Part shown: in pieces, positions 1-64,000 of the stretch
How the letters are laid out: each line of letters opens with the position of its first letter
How positions within the stretch are numbered: the first letter of the stretch is position 1
Origin: Myxococcales bacterium
GTDB taxonomy: Bacteria > Myxococcota_A > Polyangia > Polyangiales > SLQV01
Direction: 5' to 3'
Length of the DNA: 64,000 nucleotides
NCBI GenBank assembly: GCA_007131285.1
Contig: SLQV01000005.1
Coordinates: 568-64,567 of the forward strand
Made by a program: the position numbers and the translations under genes
The notes under the pieces: generated by a model
Databases searched by the model: none
Seen by the model: the letters and a program-made list of their open reading frames with translations, nothing else
Told to the model about the DNA's origin: nothing

Positions 1-675
1 CCGCGTTCCATCAAAGCTTGGCGCGGCGGCATCCCCACGGCCGGAGCTTCGCTTGCCGCCGCTGGACGCCAATACATCCGTGGCAGACTCGCCCGACCAG
101 ATCCAAAGCATGAGTGCCGCCGCGGCGGCAAGCATCGGCGCTAGCACGATGACGCGGCCAACACCTTTCGCGCTCAGCACACGCAGGCCCCCTTGACGCC
201 CGGCGTCCGTCCCACGCACCCGAGACTTGGGCAACCGCGCCGAGCGGGTAGCGGTTGGCACGGTACGAGCCGACGCAGTTACGGCGTCGCGCAACACTGG
301 CACCTCGCTGACAGCGTTCAGTCGGCGGACTGCGCCCGCGCGTTCAACTCCATCATGCTTTGCGCCGGGAAGTTGTTCCCCATCGAGCGCGTCGGTAATA
401 CGCGCGAAGAGCCCGGTGCTATCAAGCGTATTCTGAGCAAGGCTTTCAATATGCTGACGCAGCGCGCCTTGCGCACGCCGAAGCCGCTCCAAGTGCCGAC
501 GCGCGCGCGCATCGACTTGTAGGCGCGCCGCGCACGCTGCCCGGTCGGCGGGTTCGAGCGCGTTATCAAGGTAGCGTTGAAGCCAGAGCACGTGTTCTTC
601 GTGCCGCTCGTCTTCGAGCGCCAGATCCTTCACGTCAGGGTCTTGAGTCACTATGTCGGTTTCTCGCTGGGTCAT
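1..675 (-). CDS. anti-sigma factor, single-pass membrane protein (partial; C-terminus lies beyond the window start)
   Basis: I translated the minus strand manually from ATG 675..673, which overlaps the sigma-factor stop as ATGA. The frame stays open to position 1. It reads MTQRETDIVTQDPDVKDLALEDERHEEHVLWLQRYLDNALEPADRAACAARLQVDARARRHLERL..., later the hydrophobic stretch VIVLAPMLAAAAALMLWIW. It sits directly downstream of an ECF sigma gene. It is absent from the ORF track because it runs off the window edge. Confidence 0.6.
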   Translation of the reverse strand, partial: MTQRETDIVTQDPDVKDLALEDERHEEHVLWLQRYLDNALEPADRAACAARLQVDARARRHLERLRRAQGALRQHIESLAQNTLDSTGLFARITDALDGEQLPGAKHDGVERAGAVRRLNAVSEVPVLRDAVTASARTVPTATRSARLPKSRVRGTDAGRQGGLRVLSAKGVGRVIVLAPMLAAAAALMLWIWSGESATDVLASSGGKRSSGRGDAAAPSFDGTR

Positions 676-1508
676 GGCGCGTTCGAACCACCGGAGGGTG
701 CCTTGCTAGATGAAACTGCGTCACGGTCTTGCTTATTCACTTGTTCGTCATTCAAATACGGCCCAAGCGCCTGCTGTAGCTTGCGCCGGGCATGAAACAG
801 GCGACTCATCACTGTCCCTTTTGGGATCTCGAGAACCTGGGCGATCGTCTCGTAATCGAGATCCTCGATTTCACGCAGGATCAGCACCGCCCGGTGGTGC
901 TCTGGCAAACGGTCCAGTGCCGCGTCGATAGCTTGGCCGAGCTCGCGACGCAGAGCCTCCCCTACCGGTGCGCCAAGCGCGGTCGATCCCGCTGAGAGCA
1001 CTGAGGTCTCATCCGCGTAGGCGAAACGCTCATCGAACTCAACATTGTGCACCTTGCGCCGCCTCAACCGGTCAATACTGAGATTCATCACGATGCGGTA
1101 GAGCCACGTAAAAAAAGCCGCTTGCCCTTCGAAACGACCTAGGTGCCTGTATACTTTGACGAACGCGTCCTGCACCACATCGGTGGCATCCGAAGGATCT
1201 CGAACGACACCGAGCGCCACCGCGTAGGCACGTCGGTGGTAGCGCTCGTAAAGCAAACGAAAAGCAGCTCTATCTCCGCCTTGTGCGCGTTCGATCAGCA
1301 ACGCTTCATCGGCGGGAACCGACGCAGCCGCGGGCCTCGCTGCAGCCGGAGCCGGCGCTGCGGCTGAGGCCTCCGAGTGCGATTGGGAGGCATCCGGCGC
1401 AGAACTTTTGACGTTCGAGGAAACAACCATGGGCACACGCGGTAAAATCGAACCGGAGATACGTAGGGGTGCAAGCCGATTCGAAGCCCTGCCGTCCACC
1501 CGGCACAC
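672..1508 (-). CDS. ECF (sigma-70 family, group 4) RNA polymerase sigma factor
   Basis: Region 2 and region 4 motifs: RAAFRLLYERYHRRAYAVALGVVRDPSDATDVVQDAFVKVYRHLGRF..FFTWLYRIVMNLSIDRLRRRK and LPEHHRAVLILREIEDLDYETIAQVLEIPKGTVMSRLFHARRKL. The real start may be the internal Met at 1430 (MVVSSNV...). Confidence 0.85.
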   Translation of the reverse strand: MCRVDGRASNRLAPLRISGSILPRVPMVVSSNVKSSAPDASQSHSEASAAAPAPAAARPAAASVPADEALLIERAQGGDRAAFRLLYERYHRRAYAVALGVVRDPSDATDVVQDAFVKVYRHLGRFEGQAAFFTWLYRIVMNLSIDRLRRRKVHNVEFDERFAYADETSVLSAGSTALGAPVGEALRRELGQAIDAALDRLPEHHRAVLILREIEDLDYETIAQVLEIPKGTVMSRLFHARRKLQQALGPYLNDEQVNKQDRDAVSSSKAPSGGSNAP

Positions 1509-1531
1509 CCCCCACGTCCTGGGTGCATGCT

Positions 1532-4069
1532 ATGGCTTCTCTGGTGGAGCTGCAACTCAACCAAGCTCAGGAGGCGGCTGCCAACGAGCGTCAGGGCCCG
1601 CTCCAGGTGTTTGCCGGCGCCGGCAGCGGAAAAACGCGCGTGATTGTTGAGCGTGTCCGCCGCCTTATCGCCCTGGATGGCGTGCGGCCTGAACGTATCC
1701 TTGCACTCACGTTCACCAACCGGGCAGCCCGTGAGATGCGCGAGCGGAGCGCCGCCCTTTTCGGTGCAGAGGCCGAGCGCGTCTGGTTCGGCACCTTTCA
1801 CTCGGCGTGCGCACGCTTTCTACGCTTTTATGGAGAATCACTGGGACTGTCGCGCAATTTTGTTGTGTACGACGACGCGGACCAGCGCACCGCCGTCAGC
1901 CGCTGCCTGCGCGATCTTGGACGTGCCAACGCCGCAGCGGATGTCCGCGCCTGGGCTGGACGGATCAACCGCGCCAAACAGGAAGGCCTCGCGCCCCAGG
2001 ACCTACCCGAACGCACCTACGCTGACCGCCAACTTGTCGAACTCTACCAAAGGTATGAGCAAGCGCTGAAGCAATCCCAAGCGCTCGACTTCAGCGACCT
2101 GTTGCTGCGCACGCTTCAGGGCTTGCGCACTGAACCCTCTTTTCGTTTGCAGCTTGAGCGACGCTTCGACCAGTTACTCATTGACGAGTTCCAGGACACA
2201 AATCAGGTGCAGTACGCGATTGTCCAGGCGCTCGCATCGCGTCACAGATGTCTGTGTGTCGTAGGTGACGACGACCAATCCATCTACCGCTGGCGCGGGG
2301 CCAACCGCGATAACTTGAGGCGCTTCCGCGAAGACTTCTCAGAAGCCAAAGTCGTTTTACTCGAACAAAACTATCGCTCGACGCCGGAGATCCTCGCCGC
2401 CGCCAACGCTGTCATCTCGCGCGGCCGCGACCGTGAACCCAAGGTCCTACATACGGAGAATCCCGCTGGCCACAGCGTCTGCGTGTGGTCTTGCCACGAT
2501 AGCGCCGAAGAAGGCCGGGCGTTTCTCTGTGCTGTCGATGAAGCGGTCGATGCGGGCTTCGCACTGAGCGATATTGCGCTCTTCTACCGCACACACGCTC
2601 AATCGCGCATCTTCGAGGAAGTGCTGCGGCAGGCGAATATGCCCTATCGTATTTTCGGGGGCCTGCGTTTCTACGAGCGGGCCGAAATCAAAGACATCGT
2701 TGCCTATCTACGCCTGGTGCACCTGAGCCAGGACGACGTCGCCTTCCTCCGCGTCGTCAACACACCCGCCCGCGGCATCGGCAAGACGTCGGTGGAAAGG
2801 CTCCTGCTGCACGCTGTCGAGCTAGGCTTGCCCCTGCTGGACATCTCCACCAATCCCGCCTCAGTTCCGGACCTAAACGCCAACGCCAAACGACGGCTTG
2901 CAGCCTTCGCCGCATTGATCAGCCAGCTCCGCGCGCGCTACCGGGTTCATCGTTCGGTCGCGACCCTGACCGCTGATATCTTCGAGGAATCAGGCATCAA
3001 AGCTGCATTGACTCAAGATGCTACGGTGGAGAACCAGGCTCGCCTCGACAACATCCGAGAGCTGATGAACTCCGTCATCGAATGGGAGCGGGCCAATGGC
3101 GGAATGCCGGATGGATCGTCGGCTGATCGGTCAACCCAAGAGCCGTCTGAAACCGCGGCCCACGCGCTCTCATCTGAAGCAAACCCAGAAGTGCCACACT
3201 CAGACCCCAGTCAGCGAGCAGCGCACCTCGGGGCCATTGAGCCGCTGACGGCTTTTCTGGAGAGCATCACCCTCGCGAGCGAAGCGGTCGAGGGTGAAGA
3301 AACGCACGGTGCGCTAACGCTCATGAGTGTACATTCAGCCAAAGGCTTGGAGTTTCCCGTGGTCTTCGTCGCCGGGATGGAGCACGGTCTTTTCCCGTAT
3401 CAGCGCAGCGGTGACGAAGGCGATCCAGAAGCCTTCGAAGAAGAACGTCGCTTGGCCTACGTGGCGATGACTCGCGCGGAGAAGCTCCTGCACTTGAGCC
3501 ACGCAACCACGCGACGCATCTACGGGCAGTTGCGGCTGCAGCACCCCTCACCCTTCTTGGAAGAGGTGGCGGCGTTACCCGTTGAAGAACGACGGTCTGA
3601 TGGCTTCGGCTTTTCGCCGCGCCGGCCACTGACCCATCTTCGACTCACCGCGTCCCCCAGCTTTGGCGGCTATAGTGACGACGCGGACAACGCAGCGAAT
3701 ACCTTCAAAAGCGACTACCGTCGAGCCACACCGACTCTGATGGGAGTTACCCCGCGCACCCATCAGGGCAGCACCACGCTCACGCACGCTGCCAGCGACG
3801 GGGCTAGCGACGATGTCTCGGTCCAGCAGCGAACCGGCAGCGCGACCCGCGACGCCGAGACCTTTGAGCGCGACGGCACCTACGTCGATTATGAAGAGAG
3901 CCAGCTCGAAGAGCTGCCCTTCAGCATTGGCGCTCAAGTCCTACACGAGCGCTTTGGCCCCGGTCGTATCCTGCACATCGTGACCGCCATGCCCCCTCGC
4001 GCTCGAGTCGACTTCGATACAGGTCCCAGACAAGTACTGTTAAGCTATCTCCGTCTCGCACCATCTTGA
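1532..4069 (+). CDS. uvrD: ATP-dependent DNA helicase, UvrD/PcrA/Rep family
   Basis: Walker A FAGAGSGKTRV, motifs LTFTNRAAREM, LIDEFQDTNQVQY, VVGDDDQSIYRWRGA, LEQNYRS, MSVHSAKGLEFPVVFV and RRLAYVAMTRAEKLL. The C-terminal FSIGAQVLHERFGPGRIL looks like the UvrD/PcrA Tudor-like tail. I chose the start MASLVELQLNQAQ at ATG 1532; the ORF opens at 1469. Confidence 0.9.
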   Translation: MASLVELQLNQAQEAAANERQGPLQVFAGAGSGKTRVIVERVRRLIALDGVRPERILALTFTNRAAREMRERSAALFGAEAERVWFGTFHSACARFLRFYGESLGLSRNFVVYDDADQRTAVSRCLRDLGRANAAADVRAWAGRINRAKQEGLAPQDLPERTYADRQLVELYQRYEQALKQSQALDFSDLLLRTLQGLRTEPSFRLQLERRFDQLLIDEFQDTNQVQYAIVQALASRHRCLCVVGDDDQSIYRWRGANRDNLRRFREDFSEAKVVLLEQNYRSTPEILAAANAVISRGRDREPKVLHTENPAGHSVCVWSCHDSAEEGRAFLCAVDEAVDAGFALSDIALFYRTHAQSRIFEEVLRQANMPYRIFGGLRFYERAEIKDIVAYLRLVHLSQDDVAFLRVVNTPARGIGKTSVERLLLHAVELGLPLLDISTNPASVPDLNANAKRRLAAFAALISQLRARYRVHRSVATLTADIFEESGIKAALTQDATVENQARLDNIRELMNSVIEWERANGGMPDGSSADRSTQEPSETAAHALSSEANPEVPHSDPSQRAAHLGAIEPLTAFLESITLASEAVEGEETHGALTLMSVHSAKGLEFPVVFVAGMEHGLFPYQRSGDEGDPEAFEEERRLAYVAMTRAEKLLHLSHATTRRIYGQLRLQHPSPFLEEVAALPVEERRSDGFGFSPRRPLTHLRLTASPSFGGYSDDADNAANTFKSDYRRATPTLMGVTPRTHQGSTTLTHAASDGASDDVSVQQRTGSATRDAETFERDGTYVDYEESQLEELPFSIGAQVLHERFGPGRILHIVTAMPPRARVDFDTGPRQVLLSYLRLAPS

Positions 4070-4142
4070 CCCGCGCCGCAGAAGACTTACCTTCGCCGCG
4101 AAGCGGCGGCGCGCATATCCCCGCCGGTCCAGGACTTGATCC

Positions 4143-4505
4143 ATGCCCACATACGAATACGCGTGCGATAACTGCGGCCACACCTTTGAAGCAGAGCAGC
4201 GCATTGTCGCCGACCCGCTCAAGGTCTGCCCGGCCTGCAACCAGGCGTCCCTGCGGCGCCTAATCACCCAAGGCAACTTCATCCTCAAGGGCAGTGGTTG
4301 GTATTCGGACCTCTACTCCGGCCCGTCGAACAAAGGCAAAGCCAACCAAAGCAAACCCAGCGCCGAAGCCAATACACCGTCCCCGGCCCAGTCAGGCTCT
4401 GCTAGCCCAAGCTCAGCCAGTAGCGAAGGCAGCAAAGCCGCCTCCACCGCAAAAACCGAAAGCGCAGCGACCCCTAAAGCCTCGACTGTCTCCGCTAAAC
4501 CCTGA
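4143..4505 (+). CDS. FmdB-family zinc-ribbon putative regulatory protein with Ser/Ala/Pro-rich tail
   Basis: N-terminus MPTYEYACDNCGHTFEAEQRIVADPLKVCPACNQASLRRL carries the CxxC...CxxC FmdB signature. Confidence 0.8.
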   Translation: MPTYEYACDNCGHTFEAEQRIVADPLKVCPACNQASLRRLITQGNFILKGSGWYSDLYSGPSNKGKANQSKPSAEANTPSPAQSGSASPSSASSEGSKAASTAKTESAATPKASTVSAKP

Positions 4506-4554
4506 CCACCGCCCCGGAACACCTCTCGCGGTGTTTTGTCCTTCACGCGCAGAG

Positions 4555-6141
4555 CTACTCGTCGTCAAGGAAGTCGAGCTTCTTGGTCATCAGTAGCGTG
4601 TCGACACCTTCACCCGCAAGCGTCGTGAGCCCTCGGGGAACGATCCCCGTGCGCCGGAAGCCAAGGTCAAGTAGGACACCAAGCCACGCAATCGCATCAA
4701 CCGGCACGTAGGTGTAGAGCGACACGATGTGTTTGTTGGTGAGAATCGCCTCGACCTCACGCATGCACGCAGCAGTCGCGGCGCATGCCGACTCGCTGTC
4801 GGCGCGCTGGAGAAAATCGACCTGCGCGTGGCCAAAGCACTCCTCGTATTCGACGCCACACACCTGGACCGGTGCGCTTACCTTGGGACCGGCCCCGACG
4901 AAAAGATAATCAGCATCCCGCGCGAACGGCTCGAACGCCGCGTAAGCCGTGCCCGGTTCAGCAACTTTGTCGCGAAACTTGCGCGCAGTATCGCCGTCGA
5001 GGTGGAACACCTTGACCTCCGGCAGGGCCTCACTTCCCACCGCGCGCTTCGCAGCCACCAACGCTTTTTCTGAATCCTTGGTGAGCTGGTCGAGCTGGTC
5101 TTTTCGCGGACCTTGTCCCTGGGGGAAAAAACCACAAAGGTAGCCATCGCTACGCTTGTAAAAACCAGGCACGGTGCCCTCGCGCTGGAAACCCACCTTG
5201 GTCCATGCACTGATCTCGTCTTTCTCGATAAAGATCTGTACCTTGTGAATGTCCTCCTGACGCGCCGTCGTCTGGATAAATAAGCGCTTGGCGGGCATGG
5301 CCCCTGCGCGAAAGTCGATGACCCGAATCCGCTTAGCTGGACGGTTGACGAGCACGGTCAAAAACGCGTTTTGTGACTTAAAGCTAAACTCTTTAAAGGG
5401 CTCTTCCCAGCGACGAGGCACGGCAGAAGCCACGTCTGCACGCGCAACGGCGGAGCGCGTAGCCCCCTCCTTGGCGGGACGCTGTCCTTTCCCTGCTGCG
5501 CGCGCGACCTTGGGCGCCTTTACTGCTTCCTTAGGTGTCATCTTGCTCTGTCCGCCGTTTTCTGCGTTGCCCCGAGGTGCCGCCGACTTCGCTGCTGCAA
5601 CGCCCTTGTGTACGGCCGAACCGGGCTTGCCCGGGTTCGCTGAAGCCGCCCGTTTCGTTGCGCTCACGCGCTTGGCCATCGGAGCTTGCTTCGCTTCGCT
5701 CACAGTGCCCGTCCGCCCCACCTCGCTTCGTGCGCTAGCACTCGACTTGAGCTTAGTACCACGCTTTTTCGTGCTATCTGTGGGGGCTTTCGCCCGCGTG
5801 GATCGCGATGGCTGCGTTGCAGCTCGCAACCCCTCCCCGGCGCCGGTAGTACTCGCCTTGGCGACTCTTGAGGCAGCCGGCTTGGCCCCGGACTTAAGCG
5901 CCGCCTTGCGACTCGCGGACTTAGCTGCTTCGGCTGGTTTATCTGCGCTGCGCCTGGTCATGCTCCCTCGTCCCATGGTCGAGGAACCATGGCTTGATTC
6001 CTCACCCGCTGTCAATAAAGGGAGCGAAGCTACATCACAACCTGCCCCTAGCGCGGCCTCAACGAAAGAGGGGCGCATGTCACCACGACATGCGCCCCCC
6101 CCGTGCCTACCCGACGCGCTCGCTGCCCAACGTGCGGGCAT
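4555..6141 (-). CDS. protein with Lys/Ala/Pro-rich basic N-terminal tail and C-terminal two-lobed GNAT-like (beta-lysine N-acetyltransferase-like) region
   Basis: The tail is low complexity (KPAEAAKSASRKAALKSGAKPAASRVAKAS...KAPKVARAAGKGQRPAKEG). The C-terminal blocks IFIEKDEISAWTKVGFQREGTVPGFYKRSDGYLCGFF and VSLYTYVPVDAIAWLGVLLDLGFRRTGIVPRG resemble acetyltransferase folds. The start is uncertain, with alternative Mets at 5976 and 5961. Confidence 0.6.
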   Translation of the reverse strand: MPARWAASASGRHGGGACRGDMRPSFVEAALGAGCDVASLPLLTAGEESSHGSSTMGRGSMTRRSADKPAEAAKSASRKAALKSGAKPAASRVAKASTTGAGEGLRAATQPSRSTRAKAPTDSTKKRGTKLKSSASARSEVGRTGTVSEAKQAPMAKRVSATKRAASANPGKPGSAVHKGVAAAKSAAPRGNAENGGQSKMTPKEAVKAPKVARAAGKGQRPAKEGATRSAVARADVASAVPRRWEEPFKEFSFKSQNAFLTVLVNRPAKRIRVIDFRAGAMPAKRLFIQTTARQEDIHKVQIFIEKDEISAWTKVGFQREGTVPGFYKRSDGYLCGFFPQGQGPRKDQLDQLTKDSEKALVAAKRAVGSEALPEVKVFHLDGDTARKFRDKVAEPGTAYAAFEPFARDADYLFVGAGPKVSAPVQVCGVEYEECFGHAQVDFLQRADSESACAATAACMREVEAILTNKHIVSLYTYVPVDAIAWLGVLLDLGFRRTGIVPRGLTTLAGEGVDTLLMTKKLDFLDDE

Positions 6142-6174
6142 TAGCCTGCACGCCAGTCAGCAGACGTTCCTGAG

Positions 6175-8160
6175 CTAGAGCGCCTTTTCGATAGCCGCTT
6201 TGAACTGCTCGAAGGGCTGCGCGCCTTGGAGCAGCTTGCCATTGATAAAGAATGACGGCGTGCCGATCTGCGCGCCTGCCTTGGTGACAGCATCTAGGTC
6301 AGCCTGGACACGCGCCTTGTGGGTATTCGCATCCAGGGCTTTTTTGAATGCGGCAAGGTTGATGCCGCTAATTTCACTTGCGTACTTCTCGAGGTCAGGA
6401 CGCGTGAGCGCACGCTGATTCTCAAAGAGCTTGTCGTGGTATGCCCAGAATGCTTTGTCTCCGCCCTGCTTATAAACCTCTTGCGCTGCCTCATGCGCAA
6501 GCTGTGCATTCTGGTGGAAAGGCAGCGGGTAGTGGCGCCAGATGATGGCAACCTTATTTCCGTAAGTCTTTTCGATTTCCGCCATTGTGGGGTTAACCCT
6601 CGAGCAGAATGGACACTCAAAATCGCTGAACTCCTGAATGATAACCTTGGCGTTGCGGTTGCCCTTCACCGGCGCATCCTTGGGAATATCGAAGTTATAG
6701 ACTTTGTCCGGATTGGGCGCAGCTTCCTTAGCCGGCGCGCTGGGACCCTCGATAAACTTCGGCTCTTTGGCGCCCTTGGCGACGATGCTGTCATAGACCT
6801 TGGCTTTAGCAGTGCCACTAGCCACAAGATCCTTAGCTTTCTTCAACTCCTCGTCGATGATCGCTTTGAAAGCCGGCAACGGTTGCGCGCCGCGCAGATT
6901 ACGACCGTTGATAAAGAACGAAGGCGTCCCGGAAGCGCCTAGCTTCTGCACAAGCTGCTGCTGCGCCTTGATCACATCCGTATGCTTGTCGCCATCGAGC
7001 GCAGCCTTGAACTTAGCCGCATTTAAGCCGATTTTGGCAGCAAACGCGTCGAGATTTTCTCGCGTAAGCTCACGCTGATTCTCAAAGAGAAGGTCATGCA
7101 TCTTCCAGAATTTATCGTTTCCGCCCTGCTCGTAAGCTTCGAGGGCAGCCTGCGCAGCAGGCGTCGCGTTCTTGTGGAAGGGCAGTGGATTATTGAACCA
7201 GACGATGCGGACATCGTCGCCGTACTCCTTGCGGACATCATCGAGCGTGGGCAGCACGCGCGAGCAGAACGGGCACTCAAAGTCGCTCACCTCAACGATG
7301 GTCACGAGCGCGTCTTTGGGTCCTTTGGAAGGCTCATTCCCCACGGGAACCGCATACACTGCGTTCGGGTCAGGCATTTTGCGCGCCTCTTCTTCTTTCG
7401 GCTTCTCCGGTTCAGCCCGCTCCTTTCCCGTCTTGGTCAGCTCCGCGGAGACTTTGCCTTTTGCGACGCCGCTAGCGATCAGCTTCTCGGCCCGACTGAT
7501 TTCGTCGTCGATTACCTGCTTGAAGGCCTCAAACGGCTGGGCACCCATGAGCTTGCGGCCATTGATAAAGAACGCCGGTGTACCTCGGGCGTCGAACCTT
7601 GCAGCCACTTCCTGGTCTGCTTTGATCTGATCGATGTACTTACCGCTCTCCAGCGCAGCCTTAAACTTTGCGACATCAAGACCGAGCTTTGCGGCGTAGC
7701 CTTCCAAGTCATCGTTATCGAGCTTTTGTTGGTTTTCGAAGAGCAAGTCATGGGCTGCCCAAAACTTGTCATTGCCGCCCTGATTAAAGGCTTCTAGCGC
7801 AAGCTGCGCTGCAGGCGTCGCTTTTTGGTGGAACGGCAGGGGGTTGTTGCGCCAGACAAAGCGCACTTTGTCGCCGTAGGTCTTCGTAATTTGCGCAATG
7901 GTCGGACCGACACGCTTACAGAACGGACACTCGAAGTCGCTCACTTCCACGATGGTCACAAGGGCGTCCTTAGGGCCCTTCGTCGGCTGCGCATCGGTGA
8001 CCGGCATGTTGTACCGTTCCACCTCACCTGATGCCTCAATTGCCGCAGACGAAGGCGCCGAAGTGCCCTCGTCCTTACTTGAACTGCCGATTAGGTTACC
8101 GATGGCAAGACCACCAATAAACAGCAAAAGTCCACCAAAAATCATGGGCCCTTTATTCAT
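6175..8160 (-). CDS. membrane-anchored thiol:disulfide oxidoreductase with three tandem DsbA-like thioredoxin domains
   Basis: N-terminal TM segment MIFGGLLLFIGGLAIGNLIG. The block SDFECPFC(K/S)RV...NNPLPFH...GGNDKFW..HDLLFENQ...GTP(A/S)FFINGR occurs three times, with CPFC at about aa 78, 296 and 516. Confidence 0.85.
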   Translation of the reverse strand: MNKGPMIFGGLLLFIGGLAIGNLIGSSSKDEGTSAPSSAAIEASGEVERYNMPVTDAQPTKGPKDALVTIVEVSDFECPFCKRVGPTIAQITKTYGDKVRFVWRNNPLPFHQKATPAAQLALEAFNQGGNDKFWAAHDLLFENQQKLDNDDLEGYAAKLGLDVAKFKAALESGKYIDQIKADQEVAARFDARGTPAFFINGRKLMGAQPFEAFKQVIDDEISRAEKLIASGVAKGKVSAELTKTGKERAEPEKPKEEEARKMPDPNAVYAVPVGNEPSKGPKDALVTIVEVSDFECPFCSRVLPTLDDVRKEYGDDVRIVWFNNPLPFHKNATPAAQAALEAYEQGGNDKFWKMHDLLFENQRELTRENLDAFAAKIGLNAAKFKAALDGDKHTDVIKAQQQLVQKLGASGTPSFFINGRNLRGAQPLPAFKAIIDEELKKAKDLVASGTAKAKVYDSIVAKGAKEPKFIEGPSAPAKEAAPNPDKVYNFDIPKDAPVKGNRNAKVIIQEFSDFECPFCSRVNPTMAEIEKTYGNKVAIIWRHYPLPFHQNAQLAHEAAQEVYKQGGDKAFWAYHDKLFENQRALTRPDLEKYASEISGINLAAFKKALDANTHKARVQADLDAVTKAGAQIGTPSFFINGKLLQGAQPFEQFKAAIEKAL

Positions 8161-8282
8161 CTCTAATTGCTCCAGAAACGTCTACACCTAGCCATCCGAC
8201 GCGAACTCGAGCTGACATCTCTAGGCCAGCCCGCTTTGTCGGGGCACACAATCACTGAGTTGCCTACTGCCTAAAGTCCCGC

Positions 8283-8317
8283 GCGCTCAACAAAGTCTCG
8301 ATGACTTCGTTGAGCGC
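8283..8317. repeat. 35-nt near-perfect palindrome/hairpin in the region upstream of the triple-DsbA gene
   Basis: gcgctcaac a aagtc tcgat gactt c gttgagcgc: a 9-bp plus 5-bp stem with one mismatched position and a 5-nt loop. Confidence 0.6.
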
Positions 8318-8766
8318 AGGCCCCGTGCGTTGCCGTAGCTTAGGACCCTCCGCCTCTTCTGCAAAAGCGTCTACCGAGGCGTCTGGCCCCAGGGAGCGAC
8401 CTGTGTTTGCGTCTCACTGGCGGAAAGCAGTAGGCTCTACGCCACAAGGATCTGACATAAACGCCGGCCAATTACAACACCGTTCCTCAGCGTGGCCAGG
8501 CTCGATGAGGCGTGAACTCGGCGGCTCGTGCGGGCGTCCCGCCGAGAGGCGCGCGCTGGCGGCTCGCGCCGGAGGCCCGTCCGCGCTGAATCCGTTGTGT
8601 TAGCGTTCCCAACATACAGGTCTCGTTAAGGGGCCAGAGCCGAATTGCCTCCTGGCCGAATTGCCTGATAAACCGTGTGTTCGTTTTGGCGTTCAGCGCG
8701 TGGCGCGCTCGCCTCATACCCTCGGACCGGCGCGACGCCGGTCGCTTAGCTGCACACCGTTTTCCT

Positions 8767-9678
8767 TCAGGCTTGCGGCGCCGGGCTCTCGGCTTTTTCC
8801 AGCGCACGCAGGTTTTCGTAGAGCTCAAGTTCGGCATCACTGGGAGCCTTGGGGGCCCGAATATGAATCTCGGCGAAGAGGTGACCACGAGTGCTCGCGC
8901 TCAATGGATAGCCCCGTTCCTTCAAACGAATCCGGCGCCCACTGGATGATCCCGCAGGCACACGCAAGTCAACGGAGCCATCCAGGGTTTTAAACTCCAC
9001 CGTATCCCCGAGCACTGCTTGGGCCGGGGTTAACTCAAGGCGCGCAACGAGGTCAGCGCCGTCAAAGACGAAGGCGCTGTCACCGGTAACCTGCACCTTG
9101 AGCAGCACGTCGGCGCCCCCCGGACCTTGCCCAGCGACGCGCACCTTTTGCCCGGTGCGCACGCGAGCCGGGATGTGCACCTTGACGGTGCGTCGCTCTC
9201 CATTGGGCTGCGCCAGCGTAAGTTCGCGTTCGGTCCCCGCGAAAGCCTCTTGCACTCCGAGGGCCAACTCTACCTCTTGAGCGGGAGCACGTCGTGGTGT
9301 CCGAGGCCCCCGACCGCGCCCTGGGTGTCCGCCGAACATCGCCTCGAAAATCGACCCCAGATCACCGCCAAAGGCATCAGCGTCGAAGCCGGAGACCTGA
9401 GAAAAGTCGAAGGGAACGCCCTGCGCTGCCCGCGGGTCGGCTCGTCCCTCGGACACCGCTTTCCACGACTCGCCGTACTGATCGTAGAGCTTGCGTTTCT
9501 TCTCGTCCTTGAGAACGTCGTAGGCTTCTCCTATTTCTTTAAAGCGATCTTCCGCCTTGGCCTCTTTGGAAACGTCCGGATGGTATTTGCGCGCGAGCGC
9601 CCGATACGCTTTCTGAATAGCCGCGGTGTCCGCTCGACGGTCGACACCCAAGATCGCGTAGTAGTCCTTGTAGGCCAT
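8767..9678 (-). CDS. cbpA: J-domain co-chaperone, CbpA-like (DnaJ class without zinc finger)
   Basis: J domain MAYKDYYAILGVDRRADTAAIQKAYRALARKYHPDVSKEAKAEDRFKEIGEAYDVLKDEKKRKLYD with HPD. C-terminal DnaJ_C-like beta domains are present and there is no CxxCxGxG zinc-finger repeat. Confidence 0.8.
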   Translation of the reverse strand: MAYKDYYAILGVDRRADTAAIQKAYRALARKYHPDVSKEAKAEDRFKEIGEAYDVLKDEKKRKLYDQYGESWKAVSEGRADPRAAQGVPFDFSQVSGFDADAFGGDLGSIFEAMFGGHPGRGRGPRTPRRAPAQEVELALGVQEAFAGTERELTLAQPNGERRTVKVHIPARVRTGQKVRVAGQGPGGADVLLKVQVTGDSAFVFDGADLVARLELTPAQAVLGDTVEFKTLDGSVDLRVPAGSSSGRRIRLKERGYPLSASTRGHLFAEIHIRAPKAPSDAELELYENLRALEKAESPAPQA

Positions 9679-9926
9679 GGATCTGTACCTCTTGCAAGCA
9701 CACCTGCGCTGTCGCGCAAGCTGCGTGCCTGGATGGAAGCGCTCGCTTCAGAGCCCAACCCAAGACGCATGCTGTAGCAAGCTATCCACCGCAACGCCTG
9801 AAACAAGACCCAGGCCGCGGCCAATAGCCGGGCAACCGGAGCCGAATTGCATGACTCAAACTTCAGGCAGACCGGAAACCAGTCACTTAAAATAGTCTCC
9901 AACCGTAGAGATGACAGGAGGCTCAA

Positions 9927-12416
9927 CTAGAAGCCGATGGCATCTTCGCCGAGAGCGGGCAGACTCAAGTCAAGCTTAACCATCGGCAGCCCCGCACCCG
10001 CGCGGTAGGCGCGGTAGTGCGTCAGCACGCGCCTGACGTAGCGATGGGTTTCTCGAAAGGGAATGTGCTCAAGAAACGCGTCCACAGGCATGGTGTCCGG
10101 CGAACTTAGCACCCACTTGGCCACGTTATGCGGACCGCCGTTGTAGGAGGCGATAGCGAGCGGAAGGCGTCCTTCGAACCGCGAAATAAGCGAGGCAAGA
10201 TAGGCCGCGGCGTACCGAATATTCGTTTCCGGCTCCAGCATTCGGGCAGGGGTGAACGGCTCGTCGTCTAGCAAACGCGCGATGTGCATGCCTGTCTTCG
10301 GCATGATCTGCATCAGGCCGACGGCACCCACACACGAAAGTATCTCCGGATTGAAGACACTTTCGACCCGCATCACCGCGTAGATGAGGTTTGGGTCGAG
10401 CTGGTGACGCTCTGCTTCGCGGTTCACAATATCGGCGTAGGGACGGGGCAGCGAGGTGAGAACGTCGCTCAAGCCAAAGTTATGAGCAAGGCCTGGATCT
10501 CCGAGACGTAACGCCAGGTTGCCAAGGAGCTTCTGATACTTGCTCTCAAGCCGACGCCGAGACCGCTTCTCCTTCCAGGTTGCGGCTATTCGCGGCCGCT
10601 CGACGCCGTGGGCCACCGCTTCAAATCCCATGCGGCGCAACTCGCGTCCGCGCGCCTGGCGCCAGGCGAGCAGCAGCTCTTGCAACTCATGCCGCGCCCA
10701 AGCGCCCTGACCGAGACGCAGGCTCTCGTGTACGCGCGCGGACCAGGGAAACGCTGACCCCTTATCTTTGGTGAAGGCGGCGAGGGCCGCGTCCCAAGTC
10801 GGATGGTCGGCCAAATCGGCGATACCGTGAGGCGAGTGCAGCCAGTCAACGTTCGTCTTCGGACTTCCGCTTTCAAGCATCAAGTCCTGAGCGAAGCGCC
10901 GCTGCGCGCTTGTCGTATTATTCGCTAGCGCAAGGTTGGGGGAGTTAAGCGGCGCAAGCGCCACGCGGCCTAGGCGTCCTAGCGCCTGCTCAGACCACAG
11001 GCCGTAATAGCTCGTGTCGGTCCCCGGCACGGCGCTGGCCCCCTTTTCGCGCAAAGCGTACATCGTCGCTTCCACCTCGGCCCGCGCTTGGACAGGTAGC
11101 TTTATTGCAGCTTCAGACGTACGACTAGCGTAATAAGCCACCATCGCCTCGCTAGCACCAGAGGCTATAAGGTCCGCGAAGAGCTTGGCTTCGATGGCAG
11201 GCGCGACGCGACCTATGGCGGTGTCCGCGTACTTGCGCAGGAGCCAAGCAGAAGGCTTTCGATCGAGCAGTGCCAGCAGAAGGGTTTCACTCTGCTTGCG
11301 GTCTCCAGCACGCGAGGATGCTTCAAGCGCGCGCAAGAGCTTGAACGGCCTAACCTTGTCGATGGGCGTATTGCCCACGAGCCTGGCGACCATCTGCTCG
11401 GCGTTGCGGCGATTGGCACTAAGCCAGGACGCTCGCAGCGTCACCTCAGAATCTTGGATAAGCGCCACCCTGCGCGCATCTTCGGCACGCGCTGCGGTTA
11501 GGTAGTTGTTCTCAAGACCGAAATGCCACGAACGCTTCGCGAGGTGCGCCGCGGAGCGCTCGATGCGCGACGCTTCCTCGCTCGTGAGCTTGCCTTCGGC
11601 TTCGATGAAGTCTTTAAGGGCACGCCAGCCCTCTTCGACCGTACCAGCGCGTGCAAGGCGTTCAGCGCGATCCAGGCGCTGTGGCCGGGAAGCCTTCCAG
11701 AGCTGCACATCGCCTTCTTCCTTCAACGCAGCAAAGGTCCGTGCAGCTTCGCGCCCCTCAAACGTTTCCGGAAAATCGATGGCAAGACGTCGAAATCGGT
11801 AGGCCGAGGCTTTGACTTGACCCTCAGCAAGCAAGGCCTGCGCGGCAAGCAATTGCAGTGCGGGGAGCTGGGGAAGTCTGGCGAAACGACGCGCCATGGC
11901 ATCCAGGCTTGCAATCGCTTTGGATTCACCGGCTTTGAGGCGCAACTCCAGCTCGAGTAGCCGAATTTTGAGCGCGAGCCCCCCGTCCTTCGTTTCCGCA
12001 AGCGCACGCTTGGTTGCCGCGAGCGCGCGAGACGTGTCACCGGATGCAGCAAGGTACTTGGCCTCTTCAAGCGCCCGCCAATCTTTGACATGCTGAATCT
12101 TAAAATCAGGCGAAACGGGCGCCGCCGGCTGCGGCACGGCGGCGCTCAGCGCGGGCCCAGCCAATGTGACTTGCTGGACCGCGCGCGGCGCAATCCGTTT
12201 GCTTGTTTTGAGCGCGCGGCACTGGGGAGCGTCGATGGTGTACAAAGTTGGTCGCGCGATCACGCACATCGCCGGTTCACGCCACGCCTGAGCCTGGCTG
12301 GTGAGCAGCGAGATGGCGACAACAGCGGCGGCAGCAGCGACCGCGAAGCAGACGCATGCTGAAACGCCGCCTGCTTGCCATCGTGTTGCCTTATGATTGT
12401 GCTGAAGTGATTTCAC
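9927..12416 (-). CDS. soluble lytic murein transglycosylase (Slt70-like: superhelical N-domain plus C-terminal SLT domain)
   Basis: SLT catalytic block LIYAVMRVESVFNPEILSCVGAVGLMQIMPKTG...YAAAYLASL...AIASYNGGPHNV. N-terminal signal/TM segment. Confidence 0.85.
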   Translation of the reverse strand: MKSLQHNHKATRWQAGGVSACVCFAVAAAAAVVAISLLTSQAQAWREPAMCVIARPTLYTIDAPQCRALKTSKRIAPRAVQQVTLAGPALSAAVPQPAAPVSPDFKIQHVKDWRALEEAKYLAASGDTSRALAATKRALAETKDGGLALKIRLLELELRLKAGESKAIASLDAMARRFARLPQLPALQLLAAQALLAEGQVKASAYRFRRLAIDFPETFEGREAARTFAALKEEGDVQLWKASRPQRLDRAERLARAGTVEEGWRALKDFIEAEGKLTSEEASRIERSAAHLAKRSWHFGLENNYLTAARAEDARRVALIQDSEVTLRASWLSANRRNAEQMVARLVGNTPIDKVRPFKLLRALEASSRAGDRKQSETLLLALLDRKPSAWLLRKYADTAIGRVAPAIEAKLFADLIASGASEAMVAYYASRTSEAAIKLPVQARAEVEATMYALREKGASAVPGTDTSYYGLWSEQALGRLGRVALAPLNSPNLALANNTTSAQRRFAQDLMLESGSPKTNVDWLHSPHGIADLADHPTWDAALAAFTKDKGSAFPWSARVHESLRLGQGAWARHELQELLLAWRQARGRELRRMGFEAVAHGVERPRIAATWKEKRSRRRLESKYQKLLGNLALRLGDPGLAHNFGLSDVLTSLPRPYADIVNREAERHQLDPNLIYAVMRVESVFNPEILSCVGAVGLMQIMPKTGMHIARLLDDEPFTPARMLEPETNIRYAAAYLASLISRFEGRLPLAIASYNGGPHNVAKWVLSSPDTMPVDAFLEHIPFRETHRYVRRVLTHYRAYRAGAGLPMVKLDLSLPALGEDAIGF

Positions 12417-12964
12417 CTTTTATTGCTCCGCTTAACGTTTGGCTAGCCCACTGGGGCGCGCGCCCCCCTCTGACCTAGACATCCTGTGCCGCGCGTCTGC
12501 TTGTCTCGGCCCTCCCGCAGCCGAGTTGTTGGGGTAGACGCTAGTTACCCGTCAATCGTTCACCTGAGGCCATGCGTTTCCGATGTGCGCGCCCAAACCT
12601 TCGTTTTCATGCTCTGCCTGCAGCAAAAATCGGCCCCTTTGTCTCCACTAAGCTAACTTATGTGTACGTAACTAGCATACCGCGGCCAGGCTCTCTCTAC
12701 AATGTCCTCGGTAGACTCTCATGACTTGAGACCTTGCGGCGGGACATTATCGCCATAATAGCGATCATATCCCTCGTCAGCGAGGCACACTGCTCGTCAT
12801 CTCAACGTGCACCGAGAAACGGAGACAAAAGACCCTATCCAGGGCCCAGTCGCGAAACTTCATGAAGATGCAAAGCCCATGTGACCGCCCACAGGCGCCC
12901 CTTGCAGCCCACGTGAGCGGTGGTGTAGGAGACTCAAGACAGGTCGATATCGGCCAAGCTCAGA

Positions 12965-13165
12965 CTAGGATTCGCCTGCGGGATCGCCGACTTCAAGCGC
13001 CGGAACGCTGGGACTTAGGCTAGGAACCAGGACGCGCGCGATGAGCCAAGCCGCGATGAAAGCGAAAGCGAGCCACGCCATGAGGTAGCGGCGAAGGCTC
13101 CAAGGATCTTGAAACGCCTTTGACCCGCGCCGGTATGCGGTAGGGTTGCCCTGAGACTGATCCAT
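12965..13165 (-). CDS. small hypothetical single-TM protein
   Basis: 66-aa ORF 23 nt downstream of proS on the same strand, with one hydrophobic helix (YLMAWLAFAFIAAWLIARVLV). No family recognised. Confidence 0.3.
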   Translation of the reverse strand: MDQSQGNPTAYRRGSKAFQDPWSLRRYLMAWLAFAFIAAWLIARVLVPSLSPSVPALEVGDPAGES

Positions 13166-13187
13166 AGCGGGTTTCCGTGGAAACGAC

Positions 13188-14927
13188 CTAGTCTATGCCT
13201 CGCATAAGATCGAGATGCATGCGCTTCAAATAAGCAGCCGCGTCGGCGAGGGCTACGCTGGCGGCTTCGCCCGAATGGCGCGCGGTGACCTCAGCCTTAC
13301 CGGCCTCGAGCCCGCGGTCGCCAAGGGTAACGCGTAGCGGGATACCAAAGAGCTCAGCATCCTTGAATTTCACGCCTGGGCGCTCATTGCGGTCATCAAT
13401 TAAGACGGACAGTCCTTCCTGCCGCAACGCATCACTTAGCATTGCAACGATTTCATCTGCATCAGCACGTTTGGAGATGGGCACGAGCACCACATCAAAA
13501 GGTGCGACGCTGGCAGGCCAGCGAATGCCCGCTGTATCGTGGTGCTGCTCGATAATGGCCGCAATCAGCCGGGTCATGCCGATGCCGTAGCAGCCCATCA
13601 CAAAGGGAAGTTCCTCCCCACGCTCGCCGGTAAAATGCGCAGACATCTTCTTGCTATAGTGCGTCCCGAGCACAAAGATGTGTCCGCCTTCGATGCCCCG
13701 GTGCTCGCTCAGTTCCGCGCCGCAGCGGGGACATGGGTCGCCTGCCTCGACCATTCGGATGTCCACAGTCTCACCGACGTAATCTCGGCCGAAGACGACA
13801 TTAACCAGGTGCACTTCGGTTTCGTTCGCGCCACAGGATGCCTGCGCAAGCGCCGCCGCCTCGCGGTCAACAACGACCCGACCAGGAAAGTTAACAGGTC
13901 CGATGGAACCAGCAGGCGCGCCAACGAACGCCTGCACTTTCTCCCGAGAGGCTAGCGTCACCGTTGCGCCAAGTACCCCTGATAACTTCATCAGGTTCAG
14001 TTCATGGTCACCGCGTACCACGACAGCGACGGGCTCGCCCTGGTGCTCAACCACGAGCGTTTTGAGTGCATTATCTAACGCATGGCCATCTCCCAACGCT
14101 GCGATGGCGCTCGGCATGTCGGTCACTCCTGGCGTCGCGACGCGTCTCAGTGCAGGAACAGGCTCGGACACTGACGCCGCACTGCGTTCGACGGGTCCGC
14201 TTGTCGCGACTTCAGCATTCGCCGCGTAGGCGCAGGCACCGCACGTCACCAACTTATCTTCGCCGCTCTTGGCAAGAATCTGAAACTCCGCACTGCGCGA
14301 ACCGCCCATCGCACCTGAGTCTGCTTCAACGATGCGGAAATCGAGCCCGAGGCGCGTGAAGATGCGCGTGTAGGCCTTACGCATCCGCTCGTAACTCTGG
14401 AGCGCGGCAGCTTCATCGACGTCAAAGGAGTAGGCGTCCTTCATGATGAACTCGCGGCCGCGCAGCAGCCCGCCGCGCGGCCGAGGCTCATCGCGAAACT
14501 TGGTCTGCACCTGATAGAGCATCGCGGGCAACTGGCGGTATGAGCGCAGCTCACGCCTCGCGATATCAGTGACAATCTCCTCGTGTGTAGGCGCGAGCGC
14601 TAGGTCGGCGCCTTTGCGGTCCTTGAAGCGACACAGCGCGTCGCCGAAGCTTTCCCAGCGGCCGCTCTCCCGAAGGTATTCCGCAGGCAGCACGCCCGGC
14701 ATCAAGATTTCTTGCGCGCCTTCAGCGTCAAGCTCCTCTCGTACAATGGCTTCGATACGGCGCAAGACCATGCGGCCCATAGGCAGAAGCTCGTAGAGGC
14801 CAGCGCCAACCTGGCGGATGAGGCCCGCGCGCAGTGAGAGCGCGTGCGACGGAAGCTGTGCATCCTTCGGCGCTTCCCTCAGGCTGGGCAACAGGCTCTT
14901 AGAAAGGCGGGTCAGCGTCGGCCGCAT
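13188..14927 (-). CDS. proS: proline--tRNA ligase (bacterial type with INS editing domain)
   Basis: MRPTLTRLSKSLLPSLREAPKDAQLPSHALSLRAGLIRQVGAGLYELLPMG, class II motifs FRDEPRPRGGLLRGREFIMKDAYSF and GCYGIGMTRLIAAIIEQ. Confidence 0.95.
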   Translation of the reverse strand: MRPTLTRLSKSLLPSLREAPKDAQLPSHALSLRAGLIRQVGAGLYELLPMGRMVLRRIEAIVREELDAEGAQEILMPGVLPAEYLRESGRWESFGDALCRFKDRKGADLALAPTHEEIVTDIARRELRSYRQLPAMLYQVQTKFRDEPRPRGGLLRGREFIMKDAYSFDVDEAAALQSYERMRKAYTRIFTRLGLDFRIVEADSGAMGGSRSAEFQILAKSGEDKLVTCGACAYAANAEVATSGPVERSAASVSEPVPALRRVATPGVTDMPSAIAALGDGHALDNALKTLVVEHQGEPVAVVVRGDHELNLMKLSGVLGATVTLASREKVQAFVGAPAGSIGPVNFPGRVVVDREAAALAQASCGANETEVHLVNVVFGRDYVGETVDIRMVEAGDPCPRCGAELSEHRGIEGGHIFVLGTHYSKKMSAHFTGERGEELPFVMGCYGIGMTRLIAAIIEQHHDTAGIRWPASVAPFDVVLVPISKRADADEIVAMLSDALRQEGLSVLIDDRNERPGVKFKDAELFGIPLRVTLGDRGLEAGKAEVTARHSGEAASVALADAAAYLKRMHLDLMRGID

Positions 14928-15030
14928 AGGTTCGCAACCCTAGCTGCTTCACCGCTTCCGAGCCACGTCCGAAGCGCCGGCAAAAAGGCGAGGTACCCGC
15001 ACTTCCTGCCCTGGCCACCTGATGCAAGCA

Positions 15031-15258
15031 TTAGGTGAGTTCGACCTCGAAGTCTTCGAGCACCGGATTCGCCAGGAGTTTTCGACACATCGCCTCGCCA
15101 ATGGCGGCATCGCACTCTGGTATATCCACTTCGATAAGCTTGCCGATTCGCACATCCTTGACACCAGCAAACCCGAGTGCGTGCAGTGCCTGCCGTACCG
15201 CCTCACCTTGGGGGTCCCGAACGTCGCGCTTGAGCCGAACCTTGATCGAAAGTGCCAT
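15031..15258 (-). CDS. purS: phosphoribosylformylglycinamidine synthase subunit PurS
   Basis: 75 aa: VRLKRDVRDPQGEAVRQALHALGFAGVKDVRIGKLIEVDI, a typical PurS sequence. Confidence 0.85.
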   Translation of the reverse strand: MALSIKVRLKRDVRDPQGEAVRQALHALGFAGVKDVRIGKLIEVDIPECDAAIGEAMCRKLLANPVLEDFEVELT

Positions 15259-15368
15259 CGTCGTGGGGGACTACGCCGCGGCGAGCGGACAAGCAAGGCT
15301 TCACGTACCTACCCTTGGCCGAGACGCTAGCGACGGAGGCCTCTGGGGATACTTGCCCAAGCCCTCTC

Positions 15369-16319
15369 TCAAACCTGAAGGCCGGCAGTGATGCGCTCGA
15401 GTAGTGCGGCGATACGCGCCTGGCTGCGCGCGCTCGGCACGAAGGGCAAGCCTGTGAGGGTTTCGTAAAGAGAGACGTAGCGTCCGGAGAGTTCAGCGAC
15501 GGCCGCCGCGCTCAACGGCGGCGCTGAGCCTTGCCCCTGATAGCCAAGCGCCTTGAGGCAACGGCGGACATACTCTTTATCGAAACTTTCGGGCGCCCTT
15601 CCCTCTGCTTGGGCGGCGGCGTAGTCTTCCTTGCGCCAGAAGCGCGAAGAGTCCGGCGTGTGGACTTCGTCGATGAGGCGCAACTCGCCCGAGGCATCGA
15701 TGCCAAACTCGTACTTGGTGTCTACGAGAATAAGCCCACGGCTTTCAGCCATGCGCTGCCCCAGAGCAAATATCGCGTGCGCAAGCGCGCTTGCGCGCTC
15801 GAAGGTTTTTTTGTCAATCGCGCCGGACGCGACGAGCTCCGCCCCCGACACAGACTGGTCGTGACCACCCTTCGGCGCCTTGGTACTCGGCGTTAGCAAA
15901 GGTGCGGGGAGCGCATCGAAGCACTTGAGCCCGTCGGGCAGTGAATGACCACAAAACACACGCTCACCACGGTCATACGCAGTCCAAATACTGGTGGGGG
16001 TCACGCCGGTCAGGTAACCGCGCATCACAAACTCGACGGCAAGCGGCGTGCACCCGCGCACCCGCATCGCGTTGGGGTCAGGGGTACTCAAAAAATGATG
16101 AGGTATCTGGGGACCAAGTTGGTCGAACCACCAAACGCTGAGCTGGTTGAGCACCTGACCCTTGCAGGGAATGGCGCCTATATGTGCGTCAAAAGCACTG
16201 AGCCGGTCCGTGGTTACGATGAGGCGCTCGCCTTGCGGCAGTAGGTAGGCATCACGCACCTTGCCGCGTTCCAAAGTGAGCGGCGGCCAAGGCGGGCATT
16301 CGAAAAGTATCTCTTGCAT
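15369..16319 (-). CDS. purC: phosphoribosylaminoimidazole-succinocarboxamide (SAICAR) synthase
   Basis: GKVRDAYLL, TDRLSAFD, LILVDTKYEFG, LIDEVHTPDSSRFW. Its start shares one nucleotide with the purB stop (TGATG). Confidence 0.9.
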   Translation of the reverse strand: MQEILFECPPWPPLTLERGKVRDAYLLPQGERLIVTTDRLSAFDAHIGAIPCKGQVLNQLSVWWFDQLGPQIPHHFLSTPDPNAMRVRGCTPLAVEFVMRGYLTGVTPTSIWTAYDRGERVFCGHSLPDGLKCFDALPAPLLTPSTKAPKGGHDQSVSGAELVASGAIDKKTFERASALAHAIFALGQRMAESRGLILVDTKYEFGIDASGELRLIDEVHTPDSSRFWRKEDYAAAQAEGRAPESFDKEYVRRCLKALGYQGQGSAPPLSAAAVAELSGRYVSLYETLTGLPFVPSARSQARIAALLERITAGLQV

Positions 16320-17623
16320 CAGGAATGGTCTCCGAGCGCGCGATCGATCACGGCATCCACATGCTGAAGGGCGTGTTCAAGCGAAAATGCGCGCTCAATG
16401 GCGGCTTCATCGAGATGCTTGCGAATGTCGGCATCGGCGAGCAGCAACGGCTTAAACTCGCCCTCACCGTGAAAGGCTTGCATCGCGTTGCGCTGCACCC
16501 AGACATAGGCCTCCTGACGACCACAGCCCTTTTCAACGAGGGCGAGTAGCAGCGCTTCACTTGCCCACAGCCCCTTGGCTGCCTCGAGGTTGCGGCGCAT
16601 CGCTTCGGCTTTGACGACCAAGCCATCGAGCAGGCGAGCGGTACGGTCAAGAGCGAAGGCGACGGTCGCGGTCACGTCTGGCAGCATCAAGCGCTCGACC
16701 GACGAGTGGGAGATATCTCGCTCGTACCAGAGCGCGATATTTTCCAGCGCCGGCGTCACGTAAGCCCGTGCTATACGAGCGAGACCGCACAGGTTTTCGC
16801 TGAGTATGGGGTTGCGCTTATGAGGCATGGCGCTGGAACCTTTCTGTCCGGCGGAGAACGCCTCAGACACTTCGCCAACCTCCGAGCGCTGGCCATGACG
16901 CACGTTCGTGGCGAAGCGCTCCACCGCCGCTGCCGTGAGGGCGAGCGCGGAAATCAATGCGGCGTGACGGTCACGCGCGACGACCTGGGTCGAAACCGTT
17001 TCAGGTGCAAGTCCAAGTTTAGCAAGCGCCTCGGCCTCGATGGCAGGTGATAGGTGCGCGTATGAGCCTACCGCACCGGCTAGCTTGCCCACAGCGATCT
17101 CGGTGCGTGCAGCCCTCAAACGCCGCTCCGCTCGCTGAAACTCTGCGAGGTGGCCCGCGAGCACCATCCCGTAAGAAAGCGGTTCCGCAAAAATGCCGTG
17201 GGAGCGACCCATGCACGGCGTGCGGCGGTGCGCTTCGATGTGACGACGCAGTGCGGTGTAGATTGGCCCAAAGCGGGCCAACATGCGGTCAGAAGCACGG
17301 GTGAGCCGGAGCGCGGTAGCACTATCGAGGACGTCGCTCGAGGTCATGCCGCGGTGCAACCAGCGCGCGTCCGGGCCGCCGATCTCTTCGAGGTGCGTCA
17401 GGAATGCGATGACGTCATGATGGGTCGTGCGCTCGATCTCATCAATGCGGTCGGGGCTAAGGCGGTCTCGCAGAGGCGCAAGCCTCGCCGCCACGCCCCG
17501 CGGGACCAATCCCGCAGATTCCATCGCCTCGCAGCCAGCGAGCTCGACATCAAACCAGGCCTCGTACTGAGCCTTGGGTGCCCAGAGTTCCGCAATGTCT
17601 GCGGGCGTGTATCGGGGAATCAT
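16319..17623 (-). CDS. purB: adenylosuccinate lyase
   Basis: MIPRYTPADIAELW..., fumarate-lyase signature GSSAMPHKRNP. The ORF opens at 17659, but MIPRY (17623) is the canonical N-terminus. Confidence 0.9.
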   Translation of the reverse strand: MIPRYTPADIAELWAPKAQYEAWFDVELAGCEAMESAGLVPRGVAARLAPLRDRLSPDRIDEIERTTHHDVIAFLTHLEEIGGPDARWLHRGMTSSDVLDSATALRLTRASDRMLARFGPIYTALRRHIEAHRRTPCMGRSHGIFAEPLSYGMVLAGHLAEFQRAERRLRAARTEIAVGKLAGAVGSYAHLSPAIEAEALAKLGLAPETVSTQVVARDRHAALISALALTAAAVERFATNVRHGQRSEVGEVSEAFSAGQKGSSAMPHKRNPILSENLCGLARIARAYVTPALENIALWYERDISHSSVERLMLPDVTATVAFALDRTARLLDGLVVKAEAMRRNLEAAKGLWASEALLLALVEKGCGRQEAYVWVQRNAMQAFHGEGEFKPLLLADADIRKHLDEAAIERAFSLEHALQHVDAVIDRALGDHS

Positions 17624-17689
17624 GCGCCGAGCTTTAGCACATCGTTTTTCGCCTAACATTGTGCCGCTGGCCGCAACAGCTCCGCGCGC

Positions 17690-18352
17690 TCAACTCGATG
17701 CAGAATCAAGGGCCTGCGCCAGCAGGGCCTCCGGACGCCCGCTTAGCGGTACAAGTGCCGCGTAGTAGCGGCCGCGATCACTGAGCTTAGGCCATGTTTT
17801 TCGGAGAATACTTATAATTTTGGCATCATCATGCTGCTCGCAGAAGGCCGTCAGGTAGAAGCGCAGGAACACGAGACAAGCGACATCTTCGAGGGTCTGG
17901 CTCTCCACGTCCTCCTTCATCGCCTTCTTAGAAGCGATGAACACAACGCGGTCTTGAACGGCTTCCGAGTAGCCCGCCTCGGTCATCACATCGCGCAGCC
18001 GTCTGCCATGGAACACCTTGAGATCCTGACGCCACTTCAGGTAACCGGCACGCGTATCTGGGTAGGTGTGCCGGGGTATCCTGAAGCGTTCGATATGCTG
18101 ACCGCGCGCAGCGATGCGCAGCTCTGTCGCCGCTTCCGGCGAGAAGTTGGCGAGCTCTTCGCTCATTCGGCGTCCGTAGAGCACGGCCGCCGGCAGGCGT
18201 GTCCCGTCGTAGTCAGTATCCTCTGCTTCATCGGCGCCGTTGAGCTGGTCAATCCGCGCGAAAAGCTCAGCGAGACGCATCCGTTCGCTGACCCGATTAG
18301 GGTCTACGCCCGCCCATTCCAGAAGTGTCATGCTGCCCCCATTCGCAGCCAC
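17690..18352 (-). CDS. DUF4202-like protein
   Basis: Blocks YPDTRAGYLKWRQDL...HGRRL...ASKKAMKEDVESQTLEDVACLVFLRFYL...ILRKTWPKLSDRGR match my memory of the DUF4202 family. Not verified by search. Confidence 0.55.
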   Translation of the reverse strand: MAANGGSMTLLEWAGVDPNRVSERMRLAELFARIDQLNGADEAEDTDYDGTRLPAAVLYGRRMSEELANFSPEAATELRIAARGQHIERFRIPRHTYPDTRAGYLKWRQDLKVFHGRRLRDVMTEAGYSEAVQDRVVFIASKKAMKEDVESQTLEDVACLVFLRFYLTAFCEQHDDAKIISILRKTWPKLSDRGRYYAALVPLSGRPEALLAQALDSASS

Positions 18353-18421
18353 GTGCTGCCCGTAGATTCGATGTTTGTCTCCGTGTTGACTGGCGCATCT
18401 CAGGGCAACCTAGCCCGAAGC

Positions 18422-19030
18422 TCACCCATTTCCTTCAGTGCTCGATGTACCGTCCAAGCGTATTTCGCTAGGCGAAGACGCCTCACCTAGGTCCCCGGCA
18501 GCTTCATCATCGCTCAGCCGCATCTGCAAATGGACCTCGAAGCGGTCCTTTTCGGCCTCAACAATCAGGTGACTTCGTTCAAGCAGAGCGATCTGAACCA
18601 GGCCGAGACCACCTACCTCGCGGCGCATCGCCTCACTGCTCGGATCCGCCAGCACAAGACGATCTTCGAGCAGCGCCTGCGCGCGCTTGGGGTCACTGAG
18701 TATCGCTATCCACTGCGCTAATGCGTCGCGGTCAACACCTTCCGGTATGGGGTTCGAAGCATAAATATTGATGTATCGTGCGTTGAGAAACTCTTCATAC
18801 CATATGCGCAGCGACGGCGGCTCCATGGCCGTCCAGTCGCTATGCCGACAGAGGTTGTCGAGAATTTCTCGAACGGAAAGCGCAACGTCATGGATGACAA
18901 AGATATCCCAGTGTGGTCCTCCAAAAATAACCCGGAGGGCACCCATAATCGACGGCGTCAGCTGCGGGTCAAAGTTGACCGGGTCGATATACATCTCGTA
19001 GTGAGGTTTGCCGGCCACTTCTACAAACAT
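18422..19030 (-). CDS. divergent GHKL-type (RsbW/SpoIIAB/SiaB-like) putative serine kinase / partner-switching component
   Basis: N-box-like VREILDNLCRHS (E-x3-N-x3-H), strand YINIYASNPIPEG where D-x-G-x-G normally sits (the Asp is not evident), and G2-like REVGGLGLVQIALLERSHLIVEAEKDRFEVHLQMRL. Starts 7 nt after the preceding gene. Confidence 0.45.
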   Translation of the reverse strand: MFVEVAGKPHYEMYIDPVNFDPQLTPSIMGALRVIFGGPHWDIFVIHDVALSVREILDNLCRHSDWTAMEPPSLRIWYEEFLNARYINIYASNPIPEGVDRDALAQWIAILSDPKRAQALLEDRLVLADPSSEAMRREVGGLGLVQIALLERSHLIVEAEKDRFEVHLQMRLSDDEAAGDLGEASSPSEIRLDGTSSTEGNG

Positions 19031-19037
19031 GGTATAT

Positions 19038-19535
19038 TTATATCTCTACCATCACAAGTGCTGCGTCACCCTCTTTGCTGATTTCAGCCACTTTTCGCAC
19101 AAATATACGCGTCATATTCCAGTGTTCACGCTGAGGAGGGGTCTTGTCGCTGCCGTAGATTCGAACTTCACTTGTATAGGATTGTACGCGCTGAATGAGT
19201 CGATAAATCGTCTGACGCGTCCGAGACATCACCTGGTCTAACCCTTCAATATGCACCTCAACTACACTGTACTTTTCGGACTCACATTGCTGCACGATGA
19301 GGTCGATATGTGATAGAAAATCATCAAACGTTTCGTCGTAACGCTGATAGACCTCGGAACCAGGAATCATTGCGCCCTGAAGGTGCCGCCCGCTGAAGTC
19401 CACAATGAGTTGACCCGCGTCGACGACCTCGTGGCGCACTTCAAGTTCGTCGATTTTGAAGTATGATTTTGACGTCATAACCCTCATACCTTCGCGGCGG
19501 CCGCGGCTCACCCTACTGCGGGCAGCGACCATCAA
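19038..19535 (-). CDS. divergent STAS/SiaC-like putative phosphoprotein (anti-anti-sigma-like partner)
   Basis: LIVDFSGRHLQGAM...(about 40 aa)...YSVVEVHIEGLDQVMSRTRQTIYRLIQRV follows the STAS layout: strand, helix, strand, then a Ser/Thr at a helix N-terminus. More likely starts are 19487 (MRVMTSK) or 19478 (MTSK). Confidence 0.4.
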   Translation of the reverse strand: MMVAARSRVSRGRREGMRVMTSKSYFKIDELEVRHEVVDAGQLIVDFSGRHLQGAMIPGSEVYQRYDETFDDFLSHIDLIVQQCESEKYSVVEVHIEGLDQVMSRTRQTIYRLIQRVQSYTSEVRIYGSDKTPPQREHWNMTRIFVRKVAEISKEGDAALVMVEI

Positions 19536-22281
19536 GACGCAGCGCTACCAAGAGCACATCATCCATGCGCTCGCGGTTGCCACGGTACACGTCTAGTGAG
19601 GATACTATGGTATCTAGGCCTTCCGCTAGACCGTCTTTAGCGAGTGCGCGTTTCCAGAAAGCATCGGTAATGTAGGCTGAACTTGGCTTTCCTTCCTCGT
19701 TGAGCTGGTTAAATACACCATCGGTAAAGACTAGAAAGATGTCGCCGGGCTCTAAGCTGACCGTCTTTTCGCTAAAGTTACTACCGTCCACCATGCCGAG
19801 AATGAAGTCATCCGGCTCCTCGCCGTGCACGATACCGGTCGACGTGTAGCGCAAAAAGGGCGCCTCGCCGCCCTGGGCGTATGTAACTCTTGCGCGATCC
19901 CCAACGCGCTCGAAATCCGCACAAAAAGCGCAACCGGTGAGGTCGAGATACTTGCGACAGGCGATGTCATTGAGCTGGCGCAACACCTCGCCGGGGGACG
20001 CCTGCGCGTGGTCAATCAAAGAGTACTCCACCCATAGAGCGGTCGCGCGCATGGCAGCCCCCATGCCGTGATCTGTGACGTCGAAGACGATGAGCCTGGT
20101 GCGCTCGGGTCCGAGAGGCACGACGTAGTAAAAATCACCACTCACCTCGGTTGTCGGACAATGCCGCACCGCCGCTTCGAAGCCCGATAGGGATGCGGTC
20201 GTGCCGAGCAGGGCCTCCTGAAAACGCCGGGCCTCAGCTAAGTCACGCTGAATGGCCCGCTGCTGAGCACTTACAAGACCGTGAGATTCGGCGAGCCTGT
20301 AGTGAGCCGCGAGCAAAGCGCGCGACTGCCTAAAGCGTAGGATTTGGTTGCGGATACGCAGTTGCATTTCTTCAAGCGGCGCGTTGCCCTTGATGAGATA
20401 GTCATCGGCACCAAATGCGAGTAGCTCTAGACGCGTACCCACATCGCCCTCGGCGGTCAGCATGATGATGGGGGTTTGCCCAAGTAACCCTTGCTCCCGA
20501 CGTATATTTTTGCACAGAGTTCCACCATCCATAGGTCCCATGCGCATATCCGAAAGAATGAGGTCGGGGCGAATGACCCGAGCTATCTGCAAGCCCTCCT
20601 CCCCATTGCGCGCGGTATAGACTTCGTACGCCTCACTGAGCTCGGACCGCAAGTGACGCCGCATATCCGCTGTGTCTTCGACGACCAAAATCTTAGCTCC
20701 GCGCGTCAACGCACTCTGCGATTCAGCCATCGACATATTGAGCAGGCGGAGCGATTCCGCATCACTATTGATGCGCGCAGGACTCAGGGCGCTTCCCTGG
20801 TCAAACTTCTCCAACGCATGCTCACCCCCGCTAAGGGGCAGTCGCTCTGTATCTTCGTCGTCGTATTCGAAGGCAGACTCGTAGCGGTCGGGTCGGGAGC
20901 CGATGTCCGCTTCTGAGACTTCATGTTCGGGCAAATGTGCCCGCCCTAGGGGGAACCACAGCGCAAAGGTGGAGCCTACGCCCGGCGAACTCTCGACACT
21001 GATTCGGCCGCCATGCCGCTGAACGTGTTCCTTGACGAGCGCAAGGCCAATCCCCATACCTTGGCGCACCTCTGAGGCGTTGACCTGCACGAAGCGGTCA
21101 AATATCGCCGCGTGCTTTTCGGGTGGAATCCCGCACCCCGTATCACTAACCGCTACGACCGCATAGCCATCCTCTACTCTTAGACTTATGGTGATGGCAC
21201 CGCTTGTCGTGAACTTAAAGGCATTGTTGACCAGGTTGACCACGGCGCCATCAAAGCGATCTGAGTCCACGTATACGAGGACCGGCTCGGTGGGCAAGGC
21301 CGCGCGCAGCTCGAGCCCTTTTTTCTCCACCATGGGGCGCGCCGCCAGCACCACCTGTCGCAGCACCTCAACCAAATCCCGCCGCGCATAGCGTGACGCC
21401 ATCGCCTTGTCGTTACGTCGCGAGAAATAGAAAAGTTTATCGAGCTGGTGCATCAAGCGCCGCTGATTGCTCAGCGCCACCTCCAGCGTTGCCACTACCC
21501 TGCGATCTTTAGCCTGCCGCAGGGCCGACTCAATCGGCCCCACAATCAACGCCAGCGGCGTCCTTAACTCGTGCGACACCTCCCCCAAAAAGCGGTCCTT
21601 ATACTGGTCCAGTGCCACCAGCTTTTCGTTCGCCTCCCGAATTTCTTGGTTTGCCTTTCGAAGCGTGAAGCCCGCGGCAAAGTCCCGTTTGGAGGCGACG
21701 TGCCGGTAGTGCGTCAAAACCAGTGATTGCAGGAACGAACCGATTAAGAGGAGCTGCAGCAAGACGGTAATTCCGTCGGTGCCGACCGGAAGCAATCCGA
21801 CCAATGCTGGCGCCAGGTAGATTAGGTAAACCGCGACACCGAACGACGCCGCCTTGAGCACCGACCAGTTCATTGAGATCACGGTGCTGTAAAATATAAA
21901 TGCAAACCCCCAGGCATAGGGCGAAGCGTAAGCATCGTGGGCCCACGCAAGCGTGGCCACAAAGGCACCGACCACGAGCATCAATCCTGCCCAGAGCGAC
22001 TCGCCCCAACGACGCACCACCACTGGCCTTCGATACGCGAGAACCAGTAGCGCAACCGACAAGAGCAGCGATATCCCGCGCAGCACCTGAACAGGCAGGA
22101 AGTGCTTGTGAGGTATTAGGTGGAAGTCGGCGAGAATAAACGGCGGTATGATGAAAAGCGGCTGCAGGACACCGAAACGTATCCCTCGAACGGTTTCTCT
22201 CGCCCTGTATTCCCGAAAAGAATCCGCAACCGGCTCGGTGCGCGCCGACTCATGGCGTTCTCTAAGCTCTCGCACCCCCAC
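19513..22281 (-). CDS. hybrid sensor: multi-TM input domain, HisKA/HATPase_c histidine kinase, REC receiver, PP2C/SpoIIE serine phosphatase
   Basis: About 5-6 hydrophobic helices in aa 35-195. H-box EVSHELRTPL (His about 237), N/G boxes VVNLVNNAFKFT, SDTGCGIP and GMGIGLALVKE. REC KILVVEDTADMRR...DLILSDMRMGPMDG...TPIIMLTA. PP2C GDFYYV, FDVTDHGMGAA, VFTDGV, DDVLLVAL. The GTG start overlaps the PKS stop. Confidence 0.85.
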   Translation of the reverse strand: MGVRELRERHESARTEPVADSFREYRARETVRGIRFGVLQPLFIIPPFILADFHLIPHKHFLPVQVLRGISLLLSVALLVLAYRRPVVVRRWGESLWAGLMLVVGAFVATLAWAHDAYASPYAWGFAFIFYSTVISMNWSVLKAASFGVAVYLIYLAPALVGLLPVGTDGITVLLQLLLIGSFLQSLVLTHYRHVASKRDFAAGFTLRKANQEIREANEKLVALDQYKDRFLGEVSHELRTPLALIVGPIESALRQAKDRRVVATLEVALSNQRRLMHQLDKLFYFSRRNDKAMASRYARRDLVEVLRQVVLAARPMVEKKGLELRAALPTEPVLVYVDSDRFDGAVVNLVNNAFKFTTSGAITISLRVEDGYAVVAVSDTGCGIPPEKHAAIFDRFVQVNASEVRQGMGIGLALVKEHVQRHGGRISVESSPGVGSTFALWFPLGRAHLPEHEVSEADIGSRPDRYESAFEYDDEDTERLPLSGGEHALEKFDQGSALSPARINSDAESLRLLNMSMAESQSALTRGAKILVVEDTADMRRHLRSELSEAYEVYTARNGEEGLQIARVIRPDLILSDMRMGPMDGGTLCKNIRREQGLLGQTPIIMLTAEGDVGTRLELLAFGADDYLIKGNAPLEEMQLRIRNQILRFRQSRALLAAHYRLAESHGLVSAQQRAIQRDLAEARRFQEALLGTTASLSGFEAAVRHCPTTEVSGDFYYVVPLGPERTRLIVFDVTDHGMGAAMRATALWVEYSLIDHAQASPGEVLRQLNDIACRKYLDLTGCAFCADFERVGDRARVTYAQGGEAPFLRYTSTGIVHGEEPDDFILGMVDGSNFSEKTVSLEPGDIFLVFTDGVFNQLNEEGKPSSAYITDAFWKRALAKDGLAEGLDTIVSSLDVYRGNRERMDDVLLVALRLDGRCPQ

Positions 22282-25200
22282 GCATCAACGGTACACCAAA
22301 CCCCACAAACTCAACACCGCTTTCTAACGACGGCTTAGCCCGGTCGAGCATCGCTTCGACAAGCCCCTCAGGAATCTCAGCTACCGCGATACCGGTCCCC
22401 GATGGTGCATACCAAACGGCGGTATGAGACCCTGTTGCGAGCTTTACACGCTCCCCGTTTCGCTTAACGCGAAAATAGTCAAACGAGAGAGCGCACGCGG
22501 ACGTGAACAGGGCATCGAGGGTCATCTCCACTTCGATGGTGGAGAATGGCATTGTTTCATTAAGGTGCTTCACCTTGACATCAGTACACAAGAACTCTCC
22601 TAGCGGCCGCACCTCTTCGAGGTATTCCCTTGAAACGCCATGAACGAACCAGTCGCGCGCCGCTTCCTGCCAGAAAATATAGTTAGAGAAATAAACGTTT
22701 CCAACAAGGTTGCTCTGAGCCAACCCCGTCTCGAAGGAATGCGTATGAAGCAGGGGTCCTCTCTTCGGACCCGGTTCCCTTTGAAACAACGCATCTCCTA
22801 GATGGATCTCGGCAGACGTGCGTCGTCGAGCCAGGCTGTCGCTGACCTTCGACTTCGGACCTCTCCCTCGGTTGTAGTCGAGGAAAAAGTCGGGCCACGG
22901 ATCTGGTCGCACTACGCCGTGGCTAATCACCTTAACCGCAGATACATCCATTAGACTCCTACCGAGCACACGGCGACGAGAGTGCCCGTTTCCATCGCGG
23001 GCAAACCAGTGCCAAACAAGCGTGCACTTTTCCGGGCTTACCGCGGTCACAAAAAAGTGTACCTCGATTAGGTCTGACGCCACCGGGTGATCGATGATTT
23101 CTGTCGAGAATTCATTGGTAACGCTCGTTAGCTCATTTGAGCCGAGCATGCTGTAGAGCTTCTCATGATAAGCAGCTGATTCAAGTCCGAATAGCTCCCT
23201 CACCTTGCCCGCCCAAGTCGCGAAAGTGCCAGCACGCACTCTACGAAGCAAACTCTGAATATCCACACAGCTGAGAGGAAAGCGATGAACAAAGATGTCT
23301 TCGCTCTGTGGACCCGCGCTCTCTCGATATTCAAAAGACGCGAGTCGCATCGGCCCGCCATCTATCGAATCCGGCGTGGACTTCGCTTCTAAGCCCACAG
23401 AATCACCTTGGTTTTCATCTGACGCGGACTGTCTCCGGAGAGCGACAGCGCCCGCGCTCATAGCTACGATGTAGTCAACCTGTCCAATCGACACCTGGAA
23501 AACGGCGTGATCAATCGGCTCGCCGGCATTAGTTTTCGCTCTGAACACTGCAGATTGATCGTCTGTCACTTGAAGCAAATGGAGTGGGGCATTACGGTCA
23601 CCTGACTCCTTGAATACACTTTCATGAATGGCCCAAAGCGCCGTACATGCGGCGTCCTTTTTCCACCCTTGTCTGATAAGACCACCGGCGAGGCTTAGCG
23701 TTTCTTCGCCCAAGAGTTGTCGCCACTGGCTCTCAGTCCTCGCGTTCACAGTTGCGAGATCGCAGCCTTGCGAACCTACACCGGCAACAACCAGGCACAA
23801 TAAGTTGTCCTGTGACAGTGACACTCCAAGTTCGGGGCTTGATACTAACGGCTTTCCTGTTTGCGCATCCCAAGATATTTCAGGGACATACTGCTCACCA
23901 TCTGGTGGGAGCGTGGCGCGTAATGACGCTACAGTATCAGCCAGTAGGCCAGCCTCGTGTTGATGACGGTCCTCCCGCGACATCGTCTGCAAACCAGGCA
24001 TAAATCGCAACCGAACGGCCGGCGGCTCTAGGCCGCGCGTGCGAGCAATGAAATCAATCTTAGACCGGAGAGCTCTCTCGTGAACAAGCCAGCCTGAGCG
24101 GATGTCACTGGCGCGGGGCAAACGCTCGTCGGTTGCGACTATTCGGACGGAACACGCCTCCATGGTTTCGGTGACGTCTCCGTTTTCATCACATACGGTA
24201 GCGCGCACGGTCGCGAGCTTGCCATCTATCCGGTCCACCACCTGCGTCCTCACTGCTCGTCGTCCGGAAACCGAAGCCGTGCGGTGCACCCTCAGGGTGT
24301 CTATTGCCATAGGAAGTGCTCTGCCTGGGGAAAGCGAAAGCTGTAAACACTGCAACTGCGCATCCCTCGCGAAAGGGTCCCCCAGTACCCAGCGACCTGA
24401 ACTAGACGCGGGAAACCGAGCGAACTTGTCATCGATCGAAAACAAGCCGCCCGCGTCGGTCAGGTCGTGAACGGCCGACACTCTTCGAAAAGTTGGACCA
24501 TGAAAGAGTAAAGTTCCGTAGACACCCTGTAATTCGAGATCCACCGGCAGCCGACGGGGGAGAACCAGCGGAGGCTGGTTCTCCGCGTACTCACCGGAAA
24601 GGCCAAGGGCAAACTTTGCCTTGAAACACACCGGTGGGTGTATCGTGCCATTGGCAGTGCTCAGGCTTGCGCCGAATCGAGTCACCGATTCAGCGCTAGT
24701 GGCTCTTACCGTAATCAGAATTGCGGTGCTGGCCTCGACTGAGACGTCGACTGGACGAAAGAACTCAGCATTCTCGACCGTAAGTGGTGTGAGCTGGACT
24801 CGGCCAGCCACTAGGGCGACGGCTTGGGCCATGGCTTCGAGGCCGAAGACGGCGGGAAGTAGGTAGCGGCCTTCGAAGCAGTGGTCGCGGATAAAGTCGT
24901 CGTGCTCAACGCTGAGCGTCGTGCGAACGATGGCTTCCACGCCGGGTTCACAGCAGATTACTTCGTCGATGAACCTAAGGTGTTCCTTAGAGCCTGGGCC
25001 GGTCGCGGGCAGCGCAGGTTCCAGTGAGCGCCAGGTGTCAAGGCCGCCGAGACGAGAGGTTACGATAACCTGCTGCGCACTTGGGCGGACATCGACGAGA
25101 GCGAGAAAGCCTTCAACGCCCTGGTCTGGACTTAGCGCCGCGGTGCCTGTTCGCGCCAGCGCTTCGACGCTGCCGAGACGATGGCCCATGCCGACGTCGC

Positions 25201-28200
25201 TCCAGACGCTGTAAGCGAGGGTGCTTACTTCAACCTGCGGATGCCTTGCGGCGAAATGCGCGAGGCTGCGGTCTAGCGAGTCATTGGCGAAAGCGTACCA
25301 GGCATTGCCGGGCATGCCTGTTACGCCGATGACCGACGTCAAACCGATGATGAGGTCCGGGAGCTGCTGGGTTTGCCGGCGTTCCAGCGCTTCGAGCAGC
25401 GCGAGGGCGCCGTGGAGCTTGGGGGCGACTTCAGCGCGGGCGCTCTCGGCGTTGACCAGCTCGGCGCGACGCACCTGATTGAGCCCCGCACCATGCACGA
25501 CGGCACGAATGTGGCCGAGGCGGACGTGCACCTGAGCCACTAGCGCATCGACCGCGGCGGGATCTGCGAGGTCGACACTGAAGTATTCACACCGGATGCC
25601 TTGTGCGCGCAGCGCATCAAGCTCGGCTGCGACGCGCGCGTGAGGACTGCGCCCGACGAGCGCGAGGGTTACGCCATCTCGGGACGCCCAGGCCGCGGCG
25701 CAGGCGCCCGTAATCCCCTTGGCGCCGCCGGTGACCAAAACCACGTCGCCCGAACCCAGCCTAACGCGGCGCGGAGGCGACTGTTCCGGTTGCAGTAGCC
25801 GATGGCCGGTGATCCAGCGCTCGCCGCTGGTATCGTAGCGGACGTGGTCGAAGGCGATGGGCGTCCCGAATTCAGCGCCGAGAAAGCCGGCACACTCGCC
25901 GGACGGACACGCCGCGGGCAGCTCGAGGACACGAACGCGCAGGCTTGGGCGTTCGTGATGCAAGCTGGCTGCGAAGGCCGCGAGACCGCAGACGAAACCG
26001 TCGTGGGCGGTCGCCTCGCCGACCTCTATGAATGCGAGTGCAAGATCCGGTCGCGCGGCGGGCAGCGCTTGCGCAAGCGCTGCGAGTTGAGCCACGCTCT
26101 CCTCGAACGAAAGCGCTCCGGCGGTAGGCGTGTAAAAGACACAGAGTGCGGCAACGCTCGCGTCTAGCGCGCTGCGCAGCGAAGCATCAAGGCGGAGCAC
26201 CTCGCTCTGACCACCGAGCCTGCCGAGCACGCCGCTAAATCGCTCGGCGTCCGGGCCGGATGCCGAGCCCAGGGCCGCGACACGCACGCGCTGACCCGCC
26301 GGCCAATCCGTGCGGGCGGGCTTCCCGAGGGCATCGACGCGCCACTCTTGCGCGAAGTGCCGAACCCATGGCGCGCCGGCGGCCTCCTGCGTCTGGCGCG
26401 CTGGGAGCGCGCCTATTCTCGCCTTCGCGGGCACCGCGGCGCGCACCTCACTTGCGCGTTCGCTGGAGAAACGCGGTGCGTCGGCGGACGACGTCACAGG
26501 CGCCACCCGGCTAATGAGGCGCTCCCTAGGGGAGGCTGCAGGCGCAGGAAGCGCGTCAGCCGCAGGTCGTGCTTCTGAACCAGCGGGCGTGCGCTGCGCA
26601 GAAGTAGCCTCCACTCGCGCCGGCGCACGCGGTGCGTCGCTGGCGCGAGTACCGGTCTGCGCGTTCAGTGCTTCTGCTAACTCGCCGAGGCTCGCATTTG
26701 CAAAGCGGGTCGCGTCCAGCGCCGCTACATCAAGCGCGCACGCCTGAGCAAGCTCACCGACAAGCTCCGCGACCTTGATGGAATCGAGGTTGAGGTCGTC
26801 GAGTAGGCGCAAACCTGGGTCTAGGGATTCCTTCGGGTAGCCGGTGCGCTGCGCAACGCGCTCGCACACCTCCGTCAATACGTCGGGTCCTGAGATCGGC
26901 GACGCAAGTGTCTCGATCATTTCCGGCCCTTCCGAGAGCGCGATACGCGCACCGCTGGAGTCGGTCGCTCGCACGTCGGGGGCCGGCATCGCTAACGTAT
27001 TCGCTGGCTGCGGCGCACCCACGGTAGCCACCCCAAACGCATCAGCCCGCACACCGGGGTAGCGCTCGGCTGAAGTCGATGCGCCCTCGGGGCTAACGAC
27101 AGGCACGGCGCGGCTCACCACCGCCTCCGGACCGCGCGGCGGCGCAGCGGGGAGTTCCGCAGAGAGCAGCACGGCTAGTTCCTCCAGAGAAGCGTTAGCA
27201 ACACGCATGGCATCCGGCGCCGGCTCGATTTGAAAATGCGCGGCGGCCTCCGCGGACAGCTCGGCCGTCTTGATAGAATCAAGATTGAGATCGTCCAGGA
27301 GGCGCAGATCCGGCGTCAGTGAATCCGGCGGGAACCCGGTGCGCTGCGAGACTCGGTCTTGAATGTAGGCAAAGACCTCTGCTTGGCGCCCGGGCGCCAG
27401 CGAAGACGACGCAGCGAGCGACTCGCCTGCGTCTGGAACCAACTGTAAGCCCGTTGTCGCGACTGACTGAAGCGCGTCGGAGGACTCCGGCGCTGCGGCG
27501 GGCGCGCTAACTTGACTGCGCGAGATTTCCACCTCTGCCTCGGGCGTTGACTCGAAGATGCTTGCAGGCTGCGGCAGGGCCCCCGCAACTTCGGGCGCTG
27601 ACTCGACGCGAAGCTGGGCCGCAGTCGATTGGTCGGCCGACCATTCCGCACCAAGCTCCTGCCTGCTGGCTCGATTAAGGACCGGCGCGACCGCTCCTCT
27701 TGTAATTGTTGCTGGCGCGGCCGGGCCGAAGCCCCGCGAACGCGCGTCGACGGCCACAACCTGCGTGACACTCTCCAAGAACTCCGCGCGCTCACTGGCG
27801 TAAGCGGCAAACTGCTCTGGCGTTAGACCAGAAGGCCGGCGAATCGGGAGCCACGCGTCGTGTTGAGCAGCGGCACTGAGCTGCGCCGGCCGAGCGACAC
27901 GCGGCTCAGGAGAGGCGGGCAAACCCTCGCAGTAGTTTGCGATGAACGCGCGCGCCTGCGCGGGGACGAACGCACGCACGGCGCGGCCCGCGAAAAGGTT
28001 TTGCAACCGCAGCGGCGCTCCGGTTGCAAAAAGAACCGCCACCAACTGGTGGAACTCGAGACGACGCTCAGCCCGCGCTTCAACCGGGAATACGAACGGG
28101 CGCGCGTTTGCCGAACGCGCAGCAAACTGGTCGCCAAGAAGCCCAGAGAGCGTCCGCCCAGGGCCCAGCTCGATCACCAAGTCACAGCCCTCCGCCAGCG

Positions 28201-30919
28201 AACGACCCACCCGCATAAAGTCCACCGGACGAAAAATCTGAGTGCCCACGTGCTCGCGCAGTGCGATCCTACCTTGTTTGACCGCTTCTTCGGGAGATGA
28301 GGCATCGGCCATGCTTGTTACCCAAGGAATCGCCAGCGAGGCACTCTCTCGAATTCGCGGGTCCCGCGCGACAGCGCGGCCGGCGGGCTCGACGAACTTG
28401 GAATGGAAGGCTCCCGAAACCCCTAGCCGACGACCAGCGACTTTCTTCTGGCGAGCCACGCTTTCAAGCTGCTTAATCGCGGTCTCATCTCCAGAAACGA
28501 TGGTTTGGCGGGGGCTATTGATGTTCGCGATGACGAGATAGCCTCTGACCTGCTCGATGAGGAGCTGAGCGGTGGCGGCATCGCAACCAAGTCCCAACAT
28601 TGCACCCGTCTGACACTCCGCCATGGCCTGACCGCGAATGGCAGCGAGTTGGATGACTTCTTTATCGTCGAGGGCGCCGGCCACGTAGAGGGCGGCGAGC
28701 TCGCCGAGGGAATGACCCGCCACGATGCAAGGCTCAAGGCCAAGCTCATCGCGCAGGTATTTGCACCACAGCACCGTGCTGAAGATGACGACTGGCTCAG
28801 TGTGGGCGGGCTTGGCAAGCCGCGTCGCCCAGGCTTTCTCAGCAGCTTCTGTGCGCACGTATTCGGCAGCTGGATAGAGCAATGCGGATACGGGCGCGCT
28901 CCCGACTTCGGCTAGCCAGGCGTCGGCCTGCGCCAGGAAAGCCTGTGCCCAAGGTAGGCGCGCCAACAGGTGCGCGGCGCAGCCGATGAACTGCGCCCCC
29001 TGTCCGGGAAAGACCCAGCCCACCCGGGGGGCTTGCGGTGCCGTATTGTTCGCGGCCGCCAGGCTTAGCCAGATGCGGCGGTCGCTGGAATGCCACAGCG
29101 GGAACGAACCTGATGACGCCTCCCCCGGTTGCGCGGCATCCGGCTCTTCAAGCTTGGCAAGCAAGCGCTCGAGGGCATCCGCCAAACCCAGCGGGTCTTC
29201 CGCGACGACCGCGGCCCGGTGCGGCGCGGCGTGCCCAAGGGCTTCCGCGCGCTGGCAGCTTTGGGCACTCAGGTCAGGCATTTCACCGACGGCCATGCCG
29301 CGACAGTGCAGCAGCAATTCGGCGGCAGCTTGGACGAGTTCCGCGCGCGTGGCAGCTGCCAAAGGAAACACTTCACTGTCTTGATAGGAAGCCAGCAAGG
29401 CGTTTTCGCTCAGCGTTGGCGTGAGTCGGTTGTCGGGCTTGGGGCCGGATTCAAGTGTAATATGGCTATTGATGCCGCCGAAACCCATCGCCGAAACGCC
29501 AGCGCGCACATTCGCTTCTGGACTACGCGCCTCGCCGCGCAGCAGCGGGTAGAGAACGCGGGCGTCTTGTTCAAAGACGGGACTTGGCTGCGCACAGCCA
29601 ACCGTCGGCGGCACGATGCGCCGATTGACCGCCATCACAGCCTTAATCAGGCCACCGATGCCGGCGGCCGCTTTGGTATGGCCCACCAAGGACTTAAAGG
29701 AGGTGATACCTATCGCCGGGGCGGCGGTGGCGGGTGCCGGCTCGGCTTCCGCCGCGAACCAGTCGTGGGCTAGCTGTATGCCCTTAAGCTCGATGGCGTC
29801 GCCAACGGGGGTTCCGGTTCCGTGTCCCTCAATGAAGTCCAGTGCCTGGGGTGGGTATCCGGCGCGGCGGTACGCACGTTCGAGCGCCAGTGCCTGGCCA
29901 CGGACTGTCGGGGCAGTGATGCCGCCCTTGCCGTCCGATGAGATACCCCAGCCGCATAGCGTGGCGTAGATGGCGTCACCGTCGCGCAGGGCGTCGGCGT
30001 AGCGCTTTAGGATAACGATGCCACAGCCCTCGCCAGGGATGAAACCCGATGCACGTTTATCGTAAACGCGCATTTCCGTGGGCGTGAGCGCCCCAACCTT
30101 CGAAAAGCCGATAAGCTCAAAGGTATCGATGCTGATGTCGACGCCGCCCGCTAGGGCGACATCAATATCGCCGCGAACCAAGGCATCGGCCGCCGAAATC
30201 GTCGCTAAGAGCGACGACGAACACGCACCATCCACAACGTAGCCGCCGCCGTGGAGGTCGAGGTAGTTACAGACGCGGCCCGGGATGGTGTTTGACAGGT
30301 TGCCCGCGAGGGTATCTTCGTCAAAGGCCGGGAACACCGATTTGTACTGCGCTTCCGTCTCTTCCAGCAAGCCGGCGAGCGTGCCAGCGTCGAGGCCCTG
30401 GGCGACTGCGGCAGCTGTGATCGCCCGCGCGACAAAGGGCCAGCGCAGGCGCATCGACAATGCGCGGCACTGTTCACCGGTCAGCGTGTTGCCCAGGACG
30501 GCTGCGGTGCGATCTTTTGGCAGCTCGCGGCCCCCCGGACCGTAGCCCGCATCTGCCACGGCCTGCAGCGCCACCTCCAGCGCCAGCCAGTGGGCGATGT
30601 CGGTGACCTCCACTGTACTTTTAGGTATGCGGCGCTTAGCCCAATCGAAAACGAAACCGTCGATGAGCCCCGCGCGGGTGCTGTAGGTTTTGTCGGGCGT
30701 TTTTCGGTCTGGATCGTGGTAGTCAGTGAGGCGCAGGCGACAGTCCGGCATACGGCGGAAACCCTGGCGTCGTGACAGGATATTCTCCCAAAGCGCGACA
30801 GGGTTATCCGCACCAGGGTAGCGGCAACCGATGCCGATAACCGCGATGCGTGCGTCCGCAGCCACAGCACGGATCGACGCGCCAGGCGTGGGCGACTGAG
30901 GGGGATGGTGGATGGTCAT
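22262..30919 (-). CDS. iterative type I polyketide synthase, enediyne-PksE-like: KS-AT-ACP-ACP-KR-DH-PPTase plus C-terminal double hotdog (4HBT-like) thioesterase region
   Basis: Approximate domain positions: KS at about 29450-30850 (DGACSSS, EGHGTGT, GHTKAAAG). AT at about 28130-29026 (GQGAQ, GHSLGE). ACP1 at about 27155-27382 (LDDLNLDSIKTAEL). ACP2 at about 26660-26887 (LDDLNLDSIKVAEL). KR at about 25040-26392 (VLVTGGAKGITG). DH at about 24110-24997 (HCFEGRYLLP = HxxxGxxxxP). PPTase-like at about 23435-24052 (GCDLATV, WAIHESVFKESG). Hotdog-like halves at about 22370-23347 (SNLVGNVYFSNYIFWQEAARDWF). Confidence 0.9.
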   Translation of the reverse strand: MTIHHPPQSPTPGASIRAVAADARIAVIGIGCRYPGADNPVALWENILSRRQGFRRMPDCRLRLTDYHDPDRKTPDKTYSTRAGLIDGFVFDWAKRRIPKSTVEVTDIAHWLALEVALQAVADAGYGPGGRELPKDRTAAVLGNTLTGEQCRALSMRLRWPFVARAITAAAVAQGLDAGTLAGLLEETEAQYKSVFPAFDEDTLAGNLSNTIPGRVCNYLDLHGGGYVVDGACSSSLLATISAADALVRGDIDVALAGGVDISIDTFELIGFSKVGALTPTEMRVYDKRASGFIPGEGCGIVILKRYADALRDGDAIYATLCGWGISSDGKGGITAPTVRGQALALERAYRRAGYPPQALDFIEGHGTGTPVGDAIELKGIQLAHDWFAAEAEPAPATAAPAIGITSFKSLVGHTKAAAGIGGLIKAVMAVNRRIVPPTVGCAQPSPVFEQDARVLYPLLRGEARSPEANVRAGVSAMGFGGINSHITLESGPKPDNRLTPTLSENALLASYQDSEVFPLAAATRAELVQAAAELLLHCRGMAVGEMPDLSAQSCQRAEALGHAAPHRAAVVAEDPLGLADALERLLAKLEEPDAAQPGEASSGSFPLWHSSDRRIWLSLAAANNTAPQAPRVGWVFPGQGAQFIGCAAHLLARLPWAQAFLAQADAWLAEVGSAPVSALLYPAAEYVRTEAAEKAWATRLAKPAHTEPVVIFSTVLWCKYLRDELGLEPCIVAGHSLGELAALYVAGALDDKEVIQLAAIRGQAMAECQTGAMLGLGCDAATAQLLIEQVRGYLVIANINSPRQTIVSGDETAIKQLESVARQKKVAGRRLGVSGAFHSKFVEPAGRAVARDPRIRESASLAIPWVTSMADASSPEEAVKQGRIALREHVGTQIFRPVDFMRVGRSLAEGCDLVIELGPGRTLSGLLGDQFAARSANARPFVFPVEARAERRLEFHQLVAVLFATGAPLRLQNLFAGRAVRAFVPAQARAFIANYCEGLPASPEPRVARPAQLSAAAQHDAWLPIRRPSGLTPEQFAAYASERAEFLESVTQVVAVDARSRGFGPAAPATITRGAVAPVLNRASRQELGAEWSADQSTAAQLRVESAPEVAGALPQPASIFESTPEAEVEISRSQVSAPAAAPESSDALQSVATTGLQLVPDAGESLAASSSLAPGRQAEVFAYIQDRVSQRTGFPPDSLTPDLRLLDDLNLDSIKTAELSAEAAAHFQIEPAPDAMRVANASLEELAVLLSAELPAAPPRGPEAVVSRAVPVVSPEGASTSAERYPGVRADAFGVATVGAPQPANTLAMPAPDVRATDSSGARIALSEGPEMIETLASPISGPDVLTEVCERVAQRTGYPKESLDPGLRLLDDLNLDSIKVAELVGELAQACALDVAALDATRFANASLGELAEALNAQTGTRASDAPRAPARVEATSAQRTPAGSEARPAADALPAPAASPRERLISRVAPVTSSADAPRFSSERASEVRAAVPAKARIGALPARQTQEAAGAPWVRHFAQEWRVDALGKPARTDWPAGQRVRVAALGSASGPDAERFSGVLGRLGGQSEVLRLDASLRSALDASVAALCVFYTPTAGALSFEESVAQLAALAQALPAARPDLALAFIEVGEATAHDGFVCGLAAFAASLHHERPSLRVRVLELPAACPSGECAGFLGAEFGTPIAFDHVRYDTSGERWITGHRLLQPEQSPPRRVRLGSGDVVLVTGGAKGITGACAAAWASRDGVTLALVGRSPHARVAAELDALRAQGIRCEYFSVDLADPAAVDALVAQVHVRLGHIRAVVHGAGLNQVRRAELVNAESARAEVAPKLHGALALLEALERRQTQQLPDLIIGLTSVIGVTGMPGNAWYAFANDSLDRSLAHFAARHPQVEVSTLAYSVWSDVGMGHRLGSVEALARTGTAALSPDQGVEGFLALVDVRPSAQQVIVTSRLGGLDTWRSLEPALPATGPGSKEHLRFIDEVICCEPGVEAIVRTTLSVEHDDFIRDHCFEGRYLLPAVFGLEAMAQAVALVAGRVQLTPLTVENAEFFRPVDVSVEASTAILITVRATSAESVTRFGASLSTANGTIHPPVCFKAKFALGLSGEYAENQPPLVLPRRLPVDLELQGVYGTLLFHGPTFRRVSAVHDLTDAGGLFSIDDKFARFPASSSGRWVLGDPFARDAQLQCLQLSLSPGRALPMAIDTLRVHRTASVSGRRAVRTQVVDRIDGKLATVRATVCDENGDVTETMEACSVRIVATDERLPRASDIRSGWLVHERALRSKIDFIARTRGLEPPAVRLRFMPGLQTMSREDRHQHEAGLLADTVASLRATLPPDGEQYVPEISWDAQTGKPLVSSPELGVSLSQDNLLCLVVAGVGSQGCDLATVNARTESQWRQLLGEETLSLAGGLIRQGWKKDAACTALWAIHESVFKESGDRNAPLHLLQVTDDQSAVFRAKTNAGEPIDHAVFQVSIGQVDYIVAMSAGAVALRRQSASDENQGDSVGLEAKSTPDSIDGGPMRLASFEYRESAGPQSEDIFVHRFPLSCVDIQSLLRRVRAGTFATWAGKVRELFGLESAAYHEKLYSMLGSNELTSVTNEFSTEIIDHPVASDLIEVHFFVTAVSPEKCTLVWHWFARDGNGHSRRRVLGRSLMDVSAVKVISHGVVRPDPWPDFFLDYNRGRGPKSKVSDSLARRRTSAEIHLGDALFQREPGPKRGPLLHTHSFETGLAQSNLVGNVYFSNYIFWQEAARDWFVHGVSREYLEEVRPLGEFLCTDVKVKHLNETMPFSTIEVEMTLDALFTSACALSFDYFRVKRNGERVKLATGSHTAVWYAPSGTGIAVAEIPEGLVEAMLDRAKPSLESGVEFVGFGVPLMRGGARA

Positions 30920-31217
30920 CTCGCCGGGTTCCCGAAGCAGCTAGACATGTAAATGCGACAGCCACCGCTGACCGTCGCAAAGCGTTTACCTCGAATATGC
31001 CCCGAACGCGAATGTGCTCTTCGGCTGCCATGACCCTAGACCTGGGCCATGCTCCATAAAGCCAAATGAAAACAAAGACGAACGTCTTTCACGTTCCCAA
31101 ATCGTCACGTTTATTTCACCCAATCGCAACCTTTGGACTCTATTCGACCGCAGGCGAACCGGGCCGTTAAGGAACCGGGCGACGATCTAAGCCGCGCGCG
31201 GCTTAGCCTAATACCAG

Positions 31218-31291
<74 letters not shown>

Positions 31292-31852
31292 ATCATCTCG
31301 ATGACGCTTACTTAAGCATCTGACCCCGGCGAGCGGCGTGCTGACAGCGAGGCCGCTCGGACCCATGTGATGCCTCCACACCTACTGGTGCGCATCCTGT
31401 CGCCCCTTTTCGTTCTTTCCGTGCCAAAGCGAAGTGCGCCGCAGGCTAGCACAAACGCGCCCCCGTCATCGAGCGGGGAGCTGTCAGACGCCCGATATCT
31501 AGAATCGGGACCCCACTTAGGCACCGCAGGTAGCACCCAGGGGGCATGTGCATCAACCACGCGGGAAAGTATTGGAATCCTTGCAGGAGTTTCGGGCATC
31601 GCGCCCGGCCGAGGCGCATGGCCTGGGACGCCAGGCATGTTCGATCGTTTCGGCCCCTGCGCGACACTTGGAGCCAGCTGGAACGCAACCGAGCTTGTAA
31701 AGCTCGGCCCTGGCACACGGATCAGTTACAGCACACGAAACACCTCGCGGAAAGCAACCCCCAGCGTACGCGTCGCGGACCGCCGTCATCCCCTCAACAC
31801 TTCGAATGCCCCCTTGAGAGATTATCGACTAAAGCCGCGCTCCACTCGTGGG

Positions 31853-32386
31853 CTAGGCGAACTCTATGAGCGAGTGACAGGGCACGTCGCCCAAGCGTTG
31901 GCGGCCACGCAAGGAGGAGAGTTCGATGAGGAAGCCGCAGCCGAGAATATGTCCGCCTTGCTTGCGTACCAGCTCACAGGCCGCCCAGGAGGTGCCACCG
32001 GTGGCGAGTAGGTCGTCGATAACGAGGACCCGAGCGCCGGGCTGAATAGCGCCCTCGTGCATTTCAAGAGTATCGGTGCCGTATTCGAGCTGGTATTCGA
32101 CGCTGAGTCGCTTCCACGGCAGCTTTTTTGGCTTGCGCGCCGGAACAAAGGCCGCATCAAGGCGTTCGGCGACTGAGGCACCGAAGATAAAGCCGCGAGA
32201 CTCAATACCGACAACGACATCGACGTCTTGCGCCGCGAAGGGCGAGGACAAACCCACCGTCGCCGCGCGAAAGGCGCGGGGTTCCGCGAGGAGAGGCGTG
32301 ATATCTTTGAAGTTAATACCCGGCCTGGGAAAGTCGGGCACTTCTCGAATGAGAGACGCCAAGTCAATGGGTGCGCGCAATGTCAT
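31853..32386 (-). CDS. apt: adenine phosphoribosyltransferase
   Basis: FPRPGINFKDITPLL, VVGIESRGFIFG, PRPP motif VLVIDDLLATGGT. Confidence 0.92.
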   Translation of the reverse strand: MTLRAPIDLASLIREVPDFPRPGINFKDITPLLAEPRAFRAATVGLSSPFAAQDVDVVVGIESRGFIFGASVAERLDAAFVPARKPKKLPWKRLSVEYQLEYGTDTLEMHEGAIQPGARVLVIDDLLATGGTSWAACELVRKQGGHILGCGFLIELSSLRGRQRLGDVPCHSLIEFA

Positions 32387-32805
32387 GAAAACTCTCCGAG
32401 TCCCGCCGTTCCGTCTTCAGTTAGGTGCGCCGCAACGCTGCAGACACCTGCTCACCGACGGTTCAAGCACAAAGGCGCTACCGAGACAAACCCTAATACG
32501 GTTTAGCGACCGGCTTAAGCTTGGACGGCTGCACGCCGAGGACGCTGGCTCAAGCCGCGCGGGACGCTCCATACTTGCCTGAGACCATCGTATTTCTCGA
32601 CATATCAAGAGCATGGCACAGACCAACCGATCGTTCGCGTGGCCGCGAGCCATTTCACCACTTCTTTTCTCTGATCCACAGGCGCACTCACTTTCCACGG
32701 CGTGACAAAGGGCGGACGTGTCCCTCTTACCTGAGCCTGTAGGCTGCAGCGCCAGCTATTCGTGTCGGCCATCACATGTAGGCCGAACTTACCCTGCTAG
32801 CCGTG

Positions 32806-33621
32806 TCATCTGTGTGTGACGGGGACGTCGGCTAGGTGGTCGGCAAGGTTACGGTGGCTTTCGGAGGTGGGATTCAGACAGAGTGCGGTCACAGAGACGA
32901 AGCCTTGGGCAACGGCAGCGGTATCTGTATCCGGAGCGTCATCGATACCTGCCCGCGTTGCTAGAGCTGGGCCGCCCAACCAGAGGTAGTCCTGGCCACG
33001 AGGGTCTTGGCGTGTCGTGACTTGGTCTCCGTAACGCCTCAGGCCCAGCACCGTGGCGCGCACGCCGCCGAACGCGGCGCCTTCCGGAAAGTTCACGTTA
33101 ATCAACGGGGAGGAAACCCCCGCGGTGGCCACGGTCACCAGACGTTCGACGAGGCGCCCGGCCCAGGCCGCCGCGTGGGCGCCGATTGAGCCACCGCACT
33201 GCGAAAACGCAATGCTTGGCAGACCGCGCAGGGCACCCTCCCGCGCCGCCGCCACTGTCCCGGAATAGTAGACGTCTTGGCCGAGGTTAGCGCCGTGATT
33301 GATGCCGGACACCACCGCAGCCGGTCTTCGCCCCAACACTTCAGCGTGGTGCAGGGCCACATACACGCAATCAGCGGGCGTTCCGTCAAGGGCGTGCACA
33401 CCGTGCGCCAAAACGCGGTGCCTCAGCGGCCGGTGGAGGGTAACTGAGTGCGAGTTTGCACTTTGATTGCGTTCCGGCGCGACAACCACGACATCGGCGA
33501 AGCGCGCGCAAGCTTCCTTAAGCGCTTCAAGTCCCGGAGCGAAGACCCCGTCGTCATTGGTCACCAGCAACAGAGGACGTGCATGCATCACTGGGGCCCC
33601 AGGGTTGCCCACCAAGGGCAA
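32806..33621 (-). CDS. surE: 5'/3'-nucleotidase SurE
   Basis: LLLVTNDDGVFAPGLEAL, SGINHGANLGQDVYYSGTVAAAREG. The start may be the Met at 33588. Confidence 0.9.
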   Translation of the reverse strand: MPLVGNPGAPVMHARPLLLVTNDDGVFAPGLEALKEACARFADVVVVAPERNQSANSHSVTLHRPLRHRVLAHGVHALDGTPADCVYVALHHAEVLGRRPAAVVSGINHGANLGQDVYYSGTVAAAREGALRGLPSIAFSQCGGSIGAHAAAWAGRLVERLVTVATAGVSSPLINVNFPEGAAFGGVRATVLGLRRYGDQVTTRQDPRGQDYLWLGGPALATRAGIDDAPDTDTAAVAQGFVSVTALCLNPTSESHRNLADHLADVPVTHR

Positions 33622-33713
33622 ATCAGACGCAGCTTACGGGAGGCGCCGGCCCCGCGCGAGCGATTCGTCCTCACTACGCCTTAGGTTAACGCTGCACTCG
33701 TGAACTCGCCACC

Positions 33714-33793
33714 CAGTCATCCAGCCACTCAGTCATCCAGCCACTCAGTCATCCAGCCACTAAGTCACCCTGGCTCGAAGTCACCCTGGCTCG
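33714..33793. repeat. 16-bp minisatellite: 3 x cagtcatccagccact followed by 2 x aagtcaccctggctcg
   Basis: Five head-to-tail 16-bp units read directly (33714-33761 and 33762-33793). The two unit types share about 10 of 16 positions. Confidence 0.9.
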
Positions 33794-33947
33794 AACGGCA
33801 TGGGTTCCCGCCAGCACACCAAAGGTGCCACGCGTACCACTTACAGCTTACCCACCGATATGTTCCGACTTTCGTCGACCCGAACACAGCCCGCCTGAAA
33901 CTCAGCTACCTGAAGTCTCACCGCGAACGGTGACCGGGTCGACGCAG

Positions 33948-34022
33948 TCGGGGCGACTGGATTCGAACCAGCGACCCCTAGACCCCCAGTCTAGTGCGCT
34001 AACCAGACTGCGCCACGCCCCG
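33948..34022 (-). tRNA. tRNA-Pro (anticodon GGG)
   Basis: Manual cloverleaf: CGGGGCG TG GCGC AGTCTGGTTA GCGC A CTAGA CTGGGGG TCTAG GGGTC GCTGG TTCGAAT CCAGT CGCCCCG A. 75 nt. Confidence 0.9.
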
Positions 34023-34107
34023 AGCAGCAAGCATCCCCATGGGGACCGCCGCGGCGCCTATAAAGCACGTTTAGCGGGGCATCGCAAGGCACAAGGGAGA
34101 GCCGGCG

Positions 34108-34437
34108 TTACGTATTTTTGCGGTTCGGGTTGAGGGCGGCCTTCAGCACTTGGCTGGGTTTGAAGGTCAGGACTCGGCGCGCGGTGATGGGCAACGGTTC
34201 TCCGGTTTGCGGGTTGCGGCCCATCCGTTCGCGTTTCGAACGCACCACAAAGTTACCGAAGCCGGAGACCTTAAGCTTATCGCCTTGAGCGATAACCTGC
34301 TTCATCGTTTCAAAGACACGCTCGACGAGATCGGCGGCTTCTTTCTTCGAGAGACCGCTGACCCGCTGATAAACATATTCGACGATTTCCGCCTTCGTCG
34401 TGGAACCTTGCTCGGACTGCTCTACTCGGCTTGGCAC
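34108..34437 (-). CDS. ihfA: integration host factor subunit alpha (HU/IHF family)
   Basis: LSKKEAADLVERVFETMKQVIAQGDKLKVSGFGNFVVRSKRERMGRNPQTGEPLPITARRVLTFKPS. The conserved pheT-ihfA gene order supports the alpha-subunit call. Confidence 0.8.
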   Translation of the reverse strand: MPSRVEQSEQGSTTKAEIVEYVYQRVSGLSKKEAADLVERVFETMKQVIAQGDKLKVSGFGNFVVRSKRERMGRNPQTGEPLPITARRVLTFKPSQVLKAALNPNRKNT

Positions 34438-34723
34438 GCTTAATCCCCCCCAACCATCAATGGCCTATCTCAGACCGAGACCACACATTTAGAGATTCCC
34501 CTAAATTTACCTCAATATGCAAGCCCGTACTGCTCCGTCCAAAAAGGATAGTGCGCCTAGGCAACACGTGTCCAATGCGCTCCGGACAATTAAACGCCCA
34601 ACCCCGCCGTTCTGGGCGCCACCGAAGCGCGGCAATGTAGCGGGTTTTTCCGGGGTTTGGGAGAGATCGAGCTGCGGCTCGAGCCACCCGCGAGACCAAG
34701 GAGGGGTGCGAAACACCAGTGAT

Positions 34724-37327
34724 CTAGAGACGGGTACGAGCGCCTAAACGCTCGCCAGCTACGCGCATAGCTTGAGAAGCGGACGTGACTTCTTCATCCG
34801 TCAAGGTTCGGCCAAGGTCTCGAAAAACACAGCGGAAGGCTAAGCTGCGACATCCCGCTGCGCGAAGGGCCGCATCTTCGTAAAGATCAAAGGGGACGAC
34901 GCTGACAAGTGTTTCGCCACCTGCAGCGCGTAGTGCAGCCACTAGCGTTTCGGCCCGTAATGCATGAGGTACTTCAAAGGCAAGATCACGCTCAGCTGCG
35001 GGAAAACGCGGGGGATCTTGGAGCGCACTTGCCACGCTTCCCGGCAGCGCGGCGAGTTCAACCTCGCCCACCACAATCGCACCGCGCAAGCCGAGCGCTT
35101 CCCGGACCTCGGGGTGCAAAACGCCCACCCAACCGATAGGTGCGCCCTCGGCCGCTGCCACGATACCCTCGGTTGACCACAACGTCGCAGACTGCCTCGG
35201 ATGCAACCAAGCGGGCAACTCGGCATCACTGAAGCGCAACGCGCCGGCAGGAGCAAGCATCTCCACGATCGCCTTCGCGTCGTAATAGTCAACTTCCTGA
35301 CTACCATCGAGCCAACCCGGGGCCGTGCCGCTTAGTACCCAGGCTAGATGGGTGCGCTCGGTGGGCTTTGGGCTAGCACCGTCTCCTTGAAAAACGGTGC
35401 CTATCTCAAATAGCGCCGCGGAGAACTGCTGTCGCCGCTGCGCGTCGAGCAGAACGTCCAGGAGCGATGGATACAAGAGCGGGCGCAGGACGTCGCGGTC
35501 GTCTGTGAGCGGATTTTGTAGCGGCCAGTTTGACGCGGGCGCCCGAGCGATCTTTAGCCACGCACTGCTGATAAAGGCAAAGGTCACCGCTTCACCGAGC
35601 CCTCGGGCTCGAAGCGCAGCGGCAGCCCGTGCTTCCCGCCTCAGCAGCGGTGCGATACCACCAGCACCGACCAAGGCAGGCAATGCGGCTTGAAAGGTTT
35701 CGTAGCCTTCTAGGCGCGCAACCTCTTCAATGAGGTCAACCTCACGCGTCAGATCGCGCCGCACATCTGGCGGGATCACCTCGAGTGCACTTGGCGCCTC
35801 ACCCGCACTCTGGCCCGCACGATCTGCTAGCAGCGTGACTTCGCACCCAAGATGACGTAGGTGCATAGCCATGCGCTCAGCCGCAACTGCGCGCCCCATA
35901 AACGCTGCAAAACGGGCGGGCCGCAGCTGAACGGTGCGCGGGGCCATCATAGACGTGTAGCTCGTAAGGCCAGTACAGCACCCACCTGCACCCAAGCGCT
36001 GTAACCAACGCGCGCACGTCGCCAAGATCGCGGCTAACCCTTGTGATCCAAGGCCGCGTTCAAAGCGGTGCGAGGCATCGGTATGCAGGCCAAGTCTTTT
36101 CGCCGTACGCCTCACGCTTTCCGGCGCAAAGTGGGCAGCTTCGATGAGCAGAGCAGAGGTGGACGCGTTGACCTCACTCGTCGCGCCACCCATGATCCCA
36201 GCAAGGGCTTGAGGACCTTGCGCATCCGCAATGACGACATCGCCGGCTTCAAGCACGTGTCGCGAACCGTCGAGCAGGGTGATGGACTCATTCGGTACCG
36301 CCATACGGACGGCGAGCGTGCCCGCGAGCCGCTCGCGGTCGAAGGCGTGCACAGGGTGCCCGGTTTCGAGCAGTGTAAGGTTAGTCGCATCGACAATGTT
36401 GCTTACCGGCCGTTGACCGAGTCGGTTGAGCAGCGCCTGCACTTCCCAGGGACTCGGGCGTAGGCATACGCTTTGCCATGCAACGGCGGCATAGCCTTCG
36501 CAGACAGACGGCGCCTGAATATCGAGCGCGATGGCGGGCGTTCCGGAGGCGCACGTTGTGCCCAGAGGCGCCTCAAAGCGGCGGCCACGGAGCGCGCATA
36601 GGTCGCGCGCGACGCCCCAGTGCCCCAACGCATCTGCTCGGTTGGGTGTCACCCCCAGCTCAAGAATGTAATCCTCAAGGCGCAATGCGTCCGCCACAAG
36701 GGTGCCCACCGCGTGATCAGGGAGCGTGATGACCTCGTGGGGATTGTCGGCAATTTCTAGGTCGGCGGCTGAACAGAGCATGCCTTCGGAAAGCTCACCG
36801 CGAACCGTGCGCGCCTCTATCCGATGACCCCGTTTGAGCTGACGACCAGGTCTCACGAATGCAACCTTATCGCCAACGCCGAGCCCGTTGATCGAGCGCG
36901 CAATCACGCTAAACGCCTGGGCCTTTTCAGCATCAGCGACCGGGTTACTCCCACGATGCGGTCCCTCATTGGGCACACGCGCACCACGGTCCGGGCACAT
37001 CGGCATCGTTCGGACCTGCACGCGTCCAGGCACCTGCGGCGCGGATGGTTGCGCGGCGCTCACGCCCCCTTCACTCAACCGTGAACCTTCTCTCGCTGTG
37101 CCCTCTCCCATGGCGGCGACGTTGCACGGAGACTTAGCAACGAGAGCCCGGTCTTGCGACGCAAGCGGTACAACACTCACGATCTCGGCAACTTCCGCTT
37201 CACAGCCAGCACCAACGTGAGTGACAGCCTCGACCTCAAGACCGCCAGCCGTCAGCAGAGCAGCGACCTCGTCAGGCTGTAGGTGCTCGCCTACCAACTC
37301 CTGAAGCCACGTGAGCGACACGCGCAC
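34724..37327 (-). CDS. pheT: phenylalanine--tRNA ligase beta subunit
   Basis: MRVSLTWLQELV..., RGELSEGMLCSAADL, B3/4 and B5 blocks (NRADALGHWGVARDL, PVSNIVDATN, GIMGG) and a C-terminal FDX-ACB-like region. Follows pheS with a 1-nt overlap. Confidence 0.9.
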   Translation of the reverse strand: MRVSLTWLQELVGEHLQPDEVAALLTAGGLEVEAVTHVGAGCEAEVAEIVSVVPLASQDRALVAKSPCNVAAMGEGTAREGSRLSEGGVSAAQPSAPQVPGRVQVRTMPMCPDRGARVPNEGPHRGSNPVADAEKAQAFSVIARSINGLGVGDKVAFVRPGRQLKRGHRIEARTVRGELSEGMLCSAADLEIADNPHEVITLPDHAVGTLVADALRLEDYILELGVTPNRADALGHWGVARDLCALRGRRFEAPLGTTCASGTPAIALDIQAPSVCEGYAAVAWQSVCLRPSPWEVQALLNRLGQRPVSNIVDATNLTLLETGHPVHAFDRERLAGTLAVRMAVPNESITLLDGSRHVLEAGDVVIADAQGPQALAGIMGGATSEVNASTSALLIEAAHFAPESVRRTAKRLGLHTDASHRFERGLGSQGLAAILATCARWLQRLGAGGCCTGLTSYTSMMAPRTVQLRPARFAAFMGRAVAAERMAMHLRHLGCEVTLLADRAGQSAGEAPSALEVIPPDVRRDLTREVDLIEEVARLEGYETFQAALPALVGAGGIAPLLRREARAAAALRARGLGEAVTFAFISSAWLKIARAPASNWPLQNPLTDDRDVLRPLLYPSLLDVLLDAQRRQQFSAALFEIGTVFQGDGASPKPTERTHLAWVLSGTAPGWLDGSQEVDYYDAKAIVEMLAPAGALRFSDAELPAWLHPRQSATLWSTEGIVAAAEGAPIGWVGVLHPEVREALGLRGAIVVGEVELAALPGSVASALQDPPRFPAAERDLAFEVPHALRAETLVAALRAAGGETLVSVVPFDLYEDAALRAAGCRSLAFRCVFRDLGRTLTDEEVTSASQAMRVAGERLGARTRL

Positions 37328-38499
37328 TAGGCACCTCCGGCAACGTAAGCGGGGAAATTCGACAGAAACGCAGGGTCGTTCGCGTATAGCCAGCGAATAT
37401 CTCGGACGCCGTAGCGCAGCATTGCTAGCCGGTCGACGCCCAGCCCGAAGGCGAAGCCCGAATAGCGCTCGTAGTCGATGCCCGCCGGCTCAAAAACGTT
37501 GGGGTGAATCATGCCGCAGCCGAGCACTTCAACCCAGCCCGAATCCTTGCACACTCGGCAAGAACGGTTCGGCTCGCAGAACGGACAAGAAATATCGAGT
37601 TCGGCGCCGGGCTCTACAAAGGGAAAGTAAGAAGGACGCAGGCGTACGGCCCGATCTGCACCGAAGAGCGCCTGAACAAAGCGGGTTAATGTTCCCCGTA
37701 AATGCGCGAACGAAATACCTTTTGCGATATGAAAGCCCTCAAGCTGGTAGAACATTGGCGAATGGGTAATGTCGTCGTCACGGCGAAACACCGCACCGGC
37801 GGATACAACAGCCATGGGTGGCTCGCGTCGATGCATCTCTTGCACCTGGACATTGGACGTGTGGGTGCGCAGCAGCAGACGCGCGTCGCCCGCGCCGCCG
37901 CCCGCAACGAAAAACGAATCCTGCATGTCCGTAGCAGGATGATCTTTCGGAAAACCGAGGAAAGTGAAGTTATGCCCGTAGGTATCAACCTGCGGGCCGC
38001 TCACCGCTTCAAAACCCAGCGAGCGGAATAGTTCGATAAGCTCGCGCCCCGTCGCCAAAACGGGGTGAAACGTTCCCGGAGCGCCGCACCTACCTGGCAG
38101 GGTGATATCGAGCGGTGCGACCGCAAGCTCCCGCGCCAAAGAATCCCGACGCAGACGGCTTTCCGCCTCTGCAACAGCAGCCTCGATAGCTTTTTTAGCT
38201 CCGTTGATAGCCTGGCCGAACGCTTTCCGTTCAGCAGGCTCTATCTGCTTCATGCGCTCAAAGAGGCGCCGCAGCCGACCATCACCACCCAGCCAACGGG
38301 CCGCCTCGAAACGCAGAGCCTCCTGAGTTTTGGCCGCGACGAGTCGCTCGGCGGCCTCTTGCCCAAGTGCTCGAACATCGGCGATATTGACTATAGATCT
38401 TTCATCAGACCCTTTCGGGTCCATGCTCTCCGTACTAGAAACCCGCGAGTTGCCATTCCCACTCATGTAGGTTGCTCCCAGAGTTGACCCCCCAAGCAA
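37327..38499 (-). CDS. pheS: phenylalanine--tRNA ligase alpha subunit
   Basis: HPVLATGRELIELFRSLGF, LLRTHTSNVQVQEM, GAVFRRDDDITHSPMFYQLEG, FPFVEPGAELDI, GCGMIHPNV, GFAFGLGVDRLAML. The start is uncertain (Mets at aa 1, 12 and 26). Confidence 0.92.
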   Translation of the reverse strand: MLGGSTLGATYMSGNGNSRVSSTESMDPKGSDERSIVNIADVRALGQEAAERLVAAKTQEALRFEAARWLGGDGRLRRLFERMKQIEPAERKAFGQAINGAKKAIEAAVAEAESRLRRDSLARELAVAPLDITLPGRCGAPGTFHPVLATGRELIELFRSLGFEAVSGPQVDTYGHNFTFLGFPKDHPATDMQDSFFVAGGGAGDARLLLRTHTSNVQVQEMHRREPPMAVVSAGAVFRRDDDITHSPMFYQLEGFHIAKGISFAHLRGTLTRFVQALFGADRAVRLRPSYFPFVEPGAELDISCPFCEPNRSCRVCKDSGWVEVLGCGMIHPNVFEPAGIDYERYSGFAFGLGVDRLAMLRYGVRDIRWLYANDPAFLSNFPAYVAGGA

Positions 38500-38525
38500 T
38501 GAGCGGCCCTGGAATGCTAGCGGCG

Positions 38526-38873
38526 CTAGGCGCGCGCCGCTTCCACGATGGCAGTGAAGGCGGCCGGCTCGTTGTAGGCGAGCTCTGCAAGCGCACGCCT
38601 GTCTAGATCAATGTTGCGGGCCTTCAGCATGCCCATAAACCTGCTGTAGGAAAGGCCATGAACGCGTACCGCTGCATTGATACGGGTGATCCATAGAGCA
38701 CGGTATTCGCGCTTCCGCTCCTTGCGGTGACGGTAAGCGTCCGTCCAACCACTCCGCACCTGCAGCACCGCGCTGCGGAAGGTCCGACTGCGGGCACCAT
38801 AGTAACCGCTGGCCGCCTGAAGAATGCGGTTACGACGCCTCCGCGCTTTAACTCCTCGCTTAACTCTCGCCAT
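38526..38873 (-). CDS. rplT: 50S ribosomal protein L20
   Basis: [35 protein letters not shown]...[16 protein letters not shown]. Confidence 0.95.
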
Positions 38874-39029
38874 CGCTCACTCTGCTCTCTTCGAACCTAA
38901 ACTTGGTGGAAATCCGTGACTGCCCCGCTCAGCGGTGCCGACCTTAAGCCGACACGCATCGCTTGAACGGTGACGCGCTCTAGCCGAGTACGCCGTCGGC
39001 CTTCCGACACCTACCCAGGCAATGCTCAC

Positions 39030-39233
39030 CTAGACCCCAGAATACGGCAGTAATCGGATGATTCTTCCGTGATCTGACTTGTCGACAATATCGTTCTTAC
39101 GCAGCCGGCGAAGACGGTTGCCCGCCTTACCGTACATACGGTGGCTCTTTCCAGCTTTACCGCAGCGCACCTTGCCGGTTCCCGTTATCCGGAAGCGCTT
39201 GGCGGCAGCACGGTTGGTCTTCATTTTGGGCAT
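39030..39233 (-). CDS. rpmI: 50S ribosomal protein L35
   Basis: MPKMKTNRAAAKRFRITGTGKVRCGKAGKSHRM. Confidence 0.92.
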   Translation of the reverse strand: MPKMKTNRAAAKRFRITGTGKVRCGKAGKSHRMYGKAGNRLRRLRKNDIVDKSDHGRIIRLLPYSGV

Positions 39234-39529
39234 AAGCTTAATCCGGCAGAGGCGCGAGTCTTAGGGCGCAACGACGCGCGATACGTACTCGAAGCAAGCA
39301 CGAGCGCACGGGCCTGGGCGCGCCGAGCACCTATAGGCCCCCCTTTTTACGGCCTCATGGTCTATCGCAGCCCGGGAGCGTGGTCAAGCAAGAGACCCTC
39401 GCTTGCTCCCTCAGATGGCCCCAATAAGCGGGATGGCGCGCACGAGTACCCTGCGGAGCCACCGCGGATCAGGCGATCGCTTTGGCTCAGAATACGTCAT
39501 CACGTGCCGAGCCTCGAACACATACAAGC

Positions 39530-40303
39530 CTAAAGTTGAGCGAGCTGGCGCAGCATTATCACCTCACCTGCGCGCAGGCGACGCCATGTGCCTGGGGCAA
39601 GACCTTGCGTGCTCAGGCCTGCGAAGGCTACGCGGTGGAGGGAAATCAACTTCAAGCCACACGCCTGAGCCATTAATCGCACCTGGCGCTTATGGCCTTC
39701 TCTTAGACGCACCTCCAGGCTGCATTCGCCCGGATGACGCTCAGGCAAACGAAGCACCTCGCAGGGCTGGGTGAGATGGCCATCTTCCAGCTCAGTCCCA
39801 GCAGCCATGTGTTCGAGCGCCGTGTCAGGCACTGGCGGCCGCAGCCGCAATACGTAGCGCTTCTCGACCTTGTATCGGGGGTGCAGCAGTCGGGCTGCTA
39901 GCTCACCATCGTCGGTGAGCAGCAACGCGCCTGTGGTGTAGCGATCAAGGCGACCGACGGGAAAGAGGCGGACGCCCGGAAGTTCGATAAGGTCAATAAC
40001 GGTGCGCCGTCCTTCCGGGTCGAAAGCCGTTGTCACGGCATCACGCGGCTTATTAAGCAGCACGTAGGTGAGGCGACGTGGGGCCGTCAGCAACTCTCCA
40101 TCCACGCGCAACTCGTCGACATCGGGATCCACGAGCGTCCCCAGGCGGTCAACGATCACGCCGTTGACCGAGACGCGCCGGTCGAGAATGTAGGTTTCGG
40201 CGTGGCGCCGCGATGCTAGGCCAGCACTCGCCAACGCCTTCTGCAGGCGCACTCGATTGCCCTTCTCTGCATCTCTCCTACTGACTCGTTCTCTTTCCTT
40301 CAT
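39530..40303 (-). CDS. rluB: pseudouridine synthase, RsuA/RluB family (S4 domain plus catalytic domain)
   Basis: S4: VRLQKALASAGLASRRHAETYILDRRVSVNG. Catalytic: LFPVGRLDRYTTGALLLTDDGELA, KRYV. Confidence 0.8.
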   Translation of the reverse strand: MKERERVSRRDAEKGNRVRLQKALASAGLASRRHAETYILDRRVSVNGVIVDRLGTLVDPDVDELRVDGELLTAPRRLTYVLLNKPRDAVTTAFDPEGRRTVIDLIELPGVRLFPVGRLDRYTTGALLLTDDGELAARLLHPRYKVEKRYVLRLRPPVPDTALEHMAAGTELEDGHLTQPCEVLRLPERHPGECSLEVRLREGHKRQVRLMAQACGLKLISLHRVAFAGLSTQGLAPGTWRRLRAGEVIMLRQLAQL

Positions 40304-40555
40304 GCGTTGTCACCACGGTCGCCGAAGGCCGGGGGCCCGGATCCTGGAGCCTGATGCATGGTACGCCCATGAAATTTTGGCGCACGACATCACCGTCGTC
40401 GCGGGCGCCGTCAAACCAGAGCATGAGCACACATTGATGACGTGAGCTGGCGCCCGAGACGGGCGATGTCACGCCCGACAGCCAACACGTAGCATCGAAC
40501 GCCGAACGCCTAGCAGACGCGCCAAGCGCAGGGCCGCACCTGGAGCCTCGACGGG

Positions 40556-41287
40556 CTAACTGTTCTGATACCGCTCGTCGAGCGCCTCCGAACGTTGCCA
40601 AGCATCAACGATGCCATCTCCATCTGTATCACGACCTATGCGCACGAGGTTCCCCTCGTCGTAATACTCCCAGGTATCGGGCTTCCACTCGCCTGCACGT
40701 GACCTACCGACCAAATCGCGCTCGGCACGAACCGCCACTCCCTTTTCATAGAAGACGCGCGTCTCAAGCGTGCCATCGCCCGTTACGTCGAGCTCTTGCC
40801 ACACAACCTCCCCGTTCTGGTAGTAGGCTCGCTTGTCAATCTTGCCGTCAAAATTACGGTCTGCGATGGCCCGGCTTGGCCTACCGGTCGGGCTATAGAG
40901 CATGACGTAATCGTAAATGCCGTCACCATCAAGATCTGCTTCCCGACACAGGGGCAGCACAATACCTTCGTCCGACTTGCGTACGTAACGACGCACATCG
41001 GGCCGCTGGTCCCCGCTCGTATCGTAGGCAACAAAGTAGGGACTTCGGTGCGACTCGGGGCAGGCTATAGGCCCGCGAGGCGTGCTGCGTTCGGCGTCAT
41101 TTAAGACGTTCTCTGCGTCGCCCTGACCGTCCGGCTTCGACGCGCCGCCGCAGCCGAGCGCAATAATAGTGGTTAGACAAGCGACCGCGCCAATGCCGCA
41201 TGCGCTGCGTTTACCGCACATTGCGGCGCCGCCCTGCGCTACGCTGCCGCTGCGACTGACCATCCATACCCTGCTTGCGTTTTTCAT
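40556..41287 (-). CDS. lipoprotein with EF-hand-like DxDxDG repeats
   Basis: Lipobox IALGCGG. Repeats DLDGDGIYD, DRNFDGKIDKRAYYQNG, DVTGDGTLETRVFYEKG, DTDGDGIVDAW. Confidence 0.65.
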   Translation of the reverse strand: MKNASRVWMVSRSGSVAQGGAAMCGKRSACGIGAVACLTTIIALGCGGASKPDGQGDAENVLNDAERSTPRGPIACPESHRSPYFVAYDTSGDQRPDVRRYVRKSDEGIVLPLCREADLDGDGIYDYVMLYSPTGRPSRAIADRNFDGKIDKRAYYQNGEVVWQELDVTGDGTLETRVFYEKGVAVRAERDLVGRSRAGEWKPDTWEYYDEGNLVRIGRDTDGDGIVDAWQRSEALDERYQNS

Positions 41288-42306
41288 GCGTCGCCCCCGG
41301 CTGCGTTGTTCTGACCAGCACTGTCCTCACCGTCTTCGCTCGGGTCTTCGTCGCTCTGCCCGCCCTGAACGGCCCCGGACTCAGCCTTGTCTGCCGCGTT
41401 TTTCGAAGCCGACCCCGCAGCCGCGGCGTCAGACGCCGACTGTGCCGGACGGTTGGGTGCCGCCGCGCCGTCAGCGAAGCCTACGGGTGAACTTTCGCAG
41501 GAAAAAGGCTTCATCACGCCCACTGCCGTACTCGCTTCAACTTCGTCTTCGCGATCAACGTTGCCGTCTCCATTGTCGTCAAAGCGTACCTTGATCAGGC
41601 GACCTTCTTCGTAAACTTCCCAGCGGTCCACCGCACCACTTCGGTTGGTATCGTAGCTGGCTGCGGCCAGTACACCGCGTTCGTAGACTTCAAACGTATC
41701 TCGGCCACCGGGCCCCCGGTGCCTTTGGCGCTCGATCCCACTGACCCAGCCATCTTCGTCGCAGGTGATCCAGGTGTCGATCACGCGGTCGAAGTCGGTG
41801 TCGAGGTGATGCTGACGCGCCTTGCCTGCGCTGTAATAGGTAATCTGGTCAGGGCGACCGTCGAAATCGAAGTCGTAGACACTCTGCAGCAGGGTAGTGC
41901 CGTTTTCGTCGTACACCTGCGTCATATCCAGACGACCGTTGTGGTTCAGATCGTAGGTCGCGCAACGCAGCACCCCGTCACGCGTATACTGGCGAATATC
42001 GACCCGACCATCCCCGTTACCGTCGACTTCGATCATGTCGTTACCTGAGCTGCTACAGTAGAGGTCCCGCAAATCGCGAAAGCCTTCCGTAGCCTGAACA
42101 TCTTGTGGTTTTGCTCCACCACACCCGAGCGCGGCCATTGGCCCGAATAGACCTGCCACAAGTCCGCACGCCCAGCCTGAGCCACGCAACACCCTGCTCG
42201 CTGTAGCCAAGAAGATATCGCGCTTGCAGCCAAAGTCCCTACCGGCCCCGGCATCGCGAGGTCCACCATTACGGGTCCTGAGATCGCGGATCACTTGCAT
42301 CATCAC
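41284..42306 (-). CDS. lipoprotein with EF-hand-like DxDxDG repeats (paralog of the downstream gene), acidic low-complexity tail
   Basis: Lipobox AALGCGG. Repeats DGNGDGRVDIRQY, DLNHNGRLDMTQVY, DFDFDGRPDQITYY, DTNRSGAVDRWEVY, DDNGDGNVD. 4-nt overlap with the next gene. Confidence 0.65.
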   Translation of the reverse strand: MMMQVIRDLRTRNGGPRDAGAGRDFGCKRDIFLATASRVLRGSGWACGLVAGLFGPMAALGCGGAKPQDVQATEGFRDLRDLYCSSSGNDMIEVDGNGDGRVDIRQYTRDGVLRCATYDLNHNGRLDMTQVYDENGTTLLQSVYDFDFDGRPDQITYYSAGKARQHHLDTDFDRVIDTWITCDEDGWVSGIERQRHRGPGGRDTFEVYERGVLAAASYDTNRSGAVDRWEVYEEGRLIKVRFDDNGDGNVDREDEVEASTAVGVMKPFSCESSPVGFADGAAAPNRPAQSASDAAAAGSASKNAADKAESGAVQGGQSDEDPSEDGEDSAGQNNAAGGDA

Positions 42307-42622
42307 TCTCTATCCCATCTGCGGGCCGTGTAGTCCCGTAGCCCAGCGTTGCGGCGCATGGAACGCCCGGGAATCCGCCTACATGCACCGCCAAGGCTGC
42401 CCCTCACGTGCCGAACGCAGCGAACTCACGACATATCCCCGCGTCAGCCTAACCGGCTCTACGCCTGATTGCCAGAGCATGCGCGCCTCCGCAAGAGCCC
42501 CGAGCCATGACCCCACGTCAAACGCGACCGTGTGACCGAAGAAGGACACTCCTATTCCAAGTGCACGGGCGCCTTATCCCAATATGACACTATAGTGTCG
42601 GCTCTGCTCACGAGGTATAGAC

Positions 42623-44422
42623 TTGGACCGCGCCCACATCCGCAACTTCTCGATCATCGCTCACATCGACCACGGCAAGAGCACGCTGGCAGACCGGCTC
42701 CTCGAGACCACAGGCACGCTCGCCGCGCGCGACCAGACCGCCCAGTTCTTAGACAACATGGATCTCGAGCGCGAGCGAGGCATTACTATCAAGGCTCAGG
42801 CTGTCACTCTCGCTTACACGGCCCAAGATGGCATCACCTACCAGCTCAACCTGATCGACACGCCCGGCCACGTTGACTTCAGCTACGAGGTATCGCGCTC
42901 TTTGTCCGCGTGCGAAGGCGCGCTGCTCGTCGTCGACGCGACCCAGGGCGTTGAAGCGCAAACCCTCGCCAACGTCTACTTGGCTCTAGAAAACGATCTG
43001 GAGATCATACCGGTACTTAACAAAGTAGATCTGCCGAGTGCAGACCCGGAACGTGTTGCCCGGGAGGTCGAAGAGCTTATCGGCCTCGACTGCAGCAGCC
43101 CCCTCATCGTCAGCGGCAAGACGGGTCAGGGCGTCGACGCCTTGCTCGAAACCCTTGTGAAGACTGTTCCGCCGCCCCAAGGCGACCCAAGCGCTCCCGC
43201 CCGAGCGCTCATTTTTGACAGCTGGTACGACGCCTACCGCGGCGTCGTCTGCTTGGTGCGCATCGTGGACGGCCGGCTTGCCAAGGGCGACAAGATCAAA
43301 ATGATGTCATCGGGGGTCACGTTCGAACTGACCGAGCTTGGCGTCAACGCGCCCAAGCCGCTCGCGCGCAAAGCGCTTGAATGCGGCGAGGTCGGATTTA
43401 TCTCCGCGGCGATCAAAAACATTGCTGACGCTAAGGTAGGCGACACCGTGACGGTCGCGCAGCACGGAGCGACAGAGCCGCTGCCTGGCTTCTCGGAAAG
43501 CAAACCGATGGTCTTTTGCGGCATCTTTCCCACTGAACACGAGCAGTTCGAGGAGATGCGGGATGCACTCCAGCGCCTTAATCTAAACGATAGCGCCTTC
43601 CACTTTGAACCTGAGACCTCCGACGCCTTGGGCTTTGGTTTTCGCTGTGGATTCTTGGGCCTCTTACACATGGAGATTGTCCAGGAGCGACTTGAGCGCG
43701 AACACGGACTGTCCATAGTCACCACTGCGCCAAGTGTCGTGTATCACGTGCACACTCATGCGGGCGAAGTTATCGAAGTTGAAAACCCGTCTCGACTTCC
43801 GAGCCCCACGGACATCAAGGAGATTGAGGAACCCTATTACAAAGTCTCGATCCACGTGCCCACGGAATACGTGGGCGCGGTAATTAAACTCTGCCAAGAA
43901 CGACGCGGCGTGCAGCAGGCCCTTCAGTATTCTACACAGAATCGGGTTGTGGTTGTCTATGACCTTCCCTTGGCTGAAGTTCTCTACGACTTTTTCGATA
44001 AACTTAAATCGAGCACAAAGGGGTACGCTTCTATGGACTACGAACTCGCGTCGTACCGGCCCAATCCATTGGTGCGAATCGACCTACTCATCAATGGTGA
44101 TAAGGTCGACGCATTGAGTGCCGTCGTGCACAAAGACAAGGCCGCTACCATGGGACGACAGCTCGCGCTCAAACTTAAAGATATCGTCCCGCAGCAGCAG
44201 TACGAGGTGGCCATTCAAGCGGCCATTGGCGCGAAAATAATCGCACGCGAGAGCGTTCGAGCGCTACGCAAAGACGTGACCGCCAAATGCTATGGTGGCG
44301 ACATATCGCGCAAACGCAAACTACTCGAGAAACAGAAAGAGGGAAAGAAGCGCATGAAGTCCGTCGGTCGCGTCGATATCCCCCAGGAAGCCTTTCACGC
44401 AATCCTCCGCATAGATAACTAG
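42623..44422 (+). CDS. lepA: translation elongation factor 4 (LepA)
   Basis: [36 protein letters not shown], and the characteristic C-terminus [28 protein letters not shown] start. Confidence 0.95.
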
Positions 44423-44446
44423 AAAGGGAACCGAACTTTCAGACCG

Positions 44447-44473
44447 CACCTGGCCAGCGTGCCGGTGTTTTTT
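44447..44473 (+). terminator. rho-independent terminator candidate after lepA
   Basis: cacc(t)ggc cagcgt gccggtg followed by tttttt: a 7-bp GC-rich stem with one bulge and a T6 run, 25 nt after the lepA stop. Confidence 0.6.
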
Positions 44474-44547
44474 GGGCGAACGCTTATCTTTGCTCGACTT
44501 TAGCCGGTGTCCGGCTAGCCTCTCCCAGGGAATTTTACTTTTGGGTC

Positions 44548-45060
44548 TTGAACTTGCTCGCCGGTAGGCCAAAGTCTATCCTTCGCGATGCCTTTCTTTT
44601 GGTAGGCACGGGCTCACTTGTCGCTGCGGCGGTCAATTACGGCCTATCGCAGCGAGCCTCAACTCGAACAAGTCGCGCCCCTGGACGAGATGCAATATAC
44701 TGCCGGCCAAGCCTTAACAGCGCCCCCGCACCTCTGGTCGACTTTCACGCCGCTAAGGCCATCGAGGCACTGTGGGTAGATACGCGTTCCCTAGACGAGT
44801 TTTCACGCTGGCATATGCCTCGAGCCTTGCACCTAAACACGTCCGACGACGGCGTGGCCGCCACTGAAGCCTTGCGGCTACTTGACGCAGCCGCACAGCA
44901 AAATGCGAGCGCCCTGCTCCTTTATGGCAAAGGTGCGCCGGACATCGATCGTATGCAGCGCGTCGCGGCCGGATTGATGCGTTGCGGCATTCGCCAGATC
45001 TTGGTGCTTCAAGAGCACGCCGAGACGGCCTCCAACCAAAACGAGGAGGCTCCGCAGTGA
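44548..45060 (+). CDS. membrane-anchored rhodanese-like domain protein (no obvious catalytic Cys loop)
   Basis: N-terminal TM AFLLVGTGSLVAAAV. Rhodanese-like WVDTRSLDEFSRWHMPRALHL...LLLYGKG, where active rhodaneses have C-x-x-G-x-R. Confidence 0.6.
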   Translation: MNLLAGRPKSILRDAFLLVGTGSLVAAAVNYGLSQRASTRTSRAPGRDAIYCRPSLNSAPAPLVDFHAAKAIEALWVDTRSLDEFSRWHMPRALHLNTSDDGVAATEALRLLDAAAQQNASALLLYGKGAPDIDRMQRVAAGLMRCGIRQILVLQEHAETASNQNEEAPQ

Positions 45061-45566
45061 GGTTCCTACGGTGTATCGGCCGCTTGTTTCGGAATCGCAG
45101 CGAGACGCATCGTCGAGTTGCTGGCATCGCACTTGCGGCGCTGCTTGCGAGACACGCCGCTACGGTAGCGCTCAATCCTGAAAGCGCCGCGCTTTATCTA
45201 GCAGCCACTTCCGGGATTCCGATGAGTTCCGCGTCATTGCTCGCGCTCGCGCTGCCTTATATCGAGGGACTCTGTGCGCTCGCGCTTTTTTTGGGTTTCC
45301 GCACCGACGGCGCGGCCGCGCTGGCCCTCTTGCTATGTGTCGCTATCGCTGCTCTTGTCCTTTGGGAAGGCCTCGCGCAGACCCGAGGCTCCCTGTGGCA
45401 GGCCAGTATGGGCACGTTGCGCCACAACGGGGGATTCCGGCCTTTCTGGGCGGAGTCTGCGCTTGCGCTGATAGCCCTCGAGCCCTGGCGGACGCGCCCA
45501 GGAGCAGCAACGGCGCCGGGAAAGCCCCGTGCCTCTGAGCCAGCCGCTAACAGCTCCGCCGCGTAG
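45057..45566 (+). CDS. MauE/DoxX-like integral membrane protein
   Basis: GTG at 45057 overlaps the rhodanese stop (GTGA) and lies 7 nt after GAGGAGG. Hydrophobic helices GIALAALLA, LLALALPYIEGLCALALFLGF, AALALLLCVAIAALVLW. MauE-like proteins commonly pair with rhodanese domains. The ORF track lists a longer form from 44982. Confidence 0.55.
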   Translation: MRFLRCIGRLFRNRSETHRRVAGIALAALLARHAATVALNPESAALYLAATSGIPMSSASLLALALPYIEGLCALALFLGFRTDGAAALALLLCVAIAALVLWEGLAQTRGSLWQASMGTLRHNGGFRPFWAESALALIALEPWRTRPGAATAPGKPRASEPAANSSAA

Positions 45567-45816
45567 CCACGCCGCCGCACTGCAATCAGACACCCACCAG
45601 CACACGCGCGCACTGCGCCACCTGTCGTGGCTTCCCGCAGCACATGCTCTCGGGGGGGGGGTGCCTAGGCCGCCCGTGCGGGCGCCCACCGGACGGCGCG
45701 CACGCCCTCCCAACTCCGCCTGGATCCGCTCTCTCCGCGATCCCTAAGCTCCGTTGGGGAGGCGCGCAGACCCCTTGCGCCCTGCACACCCAACGCATTA
45801 GAGCTAACAGCTCGAC

Positions 45817-46560
45817 ATGCTCTCCATCGCGTCCGCTTCACATCACATGTATTTGCCTCTCTCTGGGGCATCCAACGTCCTTATTACCGTCGAACATGGT
45901 GGAATATCGACGCCCTTTCCATGGACGCATACCCCGGATATCTCTCCCCTTACCGGCACCCACTGGGCATCCGATTTATACATTGCTCCACTAGCTCTCT
46001 CGCTTGCGGAGCACCTCAACGCTCCGTGCGTCATCGCGCACTTCTCGCGTCTACTTGTTGATCCCAACCGCGCCCCTTCAGCGCCACACTTTATCCCTAA
46101 TCAAGTAGTTGATTCTAAGCATAACATTCGATTTGACCGACCTACACGCGGAGAACGACGAGAGCGTATTCGACGGCTTTATCTACCCTACCACCTCGCC
46201 GTGGATCGCGTCGCACGTCACTATAATTCTGTTACTATTCTATCACTACATTCCTTTACCGATAACTATGGTGGCGTATCACGCATTCACGAAGCCGGTG
46301 TTCTCTTCAACGAGGATGCTGCCGGCGCCGATACATTCCTAGACTCCCTCAGAGACCAGGGCGTTGATGCTCGGCCTAACTGGCCGTACTCAGGCCACGA
46401 TGGCTTCATTTTTAGTGCTGAAACCCACGCTCGAAGACATAACATACGGCACACGGTAGAGATCGAACTTCGGCAAGACCGCCTGCTCGATCCCGACTTT
46501 TCCTCAAGATCACTGAGCGCTCTTTCTAACGCACTCACAGCACTGAGCTGTCGCCTTTAG
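45817..46560 (+). CDS. N-formylglutamate amidohydrolase (FGase) family protein
   Basis: VLITVEHGG...(S)RLLVDPNR...YLPYH...ILSLHSFT blocks typical of the FGase family. The start could be the Met at 45847. The gene is visibly more A/T-rich than its surroundings. Confidence 0.6.
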   Translation: MLSIASASHHMYLPLSGASNVLITVEHGGISTPFPWTHTPDISPLTGTHWASDLYIAPLALSLAEHLNAPCVIAHFSRLLVDPNRAPSAPHFIPNQVVDSKHNIRFDRPTRGERRERIRRLYLPYHLAVDRVARHYNSVTILSLHSFTDNYGGVSRIHEAGVLFNEDAAGADTFLDSLRDQGVDARPNWPYSGHDGFIFSAETHARRHNIRHTVEIELRQDRLLDPDFSSRSLSALSNALTALSCRL

Positions 46561-47131
46561 GAGCACGTTACCTTCCTGAACCGATTGCATCATACGCGTT
46601 GGAAAAAGACGGGATGGGCTCAGTGACCGCCAAACATCCTTATGAAACTGACTTTCGCTCATTTTTTTGACTGCGAACACTCGCGCGCCGTCCGTCAATC
46701 CAACACGTTGCTCGCTTGGCCGCACACCCATGACCCGCTCAATCCCCCTTCAAGCTCAGGATCACTCCCGCCCTGAGTCCCACTGAGATGCTCCGGAGGC
46801 TTCACCAAGCGCCGCGGTGAAACGCCGAAGCCATCATTGCATCCGCGGGCGAGGCGTTCGGAGCGCCCGGCTGTTGGGTCTCTCCCGCTGCCGGCCGAAG
46901 GGCGCTGACCGAAATGACGCTGGCGTTCATCGACGCACCTCGCGCAGCGTATCGCCCCTGGGCCTCGAGCGCGCTTGTAGCCGTTAAGGGGGCCTTTTCG
47001 AGATGCCCCCGGGTTTACGGGAGTGAATCCCGCTAACCCTCCCCCAAAAACCTAAAGCCGGCAAGCGGGGCCCCAACGCCCACTTGCTTCTTTCCGCAGC
47101 GTTTTTGCTTTCTGGACCCCCTGAACGGTTA

Positions 47132-47156
47132 CCCTAACTCACCTGGAGCACCTCGG
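47132..47156. repeat. left copy of a perfect 25-bp inverted repeat (ccctaactcacctggagcacctcgg)
   Basis: Exact reverse complement of 49513..49537, verified base by base. Confidence 0.95.
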
Positions 47157-47307
47157 AGCGTAGAGCTTTCCAAACAGATGTTATCTTCTTGGAGACCATA
47201 CCAAGCTCCTCTCGCGAATCACCGCCATCATCTATTTGACGTGCTTTGATATAGTGTGTCTTTTGTCCGACTTTTTCCTTTACTTCGTGATATTGAATGC
47301 GCAACAC
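47134..47307 (-). CDS. small hypothetical ORF (57 aa from GTG; or 21 aa from the SD-preceded ATG at 47199)
   Basis: Manual translation: VLRIQYHEVKEKVGQKTHYIKARQIDDGGDSREELGMVSKKITSVWKALRSEVLQVS*. The internal ATG is preceded by GAGGAG with a 6-nt spacer. The ORF is below the track's length cut-off. Its last 7 codons lie inside the inverted repeat. Confidence 0.25.
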   Translation of the reverse strand: MLRIQYHEVKEKVGQKTHYIKARQIDDGGDSREELGMVSKKITSVWKALRSEVLQVS

Positions 47308-47339
47308 ACTTGTTTAAATAAGGAAAGGCCACTTGTCCG

Positions 47340-47876
47340 TTAACGGATTCTATTGATGTCGCGATGAATCGTTGAGTATCCAATATAACGCGCGGCAATA
47401 TCGCTTATCGCCTCGCGTTCCGCAGCCGTCAATGCGCGCTTTACTTTTCCCGGATTTCCTGCCACCAAAACGCCTTCAGGTACCACCGTACGTGGCCGAA
47501 TCACTGTGCCAGCCGCAACCAATGATCCGCGACCAATACGCGCTTCATCTAAGACCACCGCGCCAATACCTATGAGCGCATCATCCTCAATGATGCAGCT
47601 GTGCAGCGTAGCCTGATGCCCCACCGACACCCCGCGACCCACCTGCACCGGCGCGCTCCGGAACGTTGTGTGGATAACAACATTGTCCTGGATTGAGCTT
47701 TCTGCGCCTACCTCTATCGCTTCCAGGTCTCCGCGAAGCACGGCGCCGTACCAAACCGAGGCACGTGCCCCCAGCGCAACGCGTCCAATAAGCACGGCGG
47801 TCTCGGCCACGAATGCCTCTGGATGAACGTCCGGCGCGATGCCCTCCAGGGCATAGAGGCGGCCACCGTCGCTCAC
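47340..47876 (-). CDS. gamma-class carbonic anhydrase-like / left-handed beta-helix (hexapeptide repeat) protein
   Basis: FVAETAVLIGRVALGARASVWYGAVLRGDLEAIEVGAESSIQDNVVIHT...VGHQATLHSCIIEDDALIGIGAVVLD. YrdA/PaaY/CaiE-type. Confidence 0.8.
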   Translation of the reverse strand: MSDGGRLYALEGIAPDVHPEAFVAETAVLIGRVALGARASVWYGAVLRGDLEAIEVGAESSIQDNVVIHTTFRSAPVQVGRGVSVGHQATLHSCIIEDDALIGIGAVVLDEARIGRGSLVAAGTVIRPRTVVPEGVLVAGNPGKVKRALTAAEREAISDIAARYIGYSTIHRDINRIR

Positions 47877-49474
47877 GGCAGCCCTCCCGCGATCGCGGTC
47901 GTCAGCGGAAGCCGTCGCTTGCCCTCAGGCGCGTTTGCATGTGCGGCAGCGGGCTGCGTAGCCGCCTGGCCCTCCCCAGCTTCGCTTAAGCGAACGGGAG
48001 CTGGAGGTGACGCGAGCAGAACCAGCGGCTTGGCCTTCACACTCCGCGCACCCGCGGACTCAACACGGGCGCGGACAAGCGCGCCCTCGGCCAGCACCGC
48101 GGCGTTGAGTGCTGAAGCAGATGGCTCGCTCGATGAGGGCGCACTCAAGTGAACAATTTCATTCCGCTGCGAGCGCCCCTGCCAGAGTCCTTCATTGCTT
48201 TTTCCACGGCTCTCAATCAGCACATCTACTTCGGATCCAACAAGACCTGCGAGGTGACGTGCCTGCACTCTATCCGCAACTTCAAATAGTTTCGCTAAAC
48301 GCGCTTCCTTGACATCTTCCGCAACAGCTAGATCCTCGAAATTAAGGGCAGGCGTGTGCGGCCTCGGCGAGTATTTAAACGCATATACGCTCGTGAATTC
48401 CACCTCTTCAACAAGTGATAACGTCTCCGCAAAGTCCGCATCTGTTTCACCTGGAAAACCGACGATTAGGTCCGTCGAGAATGTCATATTGGGACGCGCA
48501 AGTCTCAGTGAAGCGATGCTTTCCAGATATTGGGCGCGTGTATACCGCCGCAGCATGCGCCGCAACATGCGATTTGAACCCGACTGAACTGGGAGATGCA
48601 CATGGTCAGGAAGAAGATCCAAGTCGTGGTAGGCATCTAGCAACGCTTCAGTGATATGCCTCGGGTGCGGCGATGTGTAGCGAAGACGTAGCAAATCGGG
48701 CACCTCTTCTGCGATAAGTCGCAGCAACTGTGCAAAGTGAGATGGCGCTTTGCTTGAGCCTTGCATTCGAGGAACAGAACGCATCTGCGAGGCTATATCA
48801 AGGGAAGTACAATCGTTATCCTGTGACGTTAGGGTGACCGGTTCGTGCCAGGAGTTGACGGTTTGTCCGAGCAGCGTGATTTCGCGAGCGCCCCGGCGAA
48901 CCCAGTGCTTGCACTCCGACACGATGTCCGCCGCAGGACGGTAGCGTTCGCTGCCTCGGGTGTAGGGTACGATGCAGAAGGTGCACCGCTCGTCGCAACC
49001 CTTCATCACCGTCACAAAGGCGGTGGGGCCGCTTGCCTTTGTCGGTGCTGCGTCCACCACCGGCGACAGGAACGTGGGCGCGTCGTAGTCGAACGCCACG
49101 GCAATGCGGGGTGGCGCGCCTTGTTCGATCTCGGCGAGGAGCACGGGAAGCTCGTGAATACGGTCCGGACCAAAGACGACATCGACCCAAGGCGCACGGC
49201 GAATAATGGCGCTGCCTTGATGCGAGGCGACACAGCCCGCGACGGCGATTTGGCGCCCGGGCCGCGCCTCTTTCCAGTCTCGCAGCCGACCCAGCATCGA
49301 GAAAAGCTTGTGCTCGGCCTTCTCGCGCACGCTGCAGGTGTTGACCACCATAACATCCGCAAGCGCGGCTTCAGGCTCAGCCCCGTAGCCATGCGGCTCT
49401 AGCACATCGAAGATGCGCTCAGAATCATGGGTATTCATTTGGCAGCCGAAGGTTTGAACGTGCAGCCGAGGCAT
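47873..49474 (-). CDS. miaB: tRNA-2-methylthio-N6-dimethylallyladenosine synthase (radical SAM methylthiotransferase) with about 80-aa C-terminal extension
   Basis: LHVQTFGCQMNTHDSERI, radical-SAM CDERCTFCIVPYTRGSERY, TRAM-like region, then an Ala/Pro-rich tail. Confidence 0.88.
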   Translation of the reverse strand: MPRLHVQTFGCQMNTHDSERIFDVLEPHGYGAEPEAALADVMVVNTCSVREKAEHKLFSMLGRLRDWKEARPGRQIAVAGCVASHQGSAIIRRAPWVDVVFGPDRIHELPVLLAEIEQGAPPRIAVAFDYDAPTFLSPVVDAAPTKASGPTAFVTVMKGCDERCTFCIVPYTRGSERYRPAADIVSECKHWVRRGAREITLLGQTVNSWHEPVTLTSQDNDCTSLDIASQMRSVPRMQGSSKAPSHFAQLLRLIAEEVPDLLRLRYTSPHPRHITEALLDAYHDLDLLPDHVHLPVQSGSNRMLRRMLRRYTRAQYLESIASLRLARPNMTFSTDLIVGFPGETDADFAETLSLVEEVEFTSVYAFKYSPRPHTPALNFEDLAVAEDVKEARLAKLFEVADRVQARHLAGLVGSEVDVLIESRGKSNEGLWQGRSQRNEIVHLSAPSSSEPSASALNAAVLAEGALVRARVESAGARSVKAKPLVLLASPPAPVRLSEAGEGQAATQPAAAHANAPEGKRRLPLTTAIAGGLP

Positions 49475-49512
49475 GGGTGCACGTTAGCACGACCGACGGC
49501 CTGTGAATCTCC

Positions 49513-49537
49513 CCGAGGTGCTCCAGGTGAGTTAGGG
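49513..49537. repeat. right copy of the perfect 25-bp inverted repeat (ccgaggtgctccaggtgagttaggg)
   Basis: Exact reverse complement of 47132..47156. Lies 39 nt upstream of the miaB start codon. Confidence 0.95.
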
Positions 49538-49868
49538 CCGGAAGTCTATGCCGCTAGTTGTTGGGTTTCGCGTAAGCGCGCGTAAGCGTTTAGGGGTCTT
49601 ATCTAGCTAACATGCGTCGGGAAAGAGCAAGTAGCTGCTTGGGCCCCACGCGCAGCTCTAACGCGGTGAAGGAAGAGATTGAGCACGGCGGCGGCCGGGA
49701 GAGGGCGGCCGCGTTCCATCGCGTTGGGTCGCGGCGAGTGCATGGGATTGCCTCTTGCGGCACCTCACTTTACCCTCGAGCATCAGTGCGGGCAGCTCAA
49801 GAAACCGCCTGCGCAGGCTGAGGACGAAACCGGACGGATGGGCTAGGAACGAAAAGGTGGAGGTAGTA

Positions 49869-51260
49869 ATGGGCGTGCGGCAGGAAAGCGATTCGATGGG
49901 AACCCTCGAGGTGCCGGCGGAGGCATACTACGGCGCGCAAACCGCGCGCAGCATGATCAACTTCGACATCGGTGAGGAGCGCATGCCGCTGCCGCTCGTC
50001 CGTGCCTTCGCTCACCTCAAGCGCGCGGCGGCGCAAGCAAACCTCGAGCTTGGCAAGCTGCAACCGGCGGTTGCCACGGCCATCTGTAGGGCGGCAGACG
50101 AGGTGATTTCCGGCAAGCTCGACGGCCACTTTCCGCTGCGCGTTTGGCAGACAGGGTCGGGAACACAGAGCAACATGAACGTCAACGAGGTCATCGCTAA
50201 TCGCGCCATCGAACTCGAAGGCGGTGTTCTCGGCTCGAAGCAGCCAGTCCATCCCAACGATCACGTCAATGCTTCCCAGTCCTCGAACGACACCTTTCCA
50301 ACGGCGATGCACATCGCCGCACTTGTCGAGGTGGAGCGCACGCTCGTGCCCGCGCTGGACCCACTCATCGCCACGCTTGATGCGAAGGCAAAAGCCTTCG
50401 CAAGCATCGTCAAGATTGGGCGCACGCATTTGCAAGACGCGACGCCCATCACCCTTGGCCAAGAAATCTCCGGGTGGGTTGCTCAGCTCAGACACGCGCG
50501 CCACGCCATCCTCAGCACCCTCGAGCCGCTGCGTGACCTGGCCATCGGCGGAACCGCCGTAGGCACCGGTCTCAATGCGCACCCCGACTTCGGTACGAGG
50601 GTCGCAAATCACCTCACCACAGCCGTAGGCACTCGCTTCCACAGTGCGGAGAACAAGTTCGCGCTGCTCGCCGCGCATGATGCCTTCGTGCTGGCAAGCG
50701 GGGCCCTCAAGCAGCTTGCAGCGGCGCTGATGAAGCTTGCCAACGACGTGCGCTGGCTGGCGTCCGGGCCGCGCTGCGGCATCGGCGAGATTCGCATTCC
50801 CGAAAACGAGCCCGGCTCGTCGATCATGCCCGGCAAGGTAAACCCGACGCAGTGCGAAGCCATCACGATGGTCGCCTGCCAGGTGATGGGCAACGACGCG
50901 ACCATCGGCTTTGCAGCCAGCCAGGGCAACTTCGAGCTGAACGTCTTCAAGCCGGTTATCGCCAATGCCTACTTGCAGTCCGTGCGCCTGCTTGCGGACA
51001 GCATGCGCTCCTTCAACGCGCACTGCGCCGTGGGCATTGAGGCGGTGCCGGATACCATCAAGCGCAACCTCGACGGCTCGCTGATGCTCGTCACCGCGCT
51101 CAATCCACACATCGGTTATGACAATGCCGCCAAGATAGCGAAGCACGCCTTCGCCCATGGCCAGACGCTGAAGGCCGCTGCCGTCGAGCTTGGACTTGTG
51201 AGCGCCGAAGACTTCGACCGCTGGGTCAAGCCGGAAAACATGACCTCGCCCAGCGCGTAG
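49869..51260 (+). CDS. fumC: class II fumarate hydratase
   Basis: [39 protein letters not shown], signature [18 protein letters not shown] 49869 is preceded by GGTGGAGG; the ORF opens at 49755. Confidence 0.93.
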
Positions 51261-51271
51261 TTGTCAGCGCG

Positions 51272-51814
51272 CTAGTCGCTGACGAAGCCGAAGCGCAAAA
51301 GCGGGGGGAACGCCACGTCGCAAGATGAGGCATTGCGCTCGTTTTCGCCCGAACCGGGCGGGGAGACGCCCTCCAAAACCGGGACACGCCGCTCTGCCAG
51401 GATGTTGTCCTCGCTGAAGCTCGGAAAGTGGATGGAATCAAGGTCATCACCGAAGAGCGTGGCGCATTCGATGACGCCTGCTGCGATTTCCTCCTTCAGG
51501 GATTTCACTTCGGCTATCACCTCGCCTTCAGTGGGACACTCCAGGAAGGAGAGGCGCGCGTCGAGCAGCACACCGAACGCCGACTTGCCGCAAAGCTGAG
51601 CAAGCACGCTGGACCTGCCGGACCAAAGGGCCCCTTTGACGCGCGGCTCGTAACGCAGCTTAACAAGGCAGCCGTCGGCACAAAGCTCGTTGCGGACGGA
51701 AGCGTCAATCAACACCTGCGCGTCCAGACTGGCCACTTCTTGGCAGGCGCTCACGCAAAGCGAGCAGACGCCCAGCACCATGGTAATGACGGCGGTTCGC
51801 GTGGGCGCGCTCAT
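51272..51814 (-). CDS. hypothetical Cys-rich lipoprotein
   Basis: Signal plus lipobox VLGVCSLCVSAC. 4-nt overlap with the upstream gene. No family recognised. Confidence 0.5.
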   Translation of the reverse strand: MSAPTRTAVITMVLGVCSLCVSACQEVASLDAQVLIDASVRNELCADGCLVKLRYEPRVKGALWSGRSSVLAQLCGKSAFGVLLDARLSFLECPTEGEVIAEVKSLKEEIAAGVIECATLFGDDLDSIHFPSFSEDNILAERRVPVLEGVSPPGSGENERNASSCDVAFPPLLRFGFVSD

Positions 51815-52356
51815 AGGATCACCGCCTCAAGGTCAGTCTTGGTGTCGTCGGACCGAGAGCCGGAGCGGCAGTCACTGGGGCGCTCCCAAACTGCCACGCT
51901 TGACGTAGCGACGAGACGGCTGGTGCGCGCGTCGACCGCTTCGGGCAAGTCCGCCGTGCCGCATACCGGGACCGCCTCATCGGTCTCGTAGATGAAGGCC
52001 TGAAACGCAGCGTTTTTGGGGCAGTTTCTGCGCTCTGCTTGGTAGACGTAGCCGGCCGTGCCCGCGTCTGAAGGACAGAGACGCATCAGCACCTTGCGCG
52101 CATGCTTGCGGCCACCCACTTCGCCGTCTTCAATGACCAGCAGGTGACCCTTGCCCGGGGCAAGCGTGCTCTGCCGGCTTTCAGCGATGGATACGGTCAC
52201 CGAGATGGCGTGCTCCGTATCGGGGCGGCCGCCGAAACACGCGGCCAGCGCCAAAGGTGCAACCACTAGCGTATGCCAGCCACCTAGGCCTGAACGGGCG
52301 GCATTTTTAGCTCGACGCTTGAGCGGATTTAAGCGCGATACCGGCACGTGTTCCAT
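51811..52356 (-). CDS. hypothetical Cys-containing lipoprotein
   Basis: Signal plus lipobox VVAPLALAACFGG. No family recognised. Confidence 0.5.
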   Translation of the reverse strand: MEHVPVSRLNPLKRRAKNAARSGLGGWHTLVVAPLALAACFGGRPDTEHAISVTVSIAESRQSTLAPGKGHLLVIEDGEVGGRKHARKVLMRLCPSDAGTAGYVYQAERRNCPKNAAFQAFIYETDEAVPVCGTADLPEAVDARTSRLVATSSVAVWERPSDCRSGSRSDDTKTDLEAVIL

Positions 52357-52733
52357 CGGTTGTGTTCTCCCTTACTGTAGTTGTCTCATGCCCCAAAGAC
52401 GGCTTTGGCCGCTTCCTCGCGCGGTGGCACGGCGATACTTGCATTCACCACACGAGCGACTCGAACGCAGTAGCAAAGGATGCGCCATGCCTTAATGGCT
52501 GTGATTTCATGCATGTAGGGTGACTTATGCGACATCGCGCGTCGCCCTAGAGGCGCTGCGGGACTGCGCTCAGACCTGCGAGCGCCGCAAAAACGTCAGC
52601 ATTTTCCCGACTTTGCCGGGCAGGTATGGCGCTGTGTGCACCGTGACATCGGCGTCATGGCGGGTCAGCCAGCGCAGGCGTCGCTACGCCCGAGAAGCCT
52701 GCCGCGCACGACCAGTGCGGCAAACCTTGCCGC

Positions 52734-54356
52734 CTAGCTTAGCAAGCGCAGCAACGGGCCCGAGAAGGCGGCAACGACGAGCAAAAGGACAAAGTATGCG
52801 ATTAAAAGCAGGTAAGTGCGCAGCCATGGCTTCTCCTCGGCAAGCGCTTCTGTCGGGTTAAACTGCGTGCCGACTAGGCGTTCTTTCGGGGCAGATGGCA
52901 GCCATAGACTCACCAGCATCGCCACCGCAACGGCGACAACCACACCTGTGACATTCCACCACATCCAGAAGAGACTGCGCAGGCCAAGCCAAAGGATCAG
53001 GTTGACCGCTACGCCAACGAAGAGTCCCCAAAGCACCGCCGGTCCCGTTGCGCGTTTCGACAGCAGGCCCACGAGAAAGACCGCGAGCATCGGTCCGTAG
53101 AAGAGCGAACCCACCATGTTGATGCTCTCGACCACCGTCGAACCTGGCTCGGAGATGCCGTGTATGAAGAAGCCGAAGGCGGTGATGATGCTGCCCCAGA
53201 CAAATGTGGTGAGGCGCGAGAGACGCAAGGCCGTGCGCGTCGTTAGCGTGCGCCCGGAATGACGGCAGTAGGGAACGACTAAGTCATTCATCGTCGAGGC
53301 GGAGAGCGAGTTGAGGTAGGAGTCGAGGGTGGACATGGCCGCCGCCATCACCGCCGCAAAGATGAGGCCGCGCAAGCCCATCGGTAGACGCTCCAGCACG
53401 AAGACGGGAATCATCGCGTCGACGCGGCCGCCGGGGAGCGCCTCCATCAGTGAGGCATCGGTGCGGAAAATGCTGCCGACGCACAAGCCCATGATGAGGT
53501 AAGCCAGCGTCAGGGGGAAACGCGCAAAGCCGTTGAGCACGAGCGAGCGCTTGCTGTCGGCGATGGTCGGCGCCGAGAGACAACGCTGCATCTGGCTCTG
53601 GTCCACGCCGTAGTAGGACATGTAGAGGAAGAAGCCGCCCACGAGGAAGCCCCAAAGGGGCGCGCGTGAGCCGTCGCCGATGCCGTGTTCCAGACGTAGA
53701 CCGTCGAGGCGTTCCGGGGGGAAAGCAGCAATGACCTGGGCAACCGAGCCCTGCTCAACAAGCGAGAAGGCGATGCAGGCAAAGATGCCCAGCAGGAGGA
53801 TGCCCATCTGCACGACGTCCGTCCAGACCACCGCGGTCATGCCGCCCATGCTGTCGTAGATGATGGTGACAACGCCGACGAGAATCATGCAGGTTTCAAT
53901 GGACAGCCCAAGGCACGTGGAGAGCACGACGGCGCTGGCGTAAATGCCGACGCCCGCCGCAAGACCGCGGGAGAGCAGGAAGATAACCGCCATCACCCGG
54001 CGAGAACGGCCATCGAAACGCTGTTCGAGGTAACCGTAAACGCTGACGAGGTTGAGTTCGCGGAAGCGGCGGATCATCAGGATCATCACCGCGCCCATCG
54101 CCAGAGGCATCGCGAGTTCGTACTGCAACCAGGTCATGCCGCCCCCGGCCACAAGGGCGACGAAGGCAGGAATGCCGACGAAGGAGTTGGCGGAACTCTG
54201 CGTCGCCATCGTGGAGATGCCGACCGCCCACCAGGGTAGCCGTCGACCGCCTACGTAGTAGTCATCCGGCGAAAGTTGCTGCTTAGACAGCTTAAGGCTG
54301 AAGCCGATAACACCGGCCAAATAGAGAGTGATCACGCCCCAGTCGACCGGTGTCAT
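52734..54356 (-). CDS. sodium:solute symporter (SSF) family transporter
   Basis: DYYVGGRRLPWWAVGISTMATQSSANSFVGIPAFV and about 13 hydrophobic helices. Substrate unknown. Confidence 0.85.
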   Translation of the reverse strand: MTPVDWGVITLYLAGVIGFSLKLSKQQLSPDDYYVGGRRLPWWAVGISTMATQSSANSFVGIPAFVALVAGGGMTWLQYELAMPLAMGAVMILMIRRFRELNLVSVYGYLEQRFDGRSRRVMAVIFLLSRGLAAGVGIYASAVVLSTCLGLSIETCMILVGVVTIIYDSMGGMTAVVWTDVVQMGILLLGIFACIAFSLVEQGSVAQVIAAFPPERLDGLRLEHGIGDGSRAPLWGFLVGGFFLYMSYYGVDQSQMQRCLSAPTIADSKRSLVLNGFARFPLTLAYLIMGLCVGSIFRTDASLMEALPGGRVDAMIPVFVLERLPMGLRGLIFAAVMAAAMSTLDSYLNSLSASTMNDLVVPYCRHSGRTLTTRTALRLSRLTTFVWGSIITAFGFFIHGISEPGSTVVESINMVGSLFYGPMLAVFLVGLLSKRATGPAVLWGLFVGVAVNLILWLGLRSLFWMWWNVTGVVVAVAVAMLVSLWLPSAPKERLVGTQFNPTEALAEEKPWLRTYLLLIAYFVLLLVVAAFSGPLLRLLS

Positions 54357-54708
54357 AGGCGGACGTTCCTAGCACATCGCAAGGCGGCCCGTACACAACT
54401 CGCAGTGCGCCCGCTCTCCCCCTAAATCCTGCCGCCGGCCAAGTGTCGCCTTTAACTTCAACGTAATAATACGCTTCAGCCTAGGGTTGCTTCTTTTCAG
54501 CCGTACGTTCGCCTCTCACCGGCAGCCCTCATTCATTCAACGCAGGGTTCCGGCGGGCGCGAGGCTGCGGGGTCCGCCGAGGGCATCGGGGACCCGAAGT
54601 TGGGTACGGAGCAGCGCGCAGTAGGCATTTCTGGGGGGATCCACCTGCGGACACCGCGCGCCGGGACGCTGCCGCCCACGCCCTCTACCCGTCGCCCCCG
54701 GCCGCCGG

Positions 54709-55842
54709 TCACGGCCGCCGAACAAGGACGGCGACGCCTTGGCCGCCGCCGACGCACAAGGCGGCGACGCCGAGGTCGCCGCCTTGTGCCCGGGCGAGCC
54801 TGCGCTCTAAGGTCAGCATGAGGCGCAGGCCCGAGGCGCCGAGGGGATGGCCGAGGGCCAGCGCGCCGCCCCAGGCGTTCACACGTTCGGCGGGGAGCTT
54901 GAGGTCGCTGCAATTGGCGAGCACCTGGGAGGCGAAGGCCTCGTTGAGCTCCCAGGCTGCGATGGCATCTACCGGCAAGTTCGAGCGGCTTAGCAGGGCG
55001 GTGATGGCGGCTATCGGGCCGAGGCCCATGACGTCCGGCGGAACCGAAGCCCGTGCGGCATCGAGTATTTCCAGGGTGCCGGTTGTCTTGCCGAGGGCGG
55101 CTGCGGTCTCCGCATCGACGACCATGCCTAACGCCGCGCCGTCGCTGAGCGGTGAGCTGGTTGCGGCGGTCACCGAGCCGTCGGGCCGAAAGGCGGGCGG
55201 CAGCGCTGCGAGCTTCGCCGTGTCGAGGGTGACCCGGAGGCTCTCGTCTCGGGCGCCGCTGCCAGCTAGCGACCAGACGTGATCCGCGTAGTGACCGGCG
55301 TCGTAGGCGGCGGCTGCCTTGCGATGACTGTCGCAGGCCAGCGCTTCCTGGGCGGCGCGGCTGAGGCGGTAGCGCTCGGCGATGCGCTCGGCGGTTTCGC
55401 CCATGGCGATGTAGGCGTGCGGCGCCACCGCTTCGATGCGCGCCGAGGCGGAAAATCCCGCACCGCGCCGGGGGACGCGGCTCATCGATTCGACCCCGCC
55501 CACCCAGATGCGCTTGTTGAAGCCGGCACGGACGCAGGCTGCCGCCAGTACCACGGCCTCAAGCGAGGAAGCGCAGAGGCGACTGACCACGGCGGCGGGC
55601 GCGTCGAGGGCGGCGCCGAGGGCGACGGAGCGCGCGACGTTGAAGCCTTGCTCGCCCTCGGGATAGGCGCAGCCGACGAGCAGATCCTCCGGCGGCACGC
55701 CGAAGCGCTCGGGCAAACGTGCTTGGCACAACGCGATGAGCTCCACCAGCATGTCGTCGGGCCGCACGGTGGCAAACGCGCCTTTGAAGGCCCGCGTGAA
55801 GGGCGTACGTGCGCCGGATACAAAAAAGGCGGCTGAACTCAT
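54709..55842 (-). CDS. acetyl-CoA C-acetyltransferase (thiolase)
   Basis: FFVSGARTPFTRAFKGAF, active-site VSRLCASSLEAV, C-terminal NAWGGALALGHPLGASG and ALCVGGGQGVAVLV. The start MSSAAF at 55842 overlaps the upstream stop (ATGA); the ORF opens at 55926. Confidence 0.9.
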   Translation of the reverse strand: MSSAAFFVSGARTPFTRAFKGAFATVRPDDMLVELIALCQARLPERFGVPPEDLLVGCAYPEGEQGFNVARSVALGAALDAPAAVVSRLCASSLEAVVLAAACVRAGFNKRIWVGGVESMSRVPRRGAGFSASARIEAVAPHAYIAMGETAERIAERYRLSRAAQEALACDSHRKAAAAYDAGHYADHVWSLAGSGARDESLRVTLDTAKLAALPPAFRPDGSVTAATSSPLSDGAALGMVVDAETAAALGKTTGTLEILDAARASVPPDVMGLGPIAAITALLSRSNLPVDAIAAWELNEAFASQVLANCSDLKLPAERVNAWGGALALGHPLGASGLRLMLTLERRLARAQGGDLGVAALCVGGGQGVAVLVRRP

Positions 55843-56618
55843 AGGTCGCTCGCTCCAGACGCGGCGCCGGATGCCGACGGCAGCGCCTGCCCACCGCGAA
55901 AGAGCGCGGGGTCGCCTAGATCGCACAACGTGACGCCGGGTGCCAGAGACAGGGCCTCGAAGTGGGTGCCGTTCGGGCTAAACCAACCGAGTTCGGTGAT
56001 GATGCGCTGCACGACCCGAACGCCCGTTAGAGGCAGTGTGCAGCGCGCTAGGAGCTTGGGGGCACCGCTGCGATCCGCGTGACGCATCATGACCCAGACG
56101 GCCTGGGCACCGGTGACAAGATCCATCGCACCACCCATGCCCGTGAGCTTGCGCCCCGGGACGGACCAGTTCGCCAAGCTTCCTTCTACGTCGACTTGCA
56201 TGCCACCGAGAATCGCCAAGTTCACGTGACCACCACGAATCATGGCGAAGCTCAGGGCGCTATCGAAGTAGGCCGCACCCAGACGCACATCGACGCTTTC
56301 CTTGCCGGCGTTGATGCGCGTCGGTGACAGGGTGGCCTGGGTAGGCCGGCCTTCCACACCGAGCAGGCCGTTCTCGGAATGGATCATGATGCAGGCGGCG
56401 GGGTCGAGGTATTCGGCCACCTGCGTCGGCAGACCGATGCCGAGGTTGACGACCGAACGCGGCGGAATCGCGCGGGCCACCTCTGCCGCAAGCGCTGCGT
56501 CGCTCCAGCCACGCCTCATCGCCTGCGTGTCGCTGCTTGGGGGGTGGGTCATGGCGCGTGCCTCGCCCACGTGCCCGGAAAGAGAGGCGCTTGCCTTTTC
56601 GGCAGCTGCGGTTGACAT
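55839..56618 (-). CDS. 3-oxoacid CoA-transferase subunit B (ScoB/AtoA family)
   Basis: VNLGIGLPTQVAEYL, IHSENGLLGVEG, LGGMQVDVEGSLANW, GMGGAMDLV. The start may be the Met at 56552. Confidence 0.85.
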   Translation of the reverse strand: MSTAAAEKASASLSGHVGEARAMTHPPSSDTQAMRRGWSDAALAAEVARAIPPRSVVNLGIGLPTQVAEYLDPAACIMIHSENGLLGVEGRPTQATLSPTRINAGKESVDVRLGAAYFDSALSFAMIRGGHVNLAILGGMQVDVEGSLANWSVPGRKLTGMGGAMDLVTGAQAVWVMMRHADRSGAPKLLARCTLPLTGVRVVQRIITELGWFSPNGTHFEALSLAPGVTLCDLGDPALFRGGQALPSASGAASGASDL

Positions 56619-56685
56619 TCGCGCACGTTCAACGACCTTACGTGACGCGTTGCGCGGCCCGTGGTGTCCGGTGCGTGTCTACGAT

Positions 56686-57456
56686 TCATGGCGACCTCAG
56701 GATGGGGTACTCGATGGCGTTCTCGTAGTGGCTTCCCTGGTAGATGCGCTGAACGAAGATGCCTGGGCAGTGAATGTCCTCGGCGGGCAGTGTGCCGAGG
56801 GGCACCAGTTCCTCGACTTCCGCCACGGTTACCGTCGCGGCCGTCGCCATCAGCGGCGAGAAGTTGCGCGCGCTTTCCTTGAACCAAAGGTTGCCGTAGG
56901 CGTCGCCGCGCTGCGCCTTGATCAGGGCAAAGTCGGCACGAAGCCCGGTTTCAAGCAAACACGGCCGGTCAAAGTCGCGCACCTCTTTGCCTTCGGCCAC
57001 CACCGTGCCCACGCCCGTCGGCGTGAAAAAGGCGCGAATGCCCGCACCGCCCGCTCGAATGCGCTCGGCGAAGGTGCCTTGAGGCACGAGTTCTAAGGTG
57101 AGCTCGCCGGCAAAGAACTGCGCCTCCAAATCCGGATTGCCGCCGACGTAGGAGCAGATGGCGTGGCGGACTTGGCCGGACTTGAGCAACTGCGCGAGGC
57201 CCTTGCCGCGGTTGCCGATGTTGTTGGAGATGAGGGTCAGGTCGCGCACGCCGCGGCGCAACAGCTCGGCGATGGAGCATTCGGGAATGCCGCACAGGCC
57301 GAAGCCGCCGCTCATCACGACGGCGCCTGAGTGCAGGTCGGTTAGGGCAGCGGCTGCGTCGGCGAACACCTTGAGAAACGGCCCGCTGCCGGAGGGTCCA
57401 CCGCACTCCGGGTCAACGGCTTCGGGTGCGTGAGCTGGTGCGCGCTCGGCGGTCAT
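56686..57456 (-). CDS. 3-oxoacid CoA-transferase subunit A (ScoA/AtoD family)
   Basis: LHSGAVVMSGGFGLCGIPE, LTLISNNIGN, ELVPQGTFAERIRAGGAGI. The start MTAER at 57456 overlaps the aminotransferase stop (ATGA); the ORF opens at 57501. Confidence 0.85.
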   Translation of the reverse strand: MTAERAPAHAPEAVDPECGGPSGSGPFLKVFADAAAALTDLHSGAVVMSGGFGLCGIPECSIAELLRRGVRDLTLISNNIGNRGKGLAQLLKSGQVRHAICSYVGGNPDLEAQFFAGELTLELVPQGTFAERIRAGGAGIRAFFTPTGVGTVVAEGKEVRDFDRPCLLETGLRADFALIKAQRGDAYGNLWFKESARNFSPLMATAATVTVAEVEELVPLGTLPAEDIHCPGIFVQRIYQGSHYENAIEYPILRSP

Positions 57457-58718
57457 GGGGTGCCTGCCTCTGCGGTAACTGCCTCTAGGGTGCCTGGCCA
57501 AGGCGCCTCCGCAGAAGCCATCTGCGCATCAAGCAAGATGCTTAAGAGGCTCACGCCTCGCGCAAGCTCCGCCTGTGTGGTGGTGAAGGCGGGCGCCAAA
57601 ATGAGCATGTCGGGCTTGACCACAAGGTGGATGCCCGCCTCGATGAAGTGCTCCCAGGGAGGTGCGGGCACGCGCAGGTCAAGGGCGGCGAGTAAGCCCG
57701 CGTGCCGCACCCCCGCAACGGCCGGATGCGTCGCAAGCCCCCCCACCAAGGTGGAGAAGCAGGCCTCTAGGGCGCGTTTTTCCGACTGAAACGCGGGCTG
57801 GGCCAGCACGTCCAGCACCACCTCCGCCGCCGCGAGCCCCAGGGGGTGCGCGTAGTGGGTCAAGCCGGCGGACAGCACCTCGGCATCATAGTGGCGGGCG
57901 TGCCGTTCGCTCACCCAGAGCGCACCGAGCGGGGCGTAGCCGCCGGTAAGCGCCTTCGCCATGCACACGAAGTCTGGCTCGACGATGGCCGCCGCGAGCG
58001 CCGCGTCCTGAAACGCGAAACATGGCCCAGTGCGCCCGAAGCCGCAGAGCACTTCGTCGAGGATAAGCAAGGCGCCTGTGGCGTCACACAGCGAGCGCGC
58101 CCGGCGCCACCAACCAACCGGTGCACCGTGGACGCCGTTGGCCCCGCTCACCGTTTCGATGCACAAGGCGGCGATTCGGTCCGGGCCGTGTGCCGCCACG
58201 CAGGCGGCGAGGCCATCGCCTTCCGGGTCGCTGGCGGGGTCGGGAAAGAAGCCGCCGAAGCCTTCGGGCAGCACCTGGCCGTTGCGACGCCAGTCGCCGG
58301 TGACGCCGAGCGCCCCAAGCGTGGCGCCGTGATAAGACTTGCACCGCGACAGGACGCGCGCCCGCCCCGTCAGACTACGCGCCAGCTTAAGCGCATTCTC
58401 GACGGATTCGGCGCCCCCTAGGGTGAAAAGGATACGCCCCGGGTGGCCAACCGCGTCCACGAGACCCCGAGCCGCTGCGCTGCGCTGCGGCGTGCTCGCC
58501 TTGGCGATACTGGTGCACACCCCACCAAGCTGCTGGCGCAGCGCCTCCAAGATAGGCGCAAAGCTGTGACCGAAGTTGGTGTGGAAGCTCGTCGACACCA
58601 GGTCGAGCACGGCGTGTCCGCCCTGCAAAAACAGCGTCTGCCCCTCGGCACGCTCAAGCGCCAGCTCGACTGCGCCCTCCTGCGCGGACCAAGTCACGAA
58701 GTAAGGCCGAGCCGCCAT
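57453..58718 (-). CDS. class III (omega-type) PLP-dependent aminotransferase
   Basis: FTLGGAESVENALKLAR, SYHGATLGAL, LILDEVLCGFGRTG, PLP-lysine context FVCMAKALTGGYAPLGA. Confidence 0.85.
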   Translation of the reverse strand: MAARPYFVTWSAQEGAVELALERAEGQTLFLQGGHAVLDLVSTSFHTNFGHSFAPILEALRQQLGGVCTSIAKASTPQRSAAARGLVDAVGHPGRILFTLGGAESVENALKLARSLTGRARVLSRCKSYHGATLGALGVTGDWRRNGQVLPEGFGGFFPDPASDPEGDGLAACVAAHGPDRIAALCIETVSGANGVHGAPVGWWRRARSLCDATGALLILDEVLCGFGRTGPCFAFQDAALAAAIVEPDFVCMAKALTGGYAPLGALWVSERHARHYDAEVLSAGLTHYAHPLGLAAAEVVLDVLAQPAFQSEKRALEACFSTLVGGLATHPAVAGVRHAGLLAALDLRVPAPPWEHFIEAGIHLVVKPDMLILAPAFTTTQAELARGVSLLSILLDAQMASAEAPWPGTLEAVTAEAGTP

Positions 58719-58994
58719 CCCTTTAGGCTAACCCGAGCGAACGCCTTCTGTCTTGCGCGTGATGGTGCGCAGACCCGAGCGCGTGCCCTGCACCTTCGGG
58801 ATGGGTGCGTGCCCGCTGTAAGCCTATTCGGCCAAGAGACTGCGCCGGCCGTGCGGCCTCGCCCGTACGCCTCACGAACCTTAAGTTCGCTGCGGCGTTT
58901 GGCTGGGGCGCGCTCGCCTCCGACCCTCAACTGCGCGACCGCTTCAGCACACGCTTGCCTTGCGAAACGCCACCGGCACCGCCATCTTCGGTGG

Positions 58995-59207
58995 GTGAGC
59001 GATGCAAGGATCTTACGCTGCCCGGGCTGCGGCAAACACGTCACGGTGACCGGCGCGCCCGTGGGCACGCCGTTTTGCTCCGAGCGCTGCCGCCTTGTCG
59101 ACCTTGGCCAGTGGCTCTCCGGCGCTTACCGCGTGCCGAGCGAAGCGCCGCTAGACGATCTCGACGCCTTGGCTGAACTCGCCGCCCAGACCGACGACGC
59201 GGACTAG
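58995..59207 (+). CDS. yacG: DNA gyrase inhibitor YacG (zinc-ribbon)
   Basis: LRCPGCGKHVTVTGAPVGTPFCSERCRLVDLGQWLSGAYRVP matches the YacG pattern (CPxC...PFCSxRCxxxDLGxW). The in-frame GTG at 58995 is the candidate start. The rest of the 254-aa track ORF is antisense to the aminotransferase. Confidence 0.7.
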   Translation: MSDARILRCPGCGKHVTVTGAPVGTPFCSERCRLVDLGQWLSGAYRVPSEAPLDDLDALAELAAQTDDAD

Positions 59208-59208
59208 T

Positions 59209-60270
59209 TCAGCGAGCGAGCATGCCGCGCAGGCGCGTCATGTCGTCGCGGCTGAGATCAAGACGTAAGCGGAGCTGAGCGCCCTGGGCTTCAAGCGCGA
59301 GGCTGTTCAGGACACCGCCAAAGCCGAAGGCGCGCAACGCAACCTGGAGCGCGATACCGCGGGTCTGCGCTTGTAGCCGGGCTGCCAAATCCCTGGCGGC
59401 TGCCTCGTCGGCGCATTCGAGCACCACGGCAAACCGGAGGGGGGCTGCGGGGGCGGCACCGTTTGAGCCGGAAACCGAGAGGGCTATGGCCTGAGCACCT
59501 TCGAGGCTCTTGCCCAGATTGAGCTTGATGCCGCGGAGCACCTGAGCCGTGCGGGCAACGTCACTTGGCTCAAGCCGTAACGCCACTTTCAGCGGCGCGG
59601 CCTCGGCGAGCTGCGTCCAAACGCGACCGCGCGCATCGGCAGGAAGCGCGTAGGCCGGCTCGTCGCGCAGCTCCGCCAAGCGCTGGAGTTCATCAAGTGC
59701 CGCGCGCACGCGCTCGGGACGGGAAAGGACGCGGAGCTCCCGCTTGACGTCTGCGCCAGCGAACGCCTCGTTGTGCCACACCGCCACCCCGTGACGTGCC
59801 TCTTCTTGGGCGGGGCCTTGGCCGGCCGCAGCGATAAGCGCTTCAAGCTCACCGTGCTGCCACTTGCCAAGCAAGAGAGCGAGCGGGGGGCTCGCGGCCG
59901 GGTCGCGCAGTCCCACGACCCACGCCTGTGAGGCCTGCGTAGCAAGGGCTTCGACCACGCCCGGCGGCAGCGCCGCCTGCCCCTGCGCCTCGACGAGACT
60001 GAGCACTTCGGGAAGCATCCAGCGCAGGTCTGCGCTCCCCCCTTCACCGCGCAGCTCAGCGGCGCGAATCTCCGCCAAGTAGTCCCACTCCCGGTCCAGC
60101 AGCACCCGCGTGTCCTGCGGCGGCCGAAGCGCTGGCGGCGCCGCCGGCGACACGCTAGCAACCCCCACCTTCGGGCTTTTCCCCTGCGCACCACCACACC
60201 CAACACCTAAGAGCCCACTCGCCGCCACCACGAGCCCCAAGCCCCGCAACCATTTCGAAGACACCACCAT
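59209..60270 (-). CDS. hypothetical lipoprotein
   Basis: Internal Met at 60270 gives a textbook signal plus lipobox MVVSSKWLRGLGLVVAASGLLGVGCGG. The longer track ORF (to 60585) has an implausible N-terminus. No family recognised. Confidence 0.55.
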   Translation of the reverse strand: MVVSSKWLRGLGLVVAASGLLGVGCGGAQGKSPKVGVASVSPAAPPALRPPQDTRVLLDREWDYLAEIRAAELRGEGGSADLRWMLPEVLSLVEAQGQAALPPGVVEALATQASQAWVVGLRDPAASPPLALLLGKWQHGELEALIAAAGQGPAQEEARHGVAVWHNEAFAGADVKRELRVLSRPERVRAALDELQRLAELRDEPAYALPADARGRVWTQLAEAAPLKVALRLEPSDVARTAQVLRGIKLNLGKSLEGAQAIALSVSGSNGAAPAAPLRFAVVLECADEAAARDLAARLQAQTRGIALQVALRAFGFGGVLNSLALEAQGAQLRLRLDLSRDDMTRLRGMLAR

Positions 60271-60615
60271 CCCACGGGTGTAGTCCAGACTCCCCCCACG
60301 CGCCGCTCGCCTCACGCCAATCAAGCAGGCGCGGCTGGCGGTAGCGAGGAGGCGACCGCTGCGCACTAATCGCTTCGAGTGCTGGCGCCTTCCGGCTTGG
60401 CTGCCGACGAACATTTCCAAATGAGCGTTAGGCAAACTTTTTCTCGAGTGCGTCAGCGAAAACGCTATCGACCAGCGGAATGCCCATGCAAGACGGCGCG
60501 CATCAACGCCGTCGTGCCAGCCAGTCTTTCTCGACCCGCCGCCCGCTAACACCCCTGAGCTGACACATGTCGAGGAGGCTTTCATAACATCTTTACTCTG
60601 CTAACGGACAAAAGT

Positions 60616-60654
60616 GTCACCTATGTCCCTAGGCTAAAACGTCACCTATGTCCC
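60616..60654. repeat. two copies of a 14-bp direct repeat gtcacctatgtccc, 25 bp apart start to start
   Basis: 60616..60629 and 60641..60654 are identical, each preceded by aaa(g/c). They lie 60-100 bp upstream of the amidohydrolase start. Confidence 0.85.
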
Positions 60655-60713
60655 GGGCCATTCAGGGCACTCGCCCGCGGGTTTGCGGCGCTCGTGGCGG
60701 CGTGTAGCATGGC

Positions 60714-62396
60714 GTGTTGATGCGGCTTTACAGGCGTTCAGGGCGGGTGGCGGTTTCTGAGAGGCGGTGGCCTAGGCCTGTTGTGGCGCGGGCGGCTCTA
60801 GGGCTTGGGGCGGTCGTGTTCGGTGTGGCGTGCGGGGGCGGCCAGTCGCGGGTGGCGGTGGACGGCGCCAGAGCGTGCGACTCGCGGCCGGGGTCTGCTG
60901 CGCACTTGGGTCGCGATGGGGGGGGAGTACGTGTGTCAGAAGGTTCATCGACACGCTGGATACGTAATGTCGCAGAGGCTTACACGCTGCGCGGCGCGGG
61001 ACTCGGCTTGGCGCGGACTGTCGATATCGTCATCGAAGACGGGTTGATTGCGGCAATCTTGCCCGCGGATGCCAACCGTGTTGCGCCCGCGGGCGTTGAG
61101 GTTGTCGATGCTTCGGGGCTGTTGGCGCTTCCGGGCTTGGTGGACGGCCACAATCATCTCTGGCAGGTTCTCATTCGAGGCTGTGGCGCCGACCTGCACT
61201 TGCCCGAATGGCTAGCGCACTGCGTCTTCCCTTGGCGCGCGGTGCCGCCCACGTTTCAGGAAAGCTACGCGTTGACGCGCTTTGCTGCCGCCGAGCTGAT
61301 AGCGAGCGGCGTGACCACGGTCGTCGACTGGAACCACAGCTTTGGCGCGCCCATGGTTGAGGGCGCGCTGGCGGCTTTGCGCGACAGCGGCCTGCGCTTC
61401 CGTCTAGCGGTCTTTCCCGCACTCGCGGCGCAACCTTCGGCCACGCGGCCGGGGGGCCTTGCTGCCAGCGAGCGGTCACCCGCACGAAGGGCGCCAGCAC
61501 TCGACCCTGCTTGGGTCACCTTGGTCGAGAAGCTCGCGGCGAGTTTCTCGCAACTGGGCGCGCCCGAGCGGCGACGCGGCGGGTTGCACCTGGCGACGCA
61601 TCCGCCCCTGCCGGAGGGCTGGGATGCAGGTCACCTGCGCGCCACCGCCGCGCTGGCACAACGCTTGGCGCTGCCGCTGAATCTGCACTTTCATGAGCAT
61701 CCGAGCGAAGTGCGTGCGGACAATCTCGCCGAGCTTGAGGCCTCCGGTGCGCCGGCCCGCCCGCTGCTGCTCAACCACGCGGTGCACCTTTCGCCCGCCG
61801 ACCTGCAGACGCTGGCCCGCTGGCGCTCCGGTGGGGGCCATACGGGACAAAGCGACGCGACGACCGGCGTCATCTACAACCCGCAGAGCAACGCACGACT
61901 CGGCTCCGGGGTGATGCCGCTCGCCGCGCTGCAAGCGGCAGGGGTGCCCGTGGGGCTTGGCCTCGACGGTGCCGCCGGAGACCGCTTCGATGCCTTCGCA
62001 AACCTACGCATGGCCCTGGGGCTACAGCGCGCCGGCGCGGCGCATATGCTCGAAGTGGAAGCGGGGCTACGCCTTGCGACGCTCGGAGGCGCCCGGGCCC
62101 TGGGGCTCTCGGCGCACATTGGCACGCTTGAGGCCGGCAAGGCCGCGGACCTTTTGCTCGTCGACCCGCAGAGTACCCATTTCGCGTTCACGCGTGGCAC
62201 CGCCGAACTGGTGCTGACCGCGGGGCCGGAAAGCGTGACCTGGGTCTTCGTCGAGGGCCGTCCCCTCAAAGCACCGCCGGAGGCGGGCCTAGCGCTTGAA
62301 TCCCTCGTGCACCTACGCAAGCGAGCCGCCACCGCGGCGCGCGCCCTCCACGCACGCAAGAGCACCTTACAGGCCAAGGACGATGCCGACCCGTAG
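60714..62396 (+). CDS. metal-dependent amidohydrolase (TRZ/ATZ / aminohydrolase superfamily), probable lipoprotein
   Basis: LPGLVDGHNHLWQ (HxH), LHFHEHPSE, GLGLDGAAGD. N-terminal signal with lipobox FGVACGG. The start is GTG 60714 or ATG 60720. Confidence 0.75.
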   Translation: MLMRLYRRSGRVAVSERRWPRPVVARAALGLGAVVFGVACGGGQSRVAVDGARACDSRPGSAAHLGRDGGGVRVSEGSSTRWIRNVAEAYTLRGAGLGLARTVDIVIEDGLIAAILPADANRVAPAGVEVVDASGLLALPGLVDGHNHLWQVLIRGCGADLHLPEWLAHCVFPWRAVPPTFQESYALTRFAAAELIASGVTTVVDWNHSFGAPMVEGALAALRDSGLRFRLAVFPALAAQPSATRPGGLAASERSPARRAPALDPAWVTLVEKLAASFSQLGAPERRRGGLHLATHPPLPEGWDAGHLRATAALAQRLALPLNLHFHEHPSEVRADNLAELEASGAPARPLLLNHAVHLSPADLQTLARWRSGGGHTGQSDATTGVIYNPQSNARLGSGVMPLAALQAAGVPVGLGLDGAAGDRFDAFANLRMALGLQRAGAAHMLEVEAGLRLATLGGARALGLSAHIGTLEAGKAADLLLVDPQSTHFAFTRGTAELVLTAGPESVTWVFVEGRPLKAPPEAGLALESLVHLRKRAATAARALHARKSTLQAKDDADP

Positions 62397-62427
62397 GATC
62401 CCTTCCAACTCGCGTACGCGTGTCGCG

Positions 62428-63843
62428 CTAACTTAGCTCGGATACTAAGGCGGAGGCGGCGGCGCGGCCGCTGCGAATCGCCTCAGGAATGCCGACACCG
62501 CGGTAGCTGTTACCTGCGAGGGCGAAGTGGGGCTGGTGGCGAGCCGCATCTTCAATGCGGGCGACGAGTGCTTGATGCCCTAGATGGTAACGCGGCATTG
62601 CACGCACGTAACGGTCGACGCGATGCAGTCGTGGCTCGCCGCGAATGCCGAGGATGAGGCGCAGCTCGGCAAGCAGGGATGACACCAGCTCGGCTTCGGG
62701 GCGGGCTGCCTGGCCTTCGCTGCCGCTGCCACCGACGAATGCCCGCAGGAGCACCATCCCGATGGGTGCACGGCCCGGCCACTTCACGCTTGAGAAGGTG
62801 GCGGCGCGCAAGCTAAGGCCTTCGCGCTTCGGAACCACGAAGCCGTAGGCATCCAGCGGATGGGCGATTTGTTCGCGCTCGAAGGCGAAGGTCACCACCG
62901 CCGATGAGCCAAAAGGAATGGCGCCGAGTTCGCAAGCGAGCTCGGGGGTGGCCTCGCGAAGCACACGGGCGGCTCGCGCGGCCGGCAGTGCGCAGACCAC
63001 TGCGTCTGCCCGCAAGGACCGCGCGCACTCAACGCCCTGCGCTCCCCGGGAGGTCACGTTGACCTGCCAACCGCGGCCATACCGGCCGATAGACTCCACC
63101 TTCTGGCCGAGCTGAATGCGCTCGGGACCTATGGCGTCCGCCAGTGCCGCAACGAGCTCGCCGCAGCCGCCTTGAAACGAGATAAAGAGGCCGTAACGCG
63201 CGCCAGCGGCCCGAGCACCGGCACCACGCTGCAAACGCCGTACGCCGCCGATAAGCGACTGGCCCCTCTCGGCGAGGGCCGCGTACTTCGGCAAGGCGGC
63301 GTGCATGCTTAACAGCCGCGGATCCGCGCCGTAAATGCCCCCAGCCAAGGGCTCGGCGAGGTAGTCCAATACCTCCTGGCCAAGGCGTCCCTGCACCAAG
63401 GTCTGAAGAGAAAGCTCGCCCGACGGTTGTAGTGGCGCCAGGAGCGGTTCGAGTAGCGCGCGAGCTTTGCCACGGGCACTTACGAGCGGCGTCCTGAGGA
63501 AGGCCTTAAGATTGCCGGGAGCGACGAGCGCAAAGCCATCAGGAACAGGGTGCAGGCGTTTCGAGCGCAAAATAAAAGCGCCGCTTACCGAGGCAGACGT
63601 GCGCATAATGTGTGGCTCAAGGCCGAGTTCCTGCGCGAGCTTTAGGGCATGGTCCGGCTGGGTAAGCATGGCATCCGGACCACGTTCAATGAGAAAGCCG
63701 TCCTCAGTATGCTCGGTGGCGATGGCGCCACCGACCCGGTTTCCCGCTTCGAGGACGACCACAGAGGCATCGGGTACCCGCCGCAAGACCTCGTAGCCGG
63801 CACAAAGGCCGCTGATGCCTCCTCCAAGGACGATGACCCGCAT
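62428..63843 (-). CDS. hemY: protoporphyrinogen/coproporphyrinogen III oxidase (HemY-type FAD oxidase)
   Basis: MRVIVLGGGISGLCAGYEV dinucleotide-binding fold, C-terminal LAGNSYRGVGIPEAIRSG. Sits next to hemE. Confidence 0.85.
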   Translation of the reverse strand: MRVIVLGGGISGLCAGYEVLRRVPDASVVVLEAGNRVGGAIATEHTEDGFLIERGPDAMLTQPDHALKLAQELGLEPHIMRTSASVSGAFILRSKRLHPVPDGFALVAPGNLKAFLRTPLVSARGKARALLEPLLAPLQPSGELSLQTLVQGRLGQEVLDYLAEPLAGGIYGADPRLLSMHAALPKYAALAERGQSLIGGVRRLQRGAGARAAGARYGLFISFQGGCGELVAALADAIGPERIQLGQKVESIGRYGRGWQVNVTSRGAQGVECARSLRADAVVCALPAARAARVLREATPELACELGAIPFGSSAVVTFAFEREQIAHPLDAYGFVVPKREGLSLRAATFSSVKWPGRAPIGMVLLRAFVGGSGSEGQAARPEAELVSSLLAELRLILGIRGEPRLHRVDRYVRAMPRYHLGHQALVARIEDAARHQPHFALAGNSYRGVGIPEAIRSGRAAASALVSELS

Positions 63844-63846
63844 GCG

Positions 63847-64000
63847 CTAGCTCACCTTGTCAATGATGGCGGCGCTAGCCTCGTGAACGTAACGCACGAG
63901 CGCCTGGACTTGAGGCACCTGAGCCTCGGGCATGATGCCGTGGCCGAGATTGAAAATATGACCTGGCTTGCCGTTGACATCGCGGAGAATGCGGCCGGCC
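63847..64000 (-). CDS. hemE: uroporphyrinogen decarboxylase (partial; only the C-terminus is in the window)
   Basis: Manual minus-strand translation ends ...[43 protein letters not shown] with TAG at 63849..63847. [10 protein letters not shown] is the HemE C-terminal signature. Confidence 0.8.

Follow-up and report, generated by a model that had tools for sequence, protein, structure and literature searches.

A PksE-type polyketide synthase with a fused double-hotdog thioesterase that probably acts outside enediyne biosynthesis

A gene for an enediyne polyketide synthase (PKS) is usually taken to mark a pathway to an enediyne antitumour antibiotic, and a gene of this type in a Myxococcales bacterium raises the question of whether it encodes an enediyne core synthase or an enzyme that makes a polyene outside enediyne biosynthesis. 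We analyzed this gene within a 64-kb stretch of contig SLQV01000005.1 (the window). It consists of a single 2885-aa ORF that starts with ATG and has no internal stops (ORF list and translation; Table 1), and a protein identical to its product is already on record as P0002. The original prediction had read from motifs the domain order KS-AT-ACP-ACP-KR-DH, followed by an Sfp-type PPTase-like domain and tandem hotdogs, and Pfam, profile searches and an AlphaFold2 model all agreed with this order. Pfam identified KS (aa 23-441), AT (635-853), two PP-binding domains, KR (~1726-1906) and DH (1978-2260; PF21089 and PF14765), and no ER domain, while the motifs quoted for the PPTase-like region, GCDLA and WAIHESVFK, were located at aa 2385-2389 and 2429-2437, respectively. 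The catalytic motifs of KS, AT, ACP, KR, DH and the second hotdog (H2) are all intact, as judged from sequence motif positions. Six domains thus named, KS-AT-ACP-KR-DH-PPTase, stand in the order of the enediyne core PKSs (PKSEs; SgcE, CalE8, DynE8 and NcsE), with homologous PPTase domains, and the extras are one ACP and the C-terminal double hotdog. Whereas PKSEs have one ACP and a discrete thioesterase, the window PKS has two ACPs and a fused thioesterase and is ~900 aa longer; the iterative, ER-less, polyene-forming chemistry of PKSEs is expected in the window PKS too. The gene is flanked by a tRNA gene and a sensor kinase gene, as had been predicted, and a terminator-like hairpin is present at 31096-31080, between tRNA-Arg(CCT) and the PKS start.

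Table 1. Positions in the window of the PKS gene, its domains and the neighbouring genes (aa, residues of the PKS)
Feature	Position	Strand	Basis
PksE-like type I PKS, presumably iterative, fused to a PPTase-like domain and a double-hotdog thioesterase	22262..30919	-	single 2885-aa ORF
Ketosynthase (KS), aa 23-441 (Cys233, His366, His414)	29597..30853	-	PF00109 + PF02801
Acyltransferase (AT), aa 635-934 (GHSLGE Ser737; GAFHS)	28118..29017	-	PF00698 + TIGR00128 fabD
ACP1, aa ~1183-1258 (LDSIK, Ser1215)	27146..27373	-	PF00550 (two stretches); pairwise alignment with ACP2
ACP2, aa ~1347-1420 (LDSIK, Ser1380)	26660..26881	-	PF00550; CalE8 ACP
Ketoreductase (KR), structural and catalytic halves, aa ~1520-1950 (TGGAKGIT 1730-1737; Tyr1875)	25070..26362	-	PF08659 + PF00106; aligns with SgcE KR
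PKS-type dehydratase (DH), aa ~1975-2265 (His2013, Asp2186)	24125..24997	-	PF21089 + PF14765
Sfp-type PPTase-like domain (X), aa ~2300-2478	23486..24022	-	family profile against SgcE C-terminal domain and Sfp
Hotdog 1 (H1), aa ~2526-2684, diverged partner half	22868..23344	-	H1-only family profile; model
Hotdog 2 (H2), aa ~2709-2864, E7/E10-type thioesterase (Asn2737, Tyr2747, Arg2755)	22328..22795	-	PDB phmmer; catalytic columns
Membrane-bound hybrid histidine kinase carrying receiver and SpoIIE/PP2C domains, 922 aa	19513..22281	-	Pfam HisKA, HATPase_c, Response_reg, SpoIIE
Conserved small ORF o165	19038..19535	-	homologues directly after kinase in four loci
Conserved small ORF o202, candidate GHKL-type (anti-sigma-factor-like) kinase	18422..19030	-	homologues; motifs; 6KKO profile match
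tRNA-Arg(CCT), upstream boundary of PKS unit	31217..31291	-	ARAGORN

The KS of the window PKS is of the predicted PksE type. It is 51.9% identical to the KS of SgcE and 54% identical to that of Streptomyces clavuligerus PksE, and its identity to other plasmid-borne type I PKS and NRPS-PKS matches was 30-37%, compared to 52-54% for cassette-linked PksE. Across longer regions, identity to SgcE is 41% over 1035 aa of KS-AT and 30% over KR-DH. In a neighbour-joining tree of KS sequences, synthases with a fused thioesterase formed a clade in 200/200 bootstraps, and this clade was sister to actinobacterial PksE, again in 200/200; the window KS fell within the fused-thioesterase clade and apart from all sampled cassette-linked PKSEs, in a tree that had no PfaA reference. 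The AT matched malonyl-CoA:ACP transacylases in the PDB, with the DynE8 AT at 6.5e-19. The ACP is duplicated, as originally noted, and both copies are CalE8-type; the top PDB match of ACP2 was the CalE8 ACP (2L9F, 7e-9), followed by a runner-up at 8.5e-4.

The last ~340 aa had been read as two hotdog halves that form a fused thioesterase, and both halves were recovered. PDB searches with H2 (phmmer) returned only CalE7 (3.7e-13), DynE7 (2.4e-12), SgcE10 (4I4J; 2.5e-11) and related proteins, six matches in total, all annotated as thioesterases (4e-13 to 1e-9). Furthermore, S. clavuligerus E10 matched the window by tblastn at 22325-22741 (5e-16), and an H2 profile matched the same protein at 1.9e-31. 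H2 aligns over its full length with CalE7, DynE7 and SgcE10, keeps their NLVGNVY..NY..WQ motif, and retains CalE7 Asn19, Asn23, Tyr25, Tyr29, Trp32, Gln33 and Arg37. Asn19, Tyr29 and Arg37, whose catalytic roles in CalE7 were reportedly established by Kotaka et al. in 2009, correspond to the three H2 residues listed in Table 1. H1 alone gave no match in Pfam or PDB searches; however, a profile built from H1 sequences of the family matched 121/121 H2 segments as well as cassette-encoded S. clavuligerus E10 (4e-18). H1 retains the Trp, Arg2574 and the Glu, so that of the catalytic three it has the Arg alone, while Ser, Arg, Arg and Phe stand where E7-type enzymes have Asn, Asn, Tyr and Tyr; with these four E7-type residues lost, the double hotdog probably has a single working active site. 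The AlphaFold2 model had a pLDDT of 84.6, with ~85-97 within both hotdog halves and hotdog secondary structure in H1. H1 and H2 are predicted to pack as a pseudo-dimeric double hotdog, and the modelled pair superposed best on double-hotdog acyl-ACP/acyl-CoA thioesterases (~300 columns, TM 0.58-0.78; Foldseek), namely plant FatA/FatB, bacterial acyl-ACP thioesterases and ACOT7/ACOT12. This is a likeness of fold: identity to these thioesterases is just 9-14%, whereas by sequence H2 has its affinity with the E7/E10 family. In contrast to CalE7, DynE7 and SgcE10, which are discrete ~150-aa homo-oligomers, the window PKS carries two copies fused in tandem at its C-terminus.

The domain that follows the DH was likewise found to be an Sfp-type PPTase-like domain, homologous to the PPTase of SgcE and to Sfp. 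A profile of this domain family matched the C-terminal PPTase domains of SgcE (1e-24), S. clavuligerus PksE and NBC_00441 PksE (1e-24 to 4e-26), and its top PDB match was Sfp (1QR0, 1.1e-5), followed by AcpS enzymes and AASDHPPT. The Pfam ACPS match of the window PKS itself was weak (E 0.08), while the family member P0023 has PF01648; the modelled domain had a pLDDT of ~90. Thus, the C-terminal 600 aa, where support for either a PPTase or a hotdog might have been missing, has support for both from profiles and the model. We compared the residues corresponding to the GKP motif, His90, Asp107, Glu109, Glu151 and Lys155 of Sfp. By alignment to Sfp, the window PKS keeps GKP (2355-2357), Asp2387, Glu2433 and Lys2437. 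The His90 position is Gln2370, in contrast to the His found in >90% of relatives and also in SgcE and Sfp, and the Glu109 position, which is variable family-wide, is Ala2389. Moreover, the domain is wholly absent in 28/120 of the closest relatives, and self-priming is therefore not guaranteed. The proposal of a self-priming synthase is thus uncertain: judging from these residues, the domain, a homologue of the self-priming SgcE PPTase, may be weakened in the window PKS.

The fused-thioesterase architecture recurs well beyond this locus. A fused thioesterase is common to ~350 protein clusters at 50% identity, sampled from at least 309 species loci in >10 phyla, and the full architecture, with both the fused thioesterase and the PPTase-like domain, is the majority form (92/120 closest homologues), which makes the window PKS less singular than originally implied. 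Within the family the number of ACPs ranges from one to five. The family is typically solitary among housekeeping genes, with a stand-alone gene context in the Laceyella and Derxia loci, for example. Some members have N-terminal PilZ domains, the distribution is broad and includes anaerobes, and many relatives are named ‘enediyne polyketide synthase’ in IMG. We found no functional study of the fused-thioesterase family in the literature.

Downstream of the PKS gene, the longest ORF of the kinase gene shares 20 nt with the end of the PKS ORF, stop codon included. The encoded protein has ~5-6 hydrophobic segments in aa 30-190 and a SpoIIE/PP2C domain (Pfam, 1.5e-26), and no known sensor family was found in it. 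Orthologous histidine kinase (HK)-receiver-PP2C genes lie directly downstream of the PKS in the related loci L003, L012, L014, L015, L017, L018, L019, L037 and L047; full-length orthologues in L003 and L012 are 34-35% identical across ~900 aa, and the kinase core in L014 is 86% identical. Homologues of o165 directly follow the kinase in L018, L019, L037 and L047 (1e-12 to 4e-16), and homologues of o202 are present in these four loci and in L012 and L003. Across the family, an HK or receiver gene on the same strand was the next gene in 18/74 loci compared to 42/648 background ORFs (Fisher p=6e-6). The kinase linkage is therefore real, being conserved in Myxococcota relatives and enriched across the family.

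The HptB-HsbR-HsbA-type partner-switching modules consist of a receiver-PP2C protein, a GHKL kinase and a STAS protein, and the unit downstream of the PKS resembles them in its receiver and SpoIIE/PP2C domains and in the GHKL motifs of o202. The o202 family has invariant E..DN and GG.GL motifs, its sole PDB profile match was 6KKO (2.6e-5), which we take to be a domain of HsbR, and its orthologues gave sub-threshold matches to DUF6272 and HATPase_c_2. The window unit differs from such modules in that a membrane histidine kinase and the phosphatase form one protein and no STAS protein was identified; Pfam, PDB and fold searches with o165 all remained without a match. To our knowledge, no partner-switching module has been described as linked to a PKS. 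The unit of PKS, HK-receiver-PP2C and two small proteins in the Myxococcota branch suggests a coupling between polyene synthesis and a signalling circuit. The direct signalling control of the PKS that had been proposed, and the direction of any regulatory link, are at this point inferences; the linkage could also exist for reasons other than PKS regulation.

On this basis, we consider it likely that the window gene encodes a complete, stand-alone PksE-type highly reducing iterative PKS, which assembles a linear conjugated polyene, sets it free and takes no part in enediyne biosynthesis. The AT would transfer malonyl units onto the two tandem CalE8-type ACPs, and a single KS/KR/DH set would be reused to give an ACP-bound linear polyene thioester, the double bonds of which would stay conjugated because there is no enoyl reductase. 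The C-terminal double hotdog would then release the chain through its second half, which has the catalytic residues of CalE7/DynE7/SgcE10. A PKSE combined with any enediyne thioesterase yields pentadecaheptaene, with thioesterase-dependent release of 3-hydroxyhexadecahexaenoyl-S-PKSE (PMC9992847), and by analogy with such pairs the product, including its chain length, may be that of a hydrocarbon polyene, for example 1,3,5,7,9,11,13-pentadecaheptaene, or of the matching polyenoic or 3-hydroxy acid.

If the window PKS were instead a true enediyne core synthase, the E3/E4/E5 and tailoring genes would lie elsewhere in the genome and an enediyne-type metabolite would be made. The high KS identity to SgcE and the E7/E10-type thioesterase speak for this possibility, as do the IMG names of many relatives. 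However, tblastn searches of the 64-kb window with SgcE2-E5 and S. clavuligerus E3-E5 returned nothing (best E 0.25), so that the predicted absence of an enediyne cassette holds throughout the window. Within 10 kb of the PKS in 80 related loci, E4 and E5 were found in none and an E3-like gene in one, a DUF1702 gene that adjoins the PKS of the cyanobacterial relative L029 and is a further point in favor of an enediyne role. Moreover, while PKSEs sit in cassettes, the window PKS belongs to a separate, fully supported sister clade and lies in a Myxococcota-like host among housekeeping genes, with neither E3/E4/E5 nor tailoring genes in the window, and according to a survey enediynes are known from Actinobacteria and ascidian extracts only (PMC10308959). 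Altogether, an enediyne core synthase is very improbable.

A polyunsaturated fatty acid (PUFA)-synthase-like ‘secondary lipid’ enzyme would pass its polyenoyl chain on to lipids of the membrane or envelope, which would act as pigments or antioxidants, rather than release a free hydrocarbon, and its double hotdog would be either an editing enzyme or a hydrolase whose free-acid product is esterified afterwards. The tandem ACPs are typical of PUFA synthases, the housekeeping context and wide distribution including anaerobes would fit, the modelled fold is nearest to acyl-ACP thioesterases of fatty-acid metabolism, and PfaA is among the best NCBIfam matches. In PfaA and HglE, too, a related KS-AT occurs together with a KR and with tandem ACPs that carry an LDSIK-type motif, but the window PKS differs from them in uniting PKS-type DH, PPTase and thioesterase on a single polypeptide. 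We excluded a PUFA-synthase affinity by NCBIfam score and architecture: the window PKS scored 476 bits against TIGR02813 (PfaA), far under the cut-off of 1010 bits and level with SgcE (456 bits). Furthermore, it lacks an ER and a FabA-type isomerising dehydratase, and neither PfaB/C/D-like partners nor an acyltransferase gene were found in the window, where the scanned ORFs of at least 200 aa are housekeeping genes (Pfam). H2 is specifically E7/E10-type, and such thioesterases together with PKSEs produce a decarboxylated heptaene (PMC9992847), which makes a secondary-lipid role rather unlikely. It is extremely improbable that the gene has become a relic, decaying or silent, that no longer serves a function. 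Two PPTase positions and H1 carry substitutions, and GC3 is lower in the C-terminal 600 aa than elsewhere in the ORF, which would be consistent with decay; however, the 8.6-kb ORF is uninterrupted with the catalytic motifs of KS, AT, ACP, KR, DH and H2 intact, the same protein has been assembled from independent samples, and conservation across many genomes extends to the architecture as well as to the genes downstream.

A stand-alone polyene synthase thus remains our preferred reading. A wider and doubtful scenario would make the fused family an old, physiologically integrated polyene-hydrocarbon or polyenoic-acid synthase rather than an antibiotic enzyme, gated in its activity or expression by signalling through PilZ domains or through HK-receiver-PP2C and its GHKL-like partner. 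Its product, soluble in the membrane, would work as a photoprotectant, a redox buffer or a signal that the intramembrane kinase encoded next to it might sense, and the actinobacterial PKSE with its discrete thioesterase would be a specialised offshoot that arose when the thioesterase split off.

The same type of enzyme as the enediyne PKS, with a built-in release enzyme, is present in >10 bacterial phyla without enediyne-forming genes, and ‘enediyne KS’ matches in non-actinobacterial genomes and marine-sediment metagenomes thus probably stem from synthases of simple polyenes and not from new enediynes. With this architecture a single gene would suffice to make a conjugated polyene, which is of use in biocatalysis and hydrocarbon production. 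Moreover, sensor kinases, PP2C phosphatases and PilZ domains recur in linkage with the family, which speaks for a physiological role of such polyenes, and the family provides a testable scenario for the origin of the enediyne PKS and thioesterase pair.

The start and end of the PksE-like polyketide synthase (PKS) ORF, its domain order and the motifs quoted in the original prediction all proved correct when set against the ORF list, the Pfam matches and the motif positions. Along the ORF, GC3 fell from 0.67-0.74 between KS and KR to 0.62 in the DH and, across the PPTase-like domain and both hotdogs, 0.52-0.61, and it was also low (0.55-0.60) in two small downstream ORFs, o165 (165 aa) and o202 (202 aa). 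This step within the ORF could reflect a different history of the C-terminal part of the PKS. A promoter and terminator scan was uninformative, as the counts were near the shuffled expectation.

Features of the PKS, its C-terminal domains and neighboring genes
Feature	Position	Strand	Basis or remark
PKS ORF	22262..30919	minus	single, uninterrupted, 2885 aa
KS	aa 23-441		Pfam; catalytic Cys233, His366, His414 intact
AT	aa 635-853		Pfam; Ser737 intact
Two phosphopantetheine-binding (ACP) domains			Pfam; Ser1215, Ser1380 intact
KR	aa 1727-1906		Pfam; nucleotide motif and Tyr1875 intact
DH, PKS-type	aa 1978-2260		Pfam; His2013, Asp2186 intact
X (Sfp-type PPTase-like)	aa ~2300-2478		family profile against PksE C-terminal domains and PDB Sfp
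H1 (first hotdog)	aa ~2526-2684		family-profile homology to H2 and E10
H2 (second hotdog)	aa ~2709-2864		six PDB sequence matches (CalE7, DynE7 and SgcE10, 4I4J, among them), each annotated as a thioesterase
4HBT_2	aa 2738-2856		weak Pfam match
Kinase gene	19513-22281	minus	same strand as PKS, directly downstream of it
o165 and o202	18422-19535	minus	after kinase-PP2C gene
Flavin amine-oxidase family gene	62428-63843	minus	at window edge

The C-terminal 600 residues of the PKS split into three domains, X, H1 and H2. The cassette-encoded E10 thioesterase matched the window only at H2 (5e-16), in which CalE7 residues Asn19, Asn23, Tyr25, Tyr29, Trp32, Gln33 and Arg37 are all kept. As single sequences, X and H1 gave no significant Pfam or PDB match, and family profiles were therefore needed. 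A profile built from 121 H1 segments alone matched every H2 segment (best 7.5e-21) as well as the E10 protein (4e-18), and H1 is thus a diverged hotdog copy, with Trp, Arg and Glu retained and the Asn and Tyr residues gone. The X-family profile matched the C-terminal domains of SgcE, the S. clavuligerus PksE and the NBC_00441 PksE at 1e-24 to 4e-26, and its top PDB match was Sfp (1.1e-5), all lower-ranking ones being AcpS enzymes or human AASDHPPT. The Sfp motifs GKP, Asp2387, Glu2433 and Lys2437 aligned in X, where Gln2370 replaces a His common to more than 90% of relatives and Ala2389 occupies a position that varies family-wide. An AlphaFold2 model of aa 2270-2885 (40 homologues in the input, mean pLDDT 84.6) consisted of three folded domains and a disordered linker, and its best Foldseek matches were double-hotdog acyl-ACP/acyl-CoA thioesterases, over ~300 columns and with TM up to 0.78. 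The profile matches support the PPTase-like and hotdog assignments first made from the sequence alone for this region, and the predicted structure supports the double hotdog.

The relationship of the PKS to enediyne core synthases was analyzed by tblastn of its KS against 72,556 plasmids (identities gapped). Identity was 60.6% for one cyanobacterial relative and 50-54% for actinobacterial PKSs, among them SgcE, whose gene lies on SGLP1 (the C-1027 plasmid), and the S. clavuligerus enzyme, whose gene adjoins DUF1702, VCBS and UnbU genes; it was 43.7% for one Sinorhizobium meliloti protein and 30-37% for the remaining type I PKS and NRPS-PKS matches. The S. meliloti protein is encoded by an unannotated 1919-aa ORF on pSymA of strain T073 (L009:8857-14613) with the layout KS-AT-ACP-KR-DH plus a PPTase-like domain. 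In BLASTP, SgcE and the window PKS were 41% identical across KS-AT (1035 aa aligned) and 30% identical in KR-DH. A neighbor-joining KS tree with 200 bootstraps, with modular KSs as outgroup and built without a PfaA sequence, placed the window protein and its relatives in one clade (200/200). This clade of PksE-like PKSs with a built-in double hotdog (the fused family) was sister to three cassette-linked PksE (200/200), and the S. meliloti protein was basal, branching off beneath both groups. The best solved match of the ACP was the CalE8 ACP (7e-9; runner-up 8.5e-4). The AT domain was not diagnostic because FabD enzymes outscored the DynE8 AT, which was thereby ruled out as its best match.

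We also searched for relatives across genomes and protein collections. A single word-index match had made the C-terminal 596 aa appear unique, a view overturned by a full-length search, a genome scan and exhaustive HMMER. The 120 best full-length homologues measured 2200-3200 aa and came from Thermoactinomycetaceae, cyanobacteria, Desulfobacterota, Myxococcota, Derxia, Dyella, KSB1 and others. By local profile annotation, 92 family proteins had the architecture KS-AT-ACPn-KR-DH-X-H1-H2 and 28 lacked X, with one to five ACPs per member. The double hotdog was encoded in at least 309 loci of GTDB species representatives, which added Planctomycetota, Acidobacteriota, Bdellovibrionota, Actinomycetota and Omnitrophota, and HMMER over 1.84 billion representative proteins returned 350 clusters at E≤1e-30; among the best 150 of these, the match was C-terminal in nearly all. 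The architecture originally put forward is confirmed and its interpretation supported; the window PKS exemplifies a widely distributed PksE-family variant and is not a one-off. In a metagenome survey, "enediyne" KS domains from outside the Actinobacteria formed a clade that was called unexplored (PMC10308959), and our literature searches turned up no functional work on the fused family.

Individual members vary around this architecture. P0090, the nearest neighbor of the window protein in the KS tree (subclade with P0003, 125/200), has X and lacks both hotdogs; the next genes at its locus (L013, GCA_964456305.1) encode, in order, an unknown protein of 492 aa without a match to the hotdog profiles, a hybrid kinase with MASE8 and a protein that combines receiver and HATPase. 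P0007, P0022, P0034, P0035, P0046, P0063, P0082 and P0097 (and loci L051 and L055) have 116-149 additional residues at the N-terminus, in most cases annotated as a c-di-GMP-binding PilZ domain; the fusion of such a second-messenger receptor with a PKS is unusual. Most of these members also carry a fused C-terminal FAD amine-oxidase/phytoene-desaturase-like domain of ~500 aa. The amine oxidase gene at the window edge was considered as a relative of this domain and rejected, with only the Rossmann motif in common. At four cyanobacterial loci (L008, L029, L045 and L093), one to three tryptophan-halogenase-like genes follow the PKS gene, and these loci may make halogenated polyene derivatives. At L029 a DUF1702 (E3-like) gene also follows; in L008, a plasmid of Gloeothece verrucosa PCC 7822, KS-AT is split off from the rest of the PKS, with a carotenoid oxygenase gene close by.

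Tblastn with SgcE2-E5 and the S. clavuligerus E3-E5 against the 64 kb window returned nothing (best E 0.25), which agrees with the original claim that an enediyne cassette is missing here. The other scanned ORFs of at least 200 aa were housekeeping or general metabolism genes, including UvrD, DsbA-like, DnaJ-like, SLT, ProRS, PurC, PurB, PheST, LepA, fumarase and thiolase, and the window holds two tRNA genes. The product of one ORF (6175-8160, minus strand), 661 aa long, contains three DsbA/thioredoxin-like domains in tandem. An enediyne pathway whose cassette lies at a distance in the genome is unlikely because E4 and E5 are absent family-wide: neither occurred at any of 80 related loci, covered together with flanks of up to 10 kb, and a single one of these, from a cyanobacterium, had an E3-like gene. 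In Laceyella and Derxia, the PKS gene stands alone amid unrelated genes. A PUFA-like lipid role is possible as the fate of the product; as an enzyme class it is not supported, the NCBIfam PfaA model, used in place of a PfaA sequence in the tree, having given both the window protein (476 bits) and SgcE (456 bits) scores far under its 1010-bit cut-off. That the gene is a pseudogene is contradicted by its intact catalytic motifs and its conservation across relatives.

The kinase encoded after the PKS has ~5-6 hydrophobic segments followed by HisKA-HATPase, receiver and SpoIIE/PP2C phosphatase domains. Full-length orthologues follow the PKS at the loci of the two closest relatives (34-35% identity, ~900 aa) and in several Myxococcota MAGs; the kinase core of the window shares 86% identity with its counterpart in the Myxococcales MAG CSSed162cmB_584, which suggests a related Myxococcota organism as the source of the window. 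The best relatives were likewise Myxococcales and Polyangiales MAGs. Across the family, an HK/receiver protein was the next same-strand gene after the PKS in 18 of 74 loci, compared to 42 of 648 other flanking ORFs (odds ratio 4.6, p=6e-6). Furthermore, the order of o165 and o202 after the kinase is kept at L018, L019, L037 and L047 (~13.7-14.7 kb), four loci from MAGs of Polyangiales or deltaproteobacteria. o202 carries invariant GHKL kinase motifs, and 6KKO (2.6e-5) was the sole PDB match of its profile. Because a predicted helix in o165 begins with an invariant Ser, a STAS domain was considered, an idea not supported by profile or fold searches: there was no Pfam or PDB profile match, and a low-confidence single-sequence model (pLDDT 65.8) had no Foldseek match at E≤1e-3.

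PKSE iteratively builds 3-hydroxy-hexadecahexaenoyl-S-ACP, and any enediyne TE frees the PKSE chain as 1,3,5,7,9,11,13-pentadecaheptaene (PMC9992847). With the PKSE catalytic set, no ER and an enediyne-type thioesterase fused on, the window protein would most likely synthesize and release a linear conjugated polyene autonomously; chain length, decarboxylation, self-priming and what the kinase module does are all inferred. The family bears practically on how "enediyne KS" hits are interpreted, and it raises the role of such polyenes as a new question.

Follow-up and report, generated by a model that had tools for sequence, protein, structure and literature searches.

Short inverted repeats bracket the segment in Hin/hix, the fim switch, and the invertible promoters of Bacteroides, and the segment of such an inverton is a promoter or a variable part of a gene. 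Invertons are described as segments flanked by inverted repeats of 10 to 40 nt (PMC11892184). Two identical inverted ends also face each other in MITEs and IS elements, with their terminal inverted repeats, and in the geometry of composite transposons. In the RNase III stems that flank rRNAs and in icaR, complementary sequences lie on either side of the coding region and have the potential to form a very stable helix. The rRNA stems are conserved and co-varying, while icaR is a precedent for pairing between the 5′ UTR and the 3′ UTR in bacteria (PMC3868564). Finally, homogenised inverted-repeat arms, quasipalindrome correction, and the remnants of tandem inversion duplications consist of an inverted copy near its source, with a perfect core in a diverged repeat; such features are lineage-specific and occur without dedicated genes. 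That template switching or recombination makes repeat arms evolve in concert is well established (PMC5941160; PMC8604942). The documented cases of template-switch homogenisation have arms that are tens of bases apart, with spacers of up to 70 bp (PMC5941160).

As listed in Table 1, a perfect 25-bp inverted repeat was found around the miaB operon of a Polyangia lineage, in the 64-kb stretch of DNA that was analysed as a whole (the window). The left arm is CCCTAACTCACCTGGAGCACCTCGG, and it was verified to be the exact reverse complement of the right arm. A distance of 2,356 bp separates the two arms. Between the right arm and the miaB ATG (whose A is at 49474) there are 38 nt, and the left arm begins 183 nt past the stop codon of the gamma-carbonic-anhydrase-like (gamma-CA-like) gene (47340–47342). 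The left arm also overlaps the end of a 57-aa ORF on the minus strand (47134–47307). Since neither a Pfam family nor a homologue was found for this ORF, nothing suggests that it is a gene. No internal dyad symmetry can be read from the arm sequence. Only two matches to the arm exist in the window even when up to three mismatches are allowed, no match was found in any of 100 shuffled sequences, and the composition-aware expectation for perfect 25-nt inverted pairs is 6.6e-6 in 64 kb. An inverted-repeat scan gave no second perfect long inverted repeat in the window. Thus, the sequence-only reading was right that the repeat is exact, that chance is negligible, and that the arms lie where it had placed them relative to the miaB start, the stop of the second gene, and the small ORF.

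Table 1. Features in and around the repeat-bounded miaB operon (window coordinates)
Feature	Position	Strand	Remarks
Conserved intergenic block, 155 nt	46977..47131	.	81% identical to relative L004
Central GC-rich hairpin of the block	47067..47093	.	A-tract and T-tract on its sides
Left arm, perfect 25-bp inverted repeat	47132..47156	.	Predicted 3′ UTR of the miaB/gamma-CA-like operon; adjoins the conserved block; GC 64%
Orphan segment, 180 nt	47157..47336	.	Low GC (42%)
Hexapeptide-repeat (gamma-carbonic-anhydrase-like) gene, 178 aa	47340..47876	-	
miaB, 533 aa	47873..49474	-	UPF0004, radical SAM, and TRAM domains
TGCTAACGT, predicted extended −10 element of the miaB promoter	49481..49489	-	Ends 6 nt before the ATG
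Right arm, perfect 25-bp inverted repeat	49513..49537	.	−63 to −39 relative to the miaB ATG (the predicted transcription start)
Spacer between right arm and partial copy, 42 nt	49538..49579	.	
Decayed inverted partial copy of the block	49580..49660	-	Block profile positions 85–166; nhmmer E=3.5e-7

Are there more copies of the arm elsewhere? None was found in about 74 kb of the same genome (the window and 9.8 kb beyond it). The central 20-mer of the arm does not occur in exact form in any of 185,579 GTDB species-representative genomes, and a single match was obtained from the JGI metagenomes (L009); the source genome is not among either of these collections. The L009 match is due to chance, as it falls within the gene for a cobalamin adenosyltransferase in an AT-rich organism and its flanks are dissimilar. 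An adapter or assembly artefact was ruled out as the source of the arms because at least three independent assemblies show each arm.

I compared the locus with those of related bacteria. The closest relative, whose MiaB is 79% identical and whose gene order is the same, has no arms. Its intergenic region upstream of the operon is 112 nt in length versus 394 nt here, and the downstream region is 360 nt versus 780 nt. Both arms lie in intergenic DNA that is expanded in this species. In relatives lacking the arms, the enclosed miaB and gamma-CA-like genes have the same order and the same orientation, and thus the repeat-bounded segment itself is not an insertion. RNAduplex, when applied to whole intergenic regions, returned global pairings and was uninformative; the length of the longest complementary run was used instead. 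In the related loci, the longest complementary runs between the operon flanks are 6 to 9 nt, which is the chance level, and no equivalent complementary pair was found.

The orphan segment and the left arm together make up a lineage-specific insertion of about 205 nt, which lies between the gamma-CA-like stop codon and the start of the conserved block when the junction of the relative L004 is taken for comparison. The window junction corresponds to that of the relative, where CGTTAACGG is joined to TAACCGTTCAGGGGGTCCAGA, plus the inserted nucleotides ending in the arm; the insertion junction is uncertain by 2 nt (GG). The low-GC segment has no match among plasmids and phages. Rfam searches at gathering and at permissive thresholds gave two tRNAs elsewhere in the window and otherwise sub-threshold noise. 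The start of the block is an insertion hot spot in both species. A permissive alignment hinted that the 42-nt spacer or the 25-mer might be homologous to a 165-nt element of the relative, and this was not significant with stricter scoring. A patchwork of templated fragments was also considered and rejected; the sole other fragment is a 22/24 match to a uvrD-like gene, which is too little.

The left arm directly adjoins the conserved block. The block has its own terminal inverted repeat (AGCCGTTAAGGGGG and CCCCCTGAACGGTT) and a compact fold, and the convergent FGase and miaB operons probably share it as a bidirectional terminator region. Judging from its sequence, the central hairpin is a candidate bidirectional intrinsic terminator, although it was not flagged by a simple terminator scan. 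It was revealed that a decayed inverted partial copy of this block starts after 42 nt outside the right arm, in the intergenic region between fumC and miaB. The relative orientation is the same on both sides: the block is followed by the 25-mer on the left, and the partial copy is followed by the spacer and the 25-mer on the right. In the partial copy, the two sides of the hairpin can no longer pair and the T-tract has disappeared, whereas the left copy and the relative retain both the hairpin and the T-tract. A 10-nt tandem duplication (CGCGTAAGCG twice at 49569–49588) straddles the boundary between the spacer and the copy. It had been stated that the similarity stops abruptly at both ends of the arms. 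This is true of ungapped similarity and of the inner sides, but a degenerate similarity goes on at the outer sides. Thus, the repeat is a larger inverted duplication of about 70% identity with a perfect 25-bp core.

I therefore give about an even chance to the explanation that intergenic DNA underwent a larger inverted duplication in this species only and that the 25-bp repeat is its core, still perfectly intact; the repeat is probably no dedicated device. A piece of the 3′ flank, reaching from the terminator hairpin to the end of the block and including the adjoining sequence, may have been placed, as an inverted copy, on the opposite side of the operon via a template switch during replication or repair. 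Neutral decay would then have brought the block part of the copy down to about 70% identity, with loss of the hairpin. The 25-bp core may have been homogenised later, when short-patch conversion or template switching took place between the two inverted copies, or it may be the most recently copied patch. Today, the left arm would lie within a 3′ UTR of about 300 nt of the miaB operon and the right arm a short distance before the −35 region of a miaB promoter that yields leaderless mRNA. The most that the arm pair would do is to permit rare inversions of the entire transcription unit by RecA-type recombination.

This local duplication is supported by the degenerate homology beside both arms in a consistent orientation, with the nhmmer E-value given in Table 1. 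In the window and the 9.8 kb beyond, the arms and the blocks number two each and all four are located at the miaB operon. Furthermore, the arms are absent from the orthologous site of the nearest relative, and no mobile-element genes were found nearby. The known cases of homogenised arms, quasipalindrome correction, and tandem-inversion remnants share with this locus an inverted copy near its source, a perfect core in a diverged repeat, and a lineage-specific distribution without dedicated genes. On the other hand, an identity of 25/25 beside one of about 70% is unexpected from a single old duplication (0.7^25 is about 1e-4), so that a second event or selection on the 25-mer must be assumed. 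The 42-nt difference in spacing means that an extra indel is needed. The distance of 2.4 kb between the arms contrasts with the spacers of tens of bases in the documented template switches, and the junctions show microhomology of no more than 2 nt (GG, where the left insertion begins or ends). Pairwise alignment gives the block copy modest direct support; its score was reached by 4 of the 1000 dinucleotide shuffles, and the significance comes from the profile.

The arms, possibly together with the block, might instead belong to a multi-copy intergenic family of the MITE or REP type, two members of which happen to flank the operon. This is unlikely in my view, although it comes closest among the three readings proposed from the sequence alone, since the arms are indeed parts of a longer sequence that is repeated. 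The terminal inverted repeats and the compact fold of the block as well as the insertion hot spot at its start would suit such an element, and a cluster of four strain SNPs, which spans 33 nt of the block, might be a tract converted from another copy. However, the only two copies seen are both at the operon: no further copy of arm or block was found in about 74 kb of the same genome or in about 0.6 Mb of related Polyangia loci, and the searches with the central 20-mer gave nothing apart from the chance metagenome match. Target-site duplications are absent, since the outer flanks (...AACGGTTA and CCGGAAGT...) are not direct repeats, and no arm-like sequence was found at the far ends of the lineage-specific segments, where a MITE with arm-like terminal repeats would carry it. 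Unlike in MITEs, IS elements, and composite transposons, no transposase accompanies the two facing ends, and the enclosed genes are syntenic with those of relatives lacking the repeats. Local duplication thus fits better than a dispersed mobile family. Could the arms be crossover sites at which the 2.36-kb transcription unit flips, by programmed or recombination-driven inversion? The geometry and the arm length fit the definition of an inverton, and repeated recombination would maintain the perfect identity of the arms. A length of 25 bp is roughly the minimum for RecA-dependent exchange. Still, such inversion was found to be unsupported and is very unlikely. No recombinase, integrase, or transposase was found in the window or the 9.8 kb beyond it (Pfam scans of the window ORFs; annotation of L002 and L099). 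A single orientation was observed in all assemblies crossing an arm (three across the left arm and at least four across the right arm, from four samples), a count in which minor isoforms would not appear because they would not assemble. Contig ends near the arms might have pointed to structural variants, but strain SNPs (47002, 47013, 47022, 47034, and 47250) account for them and they do not coincide with the arms; nor do the break points of one sample (49408 and 49707). Unlike the sites of known invertons, the arm lacks a dyad-symmetric core. What the arms enclose is a complete transcription unit of housekeeping genes with its own predicted promoter, and flipping would leave promoter and genes linked and expression unswitched.

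The position of this promoter also bears on the idea that a single minus-strand transcript carries one arm at its 5′ end and the other at its 3′ end, so that a 25-bp helix would close the mRNA for RNase III processing or stability control. The arm–arm duplex has a free energy of −54.3 kcal/mol, and 25 of the 25 pairs are formed in the minimum-free-energy fold of a 2.5-kb model transcript. The left arm is probably transcribed because it lies upstream of the putative terminator, and icaR shows that pairing between the two UTRs has a bacterial precedent. However, an extended −10-like motif (TGCTA) was found upstream of miaB in 26 of the 37 related loci versus 0.02 expected, and both the predicted −35 and the extended −10 lie between the right arm and the miaB ATG. 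The miaB mRNA is thus predicted to be leaderless and to start at the ATG, which would place the upstream arm outside the transcript, unlike in the rRNA stems and icaR. No sigma-70-like promoter was found further upstream of miaB. Conservation, covariation, and analogous pairing are absent in all relatives, in contrast to the rRNA stems. Furthermore, the partner copy stands beside the relic of a decayed terminator, which points to duplication rather than design as its origin. The mRNA-closing duplex is accordingly disfavoured, and I consider it highly improbable. An equally slender chance is given to paired binding sites, one at −63 to −39 and the other behind the operon, for the same regulator or nucleoid protein acting, for example, in looping or insulation. 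The right arm is at a position typical of activator or UP elements, and selection would explain a perfect identity beside decayed flanks. Against this, the arm lacks dyad symmetry, related 13-mers are not enriched elsewhere in the window (three versus zero to four in shuffles), and the 25-mer is missing from the orthologous miaB promoter in the closest relative as well as in every other relative.

Most likely, the inverted repeat is a real but ordinary structural relic. There is a slim prospect that the arms are functional, either as an operon-scale invertible element with a recombinase encoded elsewhere or as a 25-bp helix in a minority transcript starting upstream of the main promoter. If so, they would be a switch on MiaB, and thus on ms2i6A tRNA modification and translation fidelity, in this myxobacterium, and it would be unusual for a tRNA-modification operon to be regulated by inversion or by RNA closure. 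As a relic, the repeat matters little in itself and exemplifies how the intergenic DNA of an uncultured Polyangia lineage grows when a terminator region is copied locally in inverted orientation. The picture changed here once the promoter was placed by comparison and the flanks were searched with gapped alignments or profiles. Scans in which inverted repeats alone are taken to indicate invertons or RNA stems call for care: even a perfect repeat whose arms are far apart may be a by-product instead of a device.

The two halves of the inverted repeat, 47132-47156 (CCCTAACTCACCTGGAGCACCTCGG; the left arm) and 49513-49537 (the right arm), are exact reverse complements, and they are the only matches to the 25-mer in the 64-kb window when up to three mismatches are allowed. 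They form its only perfect long inverted repeat, the remaining listed pairs being 71-94% complementary, which is at chance level. Allowing for base composition, 6.6e-6 perfect inverted pairs of 25 nt would be expected in the window, and 100 dinucleotide-preserving shuffles yielded no match to the 25-mer. The inverted repeat is real and statistically secure, and the sequence-only reading rightly treated a chance match as negligible. Its placing of the arms was also borne out: 38 nt separate the right arm from the miaB ATG, while the left arm, which starts 183 nt past the stop codon of the hexapeptide/gamma-CA-like gene, reaches into the end of a 57-aa ORF, for which neither a Pfam family nor a homologue was found. 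Read from the sequence, the arm has no internal dyad symmetry, and 13-mers taken from it show no enrichment in other parts of the window.

The same species (at least 99.9% identity) was assembled separately in ERZ27301261, ERZ27301262, ERZ27301263, Logan SRR7083929/31/34, and NCBI GCA_007127515.1. The left arm is crossed by contigs L002/L090/L096 and L091/L097 and by the window, and the right arm by L001, L003, L002, and the window, with one arrangement throughout at each arm. Since independent assemblies agree, the repeat is not an assembly artefact. Several short contigs break off close to the arms (47001, 47032, 47249-47251, and 47282), at points that coincide with strain SNPs at 47002, 47013, 47022, 47034, and 47250. 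Two break points in one sample, 49408 and 49707, lie off the arm boundaries expected from arm-mediated inversion. The first four of these SNPs, all between the window and L002, cluster in a 33-nt stretch of the conserved block adjoining the left arm, as against about one difference per 1.4 kb over the aligned region (16 in 21.6 kb); such a cluster suggests that a short tract was imported or converted.

The window covers core chromosomal DNA from an uncultured, Polyangia-like member of the Myxococcota, and the best named MiaB relatives come from Myxococcota, Myxococcales, or Polyangiales MAGs at no more than 57% identity. No recombinase, integrase, or transposase was found in the window or in the 9.8 kb past its right end, and an Rfam search returned two tRNAs elsewhere in the window and nothing credible near the arms. 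At 22262-30919 (minus), a 2885-aa multidomain KS-AT-ACP-KR-DH protein is encoded, followed by a hybrid histidine kinase/SpoIIE phosphatase gene. Two adjoining 16-nt tandem-repeat arrays, GCCACTCAGTCATCCA (about 3.8 copies) and AAGTCACCCTGGCTCG (about 2.1 copies), lie at 33708-33795 between surE and tRNA-Pro(GGG).

Features around the inverted repeat and genes of the wider neighbourhood (window positions)
Feature	Position	Strand	Remark
FGase (N-formylglutamate amidohydrolase-family gene)	45817-46560	plus	convergent with the operon
Conserved block	46977-47131 (155 nt)		directly outside the left arm; counterpart in L004, the closest relative locus, at 2547-2711
GC-rich hairpin, block centre	47067-47093		A-tract on one side, T-tract on the other (GCAAAAAC ... 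GGTTTTTGG)
Hexapeptide/gamma-CA-like gene	47340-47876	minus	
miaB	47873-49474	minus	
fumC	49869-51260	plus	divergent from miaB
Other neighbours			lepA, MauE-like gene, SSF transporter, thiolase, CoA-transferases
More distant genes			pheST, rplT/rpmI, proS, purB/purC, UvrD-like helicase, 2885-aa PKS/PUFA-synthase-like gene

The similarity between the two sides had been thought to stop abruptly at both ends of the arms. This holds for the inner sides, where no similarity was found, but not for the outer sides. The block outside the left arm is 81% identical between the window's species and the closest relative, while the surrounding spacer is unalignable. It bears terminal inverted repeats (AGCCGTTAAGGGGG ... 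CCCCCTGAACGGTT) and a compact consensus fold, and judging from its sequence it is probably a bidirectional intrinsic terminator common to the convergent FGase and miaB units; a simple terminator scan did not flag its hairpin, and no Rfam family matched the block. A profile built from three block sequences was searched against about 0.6 Mb, comprising the window and the loci, and gave one further match at 49580-49660 on the minus strand (profile positions 85-166, E=3.5e-7). The direct pairwise score of this partial copy, 26, was equalled by 4 of 1000 dinucleotide shuffles. Since this partial copy runs opposite to the left block, 42 nt beyond the right arm, the structure reads as block, 25-mer, operon, inverted 25-mer, 42 nt, and inverted partial block. 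A perfect 10-nt tandem duplication (CGCGTAAGCG twice, 49569-49588) at the end of the partial copy explains part of the extra spacing. The hairpin arms of the right-hand copy are no longer complementary and its T-tract is missing; thus, it is a decayed relic. In the FGase-block spacer, 46813-46836 has a 24-nt inverted match (22/24) to 3598-3621 in the coding region of the UvrD-like helicase, which is borderline (E=0.005 within the window).

A co-occurring species (L004-L007, GCA_007120075.1), whose MiaB is 79% identical, has the same gene order and orientation as the window, fumC(-), miaB(+), gamma-CA-like(+), and FGase(-), but the 25-mer is absent. Both of its spacers are shorter than the window's: about 112 against 394 nt between fumC and miaB, and 360 against 780 nt downstream. 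Upstream of miaB, homology between the two starts again only about 27 nt before the ATG. Straight after the gamma-CA-like stop, the relative reads '...CGTTAACGG|TAACCGTTCAGGGGGTCCAGA...', whereas in the window the two halves are about 205 nt apart (47132-47336, with a junction uncertain by 2 nt). The insert is made up of 180 nt at 42% GC and then the arm at 64% GC. Thus, both arms sit in lineage-specific intergenic DNA. At their far ends, the lineage-specific segments carry nothing resembling the arm and hence are not MITEs with arm-like terminal repeats. The 180-nt segment (47157-47336) meets the arm at a sharp compositional boundary in a genome of 62% GC; it gave no homologue by protein search and no plasmid or phage match, and a putative ORF of 21 codons within it is preceded by a good Shine-Dalgarno sequence (GAGGAG-N6-ATG). 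In L004 (2361-2548), right after the gamma-CA-like stop, there is an exact 23-nt copy of the start of the window's block, followed by a 165-nt GC-rich element with a hairpin of about 23 bp and then by L004's own block. The copy and the element indicate that in both species the block start is prone to insertion or duplication. Within miaB, codons 1-200 (48875-49474) have a synonymous-codon identity to L004 of about 0.7 and a nucleotide identity of 87-91%, compared with 0.4-0.5 and 54-80% further along the gene; recombination between the two co-occurring species could account for this tract, as could a stronger codon bias.

Among 37 related Polyangia loci, 26 have the pentamer TGCTA no more than 80 nt upstream of miaB (expected 0.02), and 13 loci have the full TGnTAnnnT typical of extended -10 elements. 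The motif stops 6-7 nt short of the ATG in the window (TGCTAACGT; 49481-49489, minus), in the 79% relative (TGCTAAAGT), and in L008, the next relative (TGCTAGGCT), and none of the three has a Shine-Dalgarno sequence before miaB. This arrangement predicts a leaderless miaB mRNA. The right arm, at -63 to -39, would then lie upstream of the start and outside the mRNA, while the left arm, which precedes the putative terminator, would be inside a 3' UTR of about 300 nt.

What, then, are the arms? I rank a dispersed repeat above inversion, and inversion above an RNA clamp and paired protein-binding sites, which stand level. The suggestion that the arms are ends of a dispersed mobile repeat was right in that they are part of a longer repeat. 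However, the arms lack a target-site duplication and relatives show no empty site, both unlike MITE or IS ends, and no extra copy is visible: a third copy with up to six differences was absent from every fetched locus of other species, as was any further copy from the additional 9.8 kb of this genome. Membership of a dispersed family is therefore unlikely. The central 20-mer of the arm has no exact match in 185,579 species (one genome each, the source genome not among them), and the JGI metagenomes, which also do not include the source genome, gave a single match where about one is expected by chance. At this match (L009 2855-2874), an AT-rich organism encodes the RGAPGEL motif of its cob(I)alamin adenosyltransferase; because the flanking sequence is unrelated, the match was put down to chance.

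Inversion of the operon between the arms, as a substrate or switch, is more doubtful still. Invertons are defined by flanking inverted repeats (PMC11892184), and the arms share with them a suitable length and nothing more: no invertase lies nearby, no contig crossing either arm has the inverted isoform, and no regulatory consequence is apparent. An RNA clamp closing the mRNA has in its favour that the arms would pair (-54.3 kcal/mol) if on one transcript; in a 2.5-kb model RNA, all 25 of 25 pairs form in the minimum-free-energy fold. This fold demonstrates sufficient complementarity only, not the existence of an RNA with both arms. Complementarity is likewise all that the arms have in common with the icaR-type 5'/3' UTR interaction (PMC3868564) and rRNA processing stems. 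The pairing is not conserved, the longest complementary runs between the operon flanks being 6-9 nt, as by chance, in the 79% relative and L008 (61%), and the arms are probably not on the same transcript. I consider the clamp quite improbable, and equally so the idea that the arms are paired protein-binding sites.

Two highly identical paralogous copies in one species, no cross-species conservation, diverged copies of one block beside both of them in the same relative orientation, and expanded intergenic DNA point to a local duplication history rather than an ancient constrained element. In the explanation that I favor, at about an even chance, an inverted copy of a piece of the 3' flank of the miaB operon was placed in the fumC-miaB spacer and later decayed. 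The 25-bp core would have been homogenised afterwards, in a short patch, by template switching or conversion between the inverted copies; alternatively, it may be the patch copied most recently. Both template switching and recombination are documented for the concerted evolution of repeat arms (PMC5941160, PMC8604942), although in the well-studied cases the spacers are tens of bases long, unlike the one between the arms flanking miaB. The weak point of the duplication model is that 25/25 identity beside identity of about 70% needs a second event or selection, so that a functional role of the arms keeps some probability. In the properties tested, the repeat agrees with lineage-specific local inverted duplications. 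A device acting on a tRNA-modification operon by inversion or RNA pairing would, if true, be considerably more interesting, but there is little likelihood that the arms form one. Most likely, intergenic duplication around a housekeeping operon left the feature behind as an ordinary structural relic.
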